A stretch of DNA of 64,000 nt from Antechinus flavipes (Eukaryota). The stretch lies in contig NC_067403.1 of the NCBI RefSeq assembly GCF_016432865.1, positions 247,752,001 to 247,816,000 on the forward strand, written 5' to 3'. Positions 1 through 64,000 of this stretch are shown in pieces (the first letter of the stretch is position 1; each line of letters begins with the position of its first letter). The notes beneath the pieces are model-generated. The model worked only from the letters and a program-made list of their open reading frames with translations. It made no database searches and was not told the origin of the DNA. Made by a program: the position numbers and the translations under genes.

Positions 1-830
1 CAATTCATATTTCTCCCATTATCTAGATTTCTCTTTTTTTGTGTAAAATATTTTGAAGTTGTATCCATATAGTTCCTATGCATGTCTTGGCAGTAGACTT
101 CCAAGTATTTTATGCATCAAACAATTATTTTAAATGAAATTTCTCATTATGTCTCTTGCTGAGTGTTGTTGAAAGGGAACAAAACACTGATAATTTATGC
201 AGATTAATTTTACATTCAGTAACTTTACTGAAATAGGTAATTGTTTCCAATTAGATTTTTATTTGACTCTCCAGGCTTCTGTAAGTAAGCCACTATATGA
301 TTTGCATTTGCATTTTGATTCTTTTTAAAATTTATTCCCTCAGTTTCTTTTTCTTTTCTTATTAGTAGAGCTAGAATTTCTAGGAGCATATCAAATAGTA
401 ATAATGTTTATGGACACCATTGCTTTATGCTTGACCTTACAGAAAAGGTCTATACTTTATTACTATTTGGCTCTTGATTTTAGATAAATATGACATCATA
501 TCAAGGAAAGATTTATTCGTATGCTTTCTAGTACTTTTAAAAAATAGGAATGGTGATTTATTTTGTTGAAAGCATGTACTGATAAAATCATATCATTTTT
601 GCTTTCCCATTACTGGAGTTGTTTCTTATATTTACAAATTTTTAATATTTGTCCTTTCCTGAGTTACTATATAACTCCAAAATAGTCACATTATTTTTTG
701 TTGTTGTTGTTGCATTTTGATTTAGTTACTTTGCTATTTTTTTGCTAAAATTTTTTTTGCATCAATATTCATTAGGAGTTTTTATCCTACTTCTTGTTTT
801 ATTTTTTTGGTCAAAAGTTACATAGTAAGC
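1..830 (-). mobile_element. Decayed L1 ORF2 fragment, antisense
   Basis: T-rich strand with L1 ORF2 antisense-type phrases (e.g. agagctagaatttctagga...aaatagtaataat, tatgatttgcatttg). No open frame. Boundaries approximate. Confidence 0.55.
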
Positions 831-1208
831 TTCAGAGATGAGATTCAAACCCAGGCTTTAGTTTTCTGATTCTAAATCTATCACTCTTTTCACTATACCC
901 ATTTGCCTCTTTCCCCAGTATGAAGAATAATAGTGTACACATAATAAGTGCTTTATAAATACTTGTTGTATTAATTGATCTGGGCAATTTTTTTTATCAC
1001 TAAGAGGTTTTGGGAAGGGAAGAGTGGGTAGAAGGATTATATACATTAAATGACAGCATTTAAAAAGATCCCACAGTCATGGAGTGGTAAAAGAGAAGCC
1101 TCAAGAGATTTTAGTCAGATAACAGGTGAATCCCATGTACTTTCCTAATGACTTGGACAGAGTCACTAGCAAGGGTCATGGGGAGAGAACAATCCAGTCC
1201 CAAGAGTC

Positions 1209-2147
1209 TTACAAAGAGACACATTTCTTGTTTATGAGTTTCATTAGGGCTCCTTTTATGTCTTTATTCCTTAAGCTATAAATGAAGGGGTTGACCATTG
1301 GGGTTACCACAGTAAAGAGCACAGCCCCGATTTTCTCATTGTTGGCTGATGGGACAGAGGAGGGCAGGAAATAAACTCCAACAATTGTCCCATAGAAGAG
1401 TGTAACCACTGAGAGATGGGAGCCACAAGTAGAGAAGGCTTTCCATTTTCCTCCAGTGGATGAGATTTTCAGGACAGTGAAGACAATGCAGATGTAAGAA
1501 AAGAGGATAAGCCCAAAAGGAATCGCAATAACAGATGAACCTAGGATGAACATGACCAACTGATTGATGATTGTGTCTGAGCAGGAAAGATTGAGCAGAG
1601 GGGCCAAGTCACAGAAAAAATGAGGAATAGTGTTGGCGTCACAGAAGGTCAACTGGACCAGCAGAAGGGTGTGAGTCAGGGCAACCATGTTACTGAGAAC
1701 CCAGGAGATGGCCATCAATAAAGTACAGAGTCTGGGTCTCATGAATGTTACATAGTTCAAAGGATAACAAATAGCCACAAACCGATCATAAGCCATAACC
1801 CCCAAGAGGAAATTATCAATGACAACAAACACAATGGAAAAATACATCTGGGCGACACACTCCCCAAAGGAGATGGATTGGCTTTTGCTCTGGATGTTCA
1901 CCAGCATCTTGGGGACTGAAGTAGAAATGCTGGAAATGTCAGCCAAAGACAAGTTGGCAAGGAAGATATACATGGGAGTGTGAAGGTAAGAGTCCAGACT
2001 GATGGCCAGGATGATGAGCAGATTCCCAATCACTGTTACCAAATACATGCCCAGGAAGAGGACAAAGAGAAGCTGCTGATGCTCAAGATGTTCAGAAAGT
2101 CCCAGGAGAAGGAATTCAGAGACCCTGGTTTGGTTTCTTTGGTGCAT
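1209..2147 (-). CDS. OR1S1: Olfactory receptor, OR1S subfamily (OR1S1/OR1S2-like), 312 aa, intact
   Basis: The true start is MHQRNQ (ATG at 2147); the longer ORF call starts inside the intron. OR motifs LHTPMY, MAYDRFVAIC, KAFSTCGSH and PMVNPFIYSLRN are present. The sequence closely matches recalled human OR1S (ISSISxSVPKML, YFSIVFVVIDN, KIGAVLFTVVTP). A strong acceptor (tttttcttccctcag) lies 19 nt before the ATG, AG-containing triplet at 2167-2169. S1 versus S2 cannot be resolved. Confidence 0.93.
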   Translation of the reverse strand: MHQRNQTRVSEFLLLGLSEHLEHQQLLFVLFLGMYLVTVIGNLLIILAISLDSYLHTPMYIFLANLSLADISSISTSVPKMLVNIQSKSQSISFGECVAQMYFSIVFVVIDNFLLGVMAYDRFVAICYPLNYVTFMRPRLCTLLMAISWVLSNMVALTHTLLLVQLTFCDANTIPHFFCDLAPLLNLSCSDTIINQLVMFILGSSVIAIPFGLILFSYICIVFTVLKISSTGGKWKAFSTCGSHLSVVTLFYGTIVGVYFLPSSVPSANNEKIGAVLFTVVTPMVNPFIYSLRNKDIKGALMKLINKKCVSL

Positions 2148-2261
2148 GTTTCTTATGGTCTTTAATCTGAGGGAAGAAAAATATATTGACAAAAAAACCA
2201 CTGATCATTTCTATTATTTAATAGGCTAGGATACATAGTGTTAATGCTTCAGGTATATAAC

Positions 2262-2480
2262 TGCTACAGTAAATAGAGAATTGGTTCTTGAATCAGGAAA
2301 CCTGAATTCAAATCCTGCCTCAGATATTTAATAGCTCATTCTAATTTTTTATAATGAGCAAGTCACATAACATCTATCTACCTTAGTTTCTTCAACTATA
2401 AAATGAGAATAATAACAGTACCTACCTTCTAGAGCTATGAGACTCAAATGAGATATTTGTAAAGTATTTAGCACTTAATA
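2262..2480 (+). mobile_element. MIR/CORE-SINE
   Basis: tRNA-like head (cctgaattcaaatcctgcctcag), core (ccttagtttcttcaactataaaatgag) and tail (aaatgagatatttgtaaagtatttagcact). Confidence 0.7.
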
Positions 2481-2689
2481 AACATTTCCTTCTTCTTTCC
2501 AGCCTATATCATGGTAATGCCAGTGATTAGAATTTTGATACCAAATGGAGGCCCTGGGTAAGATAGCATTTGTGGAGTAGTCAGAGATCATAATCCAGTC
2601 TTCCAGTGAGATAACTTTTTTTCCTCCTCAGAGTGATCGTAACCTATATTAGAATGTCATTTTAAAATGTAAGAAAGGATTCTGGGAAA

Positions 2690-5600
2690 GTTACAAAGTA
2701 AGTCAGAAAACTTTTGGCTCTCCAAACTTCCTCCACCAAAAATGACAGAACATCACCTCAGAGAATCAGAAATATACATGGGTTAAAGCAGTTGTCCCCC
2801 TAAGGCAATTTGTGAAGACCCTAGGAAAGATGTTACTTTCTGCCTGAGTGAAGTCTAAACATCTCCAGGATGATTCAGCAGGATCAACAAACAGGAAATT
2901 CTGGGGGCAGCTGGATTGAGAAAGTCTCAACCTTAGAAAGTTTCTTCTTACAGACAGTGTAGAGTTCTGATGGTTGAATAAGAAGGACCTTCCACTGTTG
3001 AAGGATGTCAAGCACAACTGTTATGATGAGACACATAGGGCTGTGGCTATAGGAGAAAGGAATTAGCATGCTTGTAGTGAGTAGAATAGTAAGGTTGAGG
3101 ACCCTGTTGAATGGGAGCACTTAAAGGTGCTTCCATTTGGGACAGATTACAGCCATAGTTTGCAGCTACTGAAAGGACCTCAGAGAGCAAGATCATTTGC
3201 AGAAAAGTGTGACAGGGGGCCCGTCTCATAGTTTGGGAGTGGAGAAGAGATCCCAAGGTTAGGCACCAAGACAGATTTCAGAAAATAACAGTAAGGTGGA
3301 CTTGAATCTTGAAGCATCCTACTCACACCTTGGGACTACAACTTACTTATACTGATAATCGCTGAAAAACAAAAGAAAACCAAGAAATGAGTATTTAAAG
3401 GAGAAAGAACCCAATTGTTGATAGTTACTATGGGGATAGAAAAGATCTGGGTTTCTATTCAAAGGAAGATAAAAAAAAGCCACAACTTTTTTCTTAAATG
3501 AGCAATATCAAATAGTCCCAAGACAAAAATAGTTCTTAGAAAAACTGTAAAATTTAGGACTTTAAAAATCAAATAAGAGTGATTGAGAAAAAATTAGAAA
3601 AAATAAGAGCAATCCAAGAAAAAAAAATTGTGAAAAGAAAAACAAAAAACTAGAAATAAAGAATAAAAAACTCAAGAAAGAAAATATTACTTTTAAATCA
3701 GCACTGGGCAAAGAAAAGTGAATGATATTCTAACACTAAGAAATCATAAAACAAAATTAAAAAATGAAAAAAAAAAGAGAAGGTAAAACATCTCATCAAG
3801 AAAAACAACTGATCTGGAGAACAGATGGAAGAGAAATAATATGAGTAGTCAGACTACCTGAAAATTTTGATTAAAAAAAGAATCTTGATACAATATTTTA
3901 AGAATTATCAAGGAAAACTTCCCTGAAGTTCTAGAACAAGAAGGAAAAATAGAAATAGTAAAAATCCATTGATTACCATTTGAAAGAGATCCCAGGAAGA
4001 AAACATATAGATATATGATAGCCAAGTTTCAGAGCTCCCAGGCTAAAGAAAAAATATTTGAAGCAACAATAAACCAGTTTAAATATAATGGATCTACAAT
4101 AAGACTTATACAGGATCTAAAGCAACTATGTTGAAGGACTGTATATTTCATAGTGTAAAAGAGCTGGGGTTTTGACCAAGGATGATTTACCCATCAAGGT
4201 TTAAGTATAATCCTGAATGAAAAAAAAAGATCATCTAACAAACTCAGAGGCTTTCAGGTTTTTGTGATAAAATCCCCAGAACTTAAAGGAAAATCTACAT
4301 ATAACATCCAGGAGAAATATATGGTAAATATTAAAGACCAATTATCTGTTTCTCAATAAGGACAAGTTGTTTGCCTCATATATGTGAAAATATTAGCAGT
4401 ATTCTTATGACTGTCATCATTATTTGGGTATTTTGAAAGAAATGTGCAGACAAAGCTGAGTGTAATGGGGTGATTCTAAAAATGTAATACTATGTAGGGA
4501 GAGAGAAAAAGTAATTATCTCATACAAATGCACAAAATGAAAAAAAATGATACAGAAGAAACTAGTAAAGAGAAGGACACGTAGTTACTCTCATCAAGGA
4601 TGGGTTAAAGAGGAAACAACATATATATATGTATATATATGGATGGATTCAGAAAGAAATAAGATGACAAGGGTTAGAGTTGGGGAAAGGGCAAAGGAGG
4701 TACTCTTAGAATGGTAGATAATAAGAAGGCAAGATAGCAGGTAGAAGTAAGATAGAGGAGTGAGGAGTGATTGAGCAAATCAGTGTAAAGAACTGAGGAG
4801 AAATAGGAAGGAGGAAAATTTGCAACAAGTAATTGCAGCTTTCAGTGTGAATGGGACAAATTTACCTATAAAATAGAAGCAGATAGCAAATTAAAAATTT
4901 GAATTCAACAATATGTTGTTTTCAAGAAACATTTTAAGAGATATGCACAAAGATAAAGGGCATGAGTAGAACTCAGTATATAAAAAAATGGGAATATCAA
5001 TTCTGATCTCAAAGTCAAAATTAAATAGATTTAATCAAAAGTGAAAAATAGTGAAAGTATACTATATGTCAGCATTGTTATTCAATCTTGTTTTAGATCA
5101 TTTAAAATATGTAGAAGGCATAAAATACCTGAGTGTGTATCTATCATAACAAATGCAGGAACAATATGAACGTAAAACACTTTAAACACAAGTAAACTCA
5201 GATATAAATAAATATTTATGGTTTACAGGTAAGTAAAATAAATATAATTTTTAAAATGACAATTTTACCTAACTAATCTATTTATTCAATATCATCACAA
5301 TGAAATTAGTAAGAAAATTATTTTATATAGTTAGAAAAAATAAAAACAAAGTTCATTTGGAAGAACAAAAGATCAAAAACTTCATAGTGACCAGGGGGAA
5401 AAGATGTAAAGGAAGTAGATTCAAGAGTATCAGAGGTTAAAATAAATTATAAAGTGAGAGAATCACTGAAATATAAAAAAAGAAAATGCCAATTTTTATT
5501 AACTAAAATTTTTGTCTATAAGTAAAACCTATGAAACTGAGAATAGAAGGCATGCAGAAAGCTGGGGAAAAACATTCACAGACAATTTCTCAGACAGGTA

Positions 5601-5700
5601 CATGATTGGGTTGGAATATTGCTATAATATAGAAAATGATAAACTGGTTGATTTAGAAAAACTTAGACTTATGAAAGAAGATGCTACATACCCTCATAGA
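2690..5700 (+). mobile_element. Marsupial L1 with 5'UTR, ORF1 and an internally deleted ORF2
   Basis: ORF1-like peptides TTDLENR (~3805) and KENFPEVLEQEGKIE (~3910). ORF2 endonuclease start ...SVNG...PIK (~4840) jumps to RT-like LLFNLVL (~5075). Many stops and frameshifts. Confidence 0.75.
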
Positions 5701-6149
5701 AACATATAATAAAAGAAAATAAACATAACACAATCTTACATATGTGTATGAATATGTATGTATATATATCTTTATAGCTATTTATTTATATATTATATAT
5801 ATATATGTTTAATTATAACACTTTAGAATAGGAGGGGGAAAGGGAGAAAAATAAAGTAAAAAGTAAAAAACAGTAGAAAACAAAAGAAAACCTGCAAGGA
5901 AACAAAGAAAAGCTTCATAGCTTTGAAGACAATGTGTAGAATTTATTATATAGATTTTCTTGAAGTGGAAATGTATTGTTTTATATTGAATCATCTCTTA
6001 TAAACTGTAGTGTACCTGGCAATTTCTTTTGTTTTCTTATTTTGTATTTAAATTTGAAATTTAAAAAATTATCCCCTCTCCCCACAAAAAAACCCAACCA
6101 ACCAAACAAAAAACACATGTAAGTTTCTCTTGTATAATTTGTAATGTAT

Positions 6150-6720
6150 GATGTTGGGATTAGGTGATCTCTATGGTCTATTCTTGCTCTGAAAATAAAT
6201 GTTCTAAGGTACCTTTGATCTCTGAAGTTCTTTGTTCTTTGATCTAAGGTTTTTTTCCCCCCAGGATGGATATTTTAAGTTCTATGGTTATGATTTCTTC
6301 AGGCTAAAATTGTATATTCAATGTTCTAAGGTCTTTCTCATTACTAACATTTTATAATGGCCAATTCTGGTATTCAACATTTTTATGTTCTAAGGGTTTT
6401 TCTAATTCTGATCTTCCTAATTCTCACACATTCTTCTCTTCCCAGATATGGTATATTCTTTGTTTAAAATTATTCCTAGTTCTGATATTCTTTGTTTTTT
6501 GCTCTATGGACCTTATTTCAGATATTCAGTGTTCCTTGTTCTAATATTTCTTTCATTCCAGGCATTCTTTCTTCTTTTCTTTCAGATCCCTCTCAATTTT
6601 ATCTGTCTATGTTTTATTCCAAGGCCCCTGCTAGCTCTGATAGTCTATGGGTTTTTTTTTTTTGGTTGCTAAAAGTTTATTTTAATCCAGAATTCTAAAT
6701 TCTATTTTAAGATCTGTTTT
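6150..6720 (+). repeat. Degenerate tandem array of a ~30-40 bp unit resembling the L3/MIR3 3' terminus
   Basis: Recurring variants of (g/t)ttctaaggt...(c/t)tctga...tt(c)t(a)tg, roughly 8-10 times. Confidence 0.5.
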
Positions 6721-6989
6721 GCTTTCCTCTAATTTTTGTTTTTAAGTCTCTTATAATTTATAAATTGCTGTCATTATTATTACTAATTTAAACTATTTAA
6801 TATTCAACAGACCTATCAAGATTCTCACTCTTAATAAATGCAAAAACAAAGCAGATGGTCTCTTTCACCAGTAGAGATGATAATTTTGGGCACTAAAGGG
6901 TGAAACCTACTCTTGCTTATTTTCCTACAAAGCTTATAGTTTATAAAACATTTCTTCATTATGAGTATAATTGTACCCACCCTTTAGAT

Positions 6990-7390
6990 TTTTTTTTTTT
7001 ACTCAACAGTATTTTATTTCTTCAATTGCATATAAAGATATTTTTCAACATTTACTTTTGCAAGATTTTGAATTTCAGTTTTTTTGTCCCTCTCTTCCTA
7101 AGATAGAAAGCAATTTGATATTAGTTATACATGTACATTCATTTAAAAATATTTTCATTAGTCATGTTGTGAAAGGAAAATCAAAACAAAAGGGAAAAAC
7201 CACAAGAAAGAAAAATAAAAGAGACTGGAAATAGTATGCATTGATCTTCATTAATCTTCATAGTTCTTTCCCTGGATGCAGATTTTCCATCCCAAATCTA
7301 TTGGAATTCTTTTGGATCATTATTGCTGAGAATTAAGTCTATCATAGTTGATCATCATACAATATTGTTGTTATTGTACCCACAATTTTC
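6990..7390 (-). mobile_element. L1 3' end (marsupial type), antisense
   Basis: T-rich tail followed by cttcaattgcatataaagatatttttcaacatt...gatagaaagcaatttgatattagttatacatgtac, typical of the marsupial L1 3'UTR read antisense. Confidence 0.65.
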
Positions 7391-7479
7391 CCACAAGAAG
7401 AAGCTAAAATCAAGTAATGGGAAGTTACTTACCCAAAGTCTTCTTCCTACTGAATGGCAAAAACAGTTTTTCATTTCTG

Positions 7480-7790
7480 GAAGAGACCTCAGAACCTAGC
7501 TAGTCCAACCCATCTCTGGGGAACAATCTCGTCTACAACATCCATATTAAGAAATTACTCAGACTCCATTTGAAATTCTTTGTTGAAGGGGAATCCATTA
7601 GTTTTCAATGAAGCATGGTCCACATTGGCTTTCAGGACATTTTTCATTATAGAAAGTAGAAACCTACCTCCCAACAACTGCTACCCATTGTTCCTCATCC
7701 TATCCTCTGGAGCTAAGCAGAAGAAGTCTAATTTATCTCCCAAATGGCAACTCTTCAAGACTGATATATGTTTTCCTTAAGTGTTGTTAA
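7480..7790 (-). mobile_element. L3/CR1 fragment
   Basis: CR1 3'-region antisense phrases (ctagtccaaccc, ctacccattgttcctcatcctatcctctggagc). Confidence 0.55.
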
Positions 7791-8519
7791 GGTAGTCAGG
7801 AGTCACTAGAGTCAGGAGTCCATCCAAGGTCTATTATCTCTATTCTCAGAATTCTTAAATCTGTGGAACTTCTCCATAGTTCCATGGAACAATACAATCT
7901 ATGGAGATCAAAGGCAGTTCATAAGTATTACTATATTTGATAATGAAAAAGACAGTAATGTGTTTTAATTCCTATTTTTATTATTCAATTATTGAAGGAT
8001 AAAAAAGTACTTCTGAGGAATAAGTTGAGATGAATGAAGACTTTAACATACTTTAACATAAACAGTTTCTTCAATAAATCTGGGAATATTTTAGCATGGA
8101 AAAGAGAAGTCTAGGGAGGACATGAGGAAAGCTAGTAATTGATAGGTAACATAGTATAATGAAATCAAGTTTCCAAAAGATTCCAACAAATTAGAACATT
8201 GAAATGAATGTAATAAAATGAATAAGGTCTTGCATTTTAATAAAACAAAAATATACTTTCCAAATATATGATGGTGGGTAGGGAAGACATAAATAGACAG
8301 GAGAGGTGAGATTCACCTTATTTTCAGATTGTTTTTGATGAACTGATTGGTTTTGCAGATTTTTCTCTTTTCTTCCTAATTTTCTTTTCTTTTCTTTTGA
8401 AAAAATCTTTATTGTCTGGTATGGCTCTGTTAGAGAGGGATGTGAGGGGGAAATCTAGGCAATACAAAAATAGACATCAATTTAAATTTATGTAAAAGCA
8501 AAAGAAAGCAAGATGTTCA

Positions 8520-9050
8520 GGACTTAAGGAGTCGACTGTCCTGTTTTACTCTTCCTTGTCAGACAACATGGAATGTTGTGCTTACTTCTGGGTGATTTAT
8601 TTTAGAAGGATTTTTGATTAGTTGAATAGTGTTCATGAGAACGCAAAATAGGATGGTGTAAGGCCTCAAGGATATGTCATGCATAGATTAGTTGAAAGAA
8701 CTGGAGATGATTAGCTTAGCCAAGCAACTATGTTTGGGGTACATGATTAGTGATTGCCATGTATTTGAAGGGCTAGTATGTGAAATGGGGATCAGACTTG
8801 TCATGTTTGATCCTGGAGGAAAGAACTGGGAGTAATGCGTGGAAGATGTTGTGAGGCAAGCTTAGGGTTGATGCTAGGTGAAATGTAGAAACCTTGATGA
8901 TGATCCAACAATGCAATGGGCTATTTCAGGAGGTAGCAAATTCTTCCTTATGAGAGGTCTACTTATAAAGGTTGGAAAGCCATTTATCTGAATTGCTATA
9001 GATGAGTCACTTCTCAATATTGAATATACTATCTTATCTTTCTCAGAGCT
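8520..9050 (+). mobile_element. L3/CR1 3' region
   Basis: CR1 RT C-terminal-type sequence (ttgaaagaactggagatgattagc, gtatttgaagggc, ggaaagaactgggagtaatg). Confidence 0.6.
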
Positions 9051-9544
9051 TTGATGTGATATGCTGAAACCTAGTGTCTATTTTAAGTATCACTTTGAGT
9101 AGTGAAAAGAATAATAGAGAGATGCAAATGGGATGTCAGGAAGAATAGGGTAGCTTTTCCAAGAAGAATATTTTTCTTAAAGGATGGGAATAAAGAAAAT
9201 GAGATAGAAGTGTTAGAAAAGAAAACTGAAGGGGGGCATACAATGAAAACTGGAAAATTTGTACATGAGAGAACATTGCAAGAGAAATGAGAACACCACA
9301 TAGAAATAGAAGCATTGGAAGAAAATTGCAATAAGAAGGCAGATGGAATAAAGTGTTTGGAAAGAAATGAATGAAAAATATAAAATTTTTAGAAACTGAA
9401 AGAGAAAATCATTGTAAAATATAGGGGGACTAGGGGAACTATGCTTGAGAGAACTGATAGCAGCAGCATTTCACTTTCCCATAGTTTCCTAGTTTAGAAT
9501 GGACTAAATTCCCAACCTTTATTCTTAAGTAGATTCTTTTGTTA

Positions 9545-10200
9545 GTCAATCAACATGTATTAATTAAATAGCCATTATGGGCCAGGCGTTATGCTAAGCT
9601 TGAGGGATACAAAGAATGAAATAATCCCTACTTTCCATTTTATCAGAGAGAATCTGTGTGCACATGTAAATATATGCAGAATAAAAAGAGTAACCATAAG
9701 GTTACAAGATAGTTGGGAGAACACTAGCTGCTGGGAAGGGGAGGCACAGAAAAGGCTCCCTGTTGAAGGTATCTTGAAGAAAGAGAGGGATTCCATGGGT
9801 AAGAGGGGAAGAAAGAATGAATTCCAGGCATGGAGAAGGGGCCTACTTCTTCATGGAGACAGGAAATGAGATGATGAAGAAGAGAGAGAATTCTAATTTG
9901 ACTACATCATAGATATGTAAAAGGGAGTAATTTATAAAAAGGCTGAAAGTTAGGTTGAAATCAGGTTGTGAAGGGCTTTAAAATTTAAACAGTTTGTATA
10001 TGAGCCTAGAGTCAACAGAAAGCCACTGGAGTTGATTGAATAGGTAAGTGCCATGGTTACATCTGTGCTAAGGAAAGTCATTTTGCCACCTGTGCATGGA
10101 AAAGTCTGGGACAGAGAGAAACTTGAGGGAGAGAGATCAATTCAAAGGCCATTTCAATAATCTAGGTGAGAGGTAACTAAGGTGGTGACTGGATGATTAG
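9545..10200 (-). mobile_element. L2 3' portion
   Basis: Begins with the reverse complement of the L2 terminus (tcaatcaacatgtattaattaaatagccattatgggccaggc) and continues with gaaagccactggag and aggaaagtcatttt motifs. Confidence 0.65.
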
Positions 10201-12399
10201 AGATTACCACCCCTGTTTTATTTATGAGGATCCTGAAGCTAGAGAGATACTTATCTCAATCACACAATTACTAAGTCTTTGAGGTAAGATGTAAATCCTG
10301 ACCTTCCTTACTCTGAGTCCAATATTATTTACTTTTTTCAGTATTTACTTAAAAATGTATAATCAACTAGTGAATAAATGATTTTTTACTGACTCTAGGG
10401 AACTACTTTCATAGTCCAGACTTGAAGAACTGGATTGTAATTTGAAATGAACCCAGATTGTACTGACTTGTGAAGGGACTATATATATCTTTGAGTGAGA
10501 ATCCCTTATTTCTTCTCCCACCCTGAGACACCAGAATCCATTTGATCCTTAGGAGAGTGAGATTTTTCTGTCTGATGTTTGAAGCTGATAGAAAATGTAA
10601 AAACGACTCACCTTTAGATGATGAGACATCCACAGCAAGACCCTATCTAGAGAAGTAAGGTTCTTTCTTTATGAATACAACACCATAGATGTGAAGTCAG
10701 TGACAGTGAGGACCATTGAGCAGACCTTAATCCTTAAGCACTTGAATGTAGAAGAATGGATGAACATGACAAAGACTTGTCTGGTTTATTTACTGGGTTC
10801 TTAGACCTCTGGGAACAGATCCCTGAAGCTCCCCATGAAAGAAAAACTCAGAAATACTTCTATTCCATCCTCCTGAGTCATATTCTCTGGTGGAATGGAT
10901 GTTGTTTTCTGCTCTGGTGTCTGATTTCTGCTAATAGGAATAGTTTCTTCCTTTGAACTCCTCAAACATTTACTATCTATGCCATTAAATTACTTTCTAT
11001 TGCTATTTTCAACACATAGATATCTTCTTAATAGGTCTACGAGGTCAAAAGGGACAAAGATTTATCCTGTAAATTTCCAAGAGAATTGTGTCATCTTTTC
11101 ATAGAGTTTTCAGAACACTGGGTTCATAGAAGATCATAGAACTTAGAGATGGAAGAAAACATAGACATTGTCTAATCAAATAATTTCATTTTTATACATG
11201 AGGAAATGGAGTCCCATAGGCAAATGTTTTCCATAAGCACACCTAGCTAATAAATAGCAGATATGAAATTAAAGCCTGGGTCTTCCAGTCTCTAATCCAA
11301 TATTAGATCCCTTTATAGAATTTAAGTAATTCAAGAGTAATATTAGATATCACTTACATTATTTATCACTTTCTGCTACTCAGAAAACTGCCAAGTTGGA
11401 ATTCATTAGATAGTAAGTTCTTTGAGGGCAGAGATTATATTTGTCTCTTTTTGTAACACTGGTATTTAGCAGAGAGCCTAGGACTTAGTCAGTAGTTAAT
11501 GAATGTATATTGATTGAAATTCTTAAGAGCAGTGCTTCCTGGACTGCCTTGGAGATGAGATTTTCATCTTTAGTTCCAACTAATTCTCTCTCCCTTTCAA
11601 GTAAATGAAGTAAAATTTCCTTTCTGGGATCTTTGTTCATGTCCTTGGAGACACGATTCCTTCAAAGATACATCTAAGTGAACCCTAAAATCAAAATTTC
11701 TAGTTCTAGTTGGAAAAGTTCTAAGATCATTTATAAAACTAAATCATGACTTGATAGCCCCCAGAAATGTCTCTTAACCTGTCAACCAGAACTTCAAGGT
11801 CCTACCTGTAGGCTCCCCCAGAGCTAACCCCTCAAGCATACGCTGAGCTTAAGTAATGACATTTCTGCAGACCATGGAAACAAATTCTTAAAAAAAATTT
11901 TAAAAAATTGTAAAAAATTTTTTTTGTTTAAAAAACAATTAAAAAAAGATTAGTTTTACAAAATTCTCTCAGCTATCTCATCAGCACCTAGAAACTTAAA
12001 GGAGGAGCTAACAATTGTAGCTGAAGGTGAAGTCCAATAGAATTAAGCTTATTGTAGGCAGGAGTTGATTTATTTTTGTCTTTGTATTCCCAGAATCCAG
12101 CACTGTACTGTGCATGCTCATGAGTTATGCATTCAATAGTAATTTAATACATTCTTGTTGAGTTCAATGGAATTGAATTAGATTTTCCAAATGACAGTCA
12201 TTTCCTATCATATACTGACTCATCACAGCATTCTCTTCTGTAACAAAGAATTTCAGTGTTCATGAAGGAGGAAATGAGGTACTTGTGGATGCTGGAAAGA
12301 TGAAGAATATGAACATCTCTTTGTGTAACTGCTGTGGTATGGAGAAAGTTAGTCTTGAGAATTGGATCGACTAAAAAGTTTGATTTTGTTAGTTAGAAT

Positions 12400-13330
12400 C
12401 TAGAAGTAATCCTCTAGTGTCAGGGCAGGGGATGGAGAAGAAAGAGACTTCACATGAGCCTGACACTGAACACATTACACAATGAAAGAACATGCTTTGG
12501 GTTACAGTGTCAGAAATAAAGATCCACAGGAGTTAATTTGGGTAACAAATTGGACCTCAAAGATACAGTTGCTTAGTAAAATGATAGAGGTGGAGTCTAG
12601 AAGTGGTCGTAGGGGGTAGGTAGAATTCTGATTCCCTCACAGTGATCAGTGAACTGGGGAAGATGAAAAAAAGTGTAGTGAATACTATGAAAAATGATAG
12701 GGAATGAGAAGCTGTGTCTAAGTAAAGGAGAGATGATCAAAGGAATGAGAAACAAATAATACAGGAGAAAGTTGGTAATTATGAAGTTACACCAGAGAGA
12801 ATAGTGGAAGGGACACATAGATCTACAGTTGAGTGAGATGTTGAGTGGTAGTGTTATTTTGACTGAAGTGAACACAGGTGAAAGAACGATGAGTTGAGGA
12901 AAGGGAACAGTTTGTACACCAGTAGGCAAGGTGCAGCCTTACCAAGATGAGACCGTCTTAGAGGTTTGGGGTATGCTTGCTATTGAGAAGTGACTGTAGG
13001 CAGAAGATTAGCAATTGGAAAGAGATCCATTGAGGAAATTAGACAGTTTAAAGTCCTTCCTTGGGGTTCAACACCTTGTAGGATGGAGATGAATCCCTGA
13101 GATGCAAAAAGGCATCTTACAAAGACAGGAGCAAGCAGAGACCAGTTAGGAGGAAGATGTGCCTTGCTTATCTTAGAGATCTTGTCACTGATGGGTTTCT
13201 CTGGCACTGGAGATGACCTAGGGCAAAGCCAGGCTGAAACATAGTGGTAGAAATGGCTTTGGGCTAAGAGGGTCAGACTAGAAACTTCAGGAGTGAAGGA
13301 AGCAGGAAATGGGTTTCCAGACCAGGCGTG
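12400..13330 (-). mobile_element. L2 internal (RT-region) fragment
   Basis: Purine-rich L2 antisense pattern (ggagatgatcaaaggaatgag, gttgagtgagatgttgagtgg). Boundaries approximate. Confidence 0.5.
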
Positions 13331-15402
13331 GATCTAAAGGAAAGTCTTTAAATGAACTAGATTTTCTATTTTCCAGAACCTGGATTCTGAGTATCTTATA
13401 TATTGCTTGGTGATTCCTATGTCTGGAAGAGTCTGAACCTGTGGTTATATGATTTATAGCTTTATTTTATATTACTTATGCTTTTTATTGACTTTATATG
13501 TTAATAATTTCATAATCTTTTAATAAGACACGTACAAATGAGAATACATTATTTGTTTCAGTGGGAGAGGGATTCTATTATACACAAGTGTTGTGATTTG
13601 TACAATTCAAATGCTCCACATTCAATACAGAAAAGATGGGGATTTGCTAGAGGGAGGGGCTGAGAGCTGATTTGATTTAATAGTCCTTATGTCCTAGATG
13701 GAGGTAGAGCTGGGGTGCAGATCCTTAATCTTTCAAAAACCATAGAGAGCTTAACATTTCTCCTACCTTTCCATGAAATAGAATGGATAACCATAACTGA
13801 CAGAATGAGCACAGGAATTGCCAGTTCTGACCTGCTTGGTAAAAACATCATGTTAGTAGCTAGCACCATCTGGTGCTAATGTGGTTAAATTGCATCCCCC
13901 CATTACTACAAAAAATGAGCCTCTGGGCTGCAACTACTTTCTTCTCAAGATTGGCTTGAAGGGTTTTCAATTGTCTTGGTGAGGGCAGAGTGATTGGAAG
14001 AAAAGAGATAGGATTCAGGATTTTCAGGAACAGCACAAAATGGGGTGGATAAGAGAAGGAGCTTAAAAATGTTCCCCAAACTTTACAATGAGCCTCACTA
14101 TCTCAGAATGTCAGAGCTGGAGGAGTTCATCTGAGCCAGAATCCTTCCCACATCCCTGATAAGAGATGTGAGAGGTTGTTAGAAGTTAGAGAGTTGCTAG
14201 AAGAACTCCAATGAAGGAGGATCATAAAGCAGTCAGTTGGACTTTTAAGTAGCTCTTATTACTATGCTATTTATAATTCTGTGTTGATAATACCTTGGTA
14301 TTGATAGTTAAGGTGGATACTGAAGTGTCAAATAATGATTTGTGCATTAACCCTGGCTATGCCCTGAAGGTAGCTAATATAACACTAGCCAAAAAGGTCT
14401 AGCCCTCAGATTAATAAATGAAGATTGTAAAGCATATCTTCCATCTGGCCTCAGATTTTCATTCATATTCTCAATATTCACTGGAGCTGGATTCCAACAC
14501 TATTAAGATGAAGGACTTACACTTAGTGACCTCTATGGTTCCTCTGAGTTTTAAACATATGATTTTTCAATTCAGCACTTTTGAAACTATTACTAGAGCA
14601 ATAAGTCCAAATATGGTACATCTAAAAAGTCTAGATAGGTTAAGTAAGTTGGGAACAAGAAGAACTGAAATGAAGTATGAGAAAATTGGCTGGATATGAA
14701 GAATGGTACCTTGCCAATATACATTTTAAAATATGGTACTAGAGGAAGATGGTCTGTAGAATTGCCTTCTAAACTCTTCATGCCTTCAGTGAGCACTTAT
14801 TGAGATAGAATGTTTTAATGGGAAAAAAAAAACCTGAATGATTATGGGCAAAGTATTCTAAGCAGGTTTCCTTATCTGTGAAATAGAGATAACATGTTTC
14901 TTTCAGGGGAGATGTGTCTTAGCCTTCCTGTTTAGGTGCCATTCATCCAGGATGTGCTGTCCTGACAGTTGGTACATTCACTGATGCAACCTTCTATCTA
15001 GTAGAGCATTGAGAACTTTCTCTTTTACAGGATGCTTGGAGCATCTCACAGTAGTAGCAGCAGGAATATGCTGCCACCAACTCCCCTGGGCCTCATGATT
15101 TCCCAAGTTATAGATTCTTCTCACCGTGGAGAGAAGAGGAAAATAATGAATTCCTTGATGAGTTGTGCCTCGAATATGAGTTTCTCCTTCATATTGGGAA
15201 TCTGTCATATTTTTTCTGGGATTTAGTAACAAAGCTTTGGGCTTCAAGCCATTACCAAGACCATTAAAATACCCATTTGATCTACACAATTAGACAAGTT
15301 GTCATTGCTACTTTGACTTTGACCATGACTGGACCATGGACACCTCTTTGATTCAGAGAAGAAAAAGTCAATCCAATTGATTATTCTACTGAATAATTCA
15401 GC

Positions 15403-16050
15403 CAAAGTTGTTGATGAACTGAAATATTAGCAGAAATAATATCCATTGAAACTTATGGCCAGTTCTGGCCAAATCAGCATGTAAACTTGTGGGAAACCTC
15501 TTCAGAATCTGGATTTAAGTAATTAAATGAAAAAGGGAGAATAAATAATTACATCTCTTGTGACCTCTAATTCTCCATGGTATTGATCTCCTTGAACCAT
15601 CGTGTTATTGAGATCTGAGAAAATATATGTGGTGTCTTACAAAGGGAGCCTTCCATTTTACAGGAGCTTAAGAAAAGGCTGTTTCCCAACACAGGTACTT
15701 TATATACTTCATTGATGTCAGAGAGTTCATAAAATATGGCGGGGGGAGATCAATAGCTGAGGAGATTTTGTATTTTTTATAGACATTATTTATGGGTAAG
15801 GCGAACATGAGGATATACTTCTTAAACATGTGTCTGATCATTAGAATGCAAGTTCATTGTGAATAGAGACAGTTTCCCAGCATCTAGCTCAGCGTCTGGC
15901 ATATAGTAGGCACTTAATAAATACTAATTGCTTGATTGCTCATATGTAGCTAGAATATCTGCAATAGAAAGTAGCAATATATTTCTAAGGAAATTATTTT
16001 AAACATTCTAGTACAACATAGGTTTATAATTTCATTAATTGGGGTAATAC
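15403..16050 (+). repeat. Old local duplication, copy A (partner 21998-22580)
   Basis: Collinear identical blocks shared with copy B: caaagttgttgatga, gtaaacttgtgggaaacctcttc, catgtgtctgatcattagaatgcaa, gtctggcatatagtaggcacttaataaatacta, attctagtacaacatag. Confidence 0.8.
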
Positions 16051-16285
16051 CCCATAGATACAATTCACACTTGCTTTCCACTATTACAGATAATTTGGGG
16101 GTTGAAATGAGTCTCAAATATCATCTTATCCAATTCTTATCTAAATAGGCTTCTCCTCTTACATGGTCTTCCAGCATTTGAGTTAGAGACAACCAGTGAT
16201 AAGACTCTCAGTATTTCTCAAGATAGTGCAAGAGGGTCATAATTTTTGGCACCTTTTTCTTAAAAGGAATTGAAATCTTACTCTC

Positions 16286-16431
16286 GGGGCAGCTAGGTAG
16301 TATAGTGGATAGTTCAACAGCCTTGAAGTCAAGAGGACCTGAGTTCAAATCTGGTCTCAGACACTTAACACTTCCTGGCTATGTGACCCTGGGCAAGTCA
16401 CTTTAACCCCAATTGCCTTAGCAAAAAAAAA
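16286..16431 (+). mobile_element. WSINE1-type short tRNA-derived SINE with target-site duplication
   Basis: ggggcagctagg...gagttcaaatc...gtgaccctgggcaagtcact...aattgccttagc followed by an A tail. TSD CTTACTCTC at 16277-16285 and 16432-16440. Confidence 0.9.
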
Positions 16432-17191
16432 CTTACTCTCTTTTATTTCTCTGCATTGCTCTTAGAATTGTCTTCTCAAAGAAAATAGATCCGAATTCTA
16501 TCCGAATTCATGTTCCTTTCTACCATATTATCAAACAAATGACCAATTCTTTTAACATTTTCCAGATTTTGCTTTTCAATTCTTTTTTGCTTTTTGAGCT
16601 TGAATATCTCTCTTTGGACACAGTTTTTTGGTCTGTCTTAGATCTTTAGATTTTTGAGCACTAAACATAAACTGTTTGGTGGCTAAAGCATCAGACCTGC
16701 AGTCAGGGAGATCCGAGTTCAAAACCCAGAAATAGACAAGAACTATTTTACCTAGGGACAGTTACTTACTTTTTGTCCCAGAATCCTCATCTATAAAATG
16801 AAGACAACAAAGAACTTATCTTTTAGGGTTGTTGAGAGAATCAAGTGAGATAATTGTAAATTACTCAGTACAATTTCTGGCACATAATAAGTGTGTCACA
16901 TGTTAGATGTTATTATTATTGTTGTTAGTACAGTCTCACCATCTGATTAAGAACCTTTCTCTCTTTACTCTTACCCATAATCACTTTTGCTTTCCACACT
17001 TAATGTCAAGGTTTTGGCTAATCAGAGATACTCATCCACCTTGCTTGGGTGAGATGAGATAATTACCCTTTTCTTAAACTACCCTTTAAGCCTTCACTGA
17101 GTTTCCTTCAAAGTGTGATTGATTGCCATGGTATTCCAGATCTAGGGATTTTAATGTCATTTTTTTCCCTCCCAGGCAATAAGTAAAGTCA

Positions 17192-18127
17192 ATGGCTGAG
17201 CAGAATCACAGCACTGTGACAGAGTTCATTCTCATTGGCTTTTCTGACCATCCCAAGCTGGGAGTTATTCTCTTCCTGGTGTTCCTCACTTTCTATCTCG
17301 TCACCGTCCTGGGCAATATGGGCATGGTCCTGCTGATTTGTTTGGATAACCAGCTCCACACCCCCATGTACTTCTTCTTGAGTCACCTCTCTCTCTTGGA
17401 TGCCTGCTACTCTTCCGTCATTATTCCTCAGATATTGATCACTCTGGTTACTGGCAGGACAAGTGTCTCCTATAACTCTTGTGCTACTCAGTTCTTCTTT
17501 TTCACAGTCTGTGCTGGAACTGAATGTTTTCTGCTTTCAGTGATGGCCTATGACCGTTATGTTGCCATTAGCAATCCTCTCCTGTATACAACAGCCATGA
17601 CGCTAGGCACCCGTTGGGGTTTGGTGGTGGGGGCTTATGCTGGTGGTGTATCGGGAGCTATTCTTCGCACAGCTTGCACATTCACACTTTCCTTCTGTGG
17701 GCCTAACAAGATCAACTTCTTCTTCTGTGATCTGCCACCTCTGCTGCAGCTTTCATGCAGTGATACCACCACCAGCCAAATTCTGATTCTTTTCTTTGGC
17801 AACTTTGTGATCTTGGCCAACGCCCTCATGATTTTGGTTTCCTATTTGTTCATCATCAGGGCCATCCTGCATATAAAGTCAGTTGGGGGCAAAGTCAAGA
17901 CCTTCTCCACCTGTGCCTCTCACATCACAGCTGTGATTCTCTTCTTTGGGACCCTTACATTCATGTATATGCGTAGCAACTCAAATAAATCACTCGAAGA
18001 GGACAAGGTGGTGTCTGTCTTCTATACTGTGGTCATTCCCATGCTGAACCCTTTCATCTACAGCCTGAGGAATAAGGAGGTGAAAGCTGCCTTCAGAAAA
18101 GTCATGAATAGAACCCAGATCTTTTAG
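17192..18127 (+). CDS. OR9I1: Olfactory receptor OR9I1-like, 311 aa, intact
   Basis: OR motifs LHTPMYFFLSHLS, MAYDRY, KTFSTCASH and PMLNPFIYSLRN are present. Diagnostic segments match recalled human OR9I1 (GVSGAILRT, FFGNFVILANA, KSLEEDKVVSVFY). Acceptor ttttttccctcccag ends at 17175. Confidence 0.95.
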   Translation: MAEQNHSTVTEFILIGFSDHPKLGVILFLVFLTFYLVTVLGNMGMVLLICLDNQLHTPMYFFLSHLSLLDACYSSVIIPQILITLVTGRTSVSYNSCATQFFFFTVCAGTECFLLSVMAYDRYVAISNPLLYTTAMTLGTRWGLVVGAYAGGVSGAILRTACTFTLSFCGPNKINFFFCDLPPLLQLSCSDTTTSQILILFFGNFVILANALMILVSYLFIIRAILHIKSVGGKVKTFSTCASHITAVILFFGTLTFMYMRSNSNKSLEEDKVVSVFYTVVIPMLNPFIYSLRNKEVKAAFRKVMNRTQIF

Positions 18128-18194
18128 TAGATATAGTTCTGGGTGAGTCCTTATTTATGTTAAAGATTTTTTCCCCTGAATAATAATTATTATT

Positions 18195-18420
18195 ATTGAG
18201 TTATTTCAGTTGTGTCCAACTCTCTGTGAATCCATTTGGGGTTCTCTTGGCAAAAATGCTGGAGTGGTTCCCTATTTCTCTCCTTTTACAGATAAAGAAA
18301 TAGACAAATAGAGATAAATGACTTTCCCAGGGCCACACAGTTAGTAAGAATCTGAGGCTGGATTTGAAGTTAGGTTCTCTTGACTCTAAAGTCAGCCCTC
18401 TATCATTGTGCCATCCATCT
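18195..18420 (-). mobile_element. MAR1-type CORE-SINE
   Basis: RTE-like tail read antisense (ttcagttgtgtccaactctctgtga...ttggcaaaaatgctggagtggtt), then core and tRNA-like head. Confidence 0.75.
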
Positions 18421-19679
18421 GGTCAGAAATAATAATAGCTAACATCTATGAAAAAAAATTTAAGTGATACTCTATTAAGATCTAGGAGGAATCAAAAGAC
18501 CTAGAATTGGAAGGCATCTTAGAGATCTTCTCATCTAGTTCCATTTGCATGTGTAATACAAGTTCTCAAACCTCAACATGGTGATAATTAATACAGCTAA
18601 ACATGGTATAGTGATCTAAAAGATTACTGACTAGGAGGCAGAAGACCCAATCATGCCATTAGGTGATTGTGTGACTTATAGAATATCACTGTTTCTCTCT
18701 TAGTCTCAGTTCCTGTTTCTAGAAAATTGAAAGTTGCATACAATGATCCTTCCAGTTGTCTGATTCTAAATATCTAAATAACGATATTACAAGAAGTGCA
18801 AAATTCACCAGGCAAGAGGCTGAAGAGAGCAGATTTGTACTCCCACTTCCAAAAGCTTGCCAATATTTATTGGGGATAATTAATATTTGGATGACTTACT
18901 AATTGTGCCTTGTAAACCTTAAATTCTATAAATATGAGTGATAGTGGCAAAATAGTGACAAATCCCACCATTATTATCTTCAGATCATCCTTCCAAGTTG
19001 AGGAGTTTTTTTACTCCACTCAGAGAAGCTCTGTAATGGAGTGGAAAGAGTGGTATTAGGCATGTTTGCACCTGGAGAACACAACACAAAACACATAGAA
19101 AGCGAATCCTTAGGTGGGCAAAGGGTGGGGAGAAGTTCGATCCTAGCCCATAATCAGCTGCCTTATTTATCAGTTATCACTGATTATTCTATTTATATCC
19201 TAAGGAGTAAAAATATTGTCAGCACCTTTTAAGTTCAGCACCCTGGACAGAGTCCTAATCACATTATCTTGATTATCTATCCCTGCAGAAAGATGCATTG
19301 GATTTGCAATTAGGGGACCTGACTTGAAATCCAGGGTCTGCCACTTATTACCCTTGTAATGGATCTTACTGTGAAACAAGGGCTTTGAAAGAGTTGGTCT
19401 TTATGTCTAAATGCTGTACTCCCTCTGAAGATCTACATCACGTTCTGTATTTGTCTCACTGTTTCTGATGTTTTCTTTTATAAATACTTCCTTTGTCTTA
19501 CCAATACTCTGCTCCTCTACCCCTTCAAGCCTCTGTTGCCTTTTTTAGGGCCCTGTAAGTCTCTTTTGGAACATGGCTTTTTTGAAGAGGTATTGTGTCT
19601 AGGAGCCAAAGAGAATCTTAAAAGACTATAGCACTCCCAGTTTCTGCCCTACTGCTTTCCAGTTTTCCAAACTTTTTTT

Positions 19680-21997
19680 TCCACACAAATAATTAATTCA
19701 TATCTCAAAATCTTAAGTCTTTACATTTGTTAAATACAAGGTTATTGTGTTTGTTTAATGCTATAAATTACGTGTCTACTCTGTTTCATTAATCTACCTT
19801 TCTATTTCTTAGTCAGTGCCAGATAATTTTGTGAATTACTGTCTTATAATATAGATTATTTTTATCTTTAGCTTTTATTTTTAGCTTTAAGATAGGGATA
19901 TTCCTTTACAATTTTTCATTATGTCTGTAATGTTCTCTCTGAGATGTAATGTTCTCTGTTGAGATTTTCTTGAGGTCTCTGGAGGCAGCTTTCATTTCAG
20001 TTCAGTAATCACCACAAGTGTAGCCAGGTGTTAAAGTGCGAATCCTTTATTGTCTCCTTCAAAGTCTTGTCTCCTTTCCTGGGGCCTGGTTAGCTTTCTT
20101 AGAGGCCTATATCTCTCTTTGGTTCCAAACACTTGAGTTCCTACCTGCCTTCTCTGTCTTCCGAATCTCCCTGAATCCAAAGATTTGTGCTTTAACCTCC
20201 AGCCACTACAAAGGTGGATGATGGAATGAATTTGTCTCAGCCTCCAAGAGCTTGTAGTGCACTTGTCTTTTCTGGCCCTGAGAGCTTCTAGATTATATGC
20301 TCCACACTGAGTATATACCAATCATTATATCACTAGGAAACCATTATTTGTTGTAGGATTAAATCAACACTAAACTAGATTTAACCATTGTCTCCTCAAT
20401 TCCACTTAGTACCTTGTTTCAAGTTCTGGCCCATAACAATGTCCTTGGATTGTCTAAACTTTTTGTTCTTCCAAATGAAATTTGTTTATATTTTTTCCAA
20501 TTCAATTAATTATTTTTGTAATTTAATCAGGATGTTGTTGAATATATAAATTAGTTTAGGTAAAACTGTTCTTTTTATTGTATTTATCTCACCAACCCAT
20601 GAACAATTAATACTGTACAATTTTTGTAATTTTGAATAAAAATTAAAAAAAATTAAAATATAGTTTCTGGGTTTGTTTTGAGAAATGTATTATCAGGTAT
20701 TTTATACTGTTTAAGATTATTTTAAAAAGGCTATCTCTTTTTTGCAGAATTCTATTTGTGATAAGTAGGAATACTGATGATTTTTGTGGATTTACTTTAT
20801 ATCTTTCTAAAATATCATTAAATTATTGTTTCAAGTAACTTTTAAGTTGAGTCTTAGGAATTTTCCATATATATCACAATGTTGTCTGCAAAAAAGAGAT
20901 TATTTTGTTGCCCCATTTTTTATTCTAGGTTCTTCTATTTCTTTTTCTTCTCTTATTGATATTGTTAGGATTTCCAGTATGATACTGAACAATATTGGTG
21001 GCAGTGGCCATCCTCATCTCACAATTTATTTTACTGGGGTGGCTTCTAGTTTATCTTCATTATATCAATGGTTGCTTATACTTAAAGATAAATGCTTTTC
21101 ATTAGTACTGAAGGAAAAAATCCATTGATGCCAATATTTCCAAATTTTTAAAAAATAGAAATGCTTGTTAAATTTTATCCAAAGCCTCATAATTGTCATT
21201 GTATTTAATGAAGTTATTGACTATTTCTGTGATTTGTTCTTTAACCCACCCATTCTTTATAATTATGTTGTTTAATCTCCTATATATATATATATATATG
21301 ATATATATGTATACACACACACATAAAACTTCTTTCTTATTTTTTTGTTATCTAGTTCTAAGTCCCTTACTATTACAATAATATGATCTATCTCCACTTA
21401 TAATTAATTAATTAAAAAATTTAGGTGGTATATCATTTGGTCCATATAGATTCGATATTGATATTATTTCATTGTCTATGGTACCTTTTATTGAAATGTG
21501 ATTACACTGTTCATTTCTTTTAATTGAATCTATTTTAGCCATAACTTTGTCTAAGCTAGTAATTGCTACTTCTGTCTTTTTTTACATCGGCTGAGACATA
21601 AAAAATTCTACTCCAACCCTCCATTTTAACTCATTCTTAAAATGTATTGCTTGCAAACAAAATACTGTTGCATTCTGATTTTTAATCCATTCTGCTCTTC
21701 ATTTCCATTCACATTCAAAGTTATATATATCATATAATATAAAGAAAATTTATCTGTAAATTTCCTTTCATCTTATTTTTACTTACTTCCTTCTCAGTAT
21801 TTTTACTCTATCCCTATAACCCTGTTTTGTCCCCTTACCTTCTTATTACTTATTTTACTCACCCCTCTAAAAGTGTCTCCCTTATATTTTTCCCTGCCCT
21901 TTTAATCTTGGTCTATGCATCCTTCTAAAACTCCCTTCTACATCCTGCCCCCAATTTTCTTGCCTCTCTAGAAATTCAGAAGACATTTAAACTTCTT
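19680..21997 (-). mobile_element. L1 fragments (ORF2, antisense), interrupted by a solo LTR
   Basis: T-rich L1 ORF2 antisense phrases (cagataattttgtgaattactgt, gataagtaggaatactgatgatttttgtgg, aatattggtggcagtggccatcct). Confidence 0.7.
19926..20438 (-). mobile_element. ERV solo LTR, 513 bp
   Basis: TG...CA termini with a perfect 5-bp TSD ATGTC (19921-19925 and 20439-20443). A minus-strand AATAAA sits at 20046-20051 and a TATAA-like box near 20290. It is GC-richer than the host L1. Confidence 0.85.
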
Positions 21998-22580
21998 CAA
22001 AGTTGTTGATGAGTTACCCCATTGAGATAGCAGCTGAAATAATATTCATCTAAAACAATAATGAGTTCTGCCCATCTCAATTTGTAAACTTGTGGGAAAC
22101 CTCTTCTAATTACATCTTTTATGATTTCTACCATAACCTTCTAATCTTCTATGGTACTCATTTCCTTGGACTATTGCGTTATTGAGAAGATCTGAGAAAA
22201 TACATGTAGTTTCTTATAAGAAGACTCTTCCACCTGGCAGGAGCTTGAGAAAGGACTATTGTAAAATACAGGTACTGCAAATCCTGTATTGATGCCATAG
22301 AGATCATAAAATGGAGAATCAATAACTGAAGTGACTTTATATTTCTATAGACATTATGATAATGTGTACAAGAGGACACGATTGCATTCATGTGTCTGAT
22401 CATTAGAATGCAAATTCTAGGGACTGTTATCCCAGCACCCAACATAATGTCTGGCATATAGTAGGCACTTAATAAATACTAGTAGGTAGCTAGAACTGAT
22501 AGCAACATATTTCTGAAAGAAATTATTTGAAATATTCTAGTACAACATAGATTTATGATTTCACCAATCTGGACATGGAC
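21998..22580 (+). repeat. Old local duplication, copy B (partner 15403-16050)
   Basis: Same collinear blocks as copy A; the left edge abuts the L1. Confidence 0.8.
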
Positions 22581-23117
22581 ATGAGTCACATTTGCTCCCT
22601 CATAACAGATGATTTTTGTGGATTATTATGGATGAAGAAACTTCTCACCTATAGGGTGGCCTTCTGGTGATGAAAATCTCTACTTGACTAGATTGGTCCT
22701 TGGGAAACAATCTATTGTCAATGCAAATTCTTGATAGCTTGGTAAAATTTAACAGAGCCTGTGCTCTGTAGTAGTGCTGTATGTTGTATTACCTATTAAA
22801 CACGAACTCTTGTTAGTAAAACCTATATTTTTGTCTTTTTTATATCCTTATTACTTGTTATAGTGTCTAACCTGTAGTAAATATTTAATAAGTACTTGTT
22901 GACTAATCAAATGGCAAAGGAAGAGATATTGTGATTGATGTAAGTAAAGGAAAAGAGTATAAATACTAGGACTATAATTTTCCAGCCTTCATTTTCCATA
23001 AGGATATTTTCTGGAATAATAGAATGTGAATTGGAACAAACCTTAGAGATAAATGTATCTAAAACTGTTAGCCAAGGAAAGACACTCAACCAAGGACACA
23101 AAACTCAAGTTATTCCA

Positions 23118-23476
23118 GGGCCAAACATGGATGGAGCTCATGGCCTTCATCTCAAACACAGAACTCTAGCCCACAGGATAATTAATTTAGTAATGGATGG
23201 GTATAACAGTGGTGGATTTAGACACAGAAAAAGATGAGACTCAATTTATTTTAGCACCCAGGGATATTGTCTTCTGACTAAAAATTAATTGTTCTTTCTA
23301 TTATGTTATGCTATCACCTTAACTGAAAACTCCCTAGGTGGTGAAGAATTAAATTTAGTCTTTTACCTATGTTTAAATCCACTATTTTTATACCCCTCAT
23401 TCTTAAGTTAATTGACTTAGGGGTTAGAGTTCTGTGTCTGGGACCAAGGCCATGGGCTTCATCCCTGTTTGGGCCC
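23118..23476. repeat. Decayed inverted repeat (arms 23118-23250 and 23347-23476)
   Basis: The left arm gggccaaacatggatggagctcatggcc...cacagaactctagccc aligns with the reverse complement of the right arm (gggcccaaacagggatgaagcccatggcc...cacagaactctaaccc), about 75% identity by eye. Confidence 0.75.
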
Positions 23477-23692
23477 ATACGTTTTATTCTGCTCCATGGA
23501 CCAAAGATTATTTCTCTTGCCTCAAATCATGAGGCAGGCCCCAAATGTCACTCCCACTCAGCAATTCAGTTCCAGCAACTTTGTGATCTAAGCAAAGTTT
23601 GTTTTCAGTGCTTTCCTCCCCCCTCCTCTTTCTCCCCCTCTTTCTTTGTTTCTGTTTCTCTCTGTCTCTTTCTCTTCATCTTGCTCTCTCTC

Positions 23693-23848
23693 TCATACAC
23701 ACACATATGTTCATATACACAGATAAACACACAGAGACACACACAGATACATTTACATGCATACCCACAGACACATATCCACATGTACATACAGACACAT
23801 ACACATACACATACACACACAGGGACACACACACACACACACACACAC
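23693..23848. repeat. (CA)n-rich compound microsatellite
   Basis: Directly visible CA/CATA runs. Confidence 0.9.
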
Positions 23849-24424
23849 AATCTTTATCCCTTCCCACCATGAGTGCCAAGAACTGCTCACGTGGGACCCT
23901 TGTTATGTTGCTTAATAGTTAAGGTTCTTGATTTGGATTCAAGAAGTCTTTGGTTCCAATCCTACCTCAGAATTTACTTGTTGTAAGATCCTAGGCAAGT
24001 CACTCATTCTCTCTCTTGTTCCTTACTTTTTTTGTCTATAAAATAAAGATGTGTTGGATAGGGTTGATGGTCTATAAGTTTCCTTGTAGCTCTAAATCCC
24101 TAATCTTATGATTTGGACAGGACTGAGAATTTACTATTATACATTTTCACAACATGCTCACATCACTTTTCTATCCTGTGTCTTTTTCTCTCAACCATGA
24201 CCTGCCTCTTTTCAGTTTCCTTGTTCAGCAAAACCCTGCATTACTCTTCTTTCCCTCTAATAAAGTCTGCTCTCTGGATAGTATCTGCTGTTTGTCACAT
24301 CCAGCTGAGGAGCTTGAATCCTTATGATCTGCTTCTCTAGTGGATTTAGTTTTTAAATTCAATTCTTTCTTACTATTATTAAAGAATGTAAAATTTAGAT
24401 GACACTTTAGATCTAAATCTAAAT

Positions 24425-25293
24425 CTGTGTCATTCATGAGCTCAGGATGGAATAAAGGATCAGATGCTGTATCAGTGAGAACAGTCCCCATTGCTTTGGA
24501 GGGGTATAAAGTGTGTCAAAAATTAATTTCCTTTTTTACAATAACAACTTTTTGAGGTAGCAGACATATGTGATTATCTCTATTTTATATGTGAAATATA
24601 AGAACATTCAGGAAGGTAAATGACTTTCACTCCATTCAATCACACAACTACTCTAAAAGGTCATTCAAAATCTAAATGTGGTTCTATTCCCTACTCAATT
24701 ATTCACAGAATATCCAGGGCAGGACTGGTGATACGTGATATATAAACCACATGGGAGGATCCCAGAGTTTTAGATTCTTGCTCTGACTCTACCATTCACT
24801 CAGGTTGTGCTCTTAGGTTAGAAAGTCACTTCATATGTGCCTCAGTTTCTTCATCTGTTAGCTGGAGATAATCTCTGCCCTACCTACCTTTCTCATGGGT
24901 TGTTTTTTAGAATATGAATTTCTCTGGAACAAAAAAAAACTTAAATGGAAATATCAAAGTGACACAATAGAATGGACACTGGTTTGCTAGTAGGAGAACT
25001 GAAGCCCACTTCTGCCCTTGGCTGAGTGACCCAGGAAAAGTCATTGAATGCCCTTTTAGAGTAGTTGTGTGATTGTATGGTGTGAAAGTCATTTACCTTC
25101 TTGAATGTTCTTATATTTCACAAATAAAATCATATATAAAATAGAGATATACATTTGCTACCTCAAAAGGTTGTTATTATGAGAAAGGAAAGTAATTTTT
25201 GAAACACTTTACACTCCTCCAAAGCAATGGGGACTGTTCTCACTGGTACAGCATCTGATCCTTTATTCCATCCTGAGCTCATGAATTACACAG
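24425..25293. repeat. Long inverted repeat (arms 24425-24668 and 25044-25293, 375-bp spacer)
   Basis: Core 24432-24534 matches the reverse complement of 25184-25286 with 5 mismatches in 103 nt. The inner parts align with two small indels as far as cattcaa/ttgaatg. Confidence 0.92.
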
Positions 25294-25957
25294 TAGAATG
25301 AGCACTGGACCTCAGTTTCACTGTGGTTCATTTCCATTAGGGAAGGTGATCTCTGGTGTCAGACAATGTGAGACATAGAAATTTGCCCAGGTGTTCTGGA
25401 GTTTTTTTTGGCATATAGTTGTTTTTCATCTTTGTCCAGGAGCCCGTGTGCCCTCTTGGGATCTTGAGTATGGCCTCAGGAGAACATTGAGATCAATATT
25501 GTCCACATGCTACTCAGTCTAATTTTGGCTTTGCAGATTACAGGTTGTGCTCACGCCTTGGAGGCTCTGGGGTTGTGAGGGGGTCCAGACTGAATCCTTC
25601 ATAAACATAGATGTAAGAGATGTAAGGGGGAGTCACTTATCTGCCAGTCCCTAGCTCCTTCTCAGGGAAAGCACCAGCTCAGCGATGCTAAAACAGAAGG
25701 GAGAAGTGATTGAGGACTGTTAGATTGTGAACAGAGCTAGCAAGGCTTTAATTGAGGAAGCTTTAAGAGGGATAACCCAGAGACTACATTCACTAAAAGA
25801 AACTATTTTAAGGAGAAAGCAAAGTGGTCATAGTGTCAGAGTCTTGAACAGGGCTTATTCCTCAGCCTCCTAGAAATAACTATTCCTGATTTCTGGGACT
25901 TAAGAGAAGAGCTGAACTCCAGATGCTGGTAGCTCATTCTCTGAGGACTGAAGATAT

Positions 25958-26187
25958 ATGGAGGAGAAACCCATCACCATGGTGTGCTCGCTGCTCTTTA
26001 CCCTGATCCTAACCCCCTTTATGTCTAGTGCTGTCCAATCTCCCTGCCAACTACCTGCCCCCAGTACCACTGAACAGCTCTCTATTGAGGGGGATGTGCT
26101 CCTTGGAGCTGTCACCCCCTTACATGCTCAGCTTGTCCGGCAGAAGGTGACTTTTCTCCAACCTCCAGAGCAGCCACCGTGCCAACA
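25958..26187 (+). CDS. V2R-like class C GPCR, exon 1 (signal peptide and N-terminus, 230 nt, ends phase 2)
   Basis: Hydrophobic signal (MVCSLLFTLILTPFMSSA), GDVLLGAVTPLH (family motif GDxxxGGxFPxH) and F..PP..PPC. Donor CA|gtaagt at 26188. Confidence 0.85.
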
Positions 26188-26389
26188 GTAAGTATTGTCC
26201 TTTATTCCTGGGGAAGGATAAAAGGAGATAGGCAAGCATGCTCTAAGTGATAGGGTGGGGAGGATATCTGGGAGGATTGAGCCACAGTTCTTTCATACCC
26301 CTTTTTCCAAGATTGATCAGTCTGAATAGATAGAGCTGGACCCCTTGTAGATCGTTTAAGGTAGTGAATGAACCCAAGTTCATTCATTA

Positions 26390-26390
<1 letters not shown>

Positions 26391-26470
<80 letters not shown>
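26391..26470. repeat. (GA)n microsatellite
   Basis: Directly visible. Confidence 0.95.
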
Positions 26471-26473
<3 letters not shown>

Positions 26474-27272
26474 CGAAGGAGGGACAGACAGAAAGAAAAA
26501 AAAACTAGGAGGGATGCAAATTAGTATAAATATAATTGGAGTTGTGAGTGGCTGGGTCTTGTGAACATAGGGTTTAAGAAAGGGAAACTCTGCCCCTACT
26601 CTTTGTTTACAGATCATCTAATCTGAGGCTGGCACTTTAGAATTTCTGGCTCATAGTAACTCAATAAAAGTTAGAGGGAACCAGTGAGCTATCTATTTTA
26701 TTCTCTGTGTCCTCACCATAATCAACAATCCCTTCTACAACACTGAGGATAATATTTCATTTTTTGCTTGACCACTTCCTGTGATGAGGAAATCAACACT
26801 TTTACTAGCAGTCAGCTCCAATTTTAGACAGTTCCAGTTATTAGAGACTTCTTTCTCATGTTGTGCTCTAGTCTGCGTCCCTGTAGCTTCCATTCATCAG
26901 GTGCAGAGCTGTGTTGGGGGTCCAAGCAGAAGAGCTCCAAAACCTCTTCTATTTTGTGTCTGTTCAAATATGTGAAGACAATTATCTTCTCCCTAACACC
27001 CCCAAACAAAACAAGGCAAAATCCATTCCAAACCCAGCAATCACCTTCTGGCCCTCCCCCTTGTTTTCTTTTCTCCAAGACAAACTTCCTGGGTTTCCTT
27101 AGATAGACTTCCATCATCTTTCTGAACAGGCAATGACCTTCCTGAAGTGGGACATCCAAAATCCTAGAATTCAATTCAAATTAACATTTAAGTCCTTTGT
27201 TTGAAAGGAGGCCGAGTGGATACTGATTTCAACCTCTTCCCAAATGGTGATTTCTATAAAAAGCAAGAAAGT

Positions 27273-27470
27273 TAGATAGTTCAGTGGATAGACTACCGAG
27301 CCTCCAGGATAGAAGGCTGAATTCAAATCTGAACTAAGACACACAGTAGTCATTCAACCTCTTTTTTTGTAATTCACTGGAGAAGGAAATGGCTAACCAC
27401 TCTAGAAGTCTTGCCAAGAAAATCCCAAACAATGTCACAGAATCAGCCAGAACCGAGCCACAAATCCAAC
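27273..27470 (+). mobile_element. MAR1-type SINE
   Basis: tRNA-like head (cagtggatagact...gaattcaaatc) and RTE-like tail (ggagaaggaaatggctaaccactctag...ttgccaagaaaatccc). Confidence 0.7.
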
Positions 27471-28588
27471 TACAAAGCAGCCTTACTAGGTGTCTAAAAA
27501 GCTTTTATCAAAATTACTTCAGCAAGAGGAAAATCACTGGTTTCCTAGGCAGGTTGTGCCATTTTCTAATTGTTTGGAATTTTAGATTCTTTTTCACTAA
27601 GTCTCTATCTGCCGCCCCTCTATATTTTACCTGTAGGCTCCAATGGGGCCAAAAGTAGTGCTCCAGGTGGGGTTTGATCAGGACAGAGCACAGGAGTCTC
27701 TTTCTTTTTTACTGATGCAGCCAAACACTTCAGTTTTTCCCTGTTGCTGTGTCACATTGTTGGTTCATGTTGGTTTTAGAATCATCATAGACTTCCAAGT
27801 CCTTCTCCTTCCCAAACATTTCCATCATTTTCTACAGGTTTTTTTTTTAAACAAGAAAGAACCCTTAACTTTATGTCAACTGAATTGTATCTTGTTGAAT
27901 TTGACCCATTCTCATGATCTGACTGGTTAATAATCCTGAGTCTCATCAAAGCATATATTTTTCTTTGTTTCAGTAGCAAATTTAAGAAGTGTTATGCTAA
28001 TATTTTCATTCAAGTAATTTGTCTAGAGATGCAACAACAAAAGTAACTCATATTTAAACTACAAATGCACTTTATATATCTTGTCTCTTTTGAGTGGGCA
28101 TCCTTCTAAGGCTAGGAGAGATGAGCTGACTTCTCTTGGGTCACATAGTAAATGTGTGAAGTTGGATCTGAACCAAAAGCTTCCTCTCCCGAGCCTCAAA
28201 TTGTCTTCGCTTAATTTAGAAAATAGGAATTTAGAAATCCCCCAGTTCAGATATTCTTAACCTGGGGAATGGGGATGGAGGGTTATCTATGAATTTGTAT
28301 AGAAAAAAATCTCATTTAAATCTCACTACCTTTGGCTTCCTCTGTAATCCTATCTAGTTGTTTTATACGTTTAGAATCATTATTGTGAAAAGGATTCTGA
28401 TGATGTTTAATTATGTCATTTTTAAGATGAGGAAACTGAGACCCAGGGAGAGGGAGGGAATGACTGTTGTATCACCATAGAAATTAGAATATGTCCAGCT
28501 TATGGGAAAGGAGGGAGCTTTTCAAGATTTTATTGTTATCCAAGGCTGTGGCTACTTTGAGTCTGCTGTATTTTGTTCCTTCCTGAAG

Positions 28589-28880
28589 ATTTAAAGCTAG
28601 ATTTTTCCTGAATGCTTTGGGCATGCTATTTGCTGTGGAAGAGGCAAATAGAGACGCCAGTTTCCTGCCCAATATCACAGTGGGATTCCAGCTCTATGAC
28701 TCCTGTGTGTCTGGAACCCGGGCTCTTGGGAGCACTCTTGGTCTCCTGTCTGGACAGCTCCTCCCAACACCCAACTTTGATTGCCACCCCCAGCATCGAC
28801 TCCTGGGAATCATAGGTGGGATGACTTCCCCAGAGTCGGAGGCCATGGCTGAGCTGCTCTCTGTTTACCAAGTCTCTCAG
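28589..28880 (+). CDS. V2R-like exon 2, copy a (292 nt; RDASFLPN)
   Basis: Acceptor ttgttccttcctgaag and donor CAG|gtgagt. Translates (Q)FKARFFLNALGMLFAVEEANRDASFLPNITVGFQLYDSC...GIIGGMTSPES...YQVSQ, in frame with exons 1 and 3. Confidence 0.9.
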
Positions 28881-29645
28881 GTGAGTAATATACCTAGAGA
28901 CTTAAGCAGAGAATTCATAGGTAGAAAGATTACCTGCTCTAGTAGTTTCCTCTCTTCTCCAAGACTAAAAGCCCTTCTTTGTTCCTAAAAACCCAGGGTC
29001 ATTCCCACTCACAGTTTGGTTTGATATACTCCATGATGTAGTGAATAGGGGTCACATAATGTGACTGGAGGAGTCCCAGGAAAAAGCCCAAATAGCTTTG
29101 TGCTGGGTTTTCAATGATTCCTGACATTTTACTATTAGAAATTAATTTCTTTTCGTTACAAACTCTTAAAATGAAAATACTCCATAAAAGAATAACACCT
29201 TGAAACCATTTACCAAAAAACAATAATTGACTTTTAGATAATATTTTTAGATTTATCAAGTGTTTTCCTTACAAAAGCTTTGTGAGCTAAGTAAAGCAAG
29301 GGAAATGAATCTCATTTTACAAGTGTATAAACAAAAAACCCAGAATGTTTGTATGACTTGTTCAATGTCCATAATGGTTTTTTGGACTTTAAGCCACTTA
29401 GATTTCAACTTCATCGCTAAGCTGCCATGGGCAAAATAATCATTTAACATCACTCAGCTTCACTTTCACATCTCTAAAATAGGTATAGCAATGGCAAGTA
29501 TTTCACAGGATTATTGTGACGGTAAAATGAGATAACATGAATAAAATGCTTTAAAATCTTAAAGCACCATATACAAGTTATAGTAGTATATTATATGTAC
29601 ATATATAAATACATATATACATATGTATAAATATATATGTATATA

Positions 29646-29785
29646 TTTGGCTGAGGCAATTGGGATTAAATGACTTGCCCAGGCTCACACAGCTAGGCAG
29701 TGTTAAGTGTCTGAGGCCAGATTAGAACTCAGGTCCTCCTGACTTTAGGGCTGGTGCTCTATCCACTGTGCCACTTAGCTGTTTC
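29646..29785 (-). mobile_element. WSINE1-type SINE with 15-bp TSD; tail converted to an AT microsatellite (also present in unit B at 33865-34004)
   Basis: Antisense WSINE1 body. TSD agtagtatattatat at 29582-29596 and 29786-29800. Confidence 0.88.
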
Positions 29786-30962
29786 AGTAGTATATTATAT
29801 TTATACATAACATATAGTATGATAGTAATTTACTATATTTATATTATATTCAATGACACCCATATTTTATTTAATATTATATTTTATTGATATATTTAAT
29901 ATTATATTATATTTAATGTTACATTTATTAGTGATTAATTATATAAATGTCAAATAATAGTAATTTATTATATTTTTATTATATTTAACTACATCAATAT
30001 TTTATTTAATATTATATTTTATTAATGCATTTAATAGTTTAATATTGTATTAATTTAATGTTGTATTTATTAATAATTAAATTACATCATTATAAAATCA
30101 AATAAATTTGTATGAGTTAATTTTAGAGCAAGTAACACATGGGCCTCTTGTTTCCAGGTTCAGTATTTCTTTATACCATATCAGCATCAGGTTTATAAAG
30201 CTGCATTAAAGAATATGCATAAGAATTTTTGAGTCTTTTGCAACGATGCTAGGATTTGCAGAGGCTGTAATTCCCAGAATGCCCATCAATGGAGTGAGTT
30301 GGATTGGGAATAGGAACTTGGTAGAGGTTGGCTCTGGAGAATAGCTGGTGGCAAGGATTCCACAATTAGCTATATGAACTTGCACTCTTAGGGATAAGAG
30401 CCAGGAGGAAGCTGAGAGATAGGCCGATCCAACTTCCTTATTTTTCAGAACAGAGAGCTGCTATAATTTCCCAAGGTCACATGGGTAGTAAATAGGAGAG
30501 TTGAGCTTCAAGCCCATATGCTAGACTCTAAATCCAGGTTTTTCTCACTGCTTCACAAAGACCTCTCCATGCTAGGGATATTCAGATGACCTTATAGTGT
30601 CTTTACACACTCAGTGATCTCTAATGACTTCTTATTGCTTGTACAAAAAAGTTCATGTTCTTTTCTTCTATTTAATTTTTAAATCTGGACCCTAGCCACC
30701 TAAATCAGTCAGTCAATCAAAAAAGCATTAATAAGCACCAGCTATATTCCAAGAGTTGGAGTTGCCAGTACAAAGATTGGAAAAAATCTGTATTCTCAGG
30801 GGGGCAAGCATTCTAAAAAGGAAGATGAACATATCTCTATCTCTATCCATATCCATATCTCTATCTCTATCCATATCCATATCTCTATCTATCTATGAGT
30901 ATATACGTAATATATACAAAGAGGACAAATGCAAATGAATATAAACTAGTTACATTATATAG

Positions 30963-31208
30963 AGCTACTAGGCAGTGCAGTGGAAAGAGAACTGTGCTTG
31001 GAGCCAGAAAGACTATCTTCCTGAGTTCAAATCCAGGCTCAAACAAATGCTTGATTGGGTCAAATTCCTTAACCATTTTTGCCTCAGCTTTCTCATCTGT
31101 AAAATGAGATGGAGAAGGAAATGGCAAACCATTCCACTATCTTTGCCAAGAAGACCCTAGGTAGGGTCATGGAGAGTTGGACATAATTGAGATGATACAA
31201 CAACAAAA
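30963..31208 (+). mobile_element. MAR1-type SINE (also present in unit B at ~35158-35404)
   Basis: Head ctaggcagtgcagtggaaagag...gagttcaaatcc, core cctcagctttctcatctgtaaaatg, tail ggagaaggaaatggcaaacc...caacaacaaaa. Confidence 0.8.
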
Positions 31209-31235
31209 TAACATATATAACTATTCTATTTATAA

Positions 31236-31276
<41 letters not shown>

Positions 31277-31370
31277 TGTAAGAGAGAGAAAGTATGAGAG
31301 AGAGGAGAAAGGACTTGCTCTTCCCTCTCTTCTCCCTTTATCAGTCATAGTCTCTTACAACTCTTATTTA

Positions 31371-31519
31371 TTTATTTTTGATTATAGCTTTTTATTTACA
31401 AGTTATATGCATGGGTAATTTTACAGCATTGACAATTGCCAAACCTTTTGTCCCAATTTTTCCTCTCCTTCCCCCCATCCCTTCCCCTAGATGGCAGGTT
31501 GACCAATACATGTTAAATA
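31371..31519 (-). mobile_element. 5'-truncated L1 3' end with 15-bp TSD (also present in unit B)
   Basis: Antisense marsupial L1 tail (ttatagctttttatttacaagttatatgcatggg...agatggcaggttgacc). TSD tacaactcttattta at 31356-31370 and 31520-31534. Confidence 0.85.
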
Positions 31520-31868
31520 TACAACTCTTATTTACCCTGTAGGAGATGCTGCATCCAGGAGGGAGCATAGTGAAGCAGACAGAGTTGGGAAGCAGGAAGA
31601 ATCAGGAAGCAGCTCCAAGTTCTATCGCCAGAGAATAGAATTGATAATGCCTTTCTGTTTATCCCTAGAACTCAACACAAGGCCTGGAACATATTAGATG
31701 CTTATTAAGTGTTTGTTGGCTGACCGAGTATAGATTTAAAAGCAAACTTTCCCTGAGTCACAGAGAGAAACATCATAAAGCTATTGAGCTTGTGGAAGAA
31801 CAGTGGTGAATTCCTAATAAGAGGAAAGACACTGGGACCCCACATGCTGGGAGGAACGGATTTTCCTT

Positions 31869-34800
31869 GGCCAAAAGTAGTGCTCCAGGTGGGGTTTGAT
31901 CAGGACAGAGCACAGGAGTCTCTTTCTTTTTTACTGATGCAGCCAAACACTTCAGTTTTTCCCTGTTGCTGTGTCACATTGTTGGTTCATGTTGGTTTTA
32001 GAATCATCATAGACTTCCAAGTCCTTCTCCTTCCCAAACATTTCCATCATTTTCTACAGTTTTTTTTTTAAACAAGAAAGAACCCTTAACTTTATGTCAA
32101 CTGAATTGTATCTTGTTGAATTTGACCCATTCTCATGATCTGACTGGTTAATAATCCTGAGTCTCATCAAAGCATATATTTTTCTTTGTTTCAGTAGCAA
32201 ATTTAAGAAGTGTTATGCTAATATTTTCATTCAAGTAATTTGTCTAGAGATGCAACAACAAAAGTAACTCATATTTAAACTACAAATGCACTTTATATAT
32301 CTTGTCTCTTTTGAGTGGGCATCCTTCTAAGGCTAGGAGAGATGAGCTGACTTCTCTTGGGTCACATAGTAAATGTGTGAAGTTGGATCTGAACCAAAAG
32401 CTTCCTCTCCCGAGCCTCAAATTGTCTTCGCTTAATTTAGAAAATAGGAATTTAGAAATCCCCCAGTTCAGATATTCTTAACCTGGGGAATGGGGATGGG
32501 GGGTTATCTATGAATTTGTATAGAAAAAAATCTCATTTAAATTTCACTACCTTTGGCTTCCTCTGTAATCCTATCTAGTTGTTTTATACATTTAGAATCA
32601 TTATTGTGAAAAGGACTCTGATGATGTTTAATTATGTCATTTTTAAGATGAGGAAACTGAGACCCAGGGAGAGGGAGGGAATGACTGTTGTATCACCATA
32701 GAAATTAGAATATTTCCAGCTTATGGGGAAGGAGGGAGCTTTTCAAGATTTTATTGTTATCCAAGGCTGTGGCTACTTTGAGTCTGCTGTATTTTGTTCC
32801 TTCCTGAAGATTTAAAGCTAGATTTTTCCTGAATGCTTTGGGCATGCTATTTGCTGTGGAAGAGGCAAATAGAGACCCCAGTTTCCTGCCCAATATCACA
32901 GTGGGATTCCAGCTCTATGACTCCTGTGTGTCTGGAACCCGGGCTCTTGGGAGCACTCTTGGTCTCCTGTCTGGACAGCTCCTCCCAACACCCAACTTTG
33001 ATTGCCACCCCCAGCATCGACTCCTGGGAATCATAGGTGGGATGACTTCCCCAGAGTCGGAGGCCATGGCTGAGCTGCTCTCTGTTTACCAAGTCTCTCA
33101 GGTGAGTAATATACCTAGAGACTTAAGCAGAGAATTCATAGGTAGAAAGATTACCTGCTCTAGTAGTTTCCTCTCTTCTCCAAGACTAAAAGCCCTTCTT
33201 TGTTCCTAAAAACCCAGGGTCATTCCCACTCACAGTTTGGTTTGATATACTCCATGATGTAGTGAATAGGGGTCACATAATGTGACTGGAGGAGTCCCAG
33301 GAAAAAGCCCAAATAGCTTTGTGCTGGGTTTTCAATGATTCCTGACATTTTACTATTAGAAATTAATTTCTTTTCGTTACAAACTCTTAAAATGAAAATA
33401 CTCCATAAAAGAATAACACCTTGAAACCATTTACCAAAAAACAATAATTGACTTTTAGATAATATTTTTAGATTTATCAAGTGTTTTCCTTACAAAAGCT
33501 TTGTGAGCTAAGTAAAGCAAGGGAAATGAATCTCATTTTACAAGTGTATAAACAAAAAACCCAGAATGTTTGTATGACTTGTTCAATGTCCATAATGTTT
33601 TTTTGGACTTTAAGCCACTTAGATTTCAACTTCGTCGCTAAGCTGCCATGGGCAAAATAATCATTTAACATCACTCAGCTTCACTTTCACATCTCTAAAA
33701 TAGGTATAGCAATGGCAAGTATTTCACAGGATTATTGTGAAGGTAAAATGAGATAACATGAATAAAATGCTTTAAAATCTTAAAGCACCATATACAAGTT
33801 ATAGTAGTATATTATATGTACATATATAAATACATATATACATATATATATATATATGTATATATTTGGCTGAGGCAATTTGGATTAAATGACTTGCCCA
33901 GGCTCACACAGCTAGGCAGTGTTAAGTGTCTGAGGCCAGATTAGAACTCAGGTCCTCCTGACTTTAGGGCTGGTGCTCTATCCACTGTGCCACTTAGCTG
34001 TTTCAGTAGTATATTATATTTATACATAACATATAGTATGATAGTAATTTACTATATTTATATTATATTCAATGACACCCATATTTTATTTAATATTATA
34101 TTTTATTGATATATTTAATATTATATTATATTTAATGTTACATTTATTAGTGATTAATTATATAAATGTCAAATAATAGTAATTTATTATATTTTTATTA
34201 TATTTAACTACATCAATATTTTATTTAATATTATATTTTATTAATGCATTTAATAGTTTAATATTGTATTAATTTAATGTTGTATTTATTAATAATTAAA
34301 TTACATCATTATAAAATCAAATAAATTTGTATGAGTTAATTTTAGAGCAAGTAACATATGGGCCTCTTGTTTCCAGGTTCAGTATTTCTTTATACCATAT
34401 CAGCATCAGGTTTATAAAGCTGCATTAAAGAATATGCATGAGAATTTTTGAGTCTTTTGCAACGATGCTATGATTTGCAGAGGCTGTAATTCCCAGAATG
34501 CCCATCAATGGAGTGAGTTGGATTGGGAATAGGAACTTGGTAGAGGTTGGCTCTGGAGAATAGCTCATGGCAAGGATTCCACAATTAGCTATATGAACTT
34601 GCACTCTTAGGGATAAGAGCCAGGAGGAAGCTGAGAGATAGGCCGATCCAACTCCCTTATTTTTCAGAACAGAGAGCTGCTATAATTTCCCAAGGTCACA
34701 TGGGTAGTAAATAGGAGAGTTGAGCTTCAAGCCCATATGCTAGACTCTAAATCCAGGTTTTTCTCACTGCTTCACAAAGACCTCTCCATGGTAGGGATAT

Positions 34801-35431
34801 TCAGATGACCTTATAGTGTCTTCACACACTCGGTGATCTCTAATGACTTCTTATTGCTTCTACAATAAAGTTCATGTTCTTTTCTTCTATTTAATTTTTA
34901 AATCTGGACCCTAGCCACCTAAATCAGTCAGTCAATCAAAAAAGCATTAATAAGCACCAGCTATATTCCAAGAGTTGGAGTTGCCAGTACAAAGATTGGA
35001 AAAAATCTGTATTCTCAGGGGGGCAAGCATTCTAAAAAGGAAGATGAACATATCTCTATCTCTATCCATATCCATATCTCTATCTATCTATGAGTATATA
35101 TGTAATATATACAAAGAGGACAAATGCAAATGAATATAAACTAGTTACATTATATAGAGCTACTAGGCAGTGAAGTGGAAAGAGAACTGTGCTTGGAGCC
35201 AGAAAGACTCATCTTCCTGAGTTCAAATCCAGGCTCAAACAAATGCTTGATTGGGTCAAATCCCTTAACCATTTTTGCCTCAGCTTTCTCATCTGTAAAA
35301 TGAGATGGAGAAGGAAATGGCAAACCATTCCACTATCTTTGCCAAGAAGACCTTAGGTAGGATCATGGAGAGTTGGACATAATTGAGATGATACAACAAC
35401 AAAATAACATATATAACTATTCTATTTATAA

Positions 35432-35490
<59 letters not shown>

Positions 35491-36087
35491 TATGAGAGAG
35501 AGGAGAAAGGACTTGTTCTTCCCTCTCTTCTCCCTTTATCAGTCATAGTCCCTTACAACTCTTATTTATTTATTATTTTTGATTATAGCTTTTTATTTAC
35601 AAGTTATATGCATGGGTAATTTTACAGCATTGACAATTGCCAAACCTTTTGTTCCAATTTTTCCTCTCCTTCCCCCATCCCCTCCCCTAGATGACAGGTT
35701 GACCAATACATGTTAAATATACAACTCTTATTTACCCTGTAGGAGATGCTGCATCCAGGAGGGAGCATAGTGAAGCAGACAGAGTTGGGAAGCAGGAAGA
35801 ATCAGGAAGCAGCTCCAAGTTCTATCACCAGAGAATAGAATTGACAATGCCTTTCTGTTTATCCCTAGAACTCAGCACAAGGCCTGGAACATATTAGATG
35901 CTTATTAAGTGTTTATTGGCTGACCGAGTATAGATTTAAAAGCAAACTTTCCCTGGAAATTGTAAGTTGAGTCACAGAGAGAAACATCATAAAGCTATTG
36001 AGCTTGTGGAAGAACAGTGGTGAATTCCTAATAAGAGGAAAGACACTGGGACCCCACATGCTGGGAGGAACGGATTTTCCTTGGCCA
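31869..36087 (+). repeat. Tandem duplication 1, unit B (contains exon 2b)
   Basis: Collinear with unit A. Differs by scattered SNPs, microsatellite length, a 24-bp repeat-unit difference (30831 vs 35050) and a 14-bp indel (gaaattgtaagttg at 35956). Confidence 0.97.
32810..33101 (+). CDS. V2R-like exon 2, copy b (292 nt; RDPSFLPN)
   Basis: Splice sites are identical to copy a. The only exonic difference is G28656 vs C32877 (Ala vs Pro); Pro fits the family pattern NRxPxLLPN. Confidence 0.9.
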
Positions 36088-36925
36088 TATGTGTTCCTCA
36101 CTACCATTGTACTCAAAGTGATCACCCTTCCCACTGGTACTGTGTGTATTTGTGAGTTTGTGAGCCAGATTTTTTGTTAGGAATACTCAGCAGCTACTGT
36201 CCTCACCGTGCTTAGTAAAGCTTACCAGCTTGCTAAAGGCCTTGAGCTAATATATAATTAGCTACTGGTTGACTATTGAAAGTGAATTTACTAGCTTGTG
36301 AACTCTAACTTTAGGAAGGCAGACCCATGGGTCTGTGGTCCCAACTTACAAACTTGAGTTCTCAATGATAATTCCAGGATGGGGGAGAGGGGACACGACA
36401 AGGCATTCATGGAAGAGTTGTTTAAACAATAATGCCTTCTATTTTTATTTTTATTTTAGAACTTTTAGGTTTGCAAATTATGATTTTCTCAACTCTAGCA
36501 GTTAGGTAGTAATTGTATTACTACTATTGCTGCTGCTGCTGCTATTATTACTACTATTACTATTACTAACTTTAGGCACATAGCCCACATTATCTCATTT
36601 AAGTCACAATATTTCTATGGGACGGATTCTATTATTATTCTCATTTTAGAAATGGGGAAACTGAGGCTGAGAAAAAGTTAAGTAACTTGCCCACAATCAT
36701 TCAGCCATGGATTTACGTACAAGCTTTCCTGACTCCAGATTCAGAACTATTCTCTTTGCCCTCTTGCTCCCTCTAGCTCTAGTTTATGGATGAAACTGTG
36801 AAGAATGGTGAAAATAGATCAAGGTTTAAATTCCCAGGTAGCTACTTGGAGGTTTCAGGAAATATGAAGCCATATGCTGTTTTTTTTTCCTGGCCAGGAA
36901 CATTTGGCCCTTTTTCTTTCTCCAG

Positions 36926-37750
36926 ATAAGTCATGGATCTCAACATCCCCAATTTTCTGACCACCACCGGTTCCCGTCCTTCCTTCGCACAGTCCCCAGC
37001 AGAGTCCACCAACCTCAGGCCATGGCTAAAATACTTCTCTACTTCAACTGGACCTGGGTGGGCCTGGTAGGATCAGATAGCGGTGCCTTTGAGTGGCTGG
37101 ACCAGGAATTCCGGAAGGAAGTCGGAAAGAACGGCGGCTGCGTGAGCTTCTCGAAGAGGATCGATGGCCACATCAATCACGTGGGTGATGTGGCTGATGC
37201 CATCTGGAATTCCACTGCCAAGGTAATCGTCTGTGACTGCTACCACATCCACTTCGTTCTCCTTGCCAAGGCCCTTCAAGAGAAGAATATGACCAACAGA
37301 ATCTGGCTCATGTCCACTTCTTTTTTACCAGATGCCTCAGTATTGAATAGAGAAGCCAGAGAGATGCTAAATGGGAGTCTGTCTCTGGGGATACACTCTG
37401 GACCAATACCTGGCTTCAAGCACTTCCTGTCCACTCTGCATCCAGCCATGTATCCAGACAACCACTTGGTAAAGCTATTTTGGCAAGAACTGTTGGGCTG
37501 TACCTGGTCTGGGCCAATGTCTATTGATAGTCAAGCAGGATATGTTATCCAAAATTGCACAGGATTAGAGCAGCTGACACAACTCCATCTATCTGTACTG
37601 AATCTGGATGACTTGACCGCTACATACCAAGCCTACCTGGCAGCCAAAACCTTCCTGGTGGCCTATCAGAATCTGAGGGCCTGCTCTCCTGGGGAAGGAC
37701 CATTTACTGGTAGCAATTGTACCAGGACAGAAGATGCCAGACCATGGCAG
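36926..37750 (+). CDS. V2R-like exon 3 (825 nt, Venus flytrap core)
   Basis: Acceptor tttttctttctccag. Translates ISHGSQHPQFSDHHRFPSFLRTVP...FNWTWVGLV...PGFKHFL...RPWQ. Donor CAG|gtgaga. Open throughout, phase 0/0. Confidence 0.93.
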
Positions 37751-38444
37751 GTGAGACAGAGATGAGGAATCCATGTTCTATGTCCTGCTCTCTCTAGGAT
37801 GGGATGAGTACTCATAGCTATTGAATAGAATGAAGGAGACTATGAGTAGGAGGGATAACAAAGGAAGTTAGGAGGGCTAAACATTTCCTGGGTAACTTTG
37901 TAAAATGAACAGGTTGGACTAGATGGCCTCTCATTTTTTAGCTCTATTCTAGGGTCTATGATGCGGTGAATGGAGGACAAAGAAGAGGTGGGAAAAATTA
38001 GGAATAAAAAATTCTGGCAAAGAGCCAGTCACTGTTATCATAAAAGGCAAAACTATAATAATCCCATGAATGGGCCTAGAGGTACCTTTTCACCTACATT
38101 TAAGCATCTCAACCAGAGAACCAGTCAAGGAAGGGGGATATCTCAAAACATCCCCAAGAGACTTCAGGTAGAAAGTTCAATTATAAAGATAAGCAGTGAT
38201 AGTGGTAAGAACAAAGGGTTCTCAGGTTGGCAAGAGACTCAGTCTTCTGGGGTTTTTAGCTTCTTTAATCTATGGGTGGAATGAGTAGTGAGGAAGTTCA
38301 AGGTAGAATTAATGGGACCACTCTGGAGAAGTCCACTTGTCATGGCCAAAAATATGTGAGAAGGTTTGCAATAAAGGCAGCGCAAGTGTCCTCGGATCCT
38401 TTCTTTGACCCCTTCTTGTCTTCCTACTTGTGTTTTTGCCTCAG

Positions 38445-38672
38445 TTTTTGCACTATCTAAAGGCTGTCTGCTTCACTACTCGAGCCCAGGAAGAGATCTT
38501 CTTTACCCAGGATGGAGAGATCCCAGCGATTTTTGATGTAGTGAATAATTACCTTGCTCTTAACCATAGTTTGCAGACTGCCAAAGTTGGACACTTAGAC
38601 TTCAGGGAGCCTCCAGGGAAAGAGCTGGTGATAAATAGCAGTACTATCATTTGGGCTGAGGGTCCTGGAAAG
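38445..38672 (+). CDS. V2R-like exon 4 (228 nt)
   Basis: Acceptor tgtttttgcctcag. Translates FLHYLKAVCFTT...IFFTQDGEIPAIFDVVN...KVGH...LVINSSTIIWAEGPGK. Donor AAG|gtgaga. Confidence 0.92.
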
Positions 38673-38925
38673 GTGAGAACCAAAATCCATTCTCTTCTGC
38701 TGCTCTCCTTTAATAATAGTGCCAACTAATTAGGGGAAGGAAGTAATTCTGGGACTCAGTCATTACATTTTAACTCCAAGTATGTACCACTGGAATTTCC
38801 TCCATTAGTGAGAACTCCGAAAAGTACAAATTTGGGAACTCCTGAAAATTACTTATTTTATACATGCTGTTAGGTTACCTCTAAACTTAACTCAGTTCTC
38901 TTTTTTTCTTTCTGCCTTTGAGTAG

Positions 38926-39049
38926 GTCCCTCTTTCAGTTTGCAGCAAAACATGTCCTTTGGGAACCCGGAAGTCAGTTATTCAGGGGCAACCAAGCTGC
39001 TGCTACCAGTGTCTTCACTGCCCAAAAGGAGAAATAGCCTATATCTCAG
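38926..39049 (+). CDS. V2R-like exon 5, copy a (124 nt, cysteine-rich domain)
   Basis: VPLSVCSKTCPLGTRKSVIQGQPSCCYQCLHCPKGEIAYIS. The 124-nt length is canonical for CaSR/V2R. AG/GT sites are intact; ends phase 1. Confidence 0.95.
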
Positions 39050-40554
39050 GTAAGGAAGACAGGAGAATGGTGGGACCATTTAGACCCCAAGCAACTATGG
39101 AGCTAGATTCAGGATGAGAGCATTATGGAACTAGTTGAAGAAGTAAGTTGGTTGAAAGTGAGAAGAGTCAGATGGGAGAAATGGAAAAAAATAATACTAG
39201 TAACTTCTGATGGGAAAAAGACAAAAAACATGAAGATATCGTTCACAGAATTTCACAGTTGGAAGGATTGTAGTGGATTTCTAGTCTGGTCCATACTTAG
39301 GAATTTTTTTTAAAGCAACATATCTGAAAAGTCATCATTCAGTCATTTCTTGAAGGTTTCCTTCTGGCAAGAGTTGAAAATCTAGTTTAAAATGAGCCAA
39401 AGAACTTGGAAGATGTGGTTCAAATCCAAGTTTTATTTTGAAGTAGTATGTTAAAATATAGCATGTTATGATCAGAATCCAAAAGGATTTCAATTGGCTT
39501 GAATGGTGGATTGAAATTGTCAAGTCAAAAAACATTTATTCAATCCATACTATGTGCCAGGTACTGTGTAAAGTTAATAAGGGAAAGTGCTTTAAAATTA
39601 TAATAGCTAATAATAATATTATTTATATAGCACTTACTATGTGCTAGGCATTGGGCTAAATGGGCTATTGTGCTCCTCATTTTACAGATAAAGAAATTGA
39701 GGCAAACAGAGGTTGTGACTTGCCCAGGGTCACAATAGATGGAAAGGATCTGAGATCAAATTTGAACTCAAATGCTTGTGACTCCAGCACCAGCTCTCTA
39801 TAGCTGTCTCAAATACAGAACTTGAGTCTAAAAGATCAATTGAACAAATGCAGGATAGGACAGAAAAAGTTAGAAGGCAATTCATGTTAAAAAAAAACCC
39901 CAGAGGTTTTACTGCACCAAGTGAGCAAAAAGCAGCAAGCATTATTAAGTGGAGTCTGTGTGTCAGGTATAGTGACCGTGAGCACAGTATTATGTGATAA
40001 CAAAAAAGCAAATAGGAATTAAGGTTGCTTTTACAGGAATTTTGATAACAAGGGAAGCTGGTAGTTGTGAATCCTTGTGATCCTTACTGCTAGGGAGGGC
40101 AAAGCTAGGGAATTGCTTGAATTCAGGAGTTCAGAGAGCTGCAAATAGGATCAAGGTATCCAGAACAACTGATGTCAGCCCCAATATGATAAGCCTCTGG
40201 AAGTAAAAACCTTCTGGTTATCTAAGGAGAGAAAAACTGGCCCAGGTAGAAAAAATGGAGCAGGTTAAAGCTTCTATGCTGATCAGTATTGGGATTAGAC
40301 CAATAAGATTGTATTTTCAACCTGGACATTGAAGAGATTAAATTAAATTTCCTAAAAATGCTTAAAATTTCTGGTGAACTGAAGTTATAACAAGAGCCAG
40401 CAATATCATATGGCAGTCATCACAATGTGATGAAAATATATACTGCTTTGACAAGAGGAAGGGAAGATTTACTTGAGGAAGGAAAAGTTCTCCCAGTGGG
40501 AAAAATCTTTCTCTTCTCACTTCCTATATGCGACTTACCCCAAATCTCTTTCAG

Positions 40555-41462
40555 ACAGTGCCAGTTGCCTGAAGTGCCCAGAGGACCAATGGCCAAACAA
40601 TGAAAAGGATCAGTGCATCCCTAAGATCCGTGATTTCCTCTCCTACACGGAGCCCCTGGGCATGGCTTTAGCCTTCTGTACAACCTTTCTCTTCCTCCTT
40701 TCTCTGACCATCCTTGGCACATTCATACGGCATCATCATACTCCCATAGTTAGAGCCAACAACCGCAGGCTAAGTTACATCCTTCTCTGTTCCCTGGCAC
40801 TATGCTTCCTCTGCCCATTCATGTTCATTGGCCACCCAGTACCCCTGACCTGTGCCCTGCGCCAGGCAGCCTTTGGGATTTTCTTCACAGTCTGTGTGTG
40901 TGCCACTCTGGCCAAGACCATCATTGTTGTGTCTGCCTTCAGGGCCACCAGACCAGATGCCAGACTCAGGAAGTGGGCAGGACCACGTCTCCCCAGTGCC
41001 GTCCTCATTGGCTTCTCCTTGGTCCAAGTTGTTCTGTGTATGTTCTGGGTCATTGGCTGGCCTCCGGTGCCCGTGAACTCGACAGAAGCAGGACCCACGG
41101 TCACCATGCTGTGTGGTGCAGGCTCCTCAGAGTTTTTCTATATCATGCTGGGCTACTTGGGCTTCCTGGCCCTGGTCAGTCTGGTGGTGGCCTTCCTGGC
41201 CCGGCAACTGCCTGACACTTTCAATGAAGCCAAGCACATCACCCTCAGCATGTTAGTCTTCTCCTGTGTCTGGATCGCCTTCATCCCAGCTCACCTGAGC
41301 GCTCAGGGCAAGGACACTGTGGCTGTGGAGATCTTTGCTATTTTAGCATCTGGGGCAGGCCTGATGTGCTGTTTGTTCTTCCCTAAGTGCTACATCATCC
41401 TGCTACGGCCTGAGAAGAACACAAAGGACCAAATGAGGGGCAATCGTCATTTCAAGAAATGA
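40555..41462 (+). CDS. V2R-like exon 6, copy a (end of CRD and the 7TM domain, 908 nt to stop)
   Basis: Acceptor tctctttcag. Translates (D)SASCLKCPEDQWPN...CIPK...TPIVRANN...LAKT...LPDTFNEAK...FFPKCYIILLRPEKN with a short C-tail. Completes 9 CRD cysteines and an 868-aa protein. Confidence 0.95.
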
Positions 41463-41718
41463 AACCCAAACCAGTCCTTCTATTTTTCTCATCATAGATG
41501 GGAGGGAAGATTCTCAGCATTTCCTAGCTCCCTCCAAGCTATTTTTGTGCCATGAAAGGGCCAGTATCTCATCTTGATACCTGGCTATCATTGATACATA
41601 CCATGGGTTTTCTCTCCTAGACTGGAACATTTCCTCTTTACTTTTAAGCCAATCCAAATCTTACCAGTCCTTCAGGCCCATCTAAAATATTCCCTTCAAT
41701 TATGAAGCTTCTGATTAC

Positions 41719-41950
41719 TGTTGCTCAGTCATCAATCATTTCTGACTCTATGTGACCTGTGGACATTTGTGCATAGGGTTTTCTTAGCAAAGGTACAGTA
41801 GTGGCTTGTTATTTCATTTTCCAGTGTGTTATCATTTTCACAGATGAAAAACTGAGGCAAATAGAGTTTGTAACTTTTCTAAGGTCATACGATTTCATAA
41901 GTGTCTGAGGCCACATTTGAACTTAGATCACGACTTCAGGCTCTGCACTG
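41719..41950 (-). mobile_element. MAR1-type SINE in the 3' flank (copy at ~45391-45620)
   Basis: Antisense tail (tgttgctcagtcat...ctgactctatgtgacc...ttttcttagcaaag) and core (acagatgaaaaactgaggc). Confidence 0.7.
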
Positions 41951-42160
41951 GCTGCAGTCTTCCCTGACCACTTAAATTTCCATTGATGACTTATATACCT
42001 TTTATTAACATCAAATATGGAGCTTAAACATTCTCAAATAGTTGCATGTATCCTAGAACTGCCTATTGGACTACTAGGTGAACTTCATAAGAGTAAGCAC
42101 CAATATTTCATCTATATCCATTTCAGTATTTGGTCCAGAGTTGGGTACCAGTAGATGTTC

Positions 42161-42166
42161 AATAAA
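42161..42166 (+). terminator. Candidate polyadenylation signal for exon 6a (second copy at 45837-45842 for exon 6b)
   Basis: First AATAAA after the stop codon. It lies in an L2-terminus-like context (agtagatgttcaataaat) and is followed by a GT-rich tract (tgtttattgtttatgttgt). Confidence 0.5.
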
Positions 42167-42264
42167 TCCCTGTTTATTGTTTATGTTGTACTTGTGACAC
42201 ACTCTTCTCATATATGTGGACACCAGGAAAACTATTCCAGTTTTAGATATCTTTTTGGTTTTTA

Positions 42265-42384
42265 CTTGCTCTTAACCATAGTTTGCAGACTGCCAAAGTT
42301 GGACACTTAGACTTCAGGGAGCATCCAGGGAAAGAGCTGGTGATAAATAGCAGTACTATCATTTGGGCTGAGGGTCCTGGAAAG
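42265..42384 (+). pseudogene. 5'-truncated copy of exon 4 (lacks the native acceptor, keeps the donor)
   Basis: Begins mid-exon at CTT GCT CTT AAC. One change, CCT>CAT (Pro>His). Donor AAG|gtgaga is retained. Confidence 0.85.
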
Positions 42385-42637
42385 GTGAGAACCAAAATCC
42401 ATTCTCTTCTGCTGCTCTCCTTTAATAATAGTGCCAACTAATTAGGGGAAGGAAGTAATTCTGGGACTCAGTCATTACATTTTAACTCCAAGTATGTACC
42501 ACTGGAATTTCCTCCATTAGTGAGAACTCAGAAAAGTACAAATTTGGGAACTCCTGAAAATTACTTATTTTATAAATGCTGTTAGGTTACCTCTAAACTT
42601 AACTCAGTTCTCTTTTTTTCTTTCTGCCTTTGAGTAG

Positions 42638-42761
42638 GTCCCTCTTTCAGTTTGCAGCAAAACATGTCCTTTGGGAACCCGGAAGTCAGTTATTCAGGGG
42701 CAACCAAGCTGCTGCTACCAGTGTCTTCACTGCCCAAAAGGAGAAATAGCCTATATCTCAG
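42638..42761 (+). CDS. V2R-like exon 5, copy b (124 nt, identical to copy a)
   Basis: Nucleotide-identical to 38926-39049 with intact splice sites. Whether it is used is unknown. Confidence 0.75.
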
Positions 42762-44226
42762 GTAAGGAAGACAGGAGAATGGTGGGACCATTTAGACCCC
42801 AAGCAACTATGGAGCTAGATTCAAGATGAGAGAATTATGGAACTAGTTGAAGAAGTAAGTTGGTTGAAAGTGAGAAGAGTCAGATGGGAGAAATGGAAAA
42901 GAATAATACTAGTAACTTCTGATGGGAAAAAGACAAAAAACATGAAGATATCGTTCACAGAATTTCACAGTTGGAAGGATTGTAGTGGATTTCTAGTCTG
43001 GTCCATACTTAGGAATTTTTTTAAAGCAACATATCTGAAAAGTCATCATTCAGTCATTTCTTGAAGGTTTCCTTCTGGCAAGAGTTGAAAATCTAGTTTA
43101 AAATGAGCCAAAGAACTTGGAAGATGTGGTTCAAATCCAAGTTTTATTTTGAAGTAGTATGTTAAAATATAGCATGTTATGATCAGAATCCAAAAGGATT
43201 TCAATTGGATTGAATGGTGGATTGAAACTGTCAAGTCAAAAAACATTTATTCAATCCATACTATGTGCCAGGTACTGTGTAAAGTTAATAAGGGAAAGTG
43301 CTTTAAAATTATAATAACTAATAATAATATTATTTATATAGCACTTGCTATGTGCTGGGAAAGAAACTGAGGCAAACAGAGGTTGTGACTTGCCCAGGGT
43401 CACAATAGATGGAAAGGACCTGAGGTCAAATTTGAACTCAAATGCTTGTGACTCCAGCACCAGCTCTCTGTAGCTGTCTCAAATACAGAACTTGAGTCTA
43501 AAAGATCAATTGAACAATTGCAGGATAGGACAGAAAAAGTTAGAAGGCAATTCATGTTAAAAAAAAAAGACCCAGAAGTTTTAGTGCACTAAGTGAGCAA
43601 AAGGCAGCAAGCATTATTAAGTGGAGTCTGTGTGTCAGGTATAGTGACCATGAACACAGTGTTATGTGATAACAAAAAAGCAAATAGGAATTAAGGTTGC
43701 TTTTACAGGAATTTTGATTACAAGGGAAGCTGGTAGTTGTGAATCCTTGTGATCCTTGCTGCTAGAGAGAGCAAAGCTAGGGAATTGCTTGAGTTCAGGA
43801 GTTCAGAGAGATGCAAATAGGATCAAGGTATCCAGACCAACTGACATCAGCCCCAATATGACAAGCCTCCAGAAGTAAAGACCTTCTGGTTACCTAAGGA
43901 GAGAAAAACTGGCCCAGGTTAGAAAAATGGAGCAGGTTAAAGCTTCTATGCTGATCAGTATTGGGATTAGACCAATAAGATTGTATTTTCAACCTGGACA
44001 TTGAAGAGATTAAATTAAATTTCCTAAAAATGCTTAAAATTTCTGGTGAACTGAAGATATAACAAGAGCCAGCAATATCATATGGCAGTCATCACAATGT
44101 GATGAAAATATATACTGCTTTGACAAGAGGAAGGGAAGATTTACTTGAGGAAGGAAAAGTTCTCCCAGTGGGAAAAATCTTTCTCTTCTCACTTCCTATA
44201 TGCGACTTACCCCAAATCTCTTTCAG

Positions 44227-45134
44227 ACAGTGCCAGTTGCCTGAAGTGCCCAGAGGACCAATGGCCAAACAATGAAAAGGATCAGTGCATCCCCAAGATC
44301 CGTGATTTCCTCTCCTACACGGAGCCCCTGGGCATGGCTTTAGCCTTCTGTACAACCTTTCTCTTCCTCCTTTCTCTGACCATCCTTGGCACATTCATAC
44401 GGCATCATCATACTCCCATAGTCAGAGCCAACAACCGCAGGCTAAGTTACATCCTTCTTTGTTCCCTGGCGCTATGCTTCCTCTGCCCATTCATGTTCAT
44501 TGGCCACCCAGTACCCCTGACCTGTGCCCTGCGCCAGTCAGCCTTTGGGATTTTCTTCACAGTCTGTGTGTGTGCCACTCTGGCCAAGACCATCATTGTT
44601 GTGTCTGCCTTCAGGGCCACCAGACCAGATGCCAGACTCAGGAAGTGGGCAGGACCAAGTCTCCCCAGTGCCGTCCTCATTGGCTTCTCCTTGGTCCAAG
44701 TTGTTCTGTGTATGTTCTGGGTCATTGGCTGGCCTCCGGTGCCCGTGAACTCGACAGAAGCAGGACCCACGGTCACCATGCTGTGTGGTGCAGGCTCCTC
44801 AGAGTTTTTCTATGTCATGCTGGGCTACTTGGGCTTCCTGGCCCTGGTCAGTCTGGTGGTGGCCTTCCTGGCCCGTCGATTGCCTGACACCTTCAACGAA
44901 GCCAAGCACATCACCCTCAGCATGTTGGTCTTCTCCTGTGTCTGGATCTCCTTCATCCCAGCCCACCTGAGCGCTCAGGGCAAGGACACTGTGGCTGTGG
45001 AGATCTTTGCTATTTTAGCATCTGGGGCAGGCCTGATGTGCTGTTTGTTCTTCCCTAAGTGCTATATCATCCTGCTACGGCCTGAGAAGAACACAAAGGA
45101 CCAAATGAGGGGCAATCGTCATTTCAAGAAATGA
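44227..45134 (+). CDS. V2R-like exon 6, copy b (alternative 7TM terminal exon)
   Basis: Intact acceptor and open frame. Differs from 6a by 16 nt (11 synonymous, 5 nonsynonymous: A>S, R>S, I>V, Q>R, A>S). Whether it is used is unknown. Confidence 0.75.
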
Positions 45135-48100
45135 AACCCAAACCAGTCCTTCTATTTTCCTCATCATAGATGGGAGGGAAGATTCTCAGCATTTCCTAGC
45201 TCCCTCCAAGCTCTCTTTGTGCCATGAAAGGGCCAGTATCTCATCTTGATACCTGGCTATCATTGATACATGCCATGGGTTTCCTCTCCTAGACTGGAAC
45301 ATTTCCTTTTTACTTTTAAGCCAATCCAAATCTTACCAGTCCTTCAGGCCCATCTAAAATATTCCCTTCAATTATGAAGCTTCTGATTACTGTTGCTCAG
45401 TCATCAATCATTTCTGACTCTATGTGACCTGTGGACATTTGTGCATAGGGTTTTCTTAGCAAAGGTACAGTAGTGGCTTGTTATTTCATTTTCCAGTGTG
45501 TTATCATTTTCACAGATGAAAAACTGAGGCAAATAGAGTTTGTAACTTTTCTAAGGTCATACGATTTCATAAGTGTCTGAGGCCACATTTGAACTTAGAT
45601 CACGACTTCAGGCTCTGCACTGGCTGCAGTCTTCCCTGACCACTTAAATTTCCATTGATGGCTTATATACCTTTTATTAACATCAAATATGGAGCTTAAA
45701 CATTCTCAAATAGTTGCATGTATCCTAGAACTGCCTATTGGACTACAAGGTGAACTTCATAAGAGTAAGCACCAAATTTTATTTCATCTATATCCATTTC
45801 AGTATTTGGTCCAGAGTTGGGTACCAGTAGATGTTCAATAAATCCCTGTTTATTGTTTATGTTGTACTTGTGACACACTCTTCTCATATATGTGGACACC
45901 AGGAAAACGATTCCAGTTTTAGATATCTTTTTGGTTTTTACTTACTCAAAACTATAGATTATGACCCTCTGGGGGTATTTGTACTTTTACTAGTCAGCTA
46001 GAGGATGTATAAACAGTTCAACATAAAGGGATTTATTTAGTGAAATAGTATTGTATAATATAGAGAAGAAGAAATTGAATCCTACTCCACGAACTTGGGG
46101 CACATTCACTCTAAACATGTCCATGTGTTGTTATGACACACATTTGAAGGAGTAACTCATGTTCCTGATAATATATTTGTACTGTTCACATAGGACTTAT
46201 TCCTCCCTAGGAATGATATCTCCATTTTTATTGTAGTTTCTGAGTATCTTTTTATCCCTAGTATATGGGTTTCATTTCTTGTAACATCTATTGGACATTG
46301 ACTTCTATTTACGATAGTAACTAAAAAGAGCTTCTCTTCAAAAGGGGAGGCTGTCAATTCTTTAGGGATATTCATAATCATATGGTAGTTAGGAACCACT
46401 GTTTATTACCCAAGATACAAGAGGCAGGTAGAATTTTTTTCTGGATATGATTATTGTATTCTTTTACTAACTTGTTTCAACTTGCACATCCACCATTTTT
46501 GTCCCAAGCTTTTTACTAATACAGCATTGGGAAATTTTTGAAGTTCCCATGAATTCCTGGTTGCCGGTTTTCATTCCCCTTTAAACCAGTTTAGGGTCCA
46601 TATTTTAATAAGCCCCAAATGACCACGAGAATCTGAAGTAGTATGGCTTTCTTGGACTGCCTCCAAATCCTCTGAGTCTGCCATACAAATGAATGAGCAG
46701 GGGAAAACAAAAATCTGAAAGTATCATCCTTTACTTTAAGCCCTTTGTTCCAAATTTCTGCCTTTCACATGCAAGTCTCCCAGGCTTTAAATTTCTTGGA
46801 ATTTTTTTTTTGTTTATTTAGAAAAAAATGATTGGCTGTGAGTTCTCCTTGTGAAATATTTTGAAAATATGGATTGTGAAAAACAGATGGTGTTAGAGAT
46901 CAAACGTGGGTTTGAGCCTTGGGGCCACCACTTAGTAACTTTGTGATTTTCAACAGGTCACTATTCATTGAGCTTGTTTCCCCATCTATTAAATGAAAAG
47001 AATCTTAATTGTGTTTTCTGCCTCCTGTGATAATCATTGTGATGATTATATGACATAATTATGTGAAACATTTTGTAAAGCTTAAACACTAGATTAATAT
47101 CCACTAGATCTTTAGCTTTCTTGATTTTTCTTCATTGATTTGCCTTCATTTTGCCCAACTATTGTTGCACAATAGAGCTTCCTAAGATTGGATAAACTGT
47201 GAGTGGAAAAAAATTGATTCTCAGAGATGGGGAAGGAATAAGTGCATCTAATGAATCTGAATTCATAGGATCATCAGATTATAAATCTAGTGTTAGAAGA
47301 GATTTAAAAAGGTATCTAGATCCCCTCCCCAATTTTACACATAAAACACATTCCTTACACATAAAGAAGTTAAGATGAATAGATTTTAAATGATTTATTC
47401 AGGATTAGGCAGCTAGTAAGGGTCAGAGACAAGATTTGAAAAGATGTGTTGCTGATTGCAATTTCAACATTCTATCCATTATGGCAAGGCAATTTCCCTG
47501 CTCTCAGAAGGTTAAAGGTTCAGACTTTGGCTTAAATGACACACTTAGTTTACAATATCACCAAAAGGTACAGGAACATTAACAATCAACATGATGGAAA
47601 ATTGTACCCATAACAGTTTTAGTTGGATATAATTCCCCTGGTCTTTCTCAGTCCCTCACAAAGACTCATTCTAGATACTTGTAGTAACAACTCTATGAAT
47701 AGTGAAGGTATCCCTAGATCAAAGGAATAATCATTTTCTCCTTTTGCTTGCTGTTATCCTCTATGATGTTTCATGCTGTAACCTGGGCCTCAGTGGATCA
47801 ATTGTCAAACTAGGATGTACTTTGGAGCTATATGTCTACAGATGTTCCCTCTCTTCTATTTTATGAGATTGTTTTTTTTTTTTTTGGGATTCCCATTAAG
47901 CCTTGTTTTCCTTATCTGATCTAATTAAATTATTACTGTGATTTCCTGCCTTGGAAATGTACCCTTAATATAGTAATTAAGACTTTGTCCGGGTGGAAAA
48001 ATATGTAGATTTGTGATCATGGCCAGTTCTCACTAAGAATCCCTTTCTCTTTAGCCTTAGCCTAGTGAGAACTCAGACAGCCAGTAAAACAAAGAATAGT

Positions 48101-48758
48101 AATCCCCAGCTTGAAGCTGACTGCATCCTTTATCCAAGGGTACTTAGTGAGAGTTTGCTGCTGCAGTCACTGATGGTGGTCACTGATGAGTTCCATGTTG
48201 CGTTATTTGGAAGTTTTGGGCAACTCACTGTTGAACTCACTGACTAGGGGGCAAAATTGTCTTGTGCAGAGTGATGTCTAGTTTCCCTTTTCATATTTTT
48301 CAGGAGGCTTTGGGGAGAACTAAAGTGTAGTCTCTTGCTATTAGATTTTCATACATTAGATGTATAATTTCATTACACGTTTCACTCAGTTCATGTAGAT
48401 GCTGAAGAAGTTAATAGTTAAATAAATATCTTTATAATATAATATATATATTATATATAATAATTATAGATATAATATAAATATAATAGTTAAATAAATA
48501 AAATAGATAAATCAGTTAAAGGGTGGTTGTCATAGAGTAGGTGGAGGAGACATTTCTTGCCTACATGAGATGCTCTTTGAAAATTCCTCTGACATCTCAT
48601 TATCCCGTGGCCTGCCTGATAATGAAGTTCTCTATCCTTAATAAGACTGGTCCTAGAATGCTTGATGAAGTTAATTATTGACTCTTTTCATCTAGGTGCA
48701 TTTTTCCAGAATTTGTTCCCTGTTAATATAGCCTTTAAAGAAGGATATATATATATAG

Positions 48759-48950
48759 CAGGGGTCCTCAAACTACGGCCTGTGGGCCAGATGCGGCACC
48801 TGAGGATGTTTAACTCCCTCACCCAGGGCTATGAAGTTTCTTTATTTAAAGGCCCACAAAACAAAGTTTTTGTTTTTACTATAGTCTGGCCCTCCAATAG
48901 TCTGAGGGACAGTGAACTGGCCCCCTATTTAAAAAATTGGAGGACTCCTG
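48759..48950. mobile_element. hAT non-autonomous element, OposCharlie1/OC1-type MITE (192 bp)
   Basis: Imperfect 16-bp TIRs, caggggtcctcaaact versus aattggaggactcctg (3 mismatches), with Charlie-like subterminal ggcc motifs. No clean 8-bp TSD is visible; the left flank is a TA run. Confidence 0.8.
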
Positions 48951-50836
48951 AAAGATATGAAAAAAAATATCAGTGGAGAAGTAAAAAATCATGCTTACTA
49001 CAGTGATCAAGGAACTGATGTAAAAGGTGAGAGACAACTTGGTAAGATCCAGCTCAGATCCAATGGCAAGAGCACTTAATAGCATAAGGAAAACTGCAAA
49101 AAATGTTTTTTTTTTTTCCTCTTCTCTCTTTAACCCTTACTCAGTAGGGAATGTATACATTATAAAAACTGGTGACTAGTTACCTGTGACCTCACATGGA
49201 ATAGAAAGTAAAGTGGAAGAATAATTAATGGATACTAATAGCAACTTTTAAGAGATGAAGAAACATTAAAATTCAAAGTAGGAAGACTGATCATAAAATG
49301 TCTCAAGGTTTATTGCCCATTGGTTTGAAAAGAGAGTTGTCCTTGACTTGTATTAGGGAGCTTTTAGGAGTGTGACAAGAGAAGGACTAGTTGGGATTAT
49401 GCTGGCATATGTAATGGGAAAAGAAGATATGAGCAATCCTCGGTAGCATCTGAACGCATTAGGAATTCGCAGCTCCCATGATCAAATTGAATTACATAGG
49501 ATGTTCTTCCTCTGTATTCCCTGCAAACCAATTCACTCTAAGAGGTAGTAGAGGGAAGCCAAATAAATGTGAACTCAAACGATAAAAATGGAAATAATGA
49601 AAATGTTCTATTGCCAGGTATAGTGATGTCCATGATCCAAGTTATCAAGAGCATACACAGTTCTCTTAAATAAATGGTGTCATTAAAAACCTGAGAATAT
49701 GAGTTACAAGACAAGCCATGGCGTAAATAATTGGGAATTAACTGCATCTGGATGTGGGCACAAGCCTCAAATCATCATGGAACTGAGCCCCCTGACCCTA
49801 AGAAAGACTGCACATACAACTACTTATATATAGTAAATGATCATTTTGCCTTTACCTAACCTAGTTTTAAGTAATAAGTCAAAAAGGAACTTGGGCACAG
49901 GGGCATGCCATAGGGCTGATGGTGTGGGATAGCATTCAGGGTGAATTGCATAGAATGTATCTTCTCTCTCAAATGTATCTGCCCCATCTTAGACTCAACA
50001 TTTCCATTCAAGGAAAGAGGGATAAGATCTCACCAAACTGAATCCATATCCATGCATTCTATGCTCCACATAAACCAGTATAACCTGCTCACTCCCAGTC
50101 AGGATATTTCATCTCTTGCCTCCAAGATTTTGCTTAAACTGTGCTCTGGGCATAGAATGCCCTCCCTTTTTGCCCCTTGCTCTTGGAAAAGTCAGTGTCT
50201 TCCTAATCTCAACCCGAGTGCTACCTCTTTTCAGATCTCTCTGGTTTATGATTCAATTGTATTCATTCCTCATCTTAATAGATACATCTCTGTGCATATT
50301 CAATAGAATTTAAGCTCTTTTAGGGAAGAAATAAAAAAATAATCTCTGTGTCTCTAGTGCCTGAAACATAGTAGAAAGTGTTTAATAATCTTGTTGAATG
50401 AATGAAGTAATGAATGAATTTCTACATTGGTAGGGGATATCATGGATAGCACATTGTGTTAGTGTTTATTAAATGCTTTCATATACATAGTTCATTCATT
50501 TCTCCCAACAAATTTATGAGGTAGACAAGGAAGGTATTCCTTTCCCAGCATTTTAGATAAAGGAACAGAATCAGAAAGATGAGATGACTTTCCTAAGACC
50601 AATCAGCAAGGATTTCATCTGCATCTCCAGATCCAAATCCAGCCTTTTACTTTTTGATAGTATAAGGCTTATGGGCAACTACATATTCTTGAATCTTTTT
50701 AGCGCCATATTGGTAAGACTCCTCTTTTCTCATTGGTTAACCACTCACCTTATTGCCCCCGGTTTCTGTCTAGTGCTAGATATATGGGCTCTCATGATTA
50801 GAGACCAGAGTTATCACTTTGGTTTACCATAGTATC

Positions 50837-51787
50837 CTAGAGACAGCTTTTCTTGGAGAAGACATTTCTTGTGAGTACTTTTGTCAGGGCCCCTTTCATC
50901 TCACTATTCCTTAGTGTGTAAATTATGGGGTTGAGAAGAGGAGTACCTAGTGTATACACCAGTGAAAGCAACTGGTCCTTCTTGGGGGAATAGCTCGAGT
51001 TTGGCCGAAGGTACATGAACATGCAGCAACCATACTGTAGGAGGACCACCATGAGGTGGGAGGAGCAGGTAGAGAAAGCCCGGCGGCGGCCTGATGTTGA
51101 ATGGATGCCCAATATGGCAATCGTAATGAGGGCATAGGAAATAGCAATGAGGAGAAAGGGGAAGGCGATGGCCAGTGTGCCTGCCACCAGCACTGAGAGC
51201 TCAGGGAGACGGCTGCGGGTGCAGGTCAGTCGCATCACTGGGGGTACATCACAGAAGAAGTGCTCAATGCTTCTGGAATGGCAAAAAGGCAAGCAGAAGA
51301 TAAAGGCCACCAGCTGTAAGGATAGGATGAAACCAATGGCTATGGAGGCCACCACCAGGTTGACACAGAGCTTCTGAGTCATGATCAAGGGGTACTGTAG
51401 GGGATAGCAGATTGCCACGTAGCGGTCATAGGCCATAACAGCCAATAGGAAGCAGTCAGTGCTACCAAGCCCAATGAAAAATAGCATCTGGGTAGCACAA
51501 CCCAGAAATGTAATGGCTTTATGCCTCTTCATGGTGTTCACCAGGATGTGGGGAACCACTGTTGCAGTGTACCAGATCTCCACAATGGACAGACTGCCTA
51601 GGAAGTAGTACATTGGTGTGTGGAGACGGGCTTCCATCTGAATGGCAGCCACTATAAGGATATTTCCTGTGAGGATCATGGTGTAGACTAGACTGATCCC
51701 CAAGAAAACCAAGACCTGCAGCTCTGGGTGTGTAGGATAAGCTAGGAATACAAACTCTGTTGATAGTGTTTGGTTCACCCAAGTCAT
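50837..51787 (-). CDS. OR10W1: Olfactory receptor OR10W1-like, 316 aa, intact
   Basis: OR motifs are intact ([40 protein letters not shown]). [24 protein letters not shown] and SLVYTLGTP match recalled human OR10W1. The acceptor lies 17 nt before the ATG (cag at 51805-51807). Confidence 0.93.
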
Positions 51788-52149
51788 TGAGGTGCTGAGG
51801 TTTTCTGTATGGCAAGAGATAAAAGGATAGAAGAAAGAATCAATTTATGAATGCATAGGGATATCTTGCATATCACCACACTATGTCTGCTCTAATCAGA
51901 GATTGGGATTGTGAGAGAGAGTATGGAAGAATGGAAAAAATGCCAGATGTGGATGCAAGACTTCAGGCTCAAATCCTGCCTATAAGATGCTGGTTTTGTG
52001 ATCCCAAGCCAATCATCTAGCACCTCTGAGCCTGTTTCTCAATCTAGATAAGTGAGATAATAACACTTTAATTGCTTACATCATAAGATTGTGATAAAAA
52101 TTAAACTTTAATTTTTTTAAACTTTAAAGCATGATATATGATTTTTTAT

Positions 52150-52320
52150 TTTATTATTTTTTATTATAGTTTTTTATTGACAGAACATATGAATGGGTAA
52201 TTTTTCAACATTGTCCCTTGCAAATACTTTTGTTCCAACTTTTCCCTTCCCTCCCTCCATCCTTCCCCTAGATGGCAGGCAGTCTCATACATGTTAAACA
52301 TGTTAAAGCTATGATATATG
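52150..52320 (-). mobile_element. L1 3' end fragment
   Basis: Same marsupial L1 tail family as 31371-31519 (atgggtaatttttcaacattg...cctagatggcaggcagtc). Confidence 0.7.
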
Positions 52321-54049
52321 ATTTTGATTGTGATAGTCATGGGAAATAGGAGAATGAGAAGCAACTTGGCTCAAGGGGAAAAATCCACTGGTTTTAGTGT
52401 TAGAAGATTGATGGTTCTTTTACTTGTTACCTGTGTTACTTTGGGGGAGTCATTTTTTTCTTCCTGTGCCAATTTCCTCCTCGTAAAATGGTGCTTGAAC
52501 TAGGCCCTCTCTGAGCCAGAAGTCCTTAACCTGATGTCTGTGAACTTTTTAAAAATTGGTAATAGTATTTCAACATACTGTTTTTTTCTAATTTAGTGCA
52601 TTTTAAGACAGTTTGAGACTGAATCTATAAGCTTTCCCAGATAATTAAAGGGATGCCTGAACCCCACAGTTTAAGAACTCCTGCATAAGTCTAAGGTGAA
52701 TTTTGTCCTTAACTCCTCTGATTTTCTGATTCTGCATTGCCTGATCCAGCCAATAACACTTATCAATGACACCCTGCAAAGTGATGGATGAAATCTAAAA
52801 GGAGAATTAAAGAAAAGAAAAGAGGTTAGGGAAAATGGGGGGTGATAATGGAGGGAGAACTAGAATAATTTTTACCTTCTCAAATGATGCAGGAGGAAAT
52901 CTACTCATTCCCCTAGATATGATATAATCACAAGATTTCCGAATTGGAAGACATCAGAGAAAACACATATCCTAACTCTTATATGAGCTGACTCTCTTCT
53001 CCACATCTCCATGACTCTTCTGCACATCTGCATAGCTTGGTCTCCAGTCTGCTCATCACCATGGTTACCCTTCTTACCATGTATTCTACCTGGTAAATTT
53101 CCTCCAGAATATGTCATGTTTTGGATACAGAAATGTCAAGGAGGATCCAGCAGTAGGAGTCAGTTATGAGAGTCAAAAGGGCATAGACATAATATGAGAT
53201 GATAACAAATATAAGGGGAGGCTCTAGTAACAGAAAGGTGGGGCCCAAGAGGAAAAGGAAGGTCTTTGTTTCCTTACCTGGAGCCTTATCCACACTTTGT
53301 CTCCCCAACAGCTTCAATTTAGGAAACTTGTGGGAACTATAAGAAACAGAGAGTGTTTTCTCATGGAATTCTTCATCTCTGTAGAAAAAAAAAACTAGAC
53401 AAGAAAGAAAGAAAATGGATTTGAGTCCTGGCTCTTTTATATATTAATTAGGAGACTTGGGTATCACCTTTGGGTCTCAGTTTCTCCATCTGAAAAATGA
53501 ATACATTTGAGCTCAGAATACCCTGTTAGACATTTAAAGGCAGCGTGAGGTGGTGGGAAGCAGTTTGTGCAGTGCAAAAAGCAATGTTTTTGGAGACAGA
53601 GGATGAAAATCCAAATTCTTCCTGACACTTATTACCTGTGTGCTTGAGGGCTAGTCACATAACCTAGCTGGGTATCAATGTACAAAACAGGAATTTGGGC
53701 TGGGTGGCCTCTGAGGTTTCTTCTAGCTCAGATCTAGGATTCTAGGATCTCTCTAATAATCAGGAAGACCATTAATTTCAGTATGATACTGAAGAGCTAC
53801 TCTTTCAAACTTATAAAGGGGACATTCCTGTATTATAATAGAGCATTTTCATACTACAATTCATAGATTCAAAGTGAAATTAGAAAGGACCCTTAAAGAT
53901 TATTTGATTGAATGTGATTTTGAGGTCAGACAATTAATTATGAGGTCAGATGCCATATTGAGCATCCCTCAGATTGGGGATAGCAGAGCTAGAGTTTGGA
54001 CCAAGATCTTTTGGCATCAAATTCAAGGTTCCTTGTATCAGCGATGCCT

Positions 54050-54420
54050 TTAGTCTAATGGGACTCCATCTGGAGTTTTGTATGTATTCCTGGACATCAC
54101 TTTTTAGAGAGGGTATTGACAAATGGGAAGTCTAGAGAAGGTTAACTAGGATGAGAAGAGGAGGTGAGATGATACTATAAGAGGATTCCTTGAAGAAAAC
54201 AAGACTATTTAGTTTGCAGAAGAGAAGTCGTACTAGCCATTTTCAAACACATTAACAAATGACAGTCATTTAGAAGGATTAGACAGTAGTGCTATCTAGA
54301 AAGAGAAGAAGATGCATTCAGAGGTGCAGACAGAGGTCAGATAATTAATCGCTTCAGACATTGTACAGGTAATTATTGAGCAGTAAAGAGTTCTATTAGG
54401 TGGCTTCTATCCCATAAAAG
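54050..54420 (+). mobile_element. L3/CR1 fragment
   Basis: catctggagttttgtatgtattcctggacatcac...gaagaaaacaagactatttagtttgcagaagagaag pattern. Confidence 0.55.
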
Positions 54421-56199
54421 TGGGAGATATTATCATCACAATGATCCTGTGTTTGGAATTGGGCAGGGAGGATACCATTTTAAGTATGGAGAAACTGAAG
54501 CAAGAAACGCAGACTATGGCTTAGAACACTAGTCTAAGACATGGAAGAAGACCAAAATTCTGCCTATCAGCTCATGACTTACTCCTTTTACTGAGCCCTG
54601 GAAAATATCAGATATCTGGATAGTTAAAAATTAGAACTTAGGGAAATGCCAGTAAAGACAGAGTACTGGATGAAAAGAATAGTTAAGTGATGAGGTTTTA
54701 TTTTTGGTTCTGATAGTAATAAGCTATGTGACCTTAGGCAATCTAAATACCTTTTGTGTCTTTCTTTGGAAAATGAATCAGGCTAGAATAGATGATTTAT
54801 ATCTCTTCCAACTTCCCCATAAAGCAACACCTTACCTCAGAAGTGTGTGGATGCTGTAGCTTTCAGATCTTCAGTTATAGCTACATGCTCAGAACCAAGC
54901 CATCAGATCAAATATCTGATGGAGAGTGCTCATATCTTTCCAGGAACAGCTCAAAGACATGATATCCATAACCTGGAGAGCCTATTCAACAGGGATAGGC
55001 ATTTATATAACCATCTTAAACAAACCTCAATTCTTCATGCATTAGCACCCAGGCAGAAATAAATGGTAATAAGTCTTAGGGTCCAACCTTCTCAGTCCCA
55101 TCTCCCAGAGGTGAACAGTACAGCAAAAGTTACTCTCCCCTGAGACTCTGTCGAAGGTAATTAACCCACAATAGATCTATCTCTCCACTTGGGATCTCTG
55201 TGTCTCTGAAAAATGGAGGGCACATCTCTGGAGAAGCAAAAATAAACCCTTAAACACGTTCACTGCCACAACATCCTGGATTGTGCTCAAACTTGAAGGT
55301 TCAAATATCCTGAGGGGAAATTTTGGAAAGATCTCCAGTGGAGGTAGCTTAACCATTTCCTCCTTAACTCTCCACTTCACAATTATATATCAACAAAACT
55401 AAGAACTAAGAATAAGTAGATTATTTCTTTAAAAATTTGAATATAAAATTCCCAGATTAACAGAACATGAAGTAGTACCTAGTTATGTGTGTTTAAATCT
55501 TATTCCCCTACTAAACTGTAGGCTCTATGAAGGAGAAGGAAATATCTTCCTTAGACTGTCTTCTTTTATCAGGCACAGTGAAATGTCCCTAGTATCTGGT
55601 TCATGAAAATTGCCTTGAAGCTTAATTAAACACCAGGGGTACACTTAGTATATTGGAGGCAGAATGGGGCTTATGATCTTTGCTTTTTATTTCTACTGTC
55701 AGGGCAAAAAAGTGCCTGTTATTCTTATATTAATAACTATCCTCAATATGTTAATTTAAGGATTTGCAATTTTTTTTCAATGCCATAGATTGTAGCACTT
55801 CTATAACCTAATAAGCTTCCTAGAAATTCTGCAGCTGGTGATGAACCTCTGTGGAATTTTCTTGGTTGATTTAGGTGGCACACAATCTATCACTATCCTT
55901 ATATGTGAAACTTTGACAGCTTTGTAGGGCCTGCCAGAGCTTCCATTATGCTGACAAAGCTTTTGAGGACCTAGGATCATGCTTATATAATGAAGAGGTA
56001 TCATGTTAGAGATTTTGTTGAGTGCCTAATGGACAATTAAAAATATTTTTAAAAAGTAGAAAAGAAATTAATAAATGGAATACTTAGAGAATGGAGTCTT
56101 GGATTTTAGGAAAATGGCATAGAGGAAAGACCATTGAATGTCAAATGAGAAATTTTTGTAGTTAAATCTTGGTTCTGTTACTTATAGGCTGGGTTAATA

Positions 56200-58330
56200 T
56201 AAGTGTGTCATTTCACTTCTTTTTTGTTTTTGAAAGCAAACATAAATATTTTTACTATCTTCCTCCCCAAGTATGGGATAGTATCTATTTATCTATTCAT
56301 TTTAGCATTTTTATTTAAAATGTTGAATTCTAAATTCTATCCTTTCCTTTTCTCCCTTCTTCCTAAAATGGTAAGCAATCTGATATAGGTTATGCATATG
56401 CAATTATCTAAAACTCTTCAATATTAGTCATTCTGTACAAGAAGGTTCAAAAAAAAAGTGAAAAAAAAATGCTTCCATCTGTATCTTCACTTCACTATTA
56501 TATGTCAACAAAACTAATAACCAAGAACAACTACATGAAAACTTATGCAATTCTGAATATAAAATTCCCAGATAATCAGAAAAAGAAGTAGAAAATTTAA
56601 ATAACCCAGTATCAGATGTCTTGTAATTTTGCACTCCTCTTGTTCAAGTAGTGTGTCTTTTCATTAGTCCTTTGGGATTGTCTTGAATCATGTATGACTG
56701 AGAAGTCAAGTTCTTCATCAAAAATATTTCTGTTACTATAAACGACATTTATTTCCCTACACATCAGTTCATATTAGTCTTTCTAGTTATTCTGAAATAG
56801 TTCTGCATGTCATTTCTTATAGCGCAATAATATTTCATCACAATCATACCAGAGTTTGTTTAGGTTTTCCACAATTGAGGGACATCCCTTCCATGTCCAA
56901 TTCTCAGCCACCACAAAAAGCAGCTACAAATATTTATGTACAAGTAGGCCCTTTTTCCCTTTTTTTGAGGGGGATGTCTTTAGGATATAGATTTAGTCTT
57001 TGGGGCATGGTTCTAAATTGCTCTGGATCAATTAGTTCACAACTCTACCAACAAAGCATTACTGTCCCAGTTTTTCCACATCCTCTCCAGTACTCAACAT
57101 TAAAAATTATTAGACAACAGATGTGATAGGTGTAAGGTGGTACCACAGAGTTGTTTGTTACTAATACATAGAAATGCTGATGCTTTATGTGGCTTTATTT
57201 TGTATTTGGCCGCTACGATAAAGTTTTTTAATTGATTTCCTAAGATTCTCTATGGACTCCATCACATTATCTTCAAAAAGTGATAGTTCTGTTTTCTTGT
57301 AGTCTATTCTAATTCTTTTAATTCCTCTTTGTTCTCTTATTGCTATAGCTAACATAATGGGCATCCTTATTTCATTCCTAATTGTACTGGGAAGCTTTCT
57401 AGCTTGTCCTTATTAGAGATAAGTCCTGTTGATAGTTTTAGAAAAAACATCATTTTAAGGTAAGCTCCATTTATTACCTCTTTTTAATGTTTTCTCTCAA
57501 TCAGATTGATTTCCTTTTTCTCTCTTTCTGTTCCTCTATATTGGAGTTATTTATTTTTCTTTTTCAAAAAGTAATTTCTTAAATTCATTTTTTGTTCCCT
57601 TTTCTTTCCTCCCCTAAATTTCTACTTATTTTCATTCCTAATTTTTTTCTTCCCTTAATCCCTCTATTTTGAAAGTAAAAGGTTTAATGCCCATATGAAG
57701 CCATTCAGAACATATTTCTGCATTATCCATGTTCCAGAAAAAAGATAAAAATAGCAGTAGAAATAAAGGAAACATATGCTTCAGTTTGCAATGTGAGTCT
57801 GTCAGTTCTCCATCTTGCAGGTAGGTAGAATTTTTCATTGAGTTCTTTGGAGATATGGTGGATTATTCTATTGATCAGAGTTACTATTTGATAGTTGATT
57901 ATCTTTTAATGTTTTATTAGTGTGTACATTGTTTTCCTGTTTTTTCACACTCTTTTGCATCCATTCATATACTTCTCCCATTTCCTTATCAATTTTTTAG
58001 AGCACAATTTAATATTCCATCATATTAATATTCTTTCCATTCCTCAATAAATGAACATTCCCTCAGTTTCCAATTCTTTATCACCATATAAAGAGCTGCC
58101 ATAAATATTTTGGGCATATTGTTTCCTTTTCTTTGATATCTGTGAAATATAAAGCTAGTAAAGAAAACATTGAGTCAAAGGGTATCAAATTGTACACAGA
58201 GTTGTACTCAGTACACACTGTACACAGTTTGATGATTGTTTTGAACATAGTTCCAAATGGTTTTCCAGAATGGTTGGACCAGTTCACATTTGTTCCCTTT
58301 GCCATTAAAGGATTTCTCACTTATTCTCTT
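56200..58330 (-). mobile_element. Mosaic of L1 3'UTR/ORF2 fragments, mainly antisense
   Basis: L1 tail (ggtaagcaatctgatataggttatgcatatgcaatt), aagcagctacaaatattt and gaatggttggaccagttcacatt. A short sense ORF2 piece is embedded at ~56500-56600. Confidence 0.6.
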
Positions 58331-59597
58331 CACTGTCTATCTTCTCCTTCTTTCTGCTCTAGATTCTTCCCTGCTTCATGACCCTTATAATTATCTATTC
58401 TTTCACTGTTGTTTGATTTCCTCATGAAAGTAACCATTCTGGTCTCTCTCACCTAGACATTTTCTGTCACTGCTTTGTAGAGCTCCTTTTTTTTGGTTGT
58501 GATTAATTCCAAGCAAAATACCAGTCCTGTAGTTGACAGAGGGACACTATTGTTCTATTACAGAATGTGCTTCCATATCTAATCCCTGATTTTGCCATGT
58601 ACAACTAGCCTATATGTTTCTCCTGGTTATCCACTTTCACCACGTGCCTTCAGATCTCCTTCTTGGCTCCATATCTAATGATTTCCCAAACTGCAGTTGT
58701 TCTAAGAATCTCCATTTCTCTTCTTCTTGAGGAGGAACAAGTAGTCTTTTGCACTGATTTTCCCACACCCTTTAATCAACACATGCTCCCCATCTTTCTT
58801 TACCAAATACTTCCCTTAACTAATAGGATCTTTTATCAATGGATTTTCTTCCAAACCTTAAAACAAGGCCACTCTCTTTTTCATCCTTTTTCAGTGTTTA
58901 CCTTCTCCTCACTCTTTCTCCTGTAGGATTTTTTCTTTCTGAGAGACCACAAAGATCAACTTCTTCTTGTTAACCTTCAGTTGGACCTGTATATAAGGCA
59001 CACTCTATTCTATCTTTCTCTGCTCCTCTTTTTCTTCCAAGCACCCTCACATTTTGTAATTTAATTCCTTAAAAGCATTTATATATCTATAGGTAAAGTG
59101 TTGTGAGTTTCTGTCTATAATACCCAAGGCCTGCTTCTTGATTTTCCATCCAACTGACTTCTACCTTCAGTTTTTCCTCCATATATATACATATAAAAGA
59201 AGTTCCCTACTGGTTTCCTTTATCTCATTTTCTTTTGTTTTTATTCATTCCTCCTACATTTCAATTATCTGAGATGATCAAGAAACCTTTTTGCCATTCT
59301 TTTGAATTTGTTTAATTGATTCTTGATGTCTTACAGTCATTGACTTCCACTTACCCAATTCTAACTTTTAAAGGCTTTTCTTCCATGAGTTTTGGTACTT
59401 TCTTTTCCATTTAGACAATTGTACTCTTTAAAGAGTTGTTTTCTTCAGTGGATTTTTGTGTCTCCTTTTCTATTTGGCCAATTCAAATTTCAAAGCAGTT
59501 ATGTTATTCACAGCTAGATGTCATTTCTCCTATTCGTCCAATCAGTGGGGGAAAGGGAGGGGAGAGAAACAGAGAGACACATACATGTATGCATATG

Positions 59598-59598
59598 T

Positions 59599-59648
<50 letters not shown>
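59598..59648. repeat. (CA)n(GA)n microsatellite
   Basis: Directly visible. Confidence 0.95.
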
Positions 59649-59649
<1 letters not shown>

Positions 59650-61995
59650 CTCATCTTCCCAAGAGTAGTTCCCTTTTAAGCTTGGTTCAAATTGGAATTA
59701 TCTTCTAAATATATATTAATATGCTTATTGAATTATTTCTTTGGGGATATACTAAAGAAGGAAGCATATGAATTGTTATCCAAATGGATGGACCAAGAGA
59801 ATTATGAATTATTGTTGGGATATCTATGCATCTAAATAGGAAGGTAGAATTCAAGTAATACATATGAGATAGCTGACGCTTTCATTCCCTATGCCATTAG
59901 TGAGCTGGCGTGGAAAGCTACAAGTACCACTTGGTGGCTCCCATAGGTATAACACCTCTAGCAGAGGCTGTAAGGGATATCACTTGATGATAATTGAAAT
60001 GCTGTTCCCTTGAGACCCTAATTGTCTCTGTTACAAAGCAAAAAAAAAATAGTAGATCTATGGGAATGAGTGTGCATGTTTGAGTGTCAATATGAGCAGT
60101 GAGTTCATAAAATTATCCATATGCATTTCTGGGTCATATACTGGGCAATTGCAAGAGAATATTCCTTCTTGTGGGAACCCCACAGGGTTAATGATATAAA
60201 GTGTATATGAATGTGTTTATATGTGGATTCTGAGTCAGTGGCTGATGCAAAATCTAGCTTTGTGGGACCCTTGAGAGTTGGTTCTTACAGATTTTAAAGG
60301 TGAATGAGTATATCAAGATATTTCTGGAGGCAAGCAAGATCTTCCTGTGGAACAATTGAGAGCCCTGGGTTAGAAGCTGTTCTCTGTACTGGCACTGTTA
60401 TCTAGGTTGTCCCATGACTGAGGATATGATATTGTGCAAAAGAAGGGAGAACTCAGTGAGAAAGCAATGGATCCAGAAGTTAAATGAGATACAGTATAAA
60501 TGACTATAGCTTACCTGTGTGTATGTTCTATTGTTAAAGGCCTGTATGCATTTAAATTATTTTAATCTTATTATCTTAGTGATAAAAATACATTAAGATG
60601 CTTCAATTTCATCATCATGAGTATCTCTTTGACTTGTGTAGATTTCAACTCTTTATAACCTAGTATATATTCTTCAAGAATAATTACTGTTAGGTCAACC
60701 TGATAATGAGTCTTTCCTGAGTTAACTAGACCAATCAATTAATGAGTATTTATTAAAGACTTGGGTTAAGCATCAGAGATCACTGTTGTCCATTGTCTGT
60801 CCATTCAGACAATCCATTCCAGACAAGTAGAAGCCAATGACTTTATCCAATCCATTCAGTAGAGTAATACTTGAAGCCTTTCTACCCTGGTAAGACCTGC
60901 CCGGATTTCTTTGGTTGTGGGAACTCATAAAAAAGTAACATGATCCTGAGTCCAGTGATAGATTTGTCTTTATTTAATAATAATAATAGCTTGTATTGAT
61001 ATGGCATTTTAAGATTTGCAAAACATTTTACAAATATTATCACATGCTCTCCTTACAACAACCTTGGAACACAGTACAATTATCATTCTCACTTTACAGG
61101 TGAGGAAATTGAGGCTGAGAGCTTGAATGACTGGTCCAGAGTCACATACTACTAGAACAAACTATGATCAAGTTTCATGACAATGGGATCACTATTTTCT
61201 AACTCAAATGCTATCTCCAAAATGAAGTAAAAATTTATGTAAAAAAAGTGTCATTTTGCATAGTTAGTCTATCACTTTTCTGGTAATTGGGAGATAGATG
61301 CTTTATCATTGGTCATTAGGAGGACATTCATAGTCTGGGATCCCTGCTTATAGAGATAGGAAAATCTTTTGAAAGATGGGTTGGGGGTTCCCTAAACAGA
61401 AGAGAGTCTAGCAGACCAACACTAAAATTTTAGGGAATGCCCTTTATTCTTGATTTTAGTTTTACAGAATTTTTTTGGCTGGATTTGTGATTCCATTAAA
61501 ATTGGAAAGTCTTGGTGGGAAGCTTCCTTTATTAGGGCAGATAAGTCTCAACTCTCCAGTTTATGATCTTGGAAAGTATCACTTTCCAGGACACTGGGAA
61601 GTAAACTAACTTGTCCAGGGCTACACAGTTATTATATGTCAGAAGTAGGAATTCCCAACTACAAAGCCAATTCTATCTACTATGGCAATCAGTAGGCCAT
61701 TGTCTCATTGCAAATAGAAACTAAATATGTTGTTTGGCCAACCTGCTTATTTTATATTTCCTAGGAACTGGTTGGGGGTATTGACAAAAATAGGAAAATG
61801 TAAGTAGAGGATAAATTAAGGTAATTATGATTGCAAATCAAGCTCTAACACCAACAATAATACTACAATGGTACTGCCTCCAGAATCCTCATATGGAGGG
61901 ATTATTATAACCCCCCTCCTCGAGACATATGTCCAAAGATGACAAGGTCTCTTGACCACATTCTATTTAGGCTCTTCTCAGTGGCATGGGCAGGA

Positions 61996-62195
61996 TTGTT
62001 CAGTTATGTCTGACTCTTTGTGTCCTTCTTTGAGTTTTCTTGGTAAAGATCCTGGAGTAGTTGGCCATTTCCATCTCCAACTCATTTTACCAACAAGAAA
62101 ACTGAGGCAAGTAGGAGTGACTTACCCAGGACCACACAATTAATAAGTATCTGAGGCTAGTTTTGTTCTATCCACTGCACCATTTAGTTGTCCCA
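61996..62195 (-). mobile_element. MAR1-type SINE
   Basis: ttcttggtaaagatcctggagtagttggccatttcc...gaaaactgaggcaag...gacttacccagg. Confidence 0.7.
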
Positions 62196-62591
62196 AGTAA
62201 AAGATAAAAGGTTGAATTTAGAGGACCTGAGTTTAAATTTCAGTTCCCTGTACAGATTTTGGCAAGTCAATTAACCTCTATATGTGTCAATTTTCTCAGC
62301 TATAAAATAAGCGAATTGGACTAGATGATCTTTAAGATTCTAATTCTAAGCCTATTATCTTACTTACCTGTAGATCACCTATATTTCTAAAGAGGGGGAT
62401 AAATTCTTTGAAATAGCTTGCACATTTATCCTTTCCTGGGATAGTTCTATAGTTAACAAGATTAATATATGTTTAGTATTTCAGAGACGCAAACAAAAAA
62501 TTTAAGAGACTTCATACAAAGTATGTTTTAATTATGCTTTTTACAAGTTTCTCTGTCTTAACCATAATAACCATAATAACCATCTTGCTCT

Positions 62592-63554
62592 TCATGGAGT
62601 TTCAGAGGCTCCTTTGCGGCTCACAGATTTTTTGAGAGCACCTTTGACATCCTTGTTCCGTAGTGTGTAAATGAGAGGGTTTAGCAAGGGAGTAACAAAA
62701 GTATAGACCAAGGCAATCTGTCGATCCTCATCCTCTGAGGTGCTGGACCTGGGGCGTAAATAGACTAGGCTACAGCAGCCATATTGCAGCAGGACCACAG
62801 TGAGATGGGAAGAGCAAGTGGAGAAGGCTCGGCGGCGGCCCTCAGCTGAGCGGATGCGCAAGATGGTGGTGGTGATGAAGACGTAAGAGATGCAGATGAG
62901 CAGGAACGGGACAGTGAGAACAAGGATTCCTACCACATAGAGGACAGCCTGATGAATTTTGGTATCAGCACAGGCCAGGCGTAGGACAGGTGGCACATCA
63001 CAAAGGAAGTGGTTGATCTCCCTGTGGTGACCACAGAAGGGCAGGGTGAAAATCAGTGCTGTCAGCTGGAGAGAGAGAAAGAGAGCCAGACCCAGGGAGC
63101 CGACCACCATCTGGGTACAAAGCTTCTGAGTCATGATGAGGCTGTAGTGCAAAGGATGACAAATGGCCACATAGCGATCATAAGCCATGACAGCCAATAG
63201 GAAACAGTCAGTGCTGCCAAGGGTGACAAAAAAGAACATCTGAGCCCCACAACCAGCCAATGGGATGGGTTTCTGGGCTCCAAAGATGTTGGAGAGCATC
63301 AATGGTACCACAGTAGTGGTGTAACAGATCTCCAGGAAGGAGAGGTTGGACAGGAAGAAGTACATGGGGGTACGGAGGGAAGTATGGGTGCATACAACCC
63401 AGATGATAGCAGTGTTCCCACAGAGTATCATCATATAGAGGAGAAAAAAGAGAAGGAAGAGGAGGGCCTGGATTCGGGGGGAACTAGTGAACATCCGGAA
63501 TACAAATTCAGTAGGGCCAGATTGGTTGAGATAGATAAAGTTGGGTGGAACCAT
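62592..63554 (-). CDS. OR10Q1: Olfactory receptor OR10Q1-like, 320 aa, intact
   Basis: Likely start MVPPNF (ATG at 63554) after a NAGNAG acceptor (ctttag cag, 63560-63565). Near-identical to recalled human OR10Q1 segments (LCGNTAIIWVVCTH, FCGHHxEINHFLCDVPP, LRPRSSTSEDED). Confidence 0.95.
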   Translation of the reverse strand: MVPPNFIYLNQSGPTEFVFRMFTSSPRIQALLFLLFFLLYMMILCGNTAIIWVVCTHTSLRTPMYFFLSNLSFLEICYTTTVVPLMLSNIFGAQKPIPLAGCGAQMFFFVTLGSTDCFLLAVMAYDRYVAICHPLHYSLIMTQKLCTQMVVGSLGLALFLSLQLTALIFTLPFCGHHREINHFLCDVPPVLRLACADTKIHQAVLYVVGILVLTVPFLLICISYVFITTTILRIRSAEGRRRAFSTCSSHLTVVLLQYGCCSLVYLRPRSSTSEDEDRQIALVYTFVTPLLNPLIYTLRNKDVKGALKKSVSRKGASETP

Positions 63555-64000
63555 CTTATCTGCTAAAGAAAGCATAAAGAAAGGATGAGTTGCTGATTTA
63601 TCTAAATAAAACCAGAATCCAAAATGTCATTTTTATTGTTGCTCAGAATACACCGCAGTGAAAGTTAATTTACTTGAGGAGTTCTTTCTCTGTCCCTTCA
63701 GTAGAATGATAGGAACTGATTCTCCCTGATCACACCTTCCTCTACATCTTGGGGTAATCTCAGGCCATCACTGCTTGATGTCCCTATACCTACTCCTTCT
63801 CCCTTTTCTTCCATGAGAGTAGAGTTTCTTTATTCAAAGTGACTTCTTGGTTTGGAGACAAAATCTCATACGAGTGTAGATCTCATTTCCAAGTGGCTTT
63901 TTTTCTTTGCAAAATTATAAAGCTTAAAACTTTATTATATATAATATAATAATAAATAAAAATTAATAAAATCAATAATTAATAATAAAATTAACCTCAA

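Follow-up and report, generated by a model that had tools for sequence, protein, structure and literature searches.

In human DMD, a frame-shifting tandem duplication has been described: with exon 2 repeated, the protein is truncated, and the normal transcript returns once one copy is removed (PMC3982197). Mutually exclusive exon (MXE) pairs policed by NMD, of the FGFR2 IIIb/IIIc type, consist of adjacent homologous exons that agree in length and phases, the length not being a multiple of 3 (PMC5740500). Among human MXE clusters, 60% have lengths of this kind, and joining reads do occur for some of them (PMC5740500). The docking/selector layout, in which competing RNA structures loop out one exon, is a predicted automatic by-product of tandem duplication, being created when an intronic stem is partially duplicated (PMC6071210, Ivanov and Pervouchine 2018).

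Here we describe a chemoreceptor gene of the yellow-footed antechinus, Antechinus flavipes, that touches on all of these systems. It lies in a 64,000-nt stretch of DNA (the window), which is identical to A. flavipes CM028222.1. A human origin was rejected on this identity and on the lack of any Alu core at up to 3 mismatches. Like other V2R/Vmn2r class C vomeronasal receptors, the gene has six exons and carries the ANF_receptor, cysteine-rich linker and 7tm_3 domains; unlike its V2R orthologues, it contains two intragenic tandem duplications, one of which repeats the frame-shifting exon 2.

Gene identity and the two duplicated units

The locus is the A. flavipes orthologue of opossum Vmn2r616 (NP_001093040.1), a class C (V2R) smell-type receptor; exon 3 matches the opossum protein (P0126) with 80% identity over all 275 residues, and the next single-domain match reaches 49%. 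The gene's surroundings are olfactory receptor genes, with flanking genes of 311 and 316 aa common to A. flavipes and the Tasmanian devil; in the fat-tailed dunnart, the 316-aa gene is shared and the upstream gene is 309 aa. DNA identity to the devil and dunnart orthologues is 93-97% (92-93% for exon 1), and the 90% cluster of the dunnart orthologue P0281 includes the RefSeq protein of the A. flavipes gene. The receptor gene is a conserved orthologue across marsupials, a setting in which a long-tolerated null allele would be a little surprising.

The gene has the canonical six-exon V2R layout (230/292/825/228/124/908 nt) with all borders GT-AG, and all features given below lie on the plus strand. 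Exon 1 (25958..26187, 230 nt) opens with the ATG at 25958, encodes a signal peptide and ends CA|gtaagt, 2 bases into a codon. Exon 2 is present twice, as 2a (28589..28880) and 2b (32810..33101), each of 292 nt, and is followed by exon 3 (36926..37750, 825 nt, phase 0 to 0), exon 4 (38445..38672, 228 nt), exon 5a (38926..39049, 124 nt, the cysteine-rich linker) and exon 6a (40555..41462, 908 nt including the TGA), which is the terminal exon in RefSeq. The Venus-flytrap ligand-binding domain (Pfam PF01094, ANF_receptor) is recognised in exons 2a, 2b and 3 (4.4e-11, 1e-11 and 1.8e-17, respectively), and PF00003 (7tm_3) falls in a single terminal exon, whether 6a (5e-76) or its duplicate 6b (1e-75). 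PF07562 (NCD3G, the cysteine-rich linker) is recorded for dunnart P0281. Rfam at gathering thresholds gave no match in the window.

The first duplication, A, is a 4.2-kb head-to-tail repeat. Copy 1 (27647..31868, 4222 nt) holds 942 nt of intron 1, exon 2a and 2988 nt of intron 2, and is directly abutted by copy 2 (31869..36087). A 5-bp microhomology, GGCCA, opens the unit (27647-27651), recurs where the copies meet (31869-31873) and occurs once more immediately beyond the unit (36083-36087), and the window is without any N in a gap-free contig. The copies differ by 39 substitutions over 4194 aligned sites and by 8 internal indels (~1% divergence), with derived changes interspersed on both (22 vs 15). 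Direct abutment, junction microhomology, the lack of a gap and independent divergence of the copies together mark what appears to be a genuine tandem duplication, which was probably born in a microhomology-mediated (replication-type) event. It also appears young and lineage-specific, because the devil (two assemblies) and the dunnart have a single exon 2 and no tandem repeat; the noncoding distance between the copies is 0.0099 vs 0.071 to the devil. With a copy divergence of 0.14-0.27 of the devil distance, duplication A would be expected to be missing in A. arktos, A. argentus, A. stuartii and Murexia, or to occur only in the closest of them.

Bar one exonic base, nothing distinguishes the copies between 81 nt ahead of the acceptor and 496 nt beyond the donor. 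Exons 2a and 2b thus agree at 291/292 bases (99.7%), with the same phases, and the sole difference, G28656C, encodes Ala in 2a and Pro in 2b. The Pro is ancestral, being kept in devil, dunnart and opossum, and with the derived Ala the Pfam score of exon 2a is 42.9 bits instead of 44.9. Purifying selection acting on exons 2a and 2b was considered and set aside, as 1 difference against 2.7 expected is not significant (P ~0.25). The exons, the two exon 2 copies and every splice site have stayed intact through some 0.5-0.8% of divergence per lineage, which counts weakly against a null allele; as proof of function, this intactness fails, since ~1.6-2 disabling changes are expected under neutrality and the probability of finding none is ~0.15-0.2, again not significant.

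The second duplication, B, repeats the end of the gene. Copy 1 (38549..42261) spans the 3' 124 nt of exon 4, exons 5a and 6a and ~800 nt of 3' flank. Copy 2 (42262..45957), a second cassette with no annotated gene, holds a partial exon 4 without an acceptor (42262-42384), exon 5b (42638-42761) and exon 6b (44227-45134, 7tm_3); an exon 6 word search found no short separate protein model for it. Since this older duplication, the twin copies of exon 6 have evolved under purifying selection, an observation that sits uneasily with a null allele. A simultaneous origin of A and B was rejected on their overall divergences, which differ (Fisher p=0.0008). Both may still go back to one complex event with later gene conversion, because no difference is seen between the 3' portion of unit A (1.6%) and unit B (2.0%; p=0.35).

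Reading frame and splice signals of exon 2

The first base of exon 2 completes the split codon of exon 1, and the exon ends in phase 0. Inclusion of both copies joins 2a to 2b as CAG|ATT TAA, a stop at 32813-32815 that leaves a product of 175 codons, and omission of both joins exon 1 to exon 3 as CA|A TAA, a stop at 36927-36929. An mRNA with exactly one copy encodes 868 codons. The initial annotation had described the duplicated 292-nt exon with its phases, both stops and the dependence of a receptor on single inclusion; its coordinates and counts all hold, and the stops and the frame arithmetic came out the same on recomputation. The both-in stop lies 286 nt and the both-out stop 821 nt upstream of the next junction (for the former, that of 2b with exon 3), with 3-4 more junctions downstream, so both wrong products are predicted NMD substrates by the 50-55 nt rule.

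The initial annotation had also called both stops immediate, a property that we do not regard as special. The shifted frame of 2b holds 7 stops in 97 codons, and its TAA owes its existence to TTC>TTT, a synonymous change; in the sequence of devil and dunnart, the stop would fall at codon 4 instead. An immediate stop as a designed feature was discarded on these grounds. The immediacy of both stops is no more than chance gives, and any frame shift would act alike.

Both copies have a U2-type acceptor, ttcctgaag|, and the donor |gtgagt. The shared weak acceptor had been proposed to favour skipping; its presence in both copies stands, and the argument for skipping is weakened, since the same AAG (CAAG in dunnart) serves the single-copy exon of devil and dunnart. 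The AAG acceptor is ancestral, and for that reason the idea that its weakness evolved in response to the duplication is rejected. Two known ways of enforcing exclusion are ruled out. Steric hindrance, for which the donor-to-branch-point distance is below ~50 nt (PMC5740500), is incompatible with the 3929-nt intron between 2a and 2b, as had been recognised from the outset, and U2/U12 incompatibility fails on the identical ...aag| acceptors and |gtgagt donors.

The introns also hold candidate arms for competing RNA structures. A SINE-derived 'dock' in intron 1 (27246..27382), outside the unit, has a complementary stretch after each copy, 29645-29799 for 2a and 33864-34018 for 2b, with duplexes of -82 and -81 kcal/mol (z ~-4.5 vs shuffles). 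A SINE/MIR-derived 'dock' in intron 2 (36585..36799), likewise outside the unit, pairs with 29444-29540 and 30946-31120 in copy 1 and with 33665-33761 and 35141-35315 in copy 2, with duplexes of -110 and -65 kcal/mol (z ~-9 vs shuffles). The topology would suit competing RNA structures, with z from -4.5 to -9.5 vs shuffles, and the candidate arms derive from SINE copies that match imperfectly, at 66-71% over 84-170 nt. Inverted SINE pairs of this kind could loop out one copy of exon 2, which would count against a null allele.

Readings of the duplicated exon

We think it somewhat probable that a real, young tandem duplication has turned an otherwise intact receptor gene into a null or weak allele, because the functional 868-codon mRNA would arise solely when exactly one exon 2 copy is skipped. 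Since the two copies would look alike to the spliceosome and the 2b acceptor would be transcribed ahead of that of exon 3, the default transcript would be exon 1-2a-2b-3, ending after 175 codons and degraded by NMD. Were inclusion of each copy an independent event of probability p, a fraction 2p(1-p) of the transcripts would be productive, or 2-18% for p = 0.99-0.90. It is from these signals and junctions that we infer the splicing outcome and NMD. NMD clears the wrong products and does not cause single inclusion, and the locus would represent the unrefined beginning of an exon pair policed by NMD rather than a mutually exclusive system shaped by evolution. Of the two readings offered by the initial annotation, NMD-enforced exclusion and a weak or null allele, the latter fits better, because the copies are 99.7% identical, their splice signals are the same, devil and dunnart lack the pair, and nothing points to regulated choice.

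The former, a newborn mutually exclusive pair, is possible but rather doubtful. One copy would be looped out or skipped, the receptor would be made with either 2a (Ala) or 2b (Pro), NMD would clear the rest and the gene would be functional. The equal lengths and phases, the length not divisible by 3 and the intact gene with its conserved orthologue are all consistent with such a pair, but with a one-residue difference there is nothing to choose between, and the splice signals of the two copies are identical. The docking/selector layout is present as well: pairing of 27246-27382 with 29645-29799 would loop out 2a, and pairing of 30946-31120 or 29444-29540 with 36585-36799 would loop out 2b. Imperfect SINE arms are, however, a frequent feature of marsupial introns in general, and looping from one and the same dock could remove both exons as well. 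Over the 1.7 kb nearest the exon, the copies resemble each other more than over the rest of the unit, relative to devil divergence (7 vs 110 against 32 vs 160; Fisher p=0.007), a homogenised stretch that neutral gene conversion explains equally well, and exon 2 itself is not significantly conserved between the copies. In its strongest form, the proposal would have the 1%-diverged pair already used singly, through looping by SINE dock and selector together with NMD, and giving with exons 6a/6b up to four receptor forms. We consider that form unlikely; if true, the locus would be a snapshot of the birth of alternative splicing.

An assembly artefact, in which two haplotypes of a heterozygous animal were laid in tandem and the real exon 2 is single, is improbable. 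The species is reported to be highly heterozygous, and the assembly was built from PacBio CLR reads with canu correction, wtdbg2 and pilon, with no haplotig-purging step named (PMC9290055); allelic differences would also give a synonymous excess in exon 6. Against this, the gene bears two separate events, each with a microhomology junction in a gap-free contig, the copies differ by 1-2% plus indels, or 14-34% of the devil distance, which is very high for alleles, and reads of at least 10 kb would span a 4.2-kb unit. The junction-spanning ORF 31784-32068, used as a query, had no match to independent contigs, a result that is uninformative.

The RefSeq protein XP_051822789.1 (902 aa), whose model starts at the second ATG (25979), joins the full exon 2a to the last 123 nt of 2b (32979..33101) through a cryptic acceptor, cag|, at 32976-32978, giving an in-frame 41-aa repeat. 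Only through this cryptic acceptor could RefSeq build an open frame. The expectation that annotation would miss the problem was borne out in an unexpected way, the frame shift being bridged inside 2b. That such an isoform is real, spliced at 32978|32979 with a 41-aa repeat in the ligand-binding domain, is very improbable: the model is built exactly so and the site offers a pyrimidine-rich stretch and, at -3, a C, but the same site is present in exon 2a and in single-copy orthologues whose models leave it unused, the authentic 2b acceptor upstream is identical to that of 2a, and the model is most simply the gene predictor's frame-preserving choice without tissue-matched RNA. The published A. 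flavipes RNA-seq tissues exclude vomeronasal and olfactory tissue (PMC9290055). The 41-residue repeat is probably artefactual, the result of an open frame being forced on the gene, and this gives the case its practical weight: where 'intact' chemoreceptors are counted from such models, a gene that may be dead would pass for functional.

Comparison with known systems

The locus offers a clean natural example of the tandem duplication of a frame-shifting exon soon after its origin. In evolutionary models, mutually exclusive splicing begins from such a state; to human genetics, it is a loss-of-function lesion.

As in Dscam and ATE1 docking-selector systems (PMC6071210), one candidate arm lies outside the unit and the other is duplicated, on both sides of the exon pair. 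Unlike in those systems, the arms are diverged SINE/MIR copies and not conserved dedicated elements, and some pairings would remove both exons. FGFR2 IIIb/IIIc-type pairs and the A. flavipes exons have in common that inclusion or omission of both gives premature stops and that the origin is a tandem duplication. They differ in that 2a and 2b are nearly identical, share the same splice signals and do not occur as a pair in devil or dunnart; the predicted role of NMD in A. flavipes follows from arithmetic.

The DMD exon 2 duplication is likewise an intragenic head-to-tail event with intronic breakpoints that repeats a frame-shifting exon 2. In both genes, double inclusion truncates the protein, by prediction in A. 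flavipes, and removal of one copy would restore the message. Unlike in the DMD case, the affected gene is a chemosensory receptor in the reference genome of a wild marsupial, with copies that have diverged by ~1%. The kind of gene damage is already known; here, it is hidden by the public annotation.

The receptor gene and its exon 2 pair

The window is DNA of a marsupial, not a human, contains no N and no Alu, and from position 15979 onward matches A. flavipes CM028222.1 (GCA_016432865.2) at every base. Besides a single class C receptor gene, on the + strand, it carries four olfactory receptor ORFs, all intact. The ORFs flank the single V2R at 1209-2201(-), 17192-18127(+), 50837-51787(-), and 62592-63575(-); the neighbors of 311 and 316 aa are also found in devil, and the 316-aa one in dunnart as well. 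An inverted repeat of ~250 nt, 89% identical (24425-24668 and 25044-25293), lies 0.7-1.5 kb 5' of the receptor start codon.

Taking exon borders directly from the sequence, we model the gene on the + strand as exon 1 (25958-26187, 230 nt, 3' end CA/gtaagt), exon 2 in two copies of 292 nt, 2a (28589-28880) and 2b (32810-33101), exon 3 (36926-37750, 825 nt), exon 4 (38445-38672, 228 nt), exon 5a (38926-39049, 124 nt), and exon 6a (40555-41462, 908 nt including the TGA). Pfam places ANF_receptor in exons 2 and 3 and 7tm_3 in exon 6, and with a single exon 2 the gene has an 868-codon reading frame.

The exon 2 copies have the length and position reported in the initial annotation and differ by one base, G28656C, so that 2a encodes Ala and 2b Pro. 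The Ala is derived, Pro being kept in devil, dunnart, and opossum, and the Pro>Ala change reduces the Pfam score; at most, this hints at weaker constraint on 2a than on 2b. Also upheld are the 3929-nt intron between the copies, the shared acceptor (ttcctgaag/) and donor (/gtgagt), and both stops: joining 2a to 2b reads CAG/ATT TAA and terminates at 32813-32815 after 175 codons, and joining exon 1 to exon 3 reads CA/A TAA, with the stop at 36927-36929. Since 292 is 1 mod 3, double inclusion or double skipping always shifts the frame. The immediacy once stressed for these stops is positionally correct but has no meaning of its own, as any frame shift stops soon: 2b in the shifted frame has 7 stops in 97 codons, and the TAA at its start stems from a synonymous TTC>TTT change, in place of which the devil/dunnart sequence would reach its stop at codon 4.

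One exonic base aside, the copies are identical from -81 nt on the acceptor side to +496 nt on the donor side. Their acceptor had been noted as weak, which could favor skipping; its AAG (purine at -3) is indeed off-consensus, but ttcctgaag/ in devil and ttcctcaag/ in dunnart precede a single exon 2, so this acceptor is ancestral, serves an exon that is normally included, and is not linked to the duplication.

Two tandem duplications and their age

Exon 2 is repeated by unit A, which self-comparison resolves as perfectly head-to-tail (27647-31868 and 31869-36087). Its copies are separated by 39 substitutions over 4194 sites and by 8 internal indels, of which 6 fall in simple repeats. A 5-bp microhomology, GGCCA, stands at the unit start and again just past the unit end; such junction microhomology is the usual mark of replication-type tandem duplication. 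Unit A is a young intragenic tandem duplication, of an already known kind. A second duplication, unit B (38549-42261 and 42262-45957), begins within exon 4 and doubles exon 5 as well as all of the terminal exon 6; 67 substitutions separate its copies over 3670 sites, and its microhomology, TTAC(C)TT, is imperfect.

Exon 6b (44227-45134, +), the unit B twin of 6a, differs from it at 16 sites, 11 synonymous and 5 nonsynonymous (omega about 0.14; binomial P=0.0002); polarized with devil and dunnart, the changes comprise 7 synonymous and 3 nonsynonymous in 6a and 4 and 2 in 6b. By this substitution pattern both copies look constrained, though annotation covers only 6a and has nothing on exons 5b and 6b. 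In devil, exon 6 of the orthologue (L005 17990-18897) is 97% identical to that of the Vmn2r615-like neighboring paralogue (L002 16752-17659), with exon 3 only 86% identical, a contrast suggesting that the 7TM exons of these paralogues evolve in concert.

An exon 3 search led to opossum Vmn2r616 (P0126, NP_001093040.1; 80% identity, full length), and searching with that protein returned a single orthologue in each marsupial species; clustered at 90%, the dunnart protein groups with the devil orthologue (P0398) and the RefSeq protein of the present gene (P0399, XP_051822789.1). A second exon 2, a second exon 6, and the tandem repeat are absent from the genomic loci compared, those of dunnart (L001) and of devil in two assemblies (L005, L006), which places the origin of both duplications in the Antechinus lineage, later than its split from devil. 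Noncoding JC distances between copies are 0.0099 (unit A) and 0.0204 (unit B), against 0.071 and 0.060 to devil (ratios 0.14 and 0.34), and derived states are interspersed over both copies. Set against a timetree separating A. flavipes from A. argentus and A. stuartii at 5.9 Ma and Antechinus from Murexia at 11 Ma (PMC9290055), the copy distance makes it probable that duplication A is confined to A. flavipes or its nearest relatives.

Divergence within unit A is uneven: the 5' 1.7 kb (27647-29376, with exon 2) carries 7 copy differences versus 110 to devil, and the 3' 2.5 kb (29377-31868) carries 32 versus 160 (Fisher p=0.007), with two difference-free stretches of 631 nt and about 720 nt in the unit. 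A slow local mutation rate was rejected as the cause of the 5' similarity, devil divergence being even along the unit. The simplest reading of the pattern suggests gene conversion between the copies. Divergence of the 3' part (1.6%) is statistically indistinguishable from that of unit B (p=0.35), so a single complex duplication event followed by conversion is possible.

Annotation and predicted splicing outcome

P0399, of 902 residues, consists exactly of exon 1 starting at the second ATG (25979), the whole of 2a, 32979-33101 of 2b, and exons 3, 4, 5a, and 6a. Its 2b part is the last 123 nt of that exon, entered via a cryptic cag/ acceptor, and the frame is kept at the cost of repeating 41 residues of the ligand-binding domain, 168-208 being a repeat of 127-167; the exon duplication is thus hidden by annotation, as had been anticipated. 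The same cag/ also occurs within 2a and the single-copy orthologues, and the models of the latter leave it unused, and the published RNA-seq sources include no vomeronasal or olfactory tissue. This splice is probably the predictor's frame-preserving choice, an artefact of annotation through which the gene appears intact. In devil intron 2, nt 146-193 of exon 2 recur as a 48-nt copy (L005 11015-11062, also in L006), placed in an AT microsatellite about 760 nt 3' of devil exon 2 in both assemblies and spanning the cryptic acceptor used by RefSeq in Antechinus; it is not present in Antechinus or dunnart.

Two readings were offered initially, NMD-enforced mutually exclusive exons and a hypomorphic or null allele, of which we prefer the second and keep the first as a minority reading. 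With identical signals, both copies would be defined as exons, and with the 2b acceptor transcribed about 4 kb ahead of that of exon 3, we expect 1-2a-2b-3 to be the main product. Its stop lies 286 nt 5' of the next junction, which under the 50-55 nt rule makes the message a predicted NMD target. Assuming that the copies are included independently, each at probability p, the productive share of mRNA is 2p(1-p), calculated as 2% for p=0.99 and 18% for p=0.90, with a ceiling of 50%. On this predicted splicing, the duplication most likely yields a null or weak allele, which public annotation masks.

It is possible that the copies are instead a newborn mutually exclusive pair. Exon lengths that are no multiple of three are common in human clusters of this type (60%), some of which have joining reads (PMC5740500), and duplication of one stem arm in an intron has been proposed to yield, automatically, two selectors for one dock (Ivanov and Pervouchine, PMC6071210). 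Such a layout exists here: an intron 1 SINE copy outside unit A (27246-27382) would pair with 29645-29799 or 33864-34018 (-82, -81 kcal/mol), and SINE/MIR sequence outside the unit and before exon 3 (36585-36799) would pair with 29444-29540 plus 30946-31120, or with their copies 33665-33761 plus 35141-35315. The predicted SINE/MIR duplexes reach -65 to -110 kcal/mol, and the dock/selector duplexes z -4.5 to -9.5 versus shuffles; some pairings would loop out exactly one copy and one would loop out both. Inverted SINE pairs are, however, frequent in introns, making this a lead rather than evidence, and NMD, a filter and not a selector, could not alone make the pair a working system. The gene is also still intact throughout, but the neutral expectation since duplication is only about 1.6-2 disabling changes, with P(none) about 0.15-0.2, not significant.

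An assembly artefact is improbable: the assembly (PacBio CLR, wtdbg2, pilon) has no named purging step and high heterozygosity is described for the species, but the contig is gap-free and shows two events with a microhomology junction apiece, the copies diverge by 14-34% of the distance to another genus, and long reads easily cover the unit lengths (a search for independent contigs with a junction-spanning ORF came back blank and is uninformative here).

The null or weak allele that we prefer has a human parallel in the tandem duplication of DMD exon 2, in which the protein is truncated and removal of one copy gives a normal transcript (PMC3982197).

What the first reader, a model, noticed from the sequence alone, without database searches (positions are those of the whole stretch)
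40555..45134. Twin 7TM terminal exons show a purifying-selection signature
A base-by-base comparison of exon 6a and 6b gives 16 differences in 908 nt, 11 synonymous and 5 nonsynonymous, with no indels or stops. Neutral drift should make roughly 7 in 10 coding changes nonsynonymous, so both lineages look constrained. This is unexpected for a promoterless partial duplicate unless it is reached by splicing from exon 4 or 5a. The same pattern would arise if the two units descend from separately functional alleles or paralogues. The changes fall in TM3, ICL2, TM5, ICL3 (ARQLP vs ARRLP) and TM6, so G-protein coupling could differ.
Basis: partly seen in the sequence, partly recalled or inferred. Interest (0 to 1): 0.72.

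Follow-up and report, generated by a model that had tools for sequence, protein, structure and literature searches.

The report
Duplicated receptor exon: selection signal ambiguous
A smell-type (V2R/calcium-sensor-like) receptor gene of the yellow-footed antechinus carries two near-identical copies of its last, membrane-spanning exon whose 16 differences are mostly silent, but that pattern cannot show that the spare copy is in use, because this exon demonstrably swaps sequence with a sister gene in related marsupials and only six changes lie on the spare copy's own branch.

Summary
Exons 6a (40555-41462) and 6b (44227-45134) differ at 16 of 908 bases, 11 silent and 5 replacing, with no indels or stops.

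- **Significance:** the skew beats neutral expectation (P about 0.001 under generic models, 0.0055 with the locus's own mutation spectrum). dN/dS is 0.14, the same as between antechinus and Tasmanian devil orthologues.
- **Structure:** the twins lie in a 3.7-kb head-to-tail duplication. It starts inside exon 4 and carries exon 5, exon 6, the 3' UTR and an AATAAA. It is absent from the devil and dunnart orthologues.
- **Per branch:** four outgroup sequences put 10 changes on 6a (3 replacing, 7 silent) and 6 on 6b (2 replacing, 4 silent). 6b alone is not significant (P 0.06-0.11).
- **History:** twin divergence is patchy (about 1% background, 4-5% patches), and six 6a changes cluster in 88 bases.
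- **Possible donor:** in the devil and the dunnart, exon 6 alone is 97-98% identical to an inverted sister gene 125-136 kb away (other exons 77-88%). This offers a route for already-filtered variants.

No RNA evidence exists.

The parts
38445..38672 (+). Exon 4 (228 nt) of the V2R/CaSR-like gene. The duplication breakpoint lies inside it at 38549.
   Evidence: Acceptor ctcag|TTTTTGC and donor GGAAAG|gtgaga read. tblastn of the RefSeq model P0378 covers it.
38549..42261 (+). Tandem duplication B, unit 1. It holds the 3' 124 nt of exon 4, intron 4, exon 5a, intron 5, exon 6a, the 3' UTR and a poly(A) signal.
   Evidence: Self-blast. Unit alignment gives 67 substitutions and 6 indel runs.
42262..45957 (+). 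Tandem duplication B, unit 2, head-to-tail with unit 1 and no spacer. It holds the acceptor-less exon 4' fragment, exon 5b and exon 6b.
   Evidence: Both units map to one single-copy stretch in Sarcophilus (L006) and Sminthopsis (L003).
42255..42290 (+). Novel junction, 3' flank joined to mid-exon 4, with only about 3-5 nt of microhomology (tttttactt|gctcttaacc).
   Evidence: Direct reading. The junction of duplication A likewise has 5 nt of microhomology, GGCCA.
38926..39049 (+). Exon 5a (124 nt, NCD3G cysteine-rich part).
   Evidence: Zero differences from 5b.
42638..42761 (+). Exon 5b, identical to 5a, with identical splice sites.
40555..41462 (+). Exon 6a, the 7TM terminal exon used by the public gene model. 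It carries 10 derived changes (7 S, 3 N: S172R, R245Q, S269A).
44227..45134 (+). Exon 6b, the intact twin. It carries 6 derived changes (4 S, 2 N: A132S, I224V).
41204..41291 (+). Cluster of 8 of the 16 twin differences, 6 of them derived in 6a. It is a candidate conversion tract.
   Evidence: Clustering test P = 0.006 for the 6a-derived changes and 0.002 for all 16 (the window length was chosen after seeing the data).
39799..40298 (+). Hot patch in intron 5: 5.4% twin divergence against about 1% background. The changes are derived in both copies and the sequence is unique.
42161..42166 (+). AATAAA 699 nt after the 6a stop, 95 nt before the junction. It is conserved in Sarcophilus.
45837..45842 (+). 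Twin AATAAA after 6b.
27647..36087 (+). Tandem duplication A (units 27647-31868 and 31869-36087). It repeats the 301-nt exon 2, shows 0.92% substitution divergence, and lies in the same gene 2.4 kb upstream of duplication B.

Best explanation
The twins are most likely a real tandem duplication of the gene's 3' cassette that arose on the Antechinus lineage. The cassette runs from mid-exon 4 to past the poly(A) signal. The duplication was probably made together with the exon-2 duplication by backward template switching at short microhomologies.

Transcripts should normally end in 6a, which has its own acceptor, stop codon, 3' UTR and AATAAA. 6b is then a spare, promoterless copy that can be reached only by read-through.

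The silent-rich pattern of differences is real, but it reflects second-hand constraint. The variants were filtered by selection while they sat in a working exon 6, and were then moved by gene conversion or recombination. Three such working sources exist:
- 6a itself.
- Allelic copies in a highly heterozygous species.
- Exon 6 of the inverted sister gene, which exchanges with this exon in dasyurids.

The pattern therefore does not show that 6b is itself used or selected.

Shown: the duplication structure, its absence in two outgroups, the polarised counts, the mosaic divergence, and concerted evolution of exon 6 in the devil and the dunnart.

Inferred: the conversion tract into 6a, the donor, and the silence of 6b.
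For: - **Structure and single-copy outgroups:**
- **Junction microhomologies:** 3-5 nt at both duplications, with no Ns in the window.
- **Terminal exon 6a:** it keeps its own AATAAA, and all splice sites are identical between the twins. The RefSeq model ends in 6a.
- **Polarisation with four outgroup sequences:** 6a 3N:7S, 6b 2N:4S. 6b alone gives P = 0.056-0.11.
- **Relative rates:** the used exon 6a has more derived changes (10) than 6b (6). This rejects '6a constrained, 6b neutral, independent point mutations' (P = 0.004-0.02), unless the 41204-41291 cluster is one imported tract. With that assumption everything fits.
- **Mosaic history:** copy-specific versus shared-derived changes are 16:11 in exon 6, 17:41 in background noncoding and 24:7 in the intron hot patch. 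Fisher tests give 0.016 and 2e-5.
- **Synonymous-site divergence:** 5.1% at synonymous sites against about 1% in the flanks, while nonsynonymous sites at 0.73% match the flanks.
- **Exon-restricted concerted evolution with the paralogue:** within-species identity in exon 6 is 97.2% and 98.1%, against 77-88% in the other exons, and the introns cannot be aligned. The dunnart pair shares a 3-nt deletion. The exon 3 tree splits by gene and the exon 6 tree by species.
- **Heterozygosity:** reported as high for this species (PMC9290055).
Against: - The antechinus paralogue's exon 6 could not be fetched, because it lies outside the window and no protein for it is in the databases. The donor is therefore untested.
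- None of the 16 derived states is seen in the four outgroup sequences, apart from 41208.
- The skew survives removal of the cluster (3N:7S, P = 0.007-0.024). Both branches lean silent and 6b has no stop, indel or radical change, as true constraint on both copies would predict.
- dN/dS of the twins (0.139) equals that of functional orthologues (0.14-0.15).
- The reality of the duplication rests on junction logic only. No reads were laid.
Confidence: 0.5

Rival explanations
1. Both terminal exons are in use as alternative 3' cassettes (exon 4 or 5a spliced to 5b/6b after read-through of the first poly(A) site). Both are then kept intact by purifying selection, giving two 7TM variants that differ at five residues.
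For: - Both branches are silent-biased (3N:7S and 2N:4S). The overall P is 0.001-0.0055.
- Omega is 0.139, the same as between species.
- 6b is fully intact with identical splice sites and its own AATAAA.
- If the intron hot patch (5.4%) marks the true age of the duplication, synonymous divergence in exon 6 (5.2%) fits that age. The replacement deficit would then be large.
- Replacement changes are spread evenly, 3 versus 2, as expected for equal constraint.
Against: - 6b alone is not significant, and the likelihood ratio is only 3-6.6.
- 6a has a complete terminator 95 nt before the junction.
- No RNA run holds the stretch, and the public model uses only 6a.
- A near-identical spare exon gives little for selection to act on.
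- The clustered differences and mosaic divergence point to conversion.
Confidence: 0.2
2. This is an assembly artefact. 6a and 6b are the two haplotypes of a single-copy exon, stacked in tandem by the long-read assembler in a very heterozygous region. The differences are then ordinary allelic polymorphisms of one working gene.
For: - The assembly is PacBio CLR with canu correction, wtdbg2 and pilon, with no haplotig purging reported, and heterozygosity is reported as high (PMC9290055).
- Two tandem repeats of about 4 kb with similar background divergence of about 1% sit in one gene.
- The other features are all expected of alleles: mosaic divergence, derived states in both copies and a silent-rich pattern.
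- Both outgroup assemblies are single-copy.
Against: - There are no Ns or contig ends in the window.
- Each repeat has a novel junction between non-homologous points with only 3-5 nt of microhomology, one of them inside exon 4. An overlap-based assembler cannot create such a junction without reads that carry it, whereas replication-based duplication typically does.
- The units also differ by indels of 41, 24 and 14 nt.
Confidence: 0.2
3. This is chance plus ordinary constraint. 6a is constrained, 6b drifts neutrally, and the 2N:4S on 6b is sampling noise. No conversion is involved.
For: 6b's branch is compatible with neutrality (P = 0.056-0.11). Its total of 6 changes in 908 nt matches the 0.5% per-lineage background.
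Against: The relative-rate tests reject this model as it stands: 10 changes on 6a against 6 on 6b (P = 0.004-0.02) and replacements 3 against 2 (P = 0.02-0.08). The clustering and the mosaic also need an extra process.
Confidence: 0.07

Closest known systems
Class C GPCRs of the V2R / calcium-sensing-receptor-like group (Monodelphis Vmn2r616 type; named 'extracellular calcium-sensing receptor-like' in marsupial RefSeq)
   Same: There is a full-length Pfam 7tm_3 match. ANF_receptor matches exons 2-3. Exon sizes of 228, 124 and 908 nt are typical of V2R genes. The exon-6 piece 40842-41459 (206 aa) is 83% identical to Vmn2r616. The antechinus RefSeq protein shares a 90% cluster with the Sarcophilus and Sminthopsis orthologues. 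The closest solved structure is CaSR (E 1e-43).
   Different: It sits in an olfactory-receptor cluster, as one of two ancient paralogues rather than in a large V2R array. The antechinus copy carries two internal tandem duplications that are absent from its orthologues.
Tandem exon duplication as a source of alternative or mutually exclusive exons (Kondrashov and Koonin 2001; Letunic, Copley and Bork 2002; cited from my own knowledge, not read here)
   Same: There are head-to-tail duplicated exons with intact, identical splice sites. The 301-nt exon 2 is not a multiple of three, so only one-copy splicing stays in frame.
   Different: Here the duplicated cassette is terminal and brings its own stop codon and poly(A) signal. 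Use of the second copy therefore needs terminator read-through, not just splice choice. No transcript evidence exists.
Concerted evolution by interlocus gene conversion limited to part of a gene (classic cases include the L/M opsins and the globins; cited from my own knowledge)
   Same: Paralogues that split before the marsupial radiation (exon 3 tree) are 97-98% identical within each species in one exon only. The boundaries are sharp and lineage-specific changes are shared.
   Different: This was demonstrated here in Sarcophilus and Sminthopsis, not in Antechinus itself. The partners are inverted and 125-136 kb apart.
False haplotypic duplications in long-read assemblies (Ko et al. 2022, Genome Biology; cited from my own knowledge)
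   Same: The genome is heterozygous, no purging step was used, and the copies are about 1-2% diverged.
   Different: There is no gap or contig end between the copies. The junctions are novel microhomology joins rather than overlaps.

Membership tests
Class C GPCR, V2R/CaSR-like | Seven-transmembrane domain of the 7tm_3 type | tested here: met
   Pfam PF00003, positions 1-251 of 251, E 5e-76 (6a) and 1e-75 (6b).
Class C GPCR, V2R/CaSR-like | Venus-flytrap ligand-binding domain and cysteine-rich linker encoded upstream in the same gene | tested here: met
   ANF_receptor matches in exons 2 and 3. Exon 5 encodes the Cys-rich motif. The public model P0378 carries ANF_receptor, NCD3G and 7tm_3.
Class C GPCR, V2R/CaSR-like | Orthology to the marsupial Vmn2r616-type gene (synteny and tree) | tested here: met
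   The locus is collinear, introns included, with Sminthopsis L003 and Sarcophilus L006, and has the same flanking OR genes. It falls in the exon 3 clade with Mdo616.
Alternative terminal exons from tandem exon duplication | Both copies keep a usable acceptor, an open frame, a stop codon and a poly(A) signal | tested here: met
Alternative terminal exons from tandem exon duplication | Transcripts that end in each copy | not testable with these tools
The public model uses only 6a.
Alternative terminal exons from tandem exon duplication | Purifying selection on the branch of the downstream copy itself | tested here: inconclusive
   The 6b branch is 2N:4S, P = 0.056-0.11, likelihood ratio 3-6.6.
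Interlocus gene conversion / concerted evolution of exon 6 | Paralogues are more alike within a species than orthologues are between species, and only in the converted segment | tested here: met
   Sarcophilus exon 6 is 97.2% identical against 77-85% for the other exons. Sminthopsis is 98.1% against 78-88%. There is a shared 3-nt deletion, and the two trees disagree.
Interlocus gene conversion / concerted evolution of exon 6 | Variant states of 6a or 6b are present in the antechinus paralogue (donor identified) | not testable with these tools
The paralogue should lie about 110-125 kb upstream of the window.
False haplotypic duplication (assembly artefact) | Half read depth in the copies and no reads across the junction | not tested
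False haplotypic duplication (assembly artefact) | Copies separated by a gap or contig end, or joined through an overlap | tested here: not met
   There are no Ns in the window. The junctions have 3-5 nt of microhomology between non-homologous points.

The most novel reading that the evidence does not exclude
One V2R-like gene uses two selectable 3' cassettes (5a/6a or 5b/6b). A single ligand-binding domain would then be paired with either of two 7TM domains that differ in TM3, ICL2, TM5, ICL3 and TM6, and both would be kept by selection. Combined with the two exon-2 copies, this would be a small combinatorial receptor locus in a mammal.
Probability: 0.15. Interest if true: 0.6.

Novelty: new member of a known kind. 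Interest (0 to 1): 0.33.

Why it matters
If 6b were truly in use, this would be a rare mammalian case of a chemosensory receptor switching its signalling domain by choice of terminal exon.

As it stands, the locus is mainly a caution. A silent-rich pattern between young duplicates does not show that both are functional when the sequence can receive already-filtered variants by gene conversion or from alleles.

The by-product may be the more useful result for people who study chemoreceptor evolution and build dN/dS tests on such genes. Exon 6 alone evolves in concert between two paralogues that predate the marsupial radiation, at least in the Tasmanian devil and the fat-tailed dunnart.

Tried and rejected
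**Steps that led nowhere**
Depth, junction-spanning contigs and outgroup letters from other Antechinus species were therefore not obtained.
Protein searches used the piece 40842-41459 only.
- The public RefSeq protein P0378, which spans that place, was looked up by its database id to find the annotation. Local scripts handled the whole exon.
- The word search with the 206-aa piece found nothing above 59% identity, because full-length relatives fall outside its length window. The representative search was needed to reach Vmn2r616.
- The antechinus paralogue has no protein in any cluster. A gene-by-gene walk of about 110 kb was judged not feasible with 7 look-ups left.
Exons were handled one by one by reference.
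- A literature search for V2R gene conversion in the 7TM exon found no paper.

**Explanations rejected**
- CpG hypermutability as the cause of the silent excess: only 2 of the 11 silent changes are CpG transitions.
- Transition bias or GC-to-AT bias: these lower the neutral replacement fraction only to 0.655.
- The intron hot patch as a repeat family: it is unique sequence.
- Error-prone synthesis at the duplication: the changes are derived in both copies.
Full report
**What is there**

The window is Antechinus flavipes chromosome record CM028222.1, positions 247,752,001-247,816,000. Locus L007, fetched through the public protein P0378, is identical to the window from position 15979. An olfactory-receptor cluster, with four intact OR reading frames, encloses one class C GPCR gene on the + strand.
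- Exon 2 and exon 3 match ANF_receptor.
- Exon 4 is 38445-38672 (228 nt).
- Exon 5 is 38926-39049 (124 nt, cysteine-rich).
- The terminal exon is 40555-41462 (908 nt). It matches Pfam 7tm_3 end to end.
- The closest solved structure is the calcium-sensing receptor.

The word search found only relatives at or below 59% identity, because its length window excludes full-length proteins. I therefore ran the representative search. It gave Monodelphis Vmn2r616 at 83% identity. A word search seeded with that protein then listed the marsupial 'extracellular calcium-sensing receptor-like' group.

The antechinus RefSeq model (902 aa) sits in one 90% cluster with the Sarcophilus and Sminthopsis orthologues. 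It ends in exon 6a.

**The duplications**

Self-comparison shows two head-to-tail tandem duplications with no spacer and no Ns.
- Duplication A is 27647-31868 / 31869-36087. It holds the 301-nt exon 2.
- Duplication B is 38549-42261 / 42262-45957.

Duplication B starts inside exon 4. Unit 2 therefore begins with an acceptor-less 124-nt piece of exon 4, followed by exon 5b (42638-42761) and exon 6b (44227-45134).

Each unit also carries the whole 3' UTR and a single AATAAA 699 nt after the stop codon (42161 and 45837). All splice sites are letter-identical between the twins.

Both junctions join non-homologous points with 3-5 nt of microhomology. The orthologous loci of Sarcophilus (L006) and Sminthopsis (L003) align collinearly through the introns and are single-copy for both segments. 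As assembled, both duplications therefore arose on the Antechinus lineage.

Two backward template switches in one replication event would give exactly this layout: A-A, a spacer, then B-B. That is inference.

**The observation**

There are 16 differences in 908 nt, 11 synonymous and 5 nonsynonymous, with no indel and no stop.

The neutral nonsynonymous fraction is 0.69-0.76 under kappa/CpG models. It is 0.655 with the mutation spectrum estimated from the polarised noncoding changes of this same locus, which is rich in C-to-T changes. P(N<=5 of 16) is about 0.001 or 0.0055 respectively.

dS is 0.0525, dN is 0.0073 and omega is 0.139. The antechinus-Sarcophilus orthologue comparison gives omega 0.14-0.15. 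CpG decay does not explain the skew, because only 2 of the 11 silent changes are CpG transitions.

**Polarisation**

I used exon 6 of the Sarcophilus and Sminthopsis orthologues and paralogues as outgroups. All four agree at 15 of the 16 sites.
- Ten changes are derived in 6a: 7 silent, plus S172R, R245Q and S269A.
- Six changes are derived in 6b: 4 silent, plus A132S and I224V.

Against neutrality, the 6a branch gives P = 0.007-0.024. The 6b branch gives P = 0.056-0.11. The likelihood ratio for constraint on 6b is only 3-6.6.

Across 19 homologues, each copy has one change at a well-conserved residue (6b A132S, 6a S269A). The other changes sit at variable positions. 6b shows no sign of decay, but with six changes none is expected yet.

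**Signs that the history is not a clean split**

1. Divergence between the units is patchy. The background is about 1%. A 500-nt patch in intron 5 (39799-40298) reaches 5.4%, and the 3' part of exon 6 (41142-41393) reaches 4%.
2. I counted copy-specific changes against those shared by both copies but absent from the outgroups. The ratios are 16:11 in exon 6, 17:41 in background noncoding sequence and 24:7 in the hot patch. Fisher tests give 0.016 and 2e-5. The hot patch is unique sequence and its changes are derived in both copies.
3. Synonymous sites of exon 6 differ by 5.1%, several times the flank level. Nonsynonymous sites at 0.73% are close to the flank level. Measured against the flanks, the skew is therefore an excess of silent changes as much as a lack of replacements.
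4. Six of the ten 6a-derived changes lie within 88 nt (P about 0.006; the window length was chosen after seeing the data).
5. The annotated exon 6a has more derived changes than the spare. This contradicts '6a constrained, 6b drifting' (P = 0.004-0.02), unless the cluster is one imported tract. With that assumption the remaining counts fit.

**A concrete route for second-hand constraint**

Sarcophilus and Sminthopsis each have a second gene of this type, in inverted orientation 125-136 kb away.

Within each species, ortholog and paralog are 97.2% and 98.1% identical across exon 6. Exons 1-5 are only 77-88% identical, and the introns cannot be aligned. The Sminthopsis pair even shares a 3-nt deletion and about two dozen lineage-specific substitutions.

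A tree of exon 3 separates the two genes across all marsupials, Monodelphis 615 and 616 included. A tree of exon 6 puts all dasyurid sequences together and pairs the two Sminthopsis genes.

Exon 6, and only exon 6, therefore evolves in concert by gene conversion in this family. A tract copied from a working paralogue brings mostly silent differences. The same holds for exchange with single-copy alleles in a species reported as highly heterozygous (PMC9290055).

I could not fetch the antechinus paralogue, so the donor is inferred and not shown.

**What could not be done**

I used the piece 40842-41459 instead.
- The public protein P0378, which spans the place, was looked up by its database id only.
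- All holders of the stretch are DNA-type contig sets, and none is on record as RNA. Expression is therefore untested.
- The assembly was made from PacBio CLR reads with canu correction, wtdbg2 and pilon, with no purging step mentioned. A haplotype-stacking artefact therefore remains possible. I rate it at about 0.2, because the junctions are novel microhomology joins with no gap.

**Verdict**

The count is right and the skew is statistically real. The step from 'silent-rich differences' to 'both exons are selected, so 6b must be spliced in' does not hold on present evidence. 6b's own branch is too short to test. The divergence is a mosaic. This very exon also has a demonstrated habit of receiving sequence from a functional relative.

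- The most likely picture (about 0.5) is a real, lineage-specific duplication with 6a in use and 6b as a silent spare, whose differences are largely inherited or imported.
- An assembly artefact keeps about 0.2.

The scan noted this locus before, in sibling findings on the same stretch (s1-200961, s1-200962, s1-200986).

Noticed in passing
L006 17980-18900 vs L001 16746-17665; L003 21651-22567 vs L004 18268-19183: Exon 6 alone is 97-98% identical between two inverted paralogues 125-136 kb apart in Sarcophilus and Sminthopsis. Their other exons are 77-88% identical. The exon 3 tree splits by gene and the exon 6 tree by species. This is exon-restricted concerted evolution of genes that split before the marsupial radiation.
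   Followed up: yes
window 42262-42384: The junction of duplication B places a T-rich 3' flank in front of ccatag|TTTGCAG|ACTG. This could act as a new acceptor for a 96-nt piece of exon 4' (42289-42384), which would be in frame if spliced between exon 4 and exon 5b. It is untested.
   Followed up: no
window 39799-40298 (twin 43469-43970): An intron-5 patch shows 5.4% twin divergence against about 1% around it. The changes are derived in both copies and the sequence is unique. It points to patchy homogenisation or to old haplotypes, and remains unexplained.
   Followed up: partly
window 27647-36087: A second tandem duplication repeats the 301-nt exon 2 (28589-28889 / 32810-33110), with one A/P difference. 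Splicing in both copies shifts the reading frame. Residues 173-207 of the 902-aa public model do not align to the window by tblastn.
   Followed up: partly
window 40569: Both antechinus exon 6 copies carry the paralogue-type base at one of the few sites that separate ortholog from paralog in both outgroup species. This hints at an older conversion from the paralogue in this lineage.
   Followed up: no
window 24425-24668 and 25044-25293: An inverted repeat of 250 nt at 89% identity lies just upstream of exon 1 of the receptor gene.
   Followed up: no
window 1209-2201(-), 17192-18127(+), 50837-51787(-), 62592-63575(-): There are four intact olfactory receptor reading frames (Pfam 7tm_4). The same flanking ORs surround the orthologue in Sarcophilus and Sminthopsis.
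   Followed up: partly
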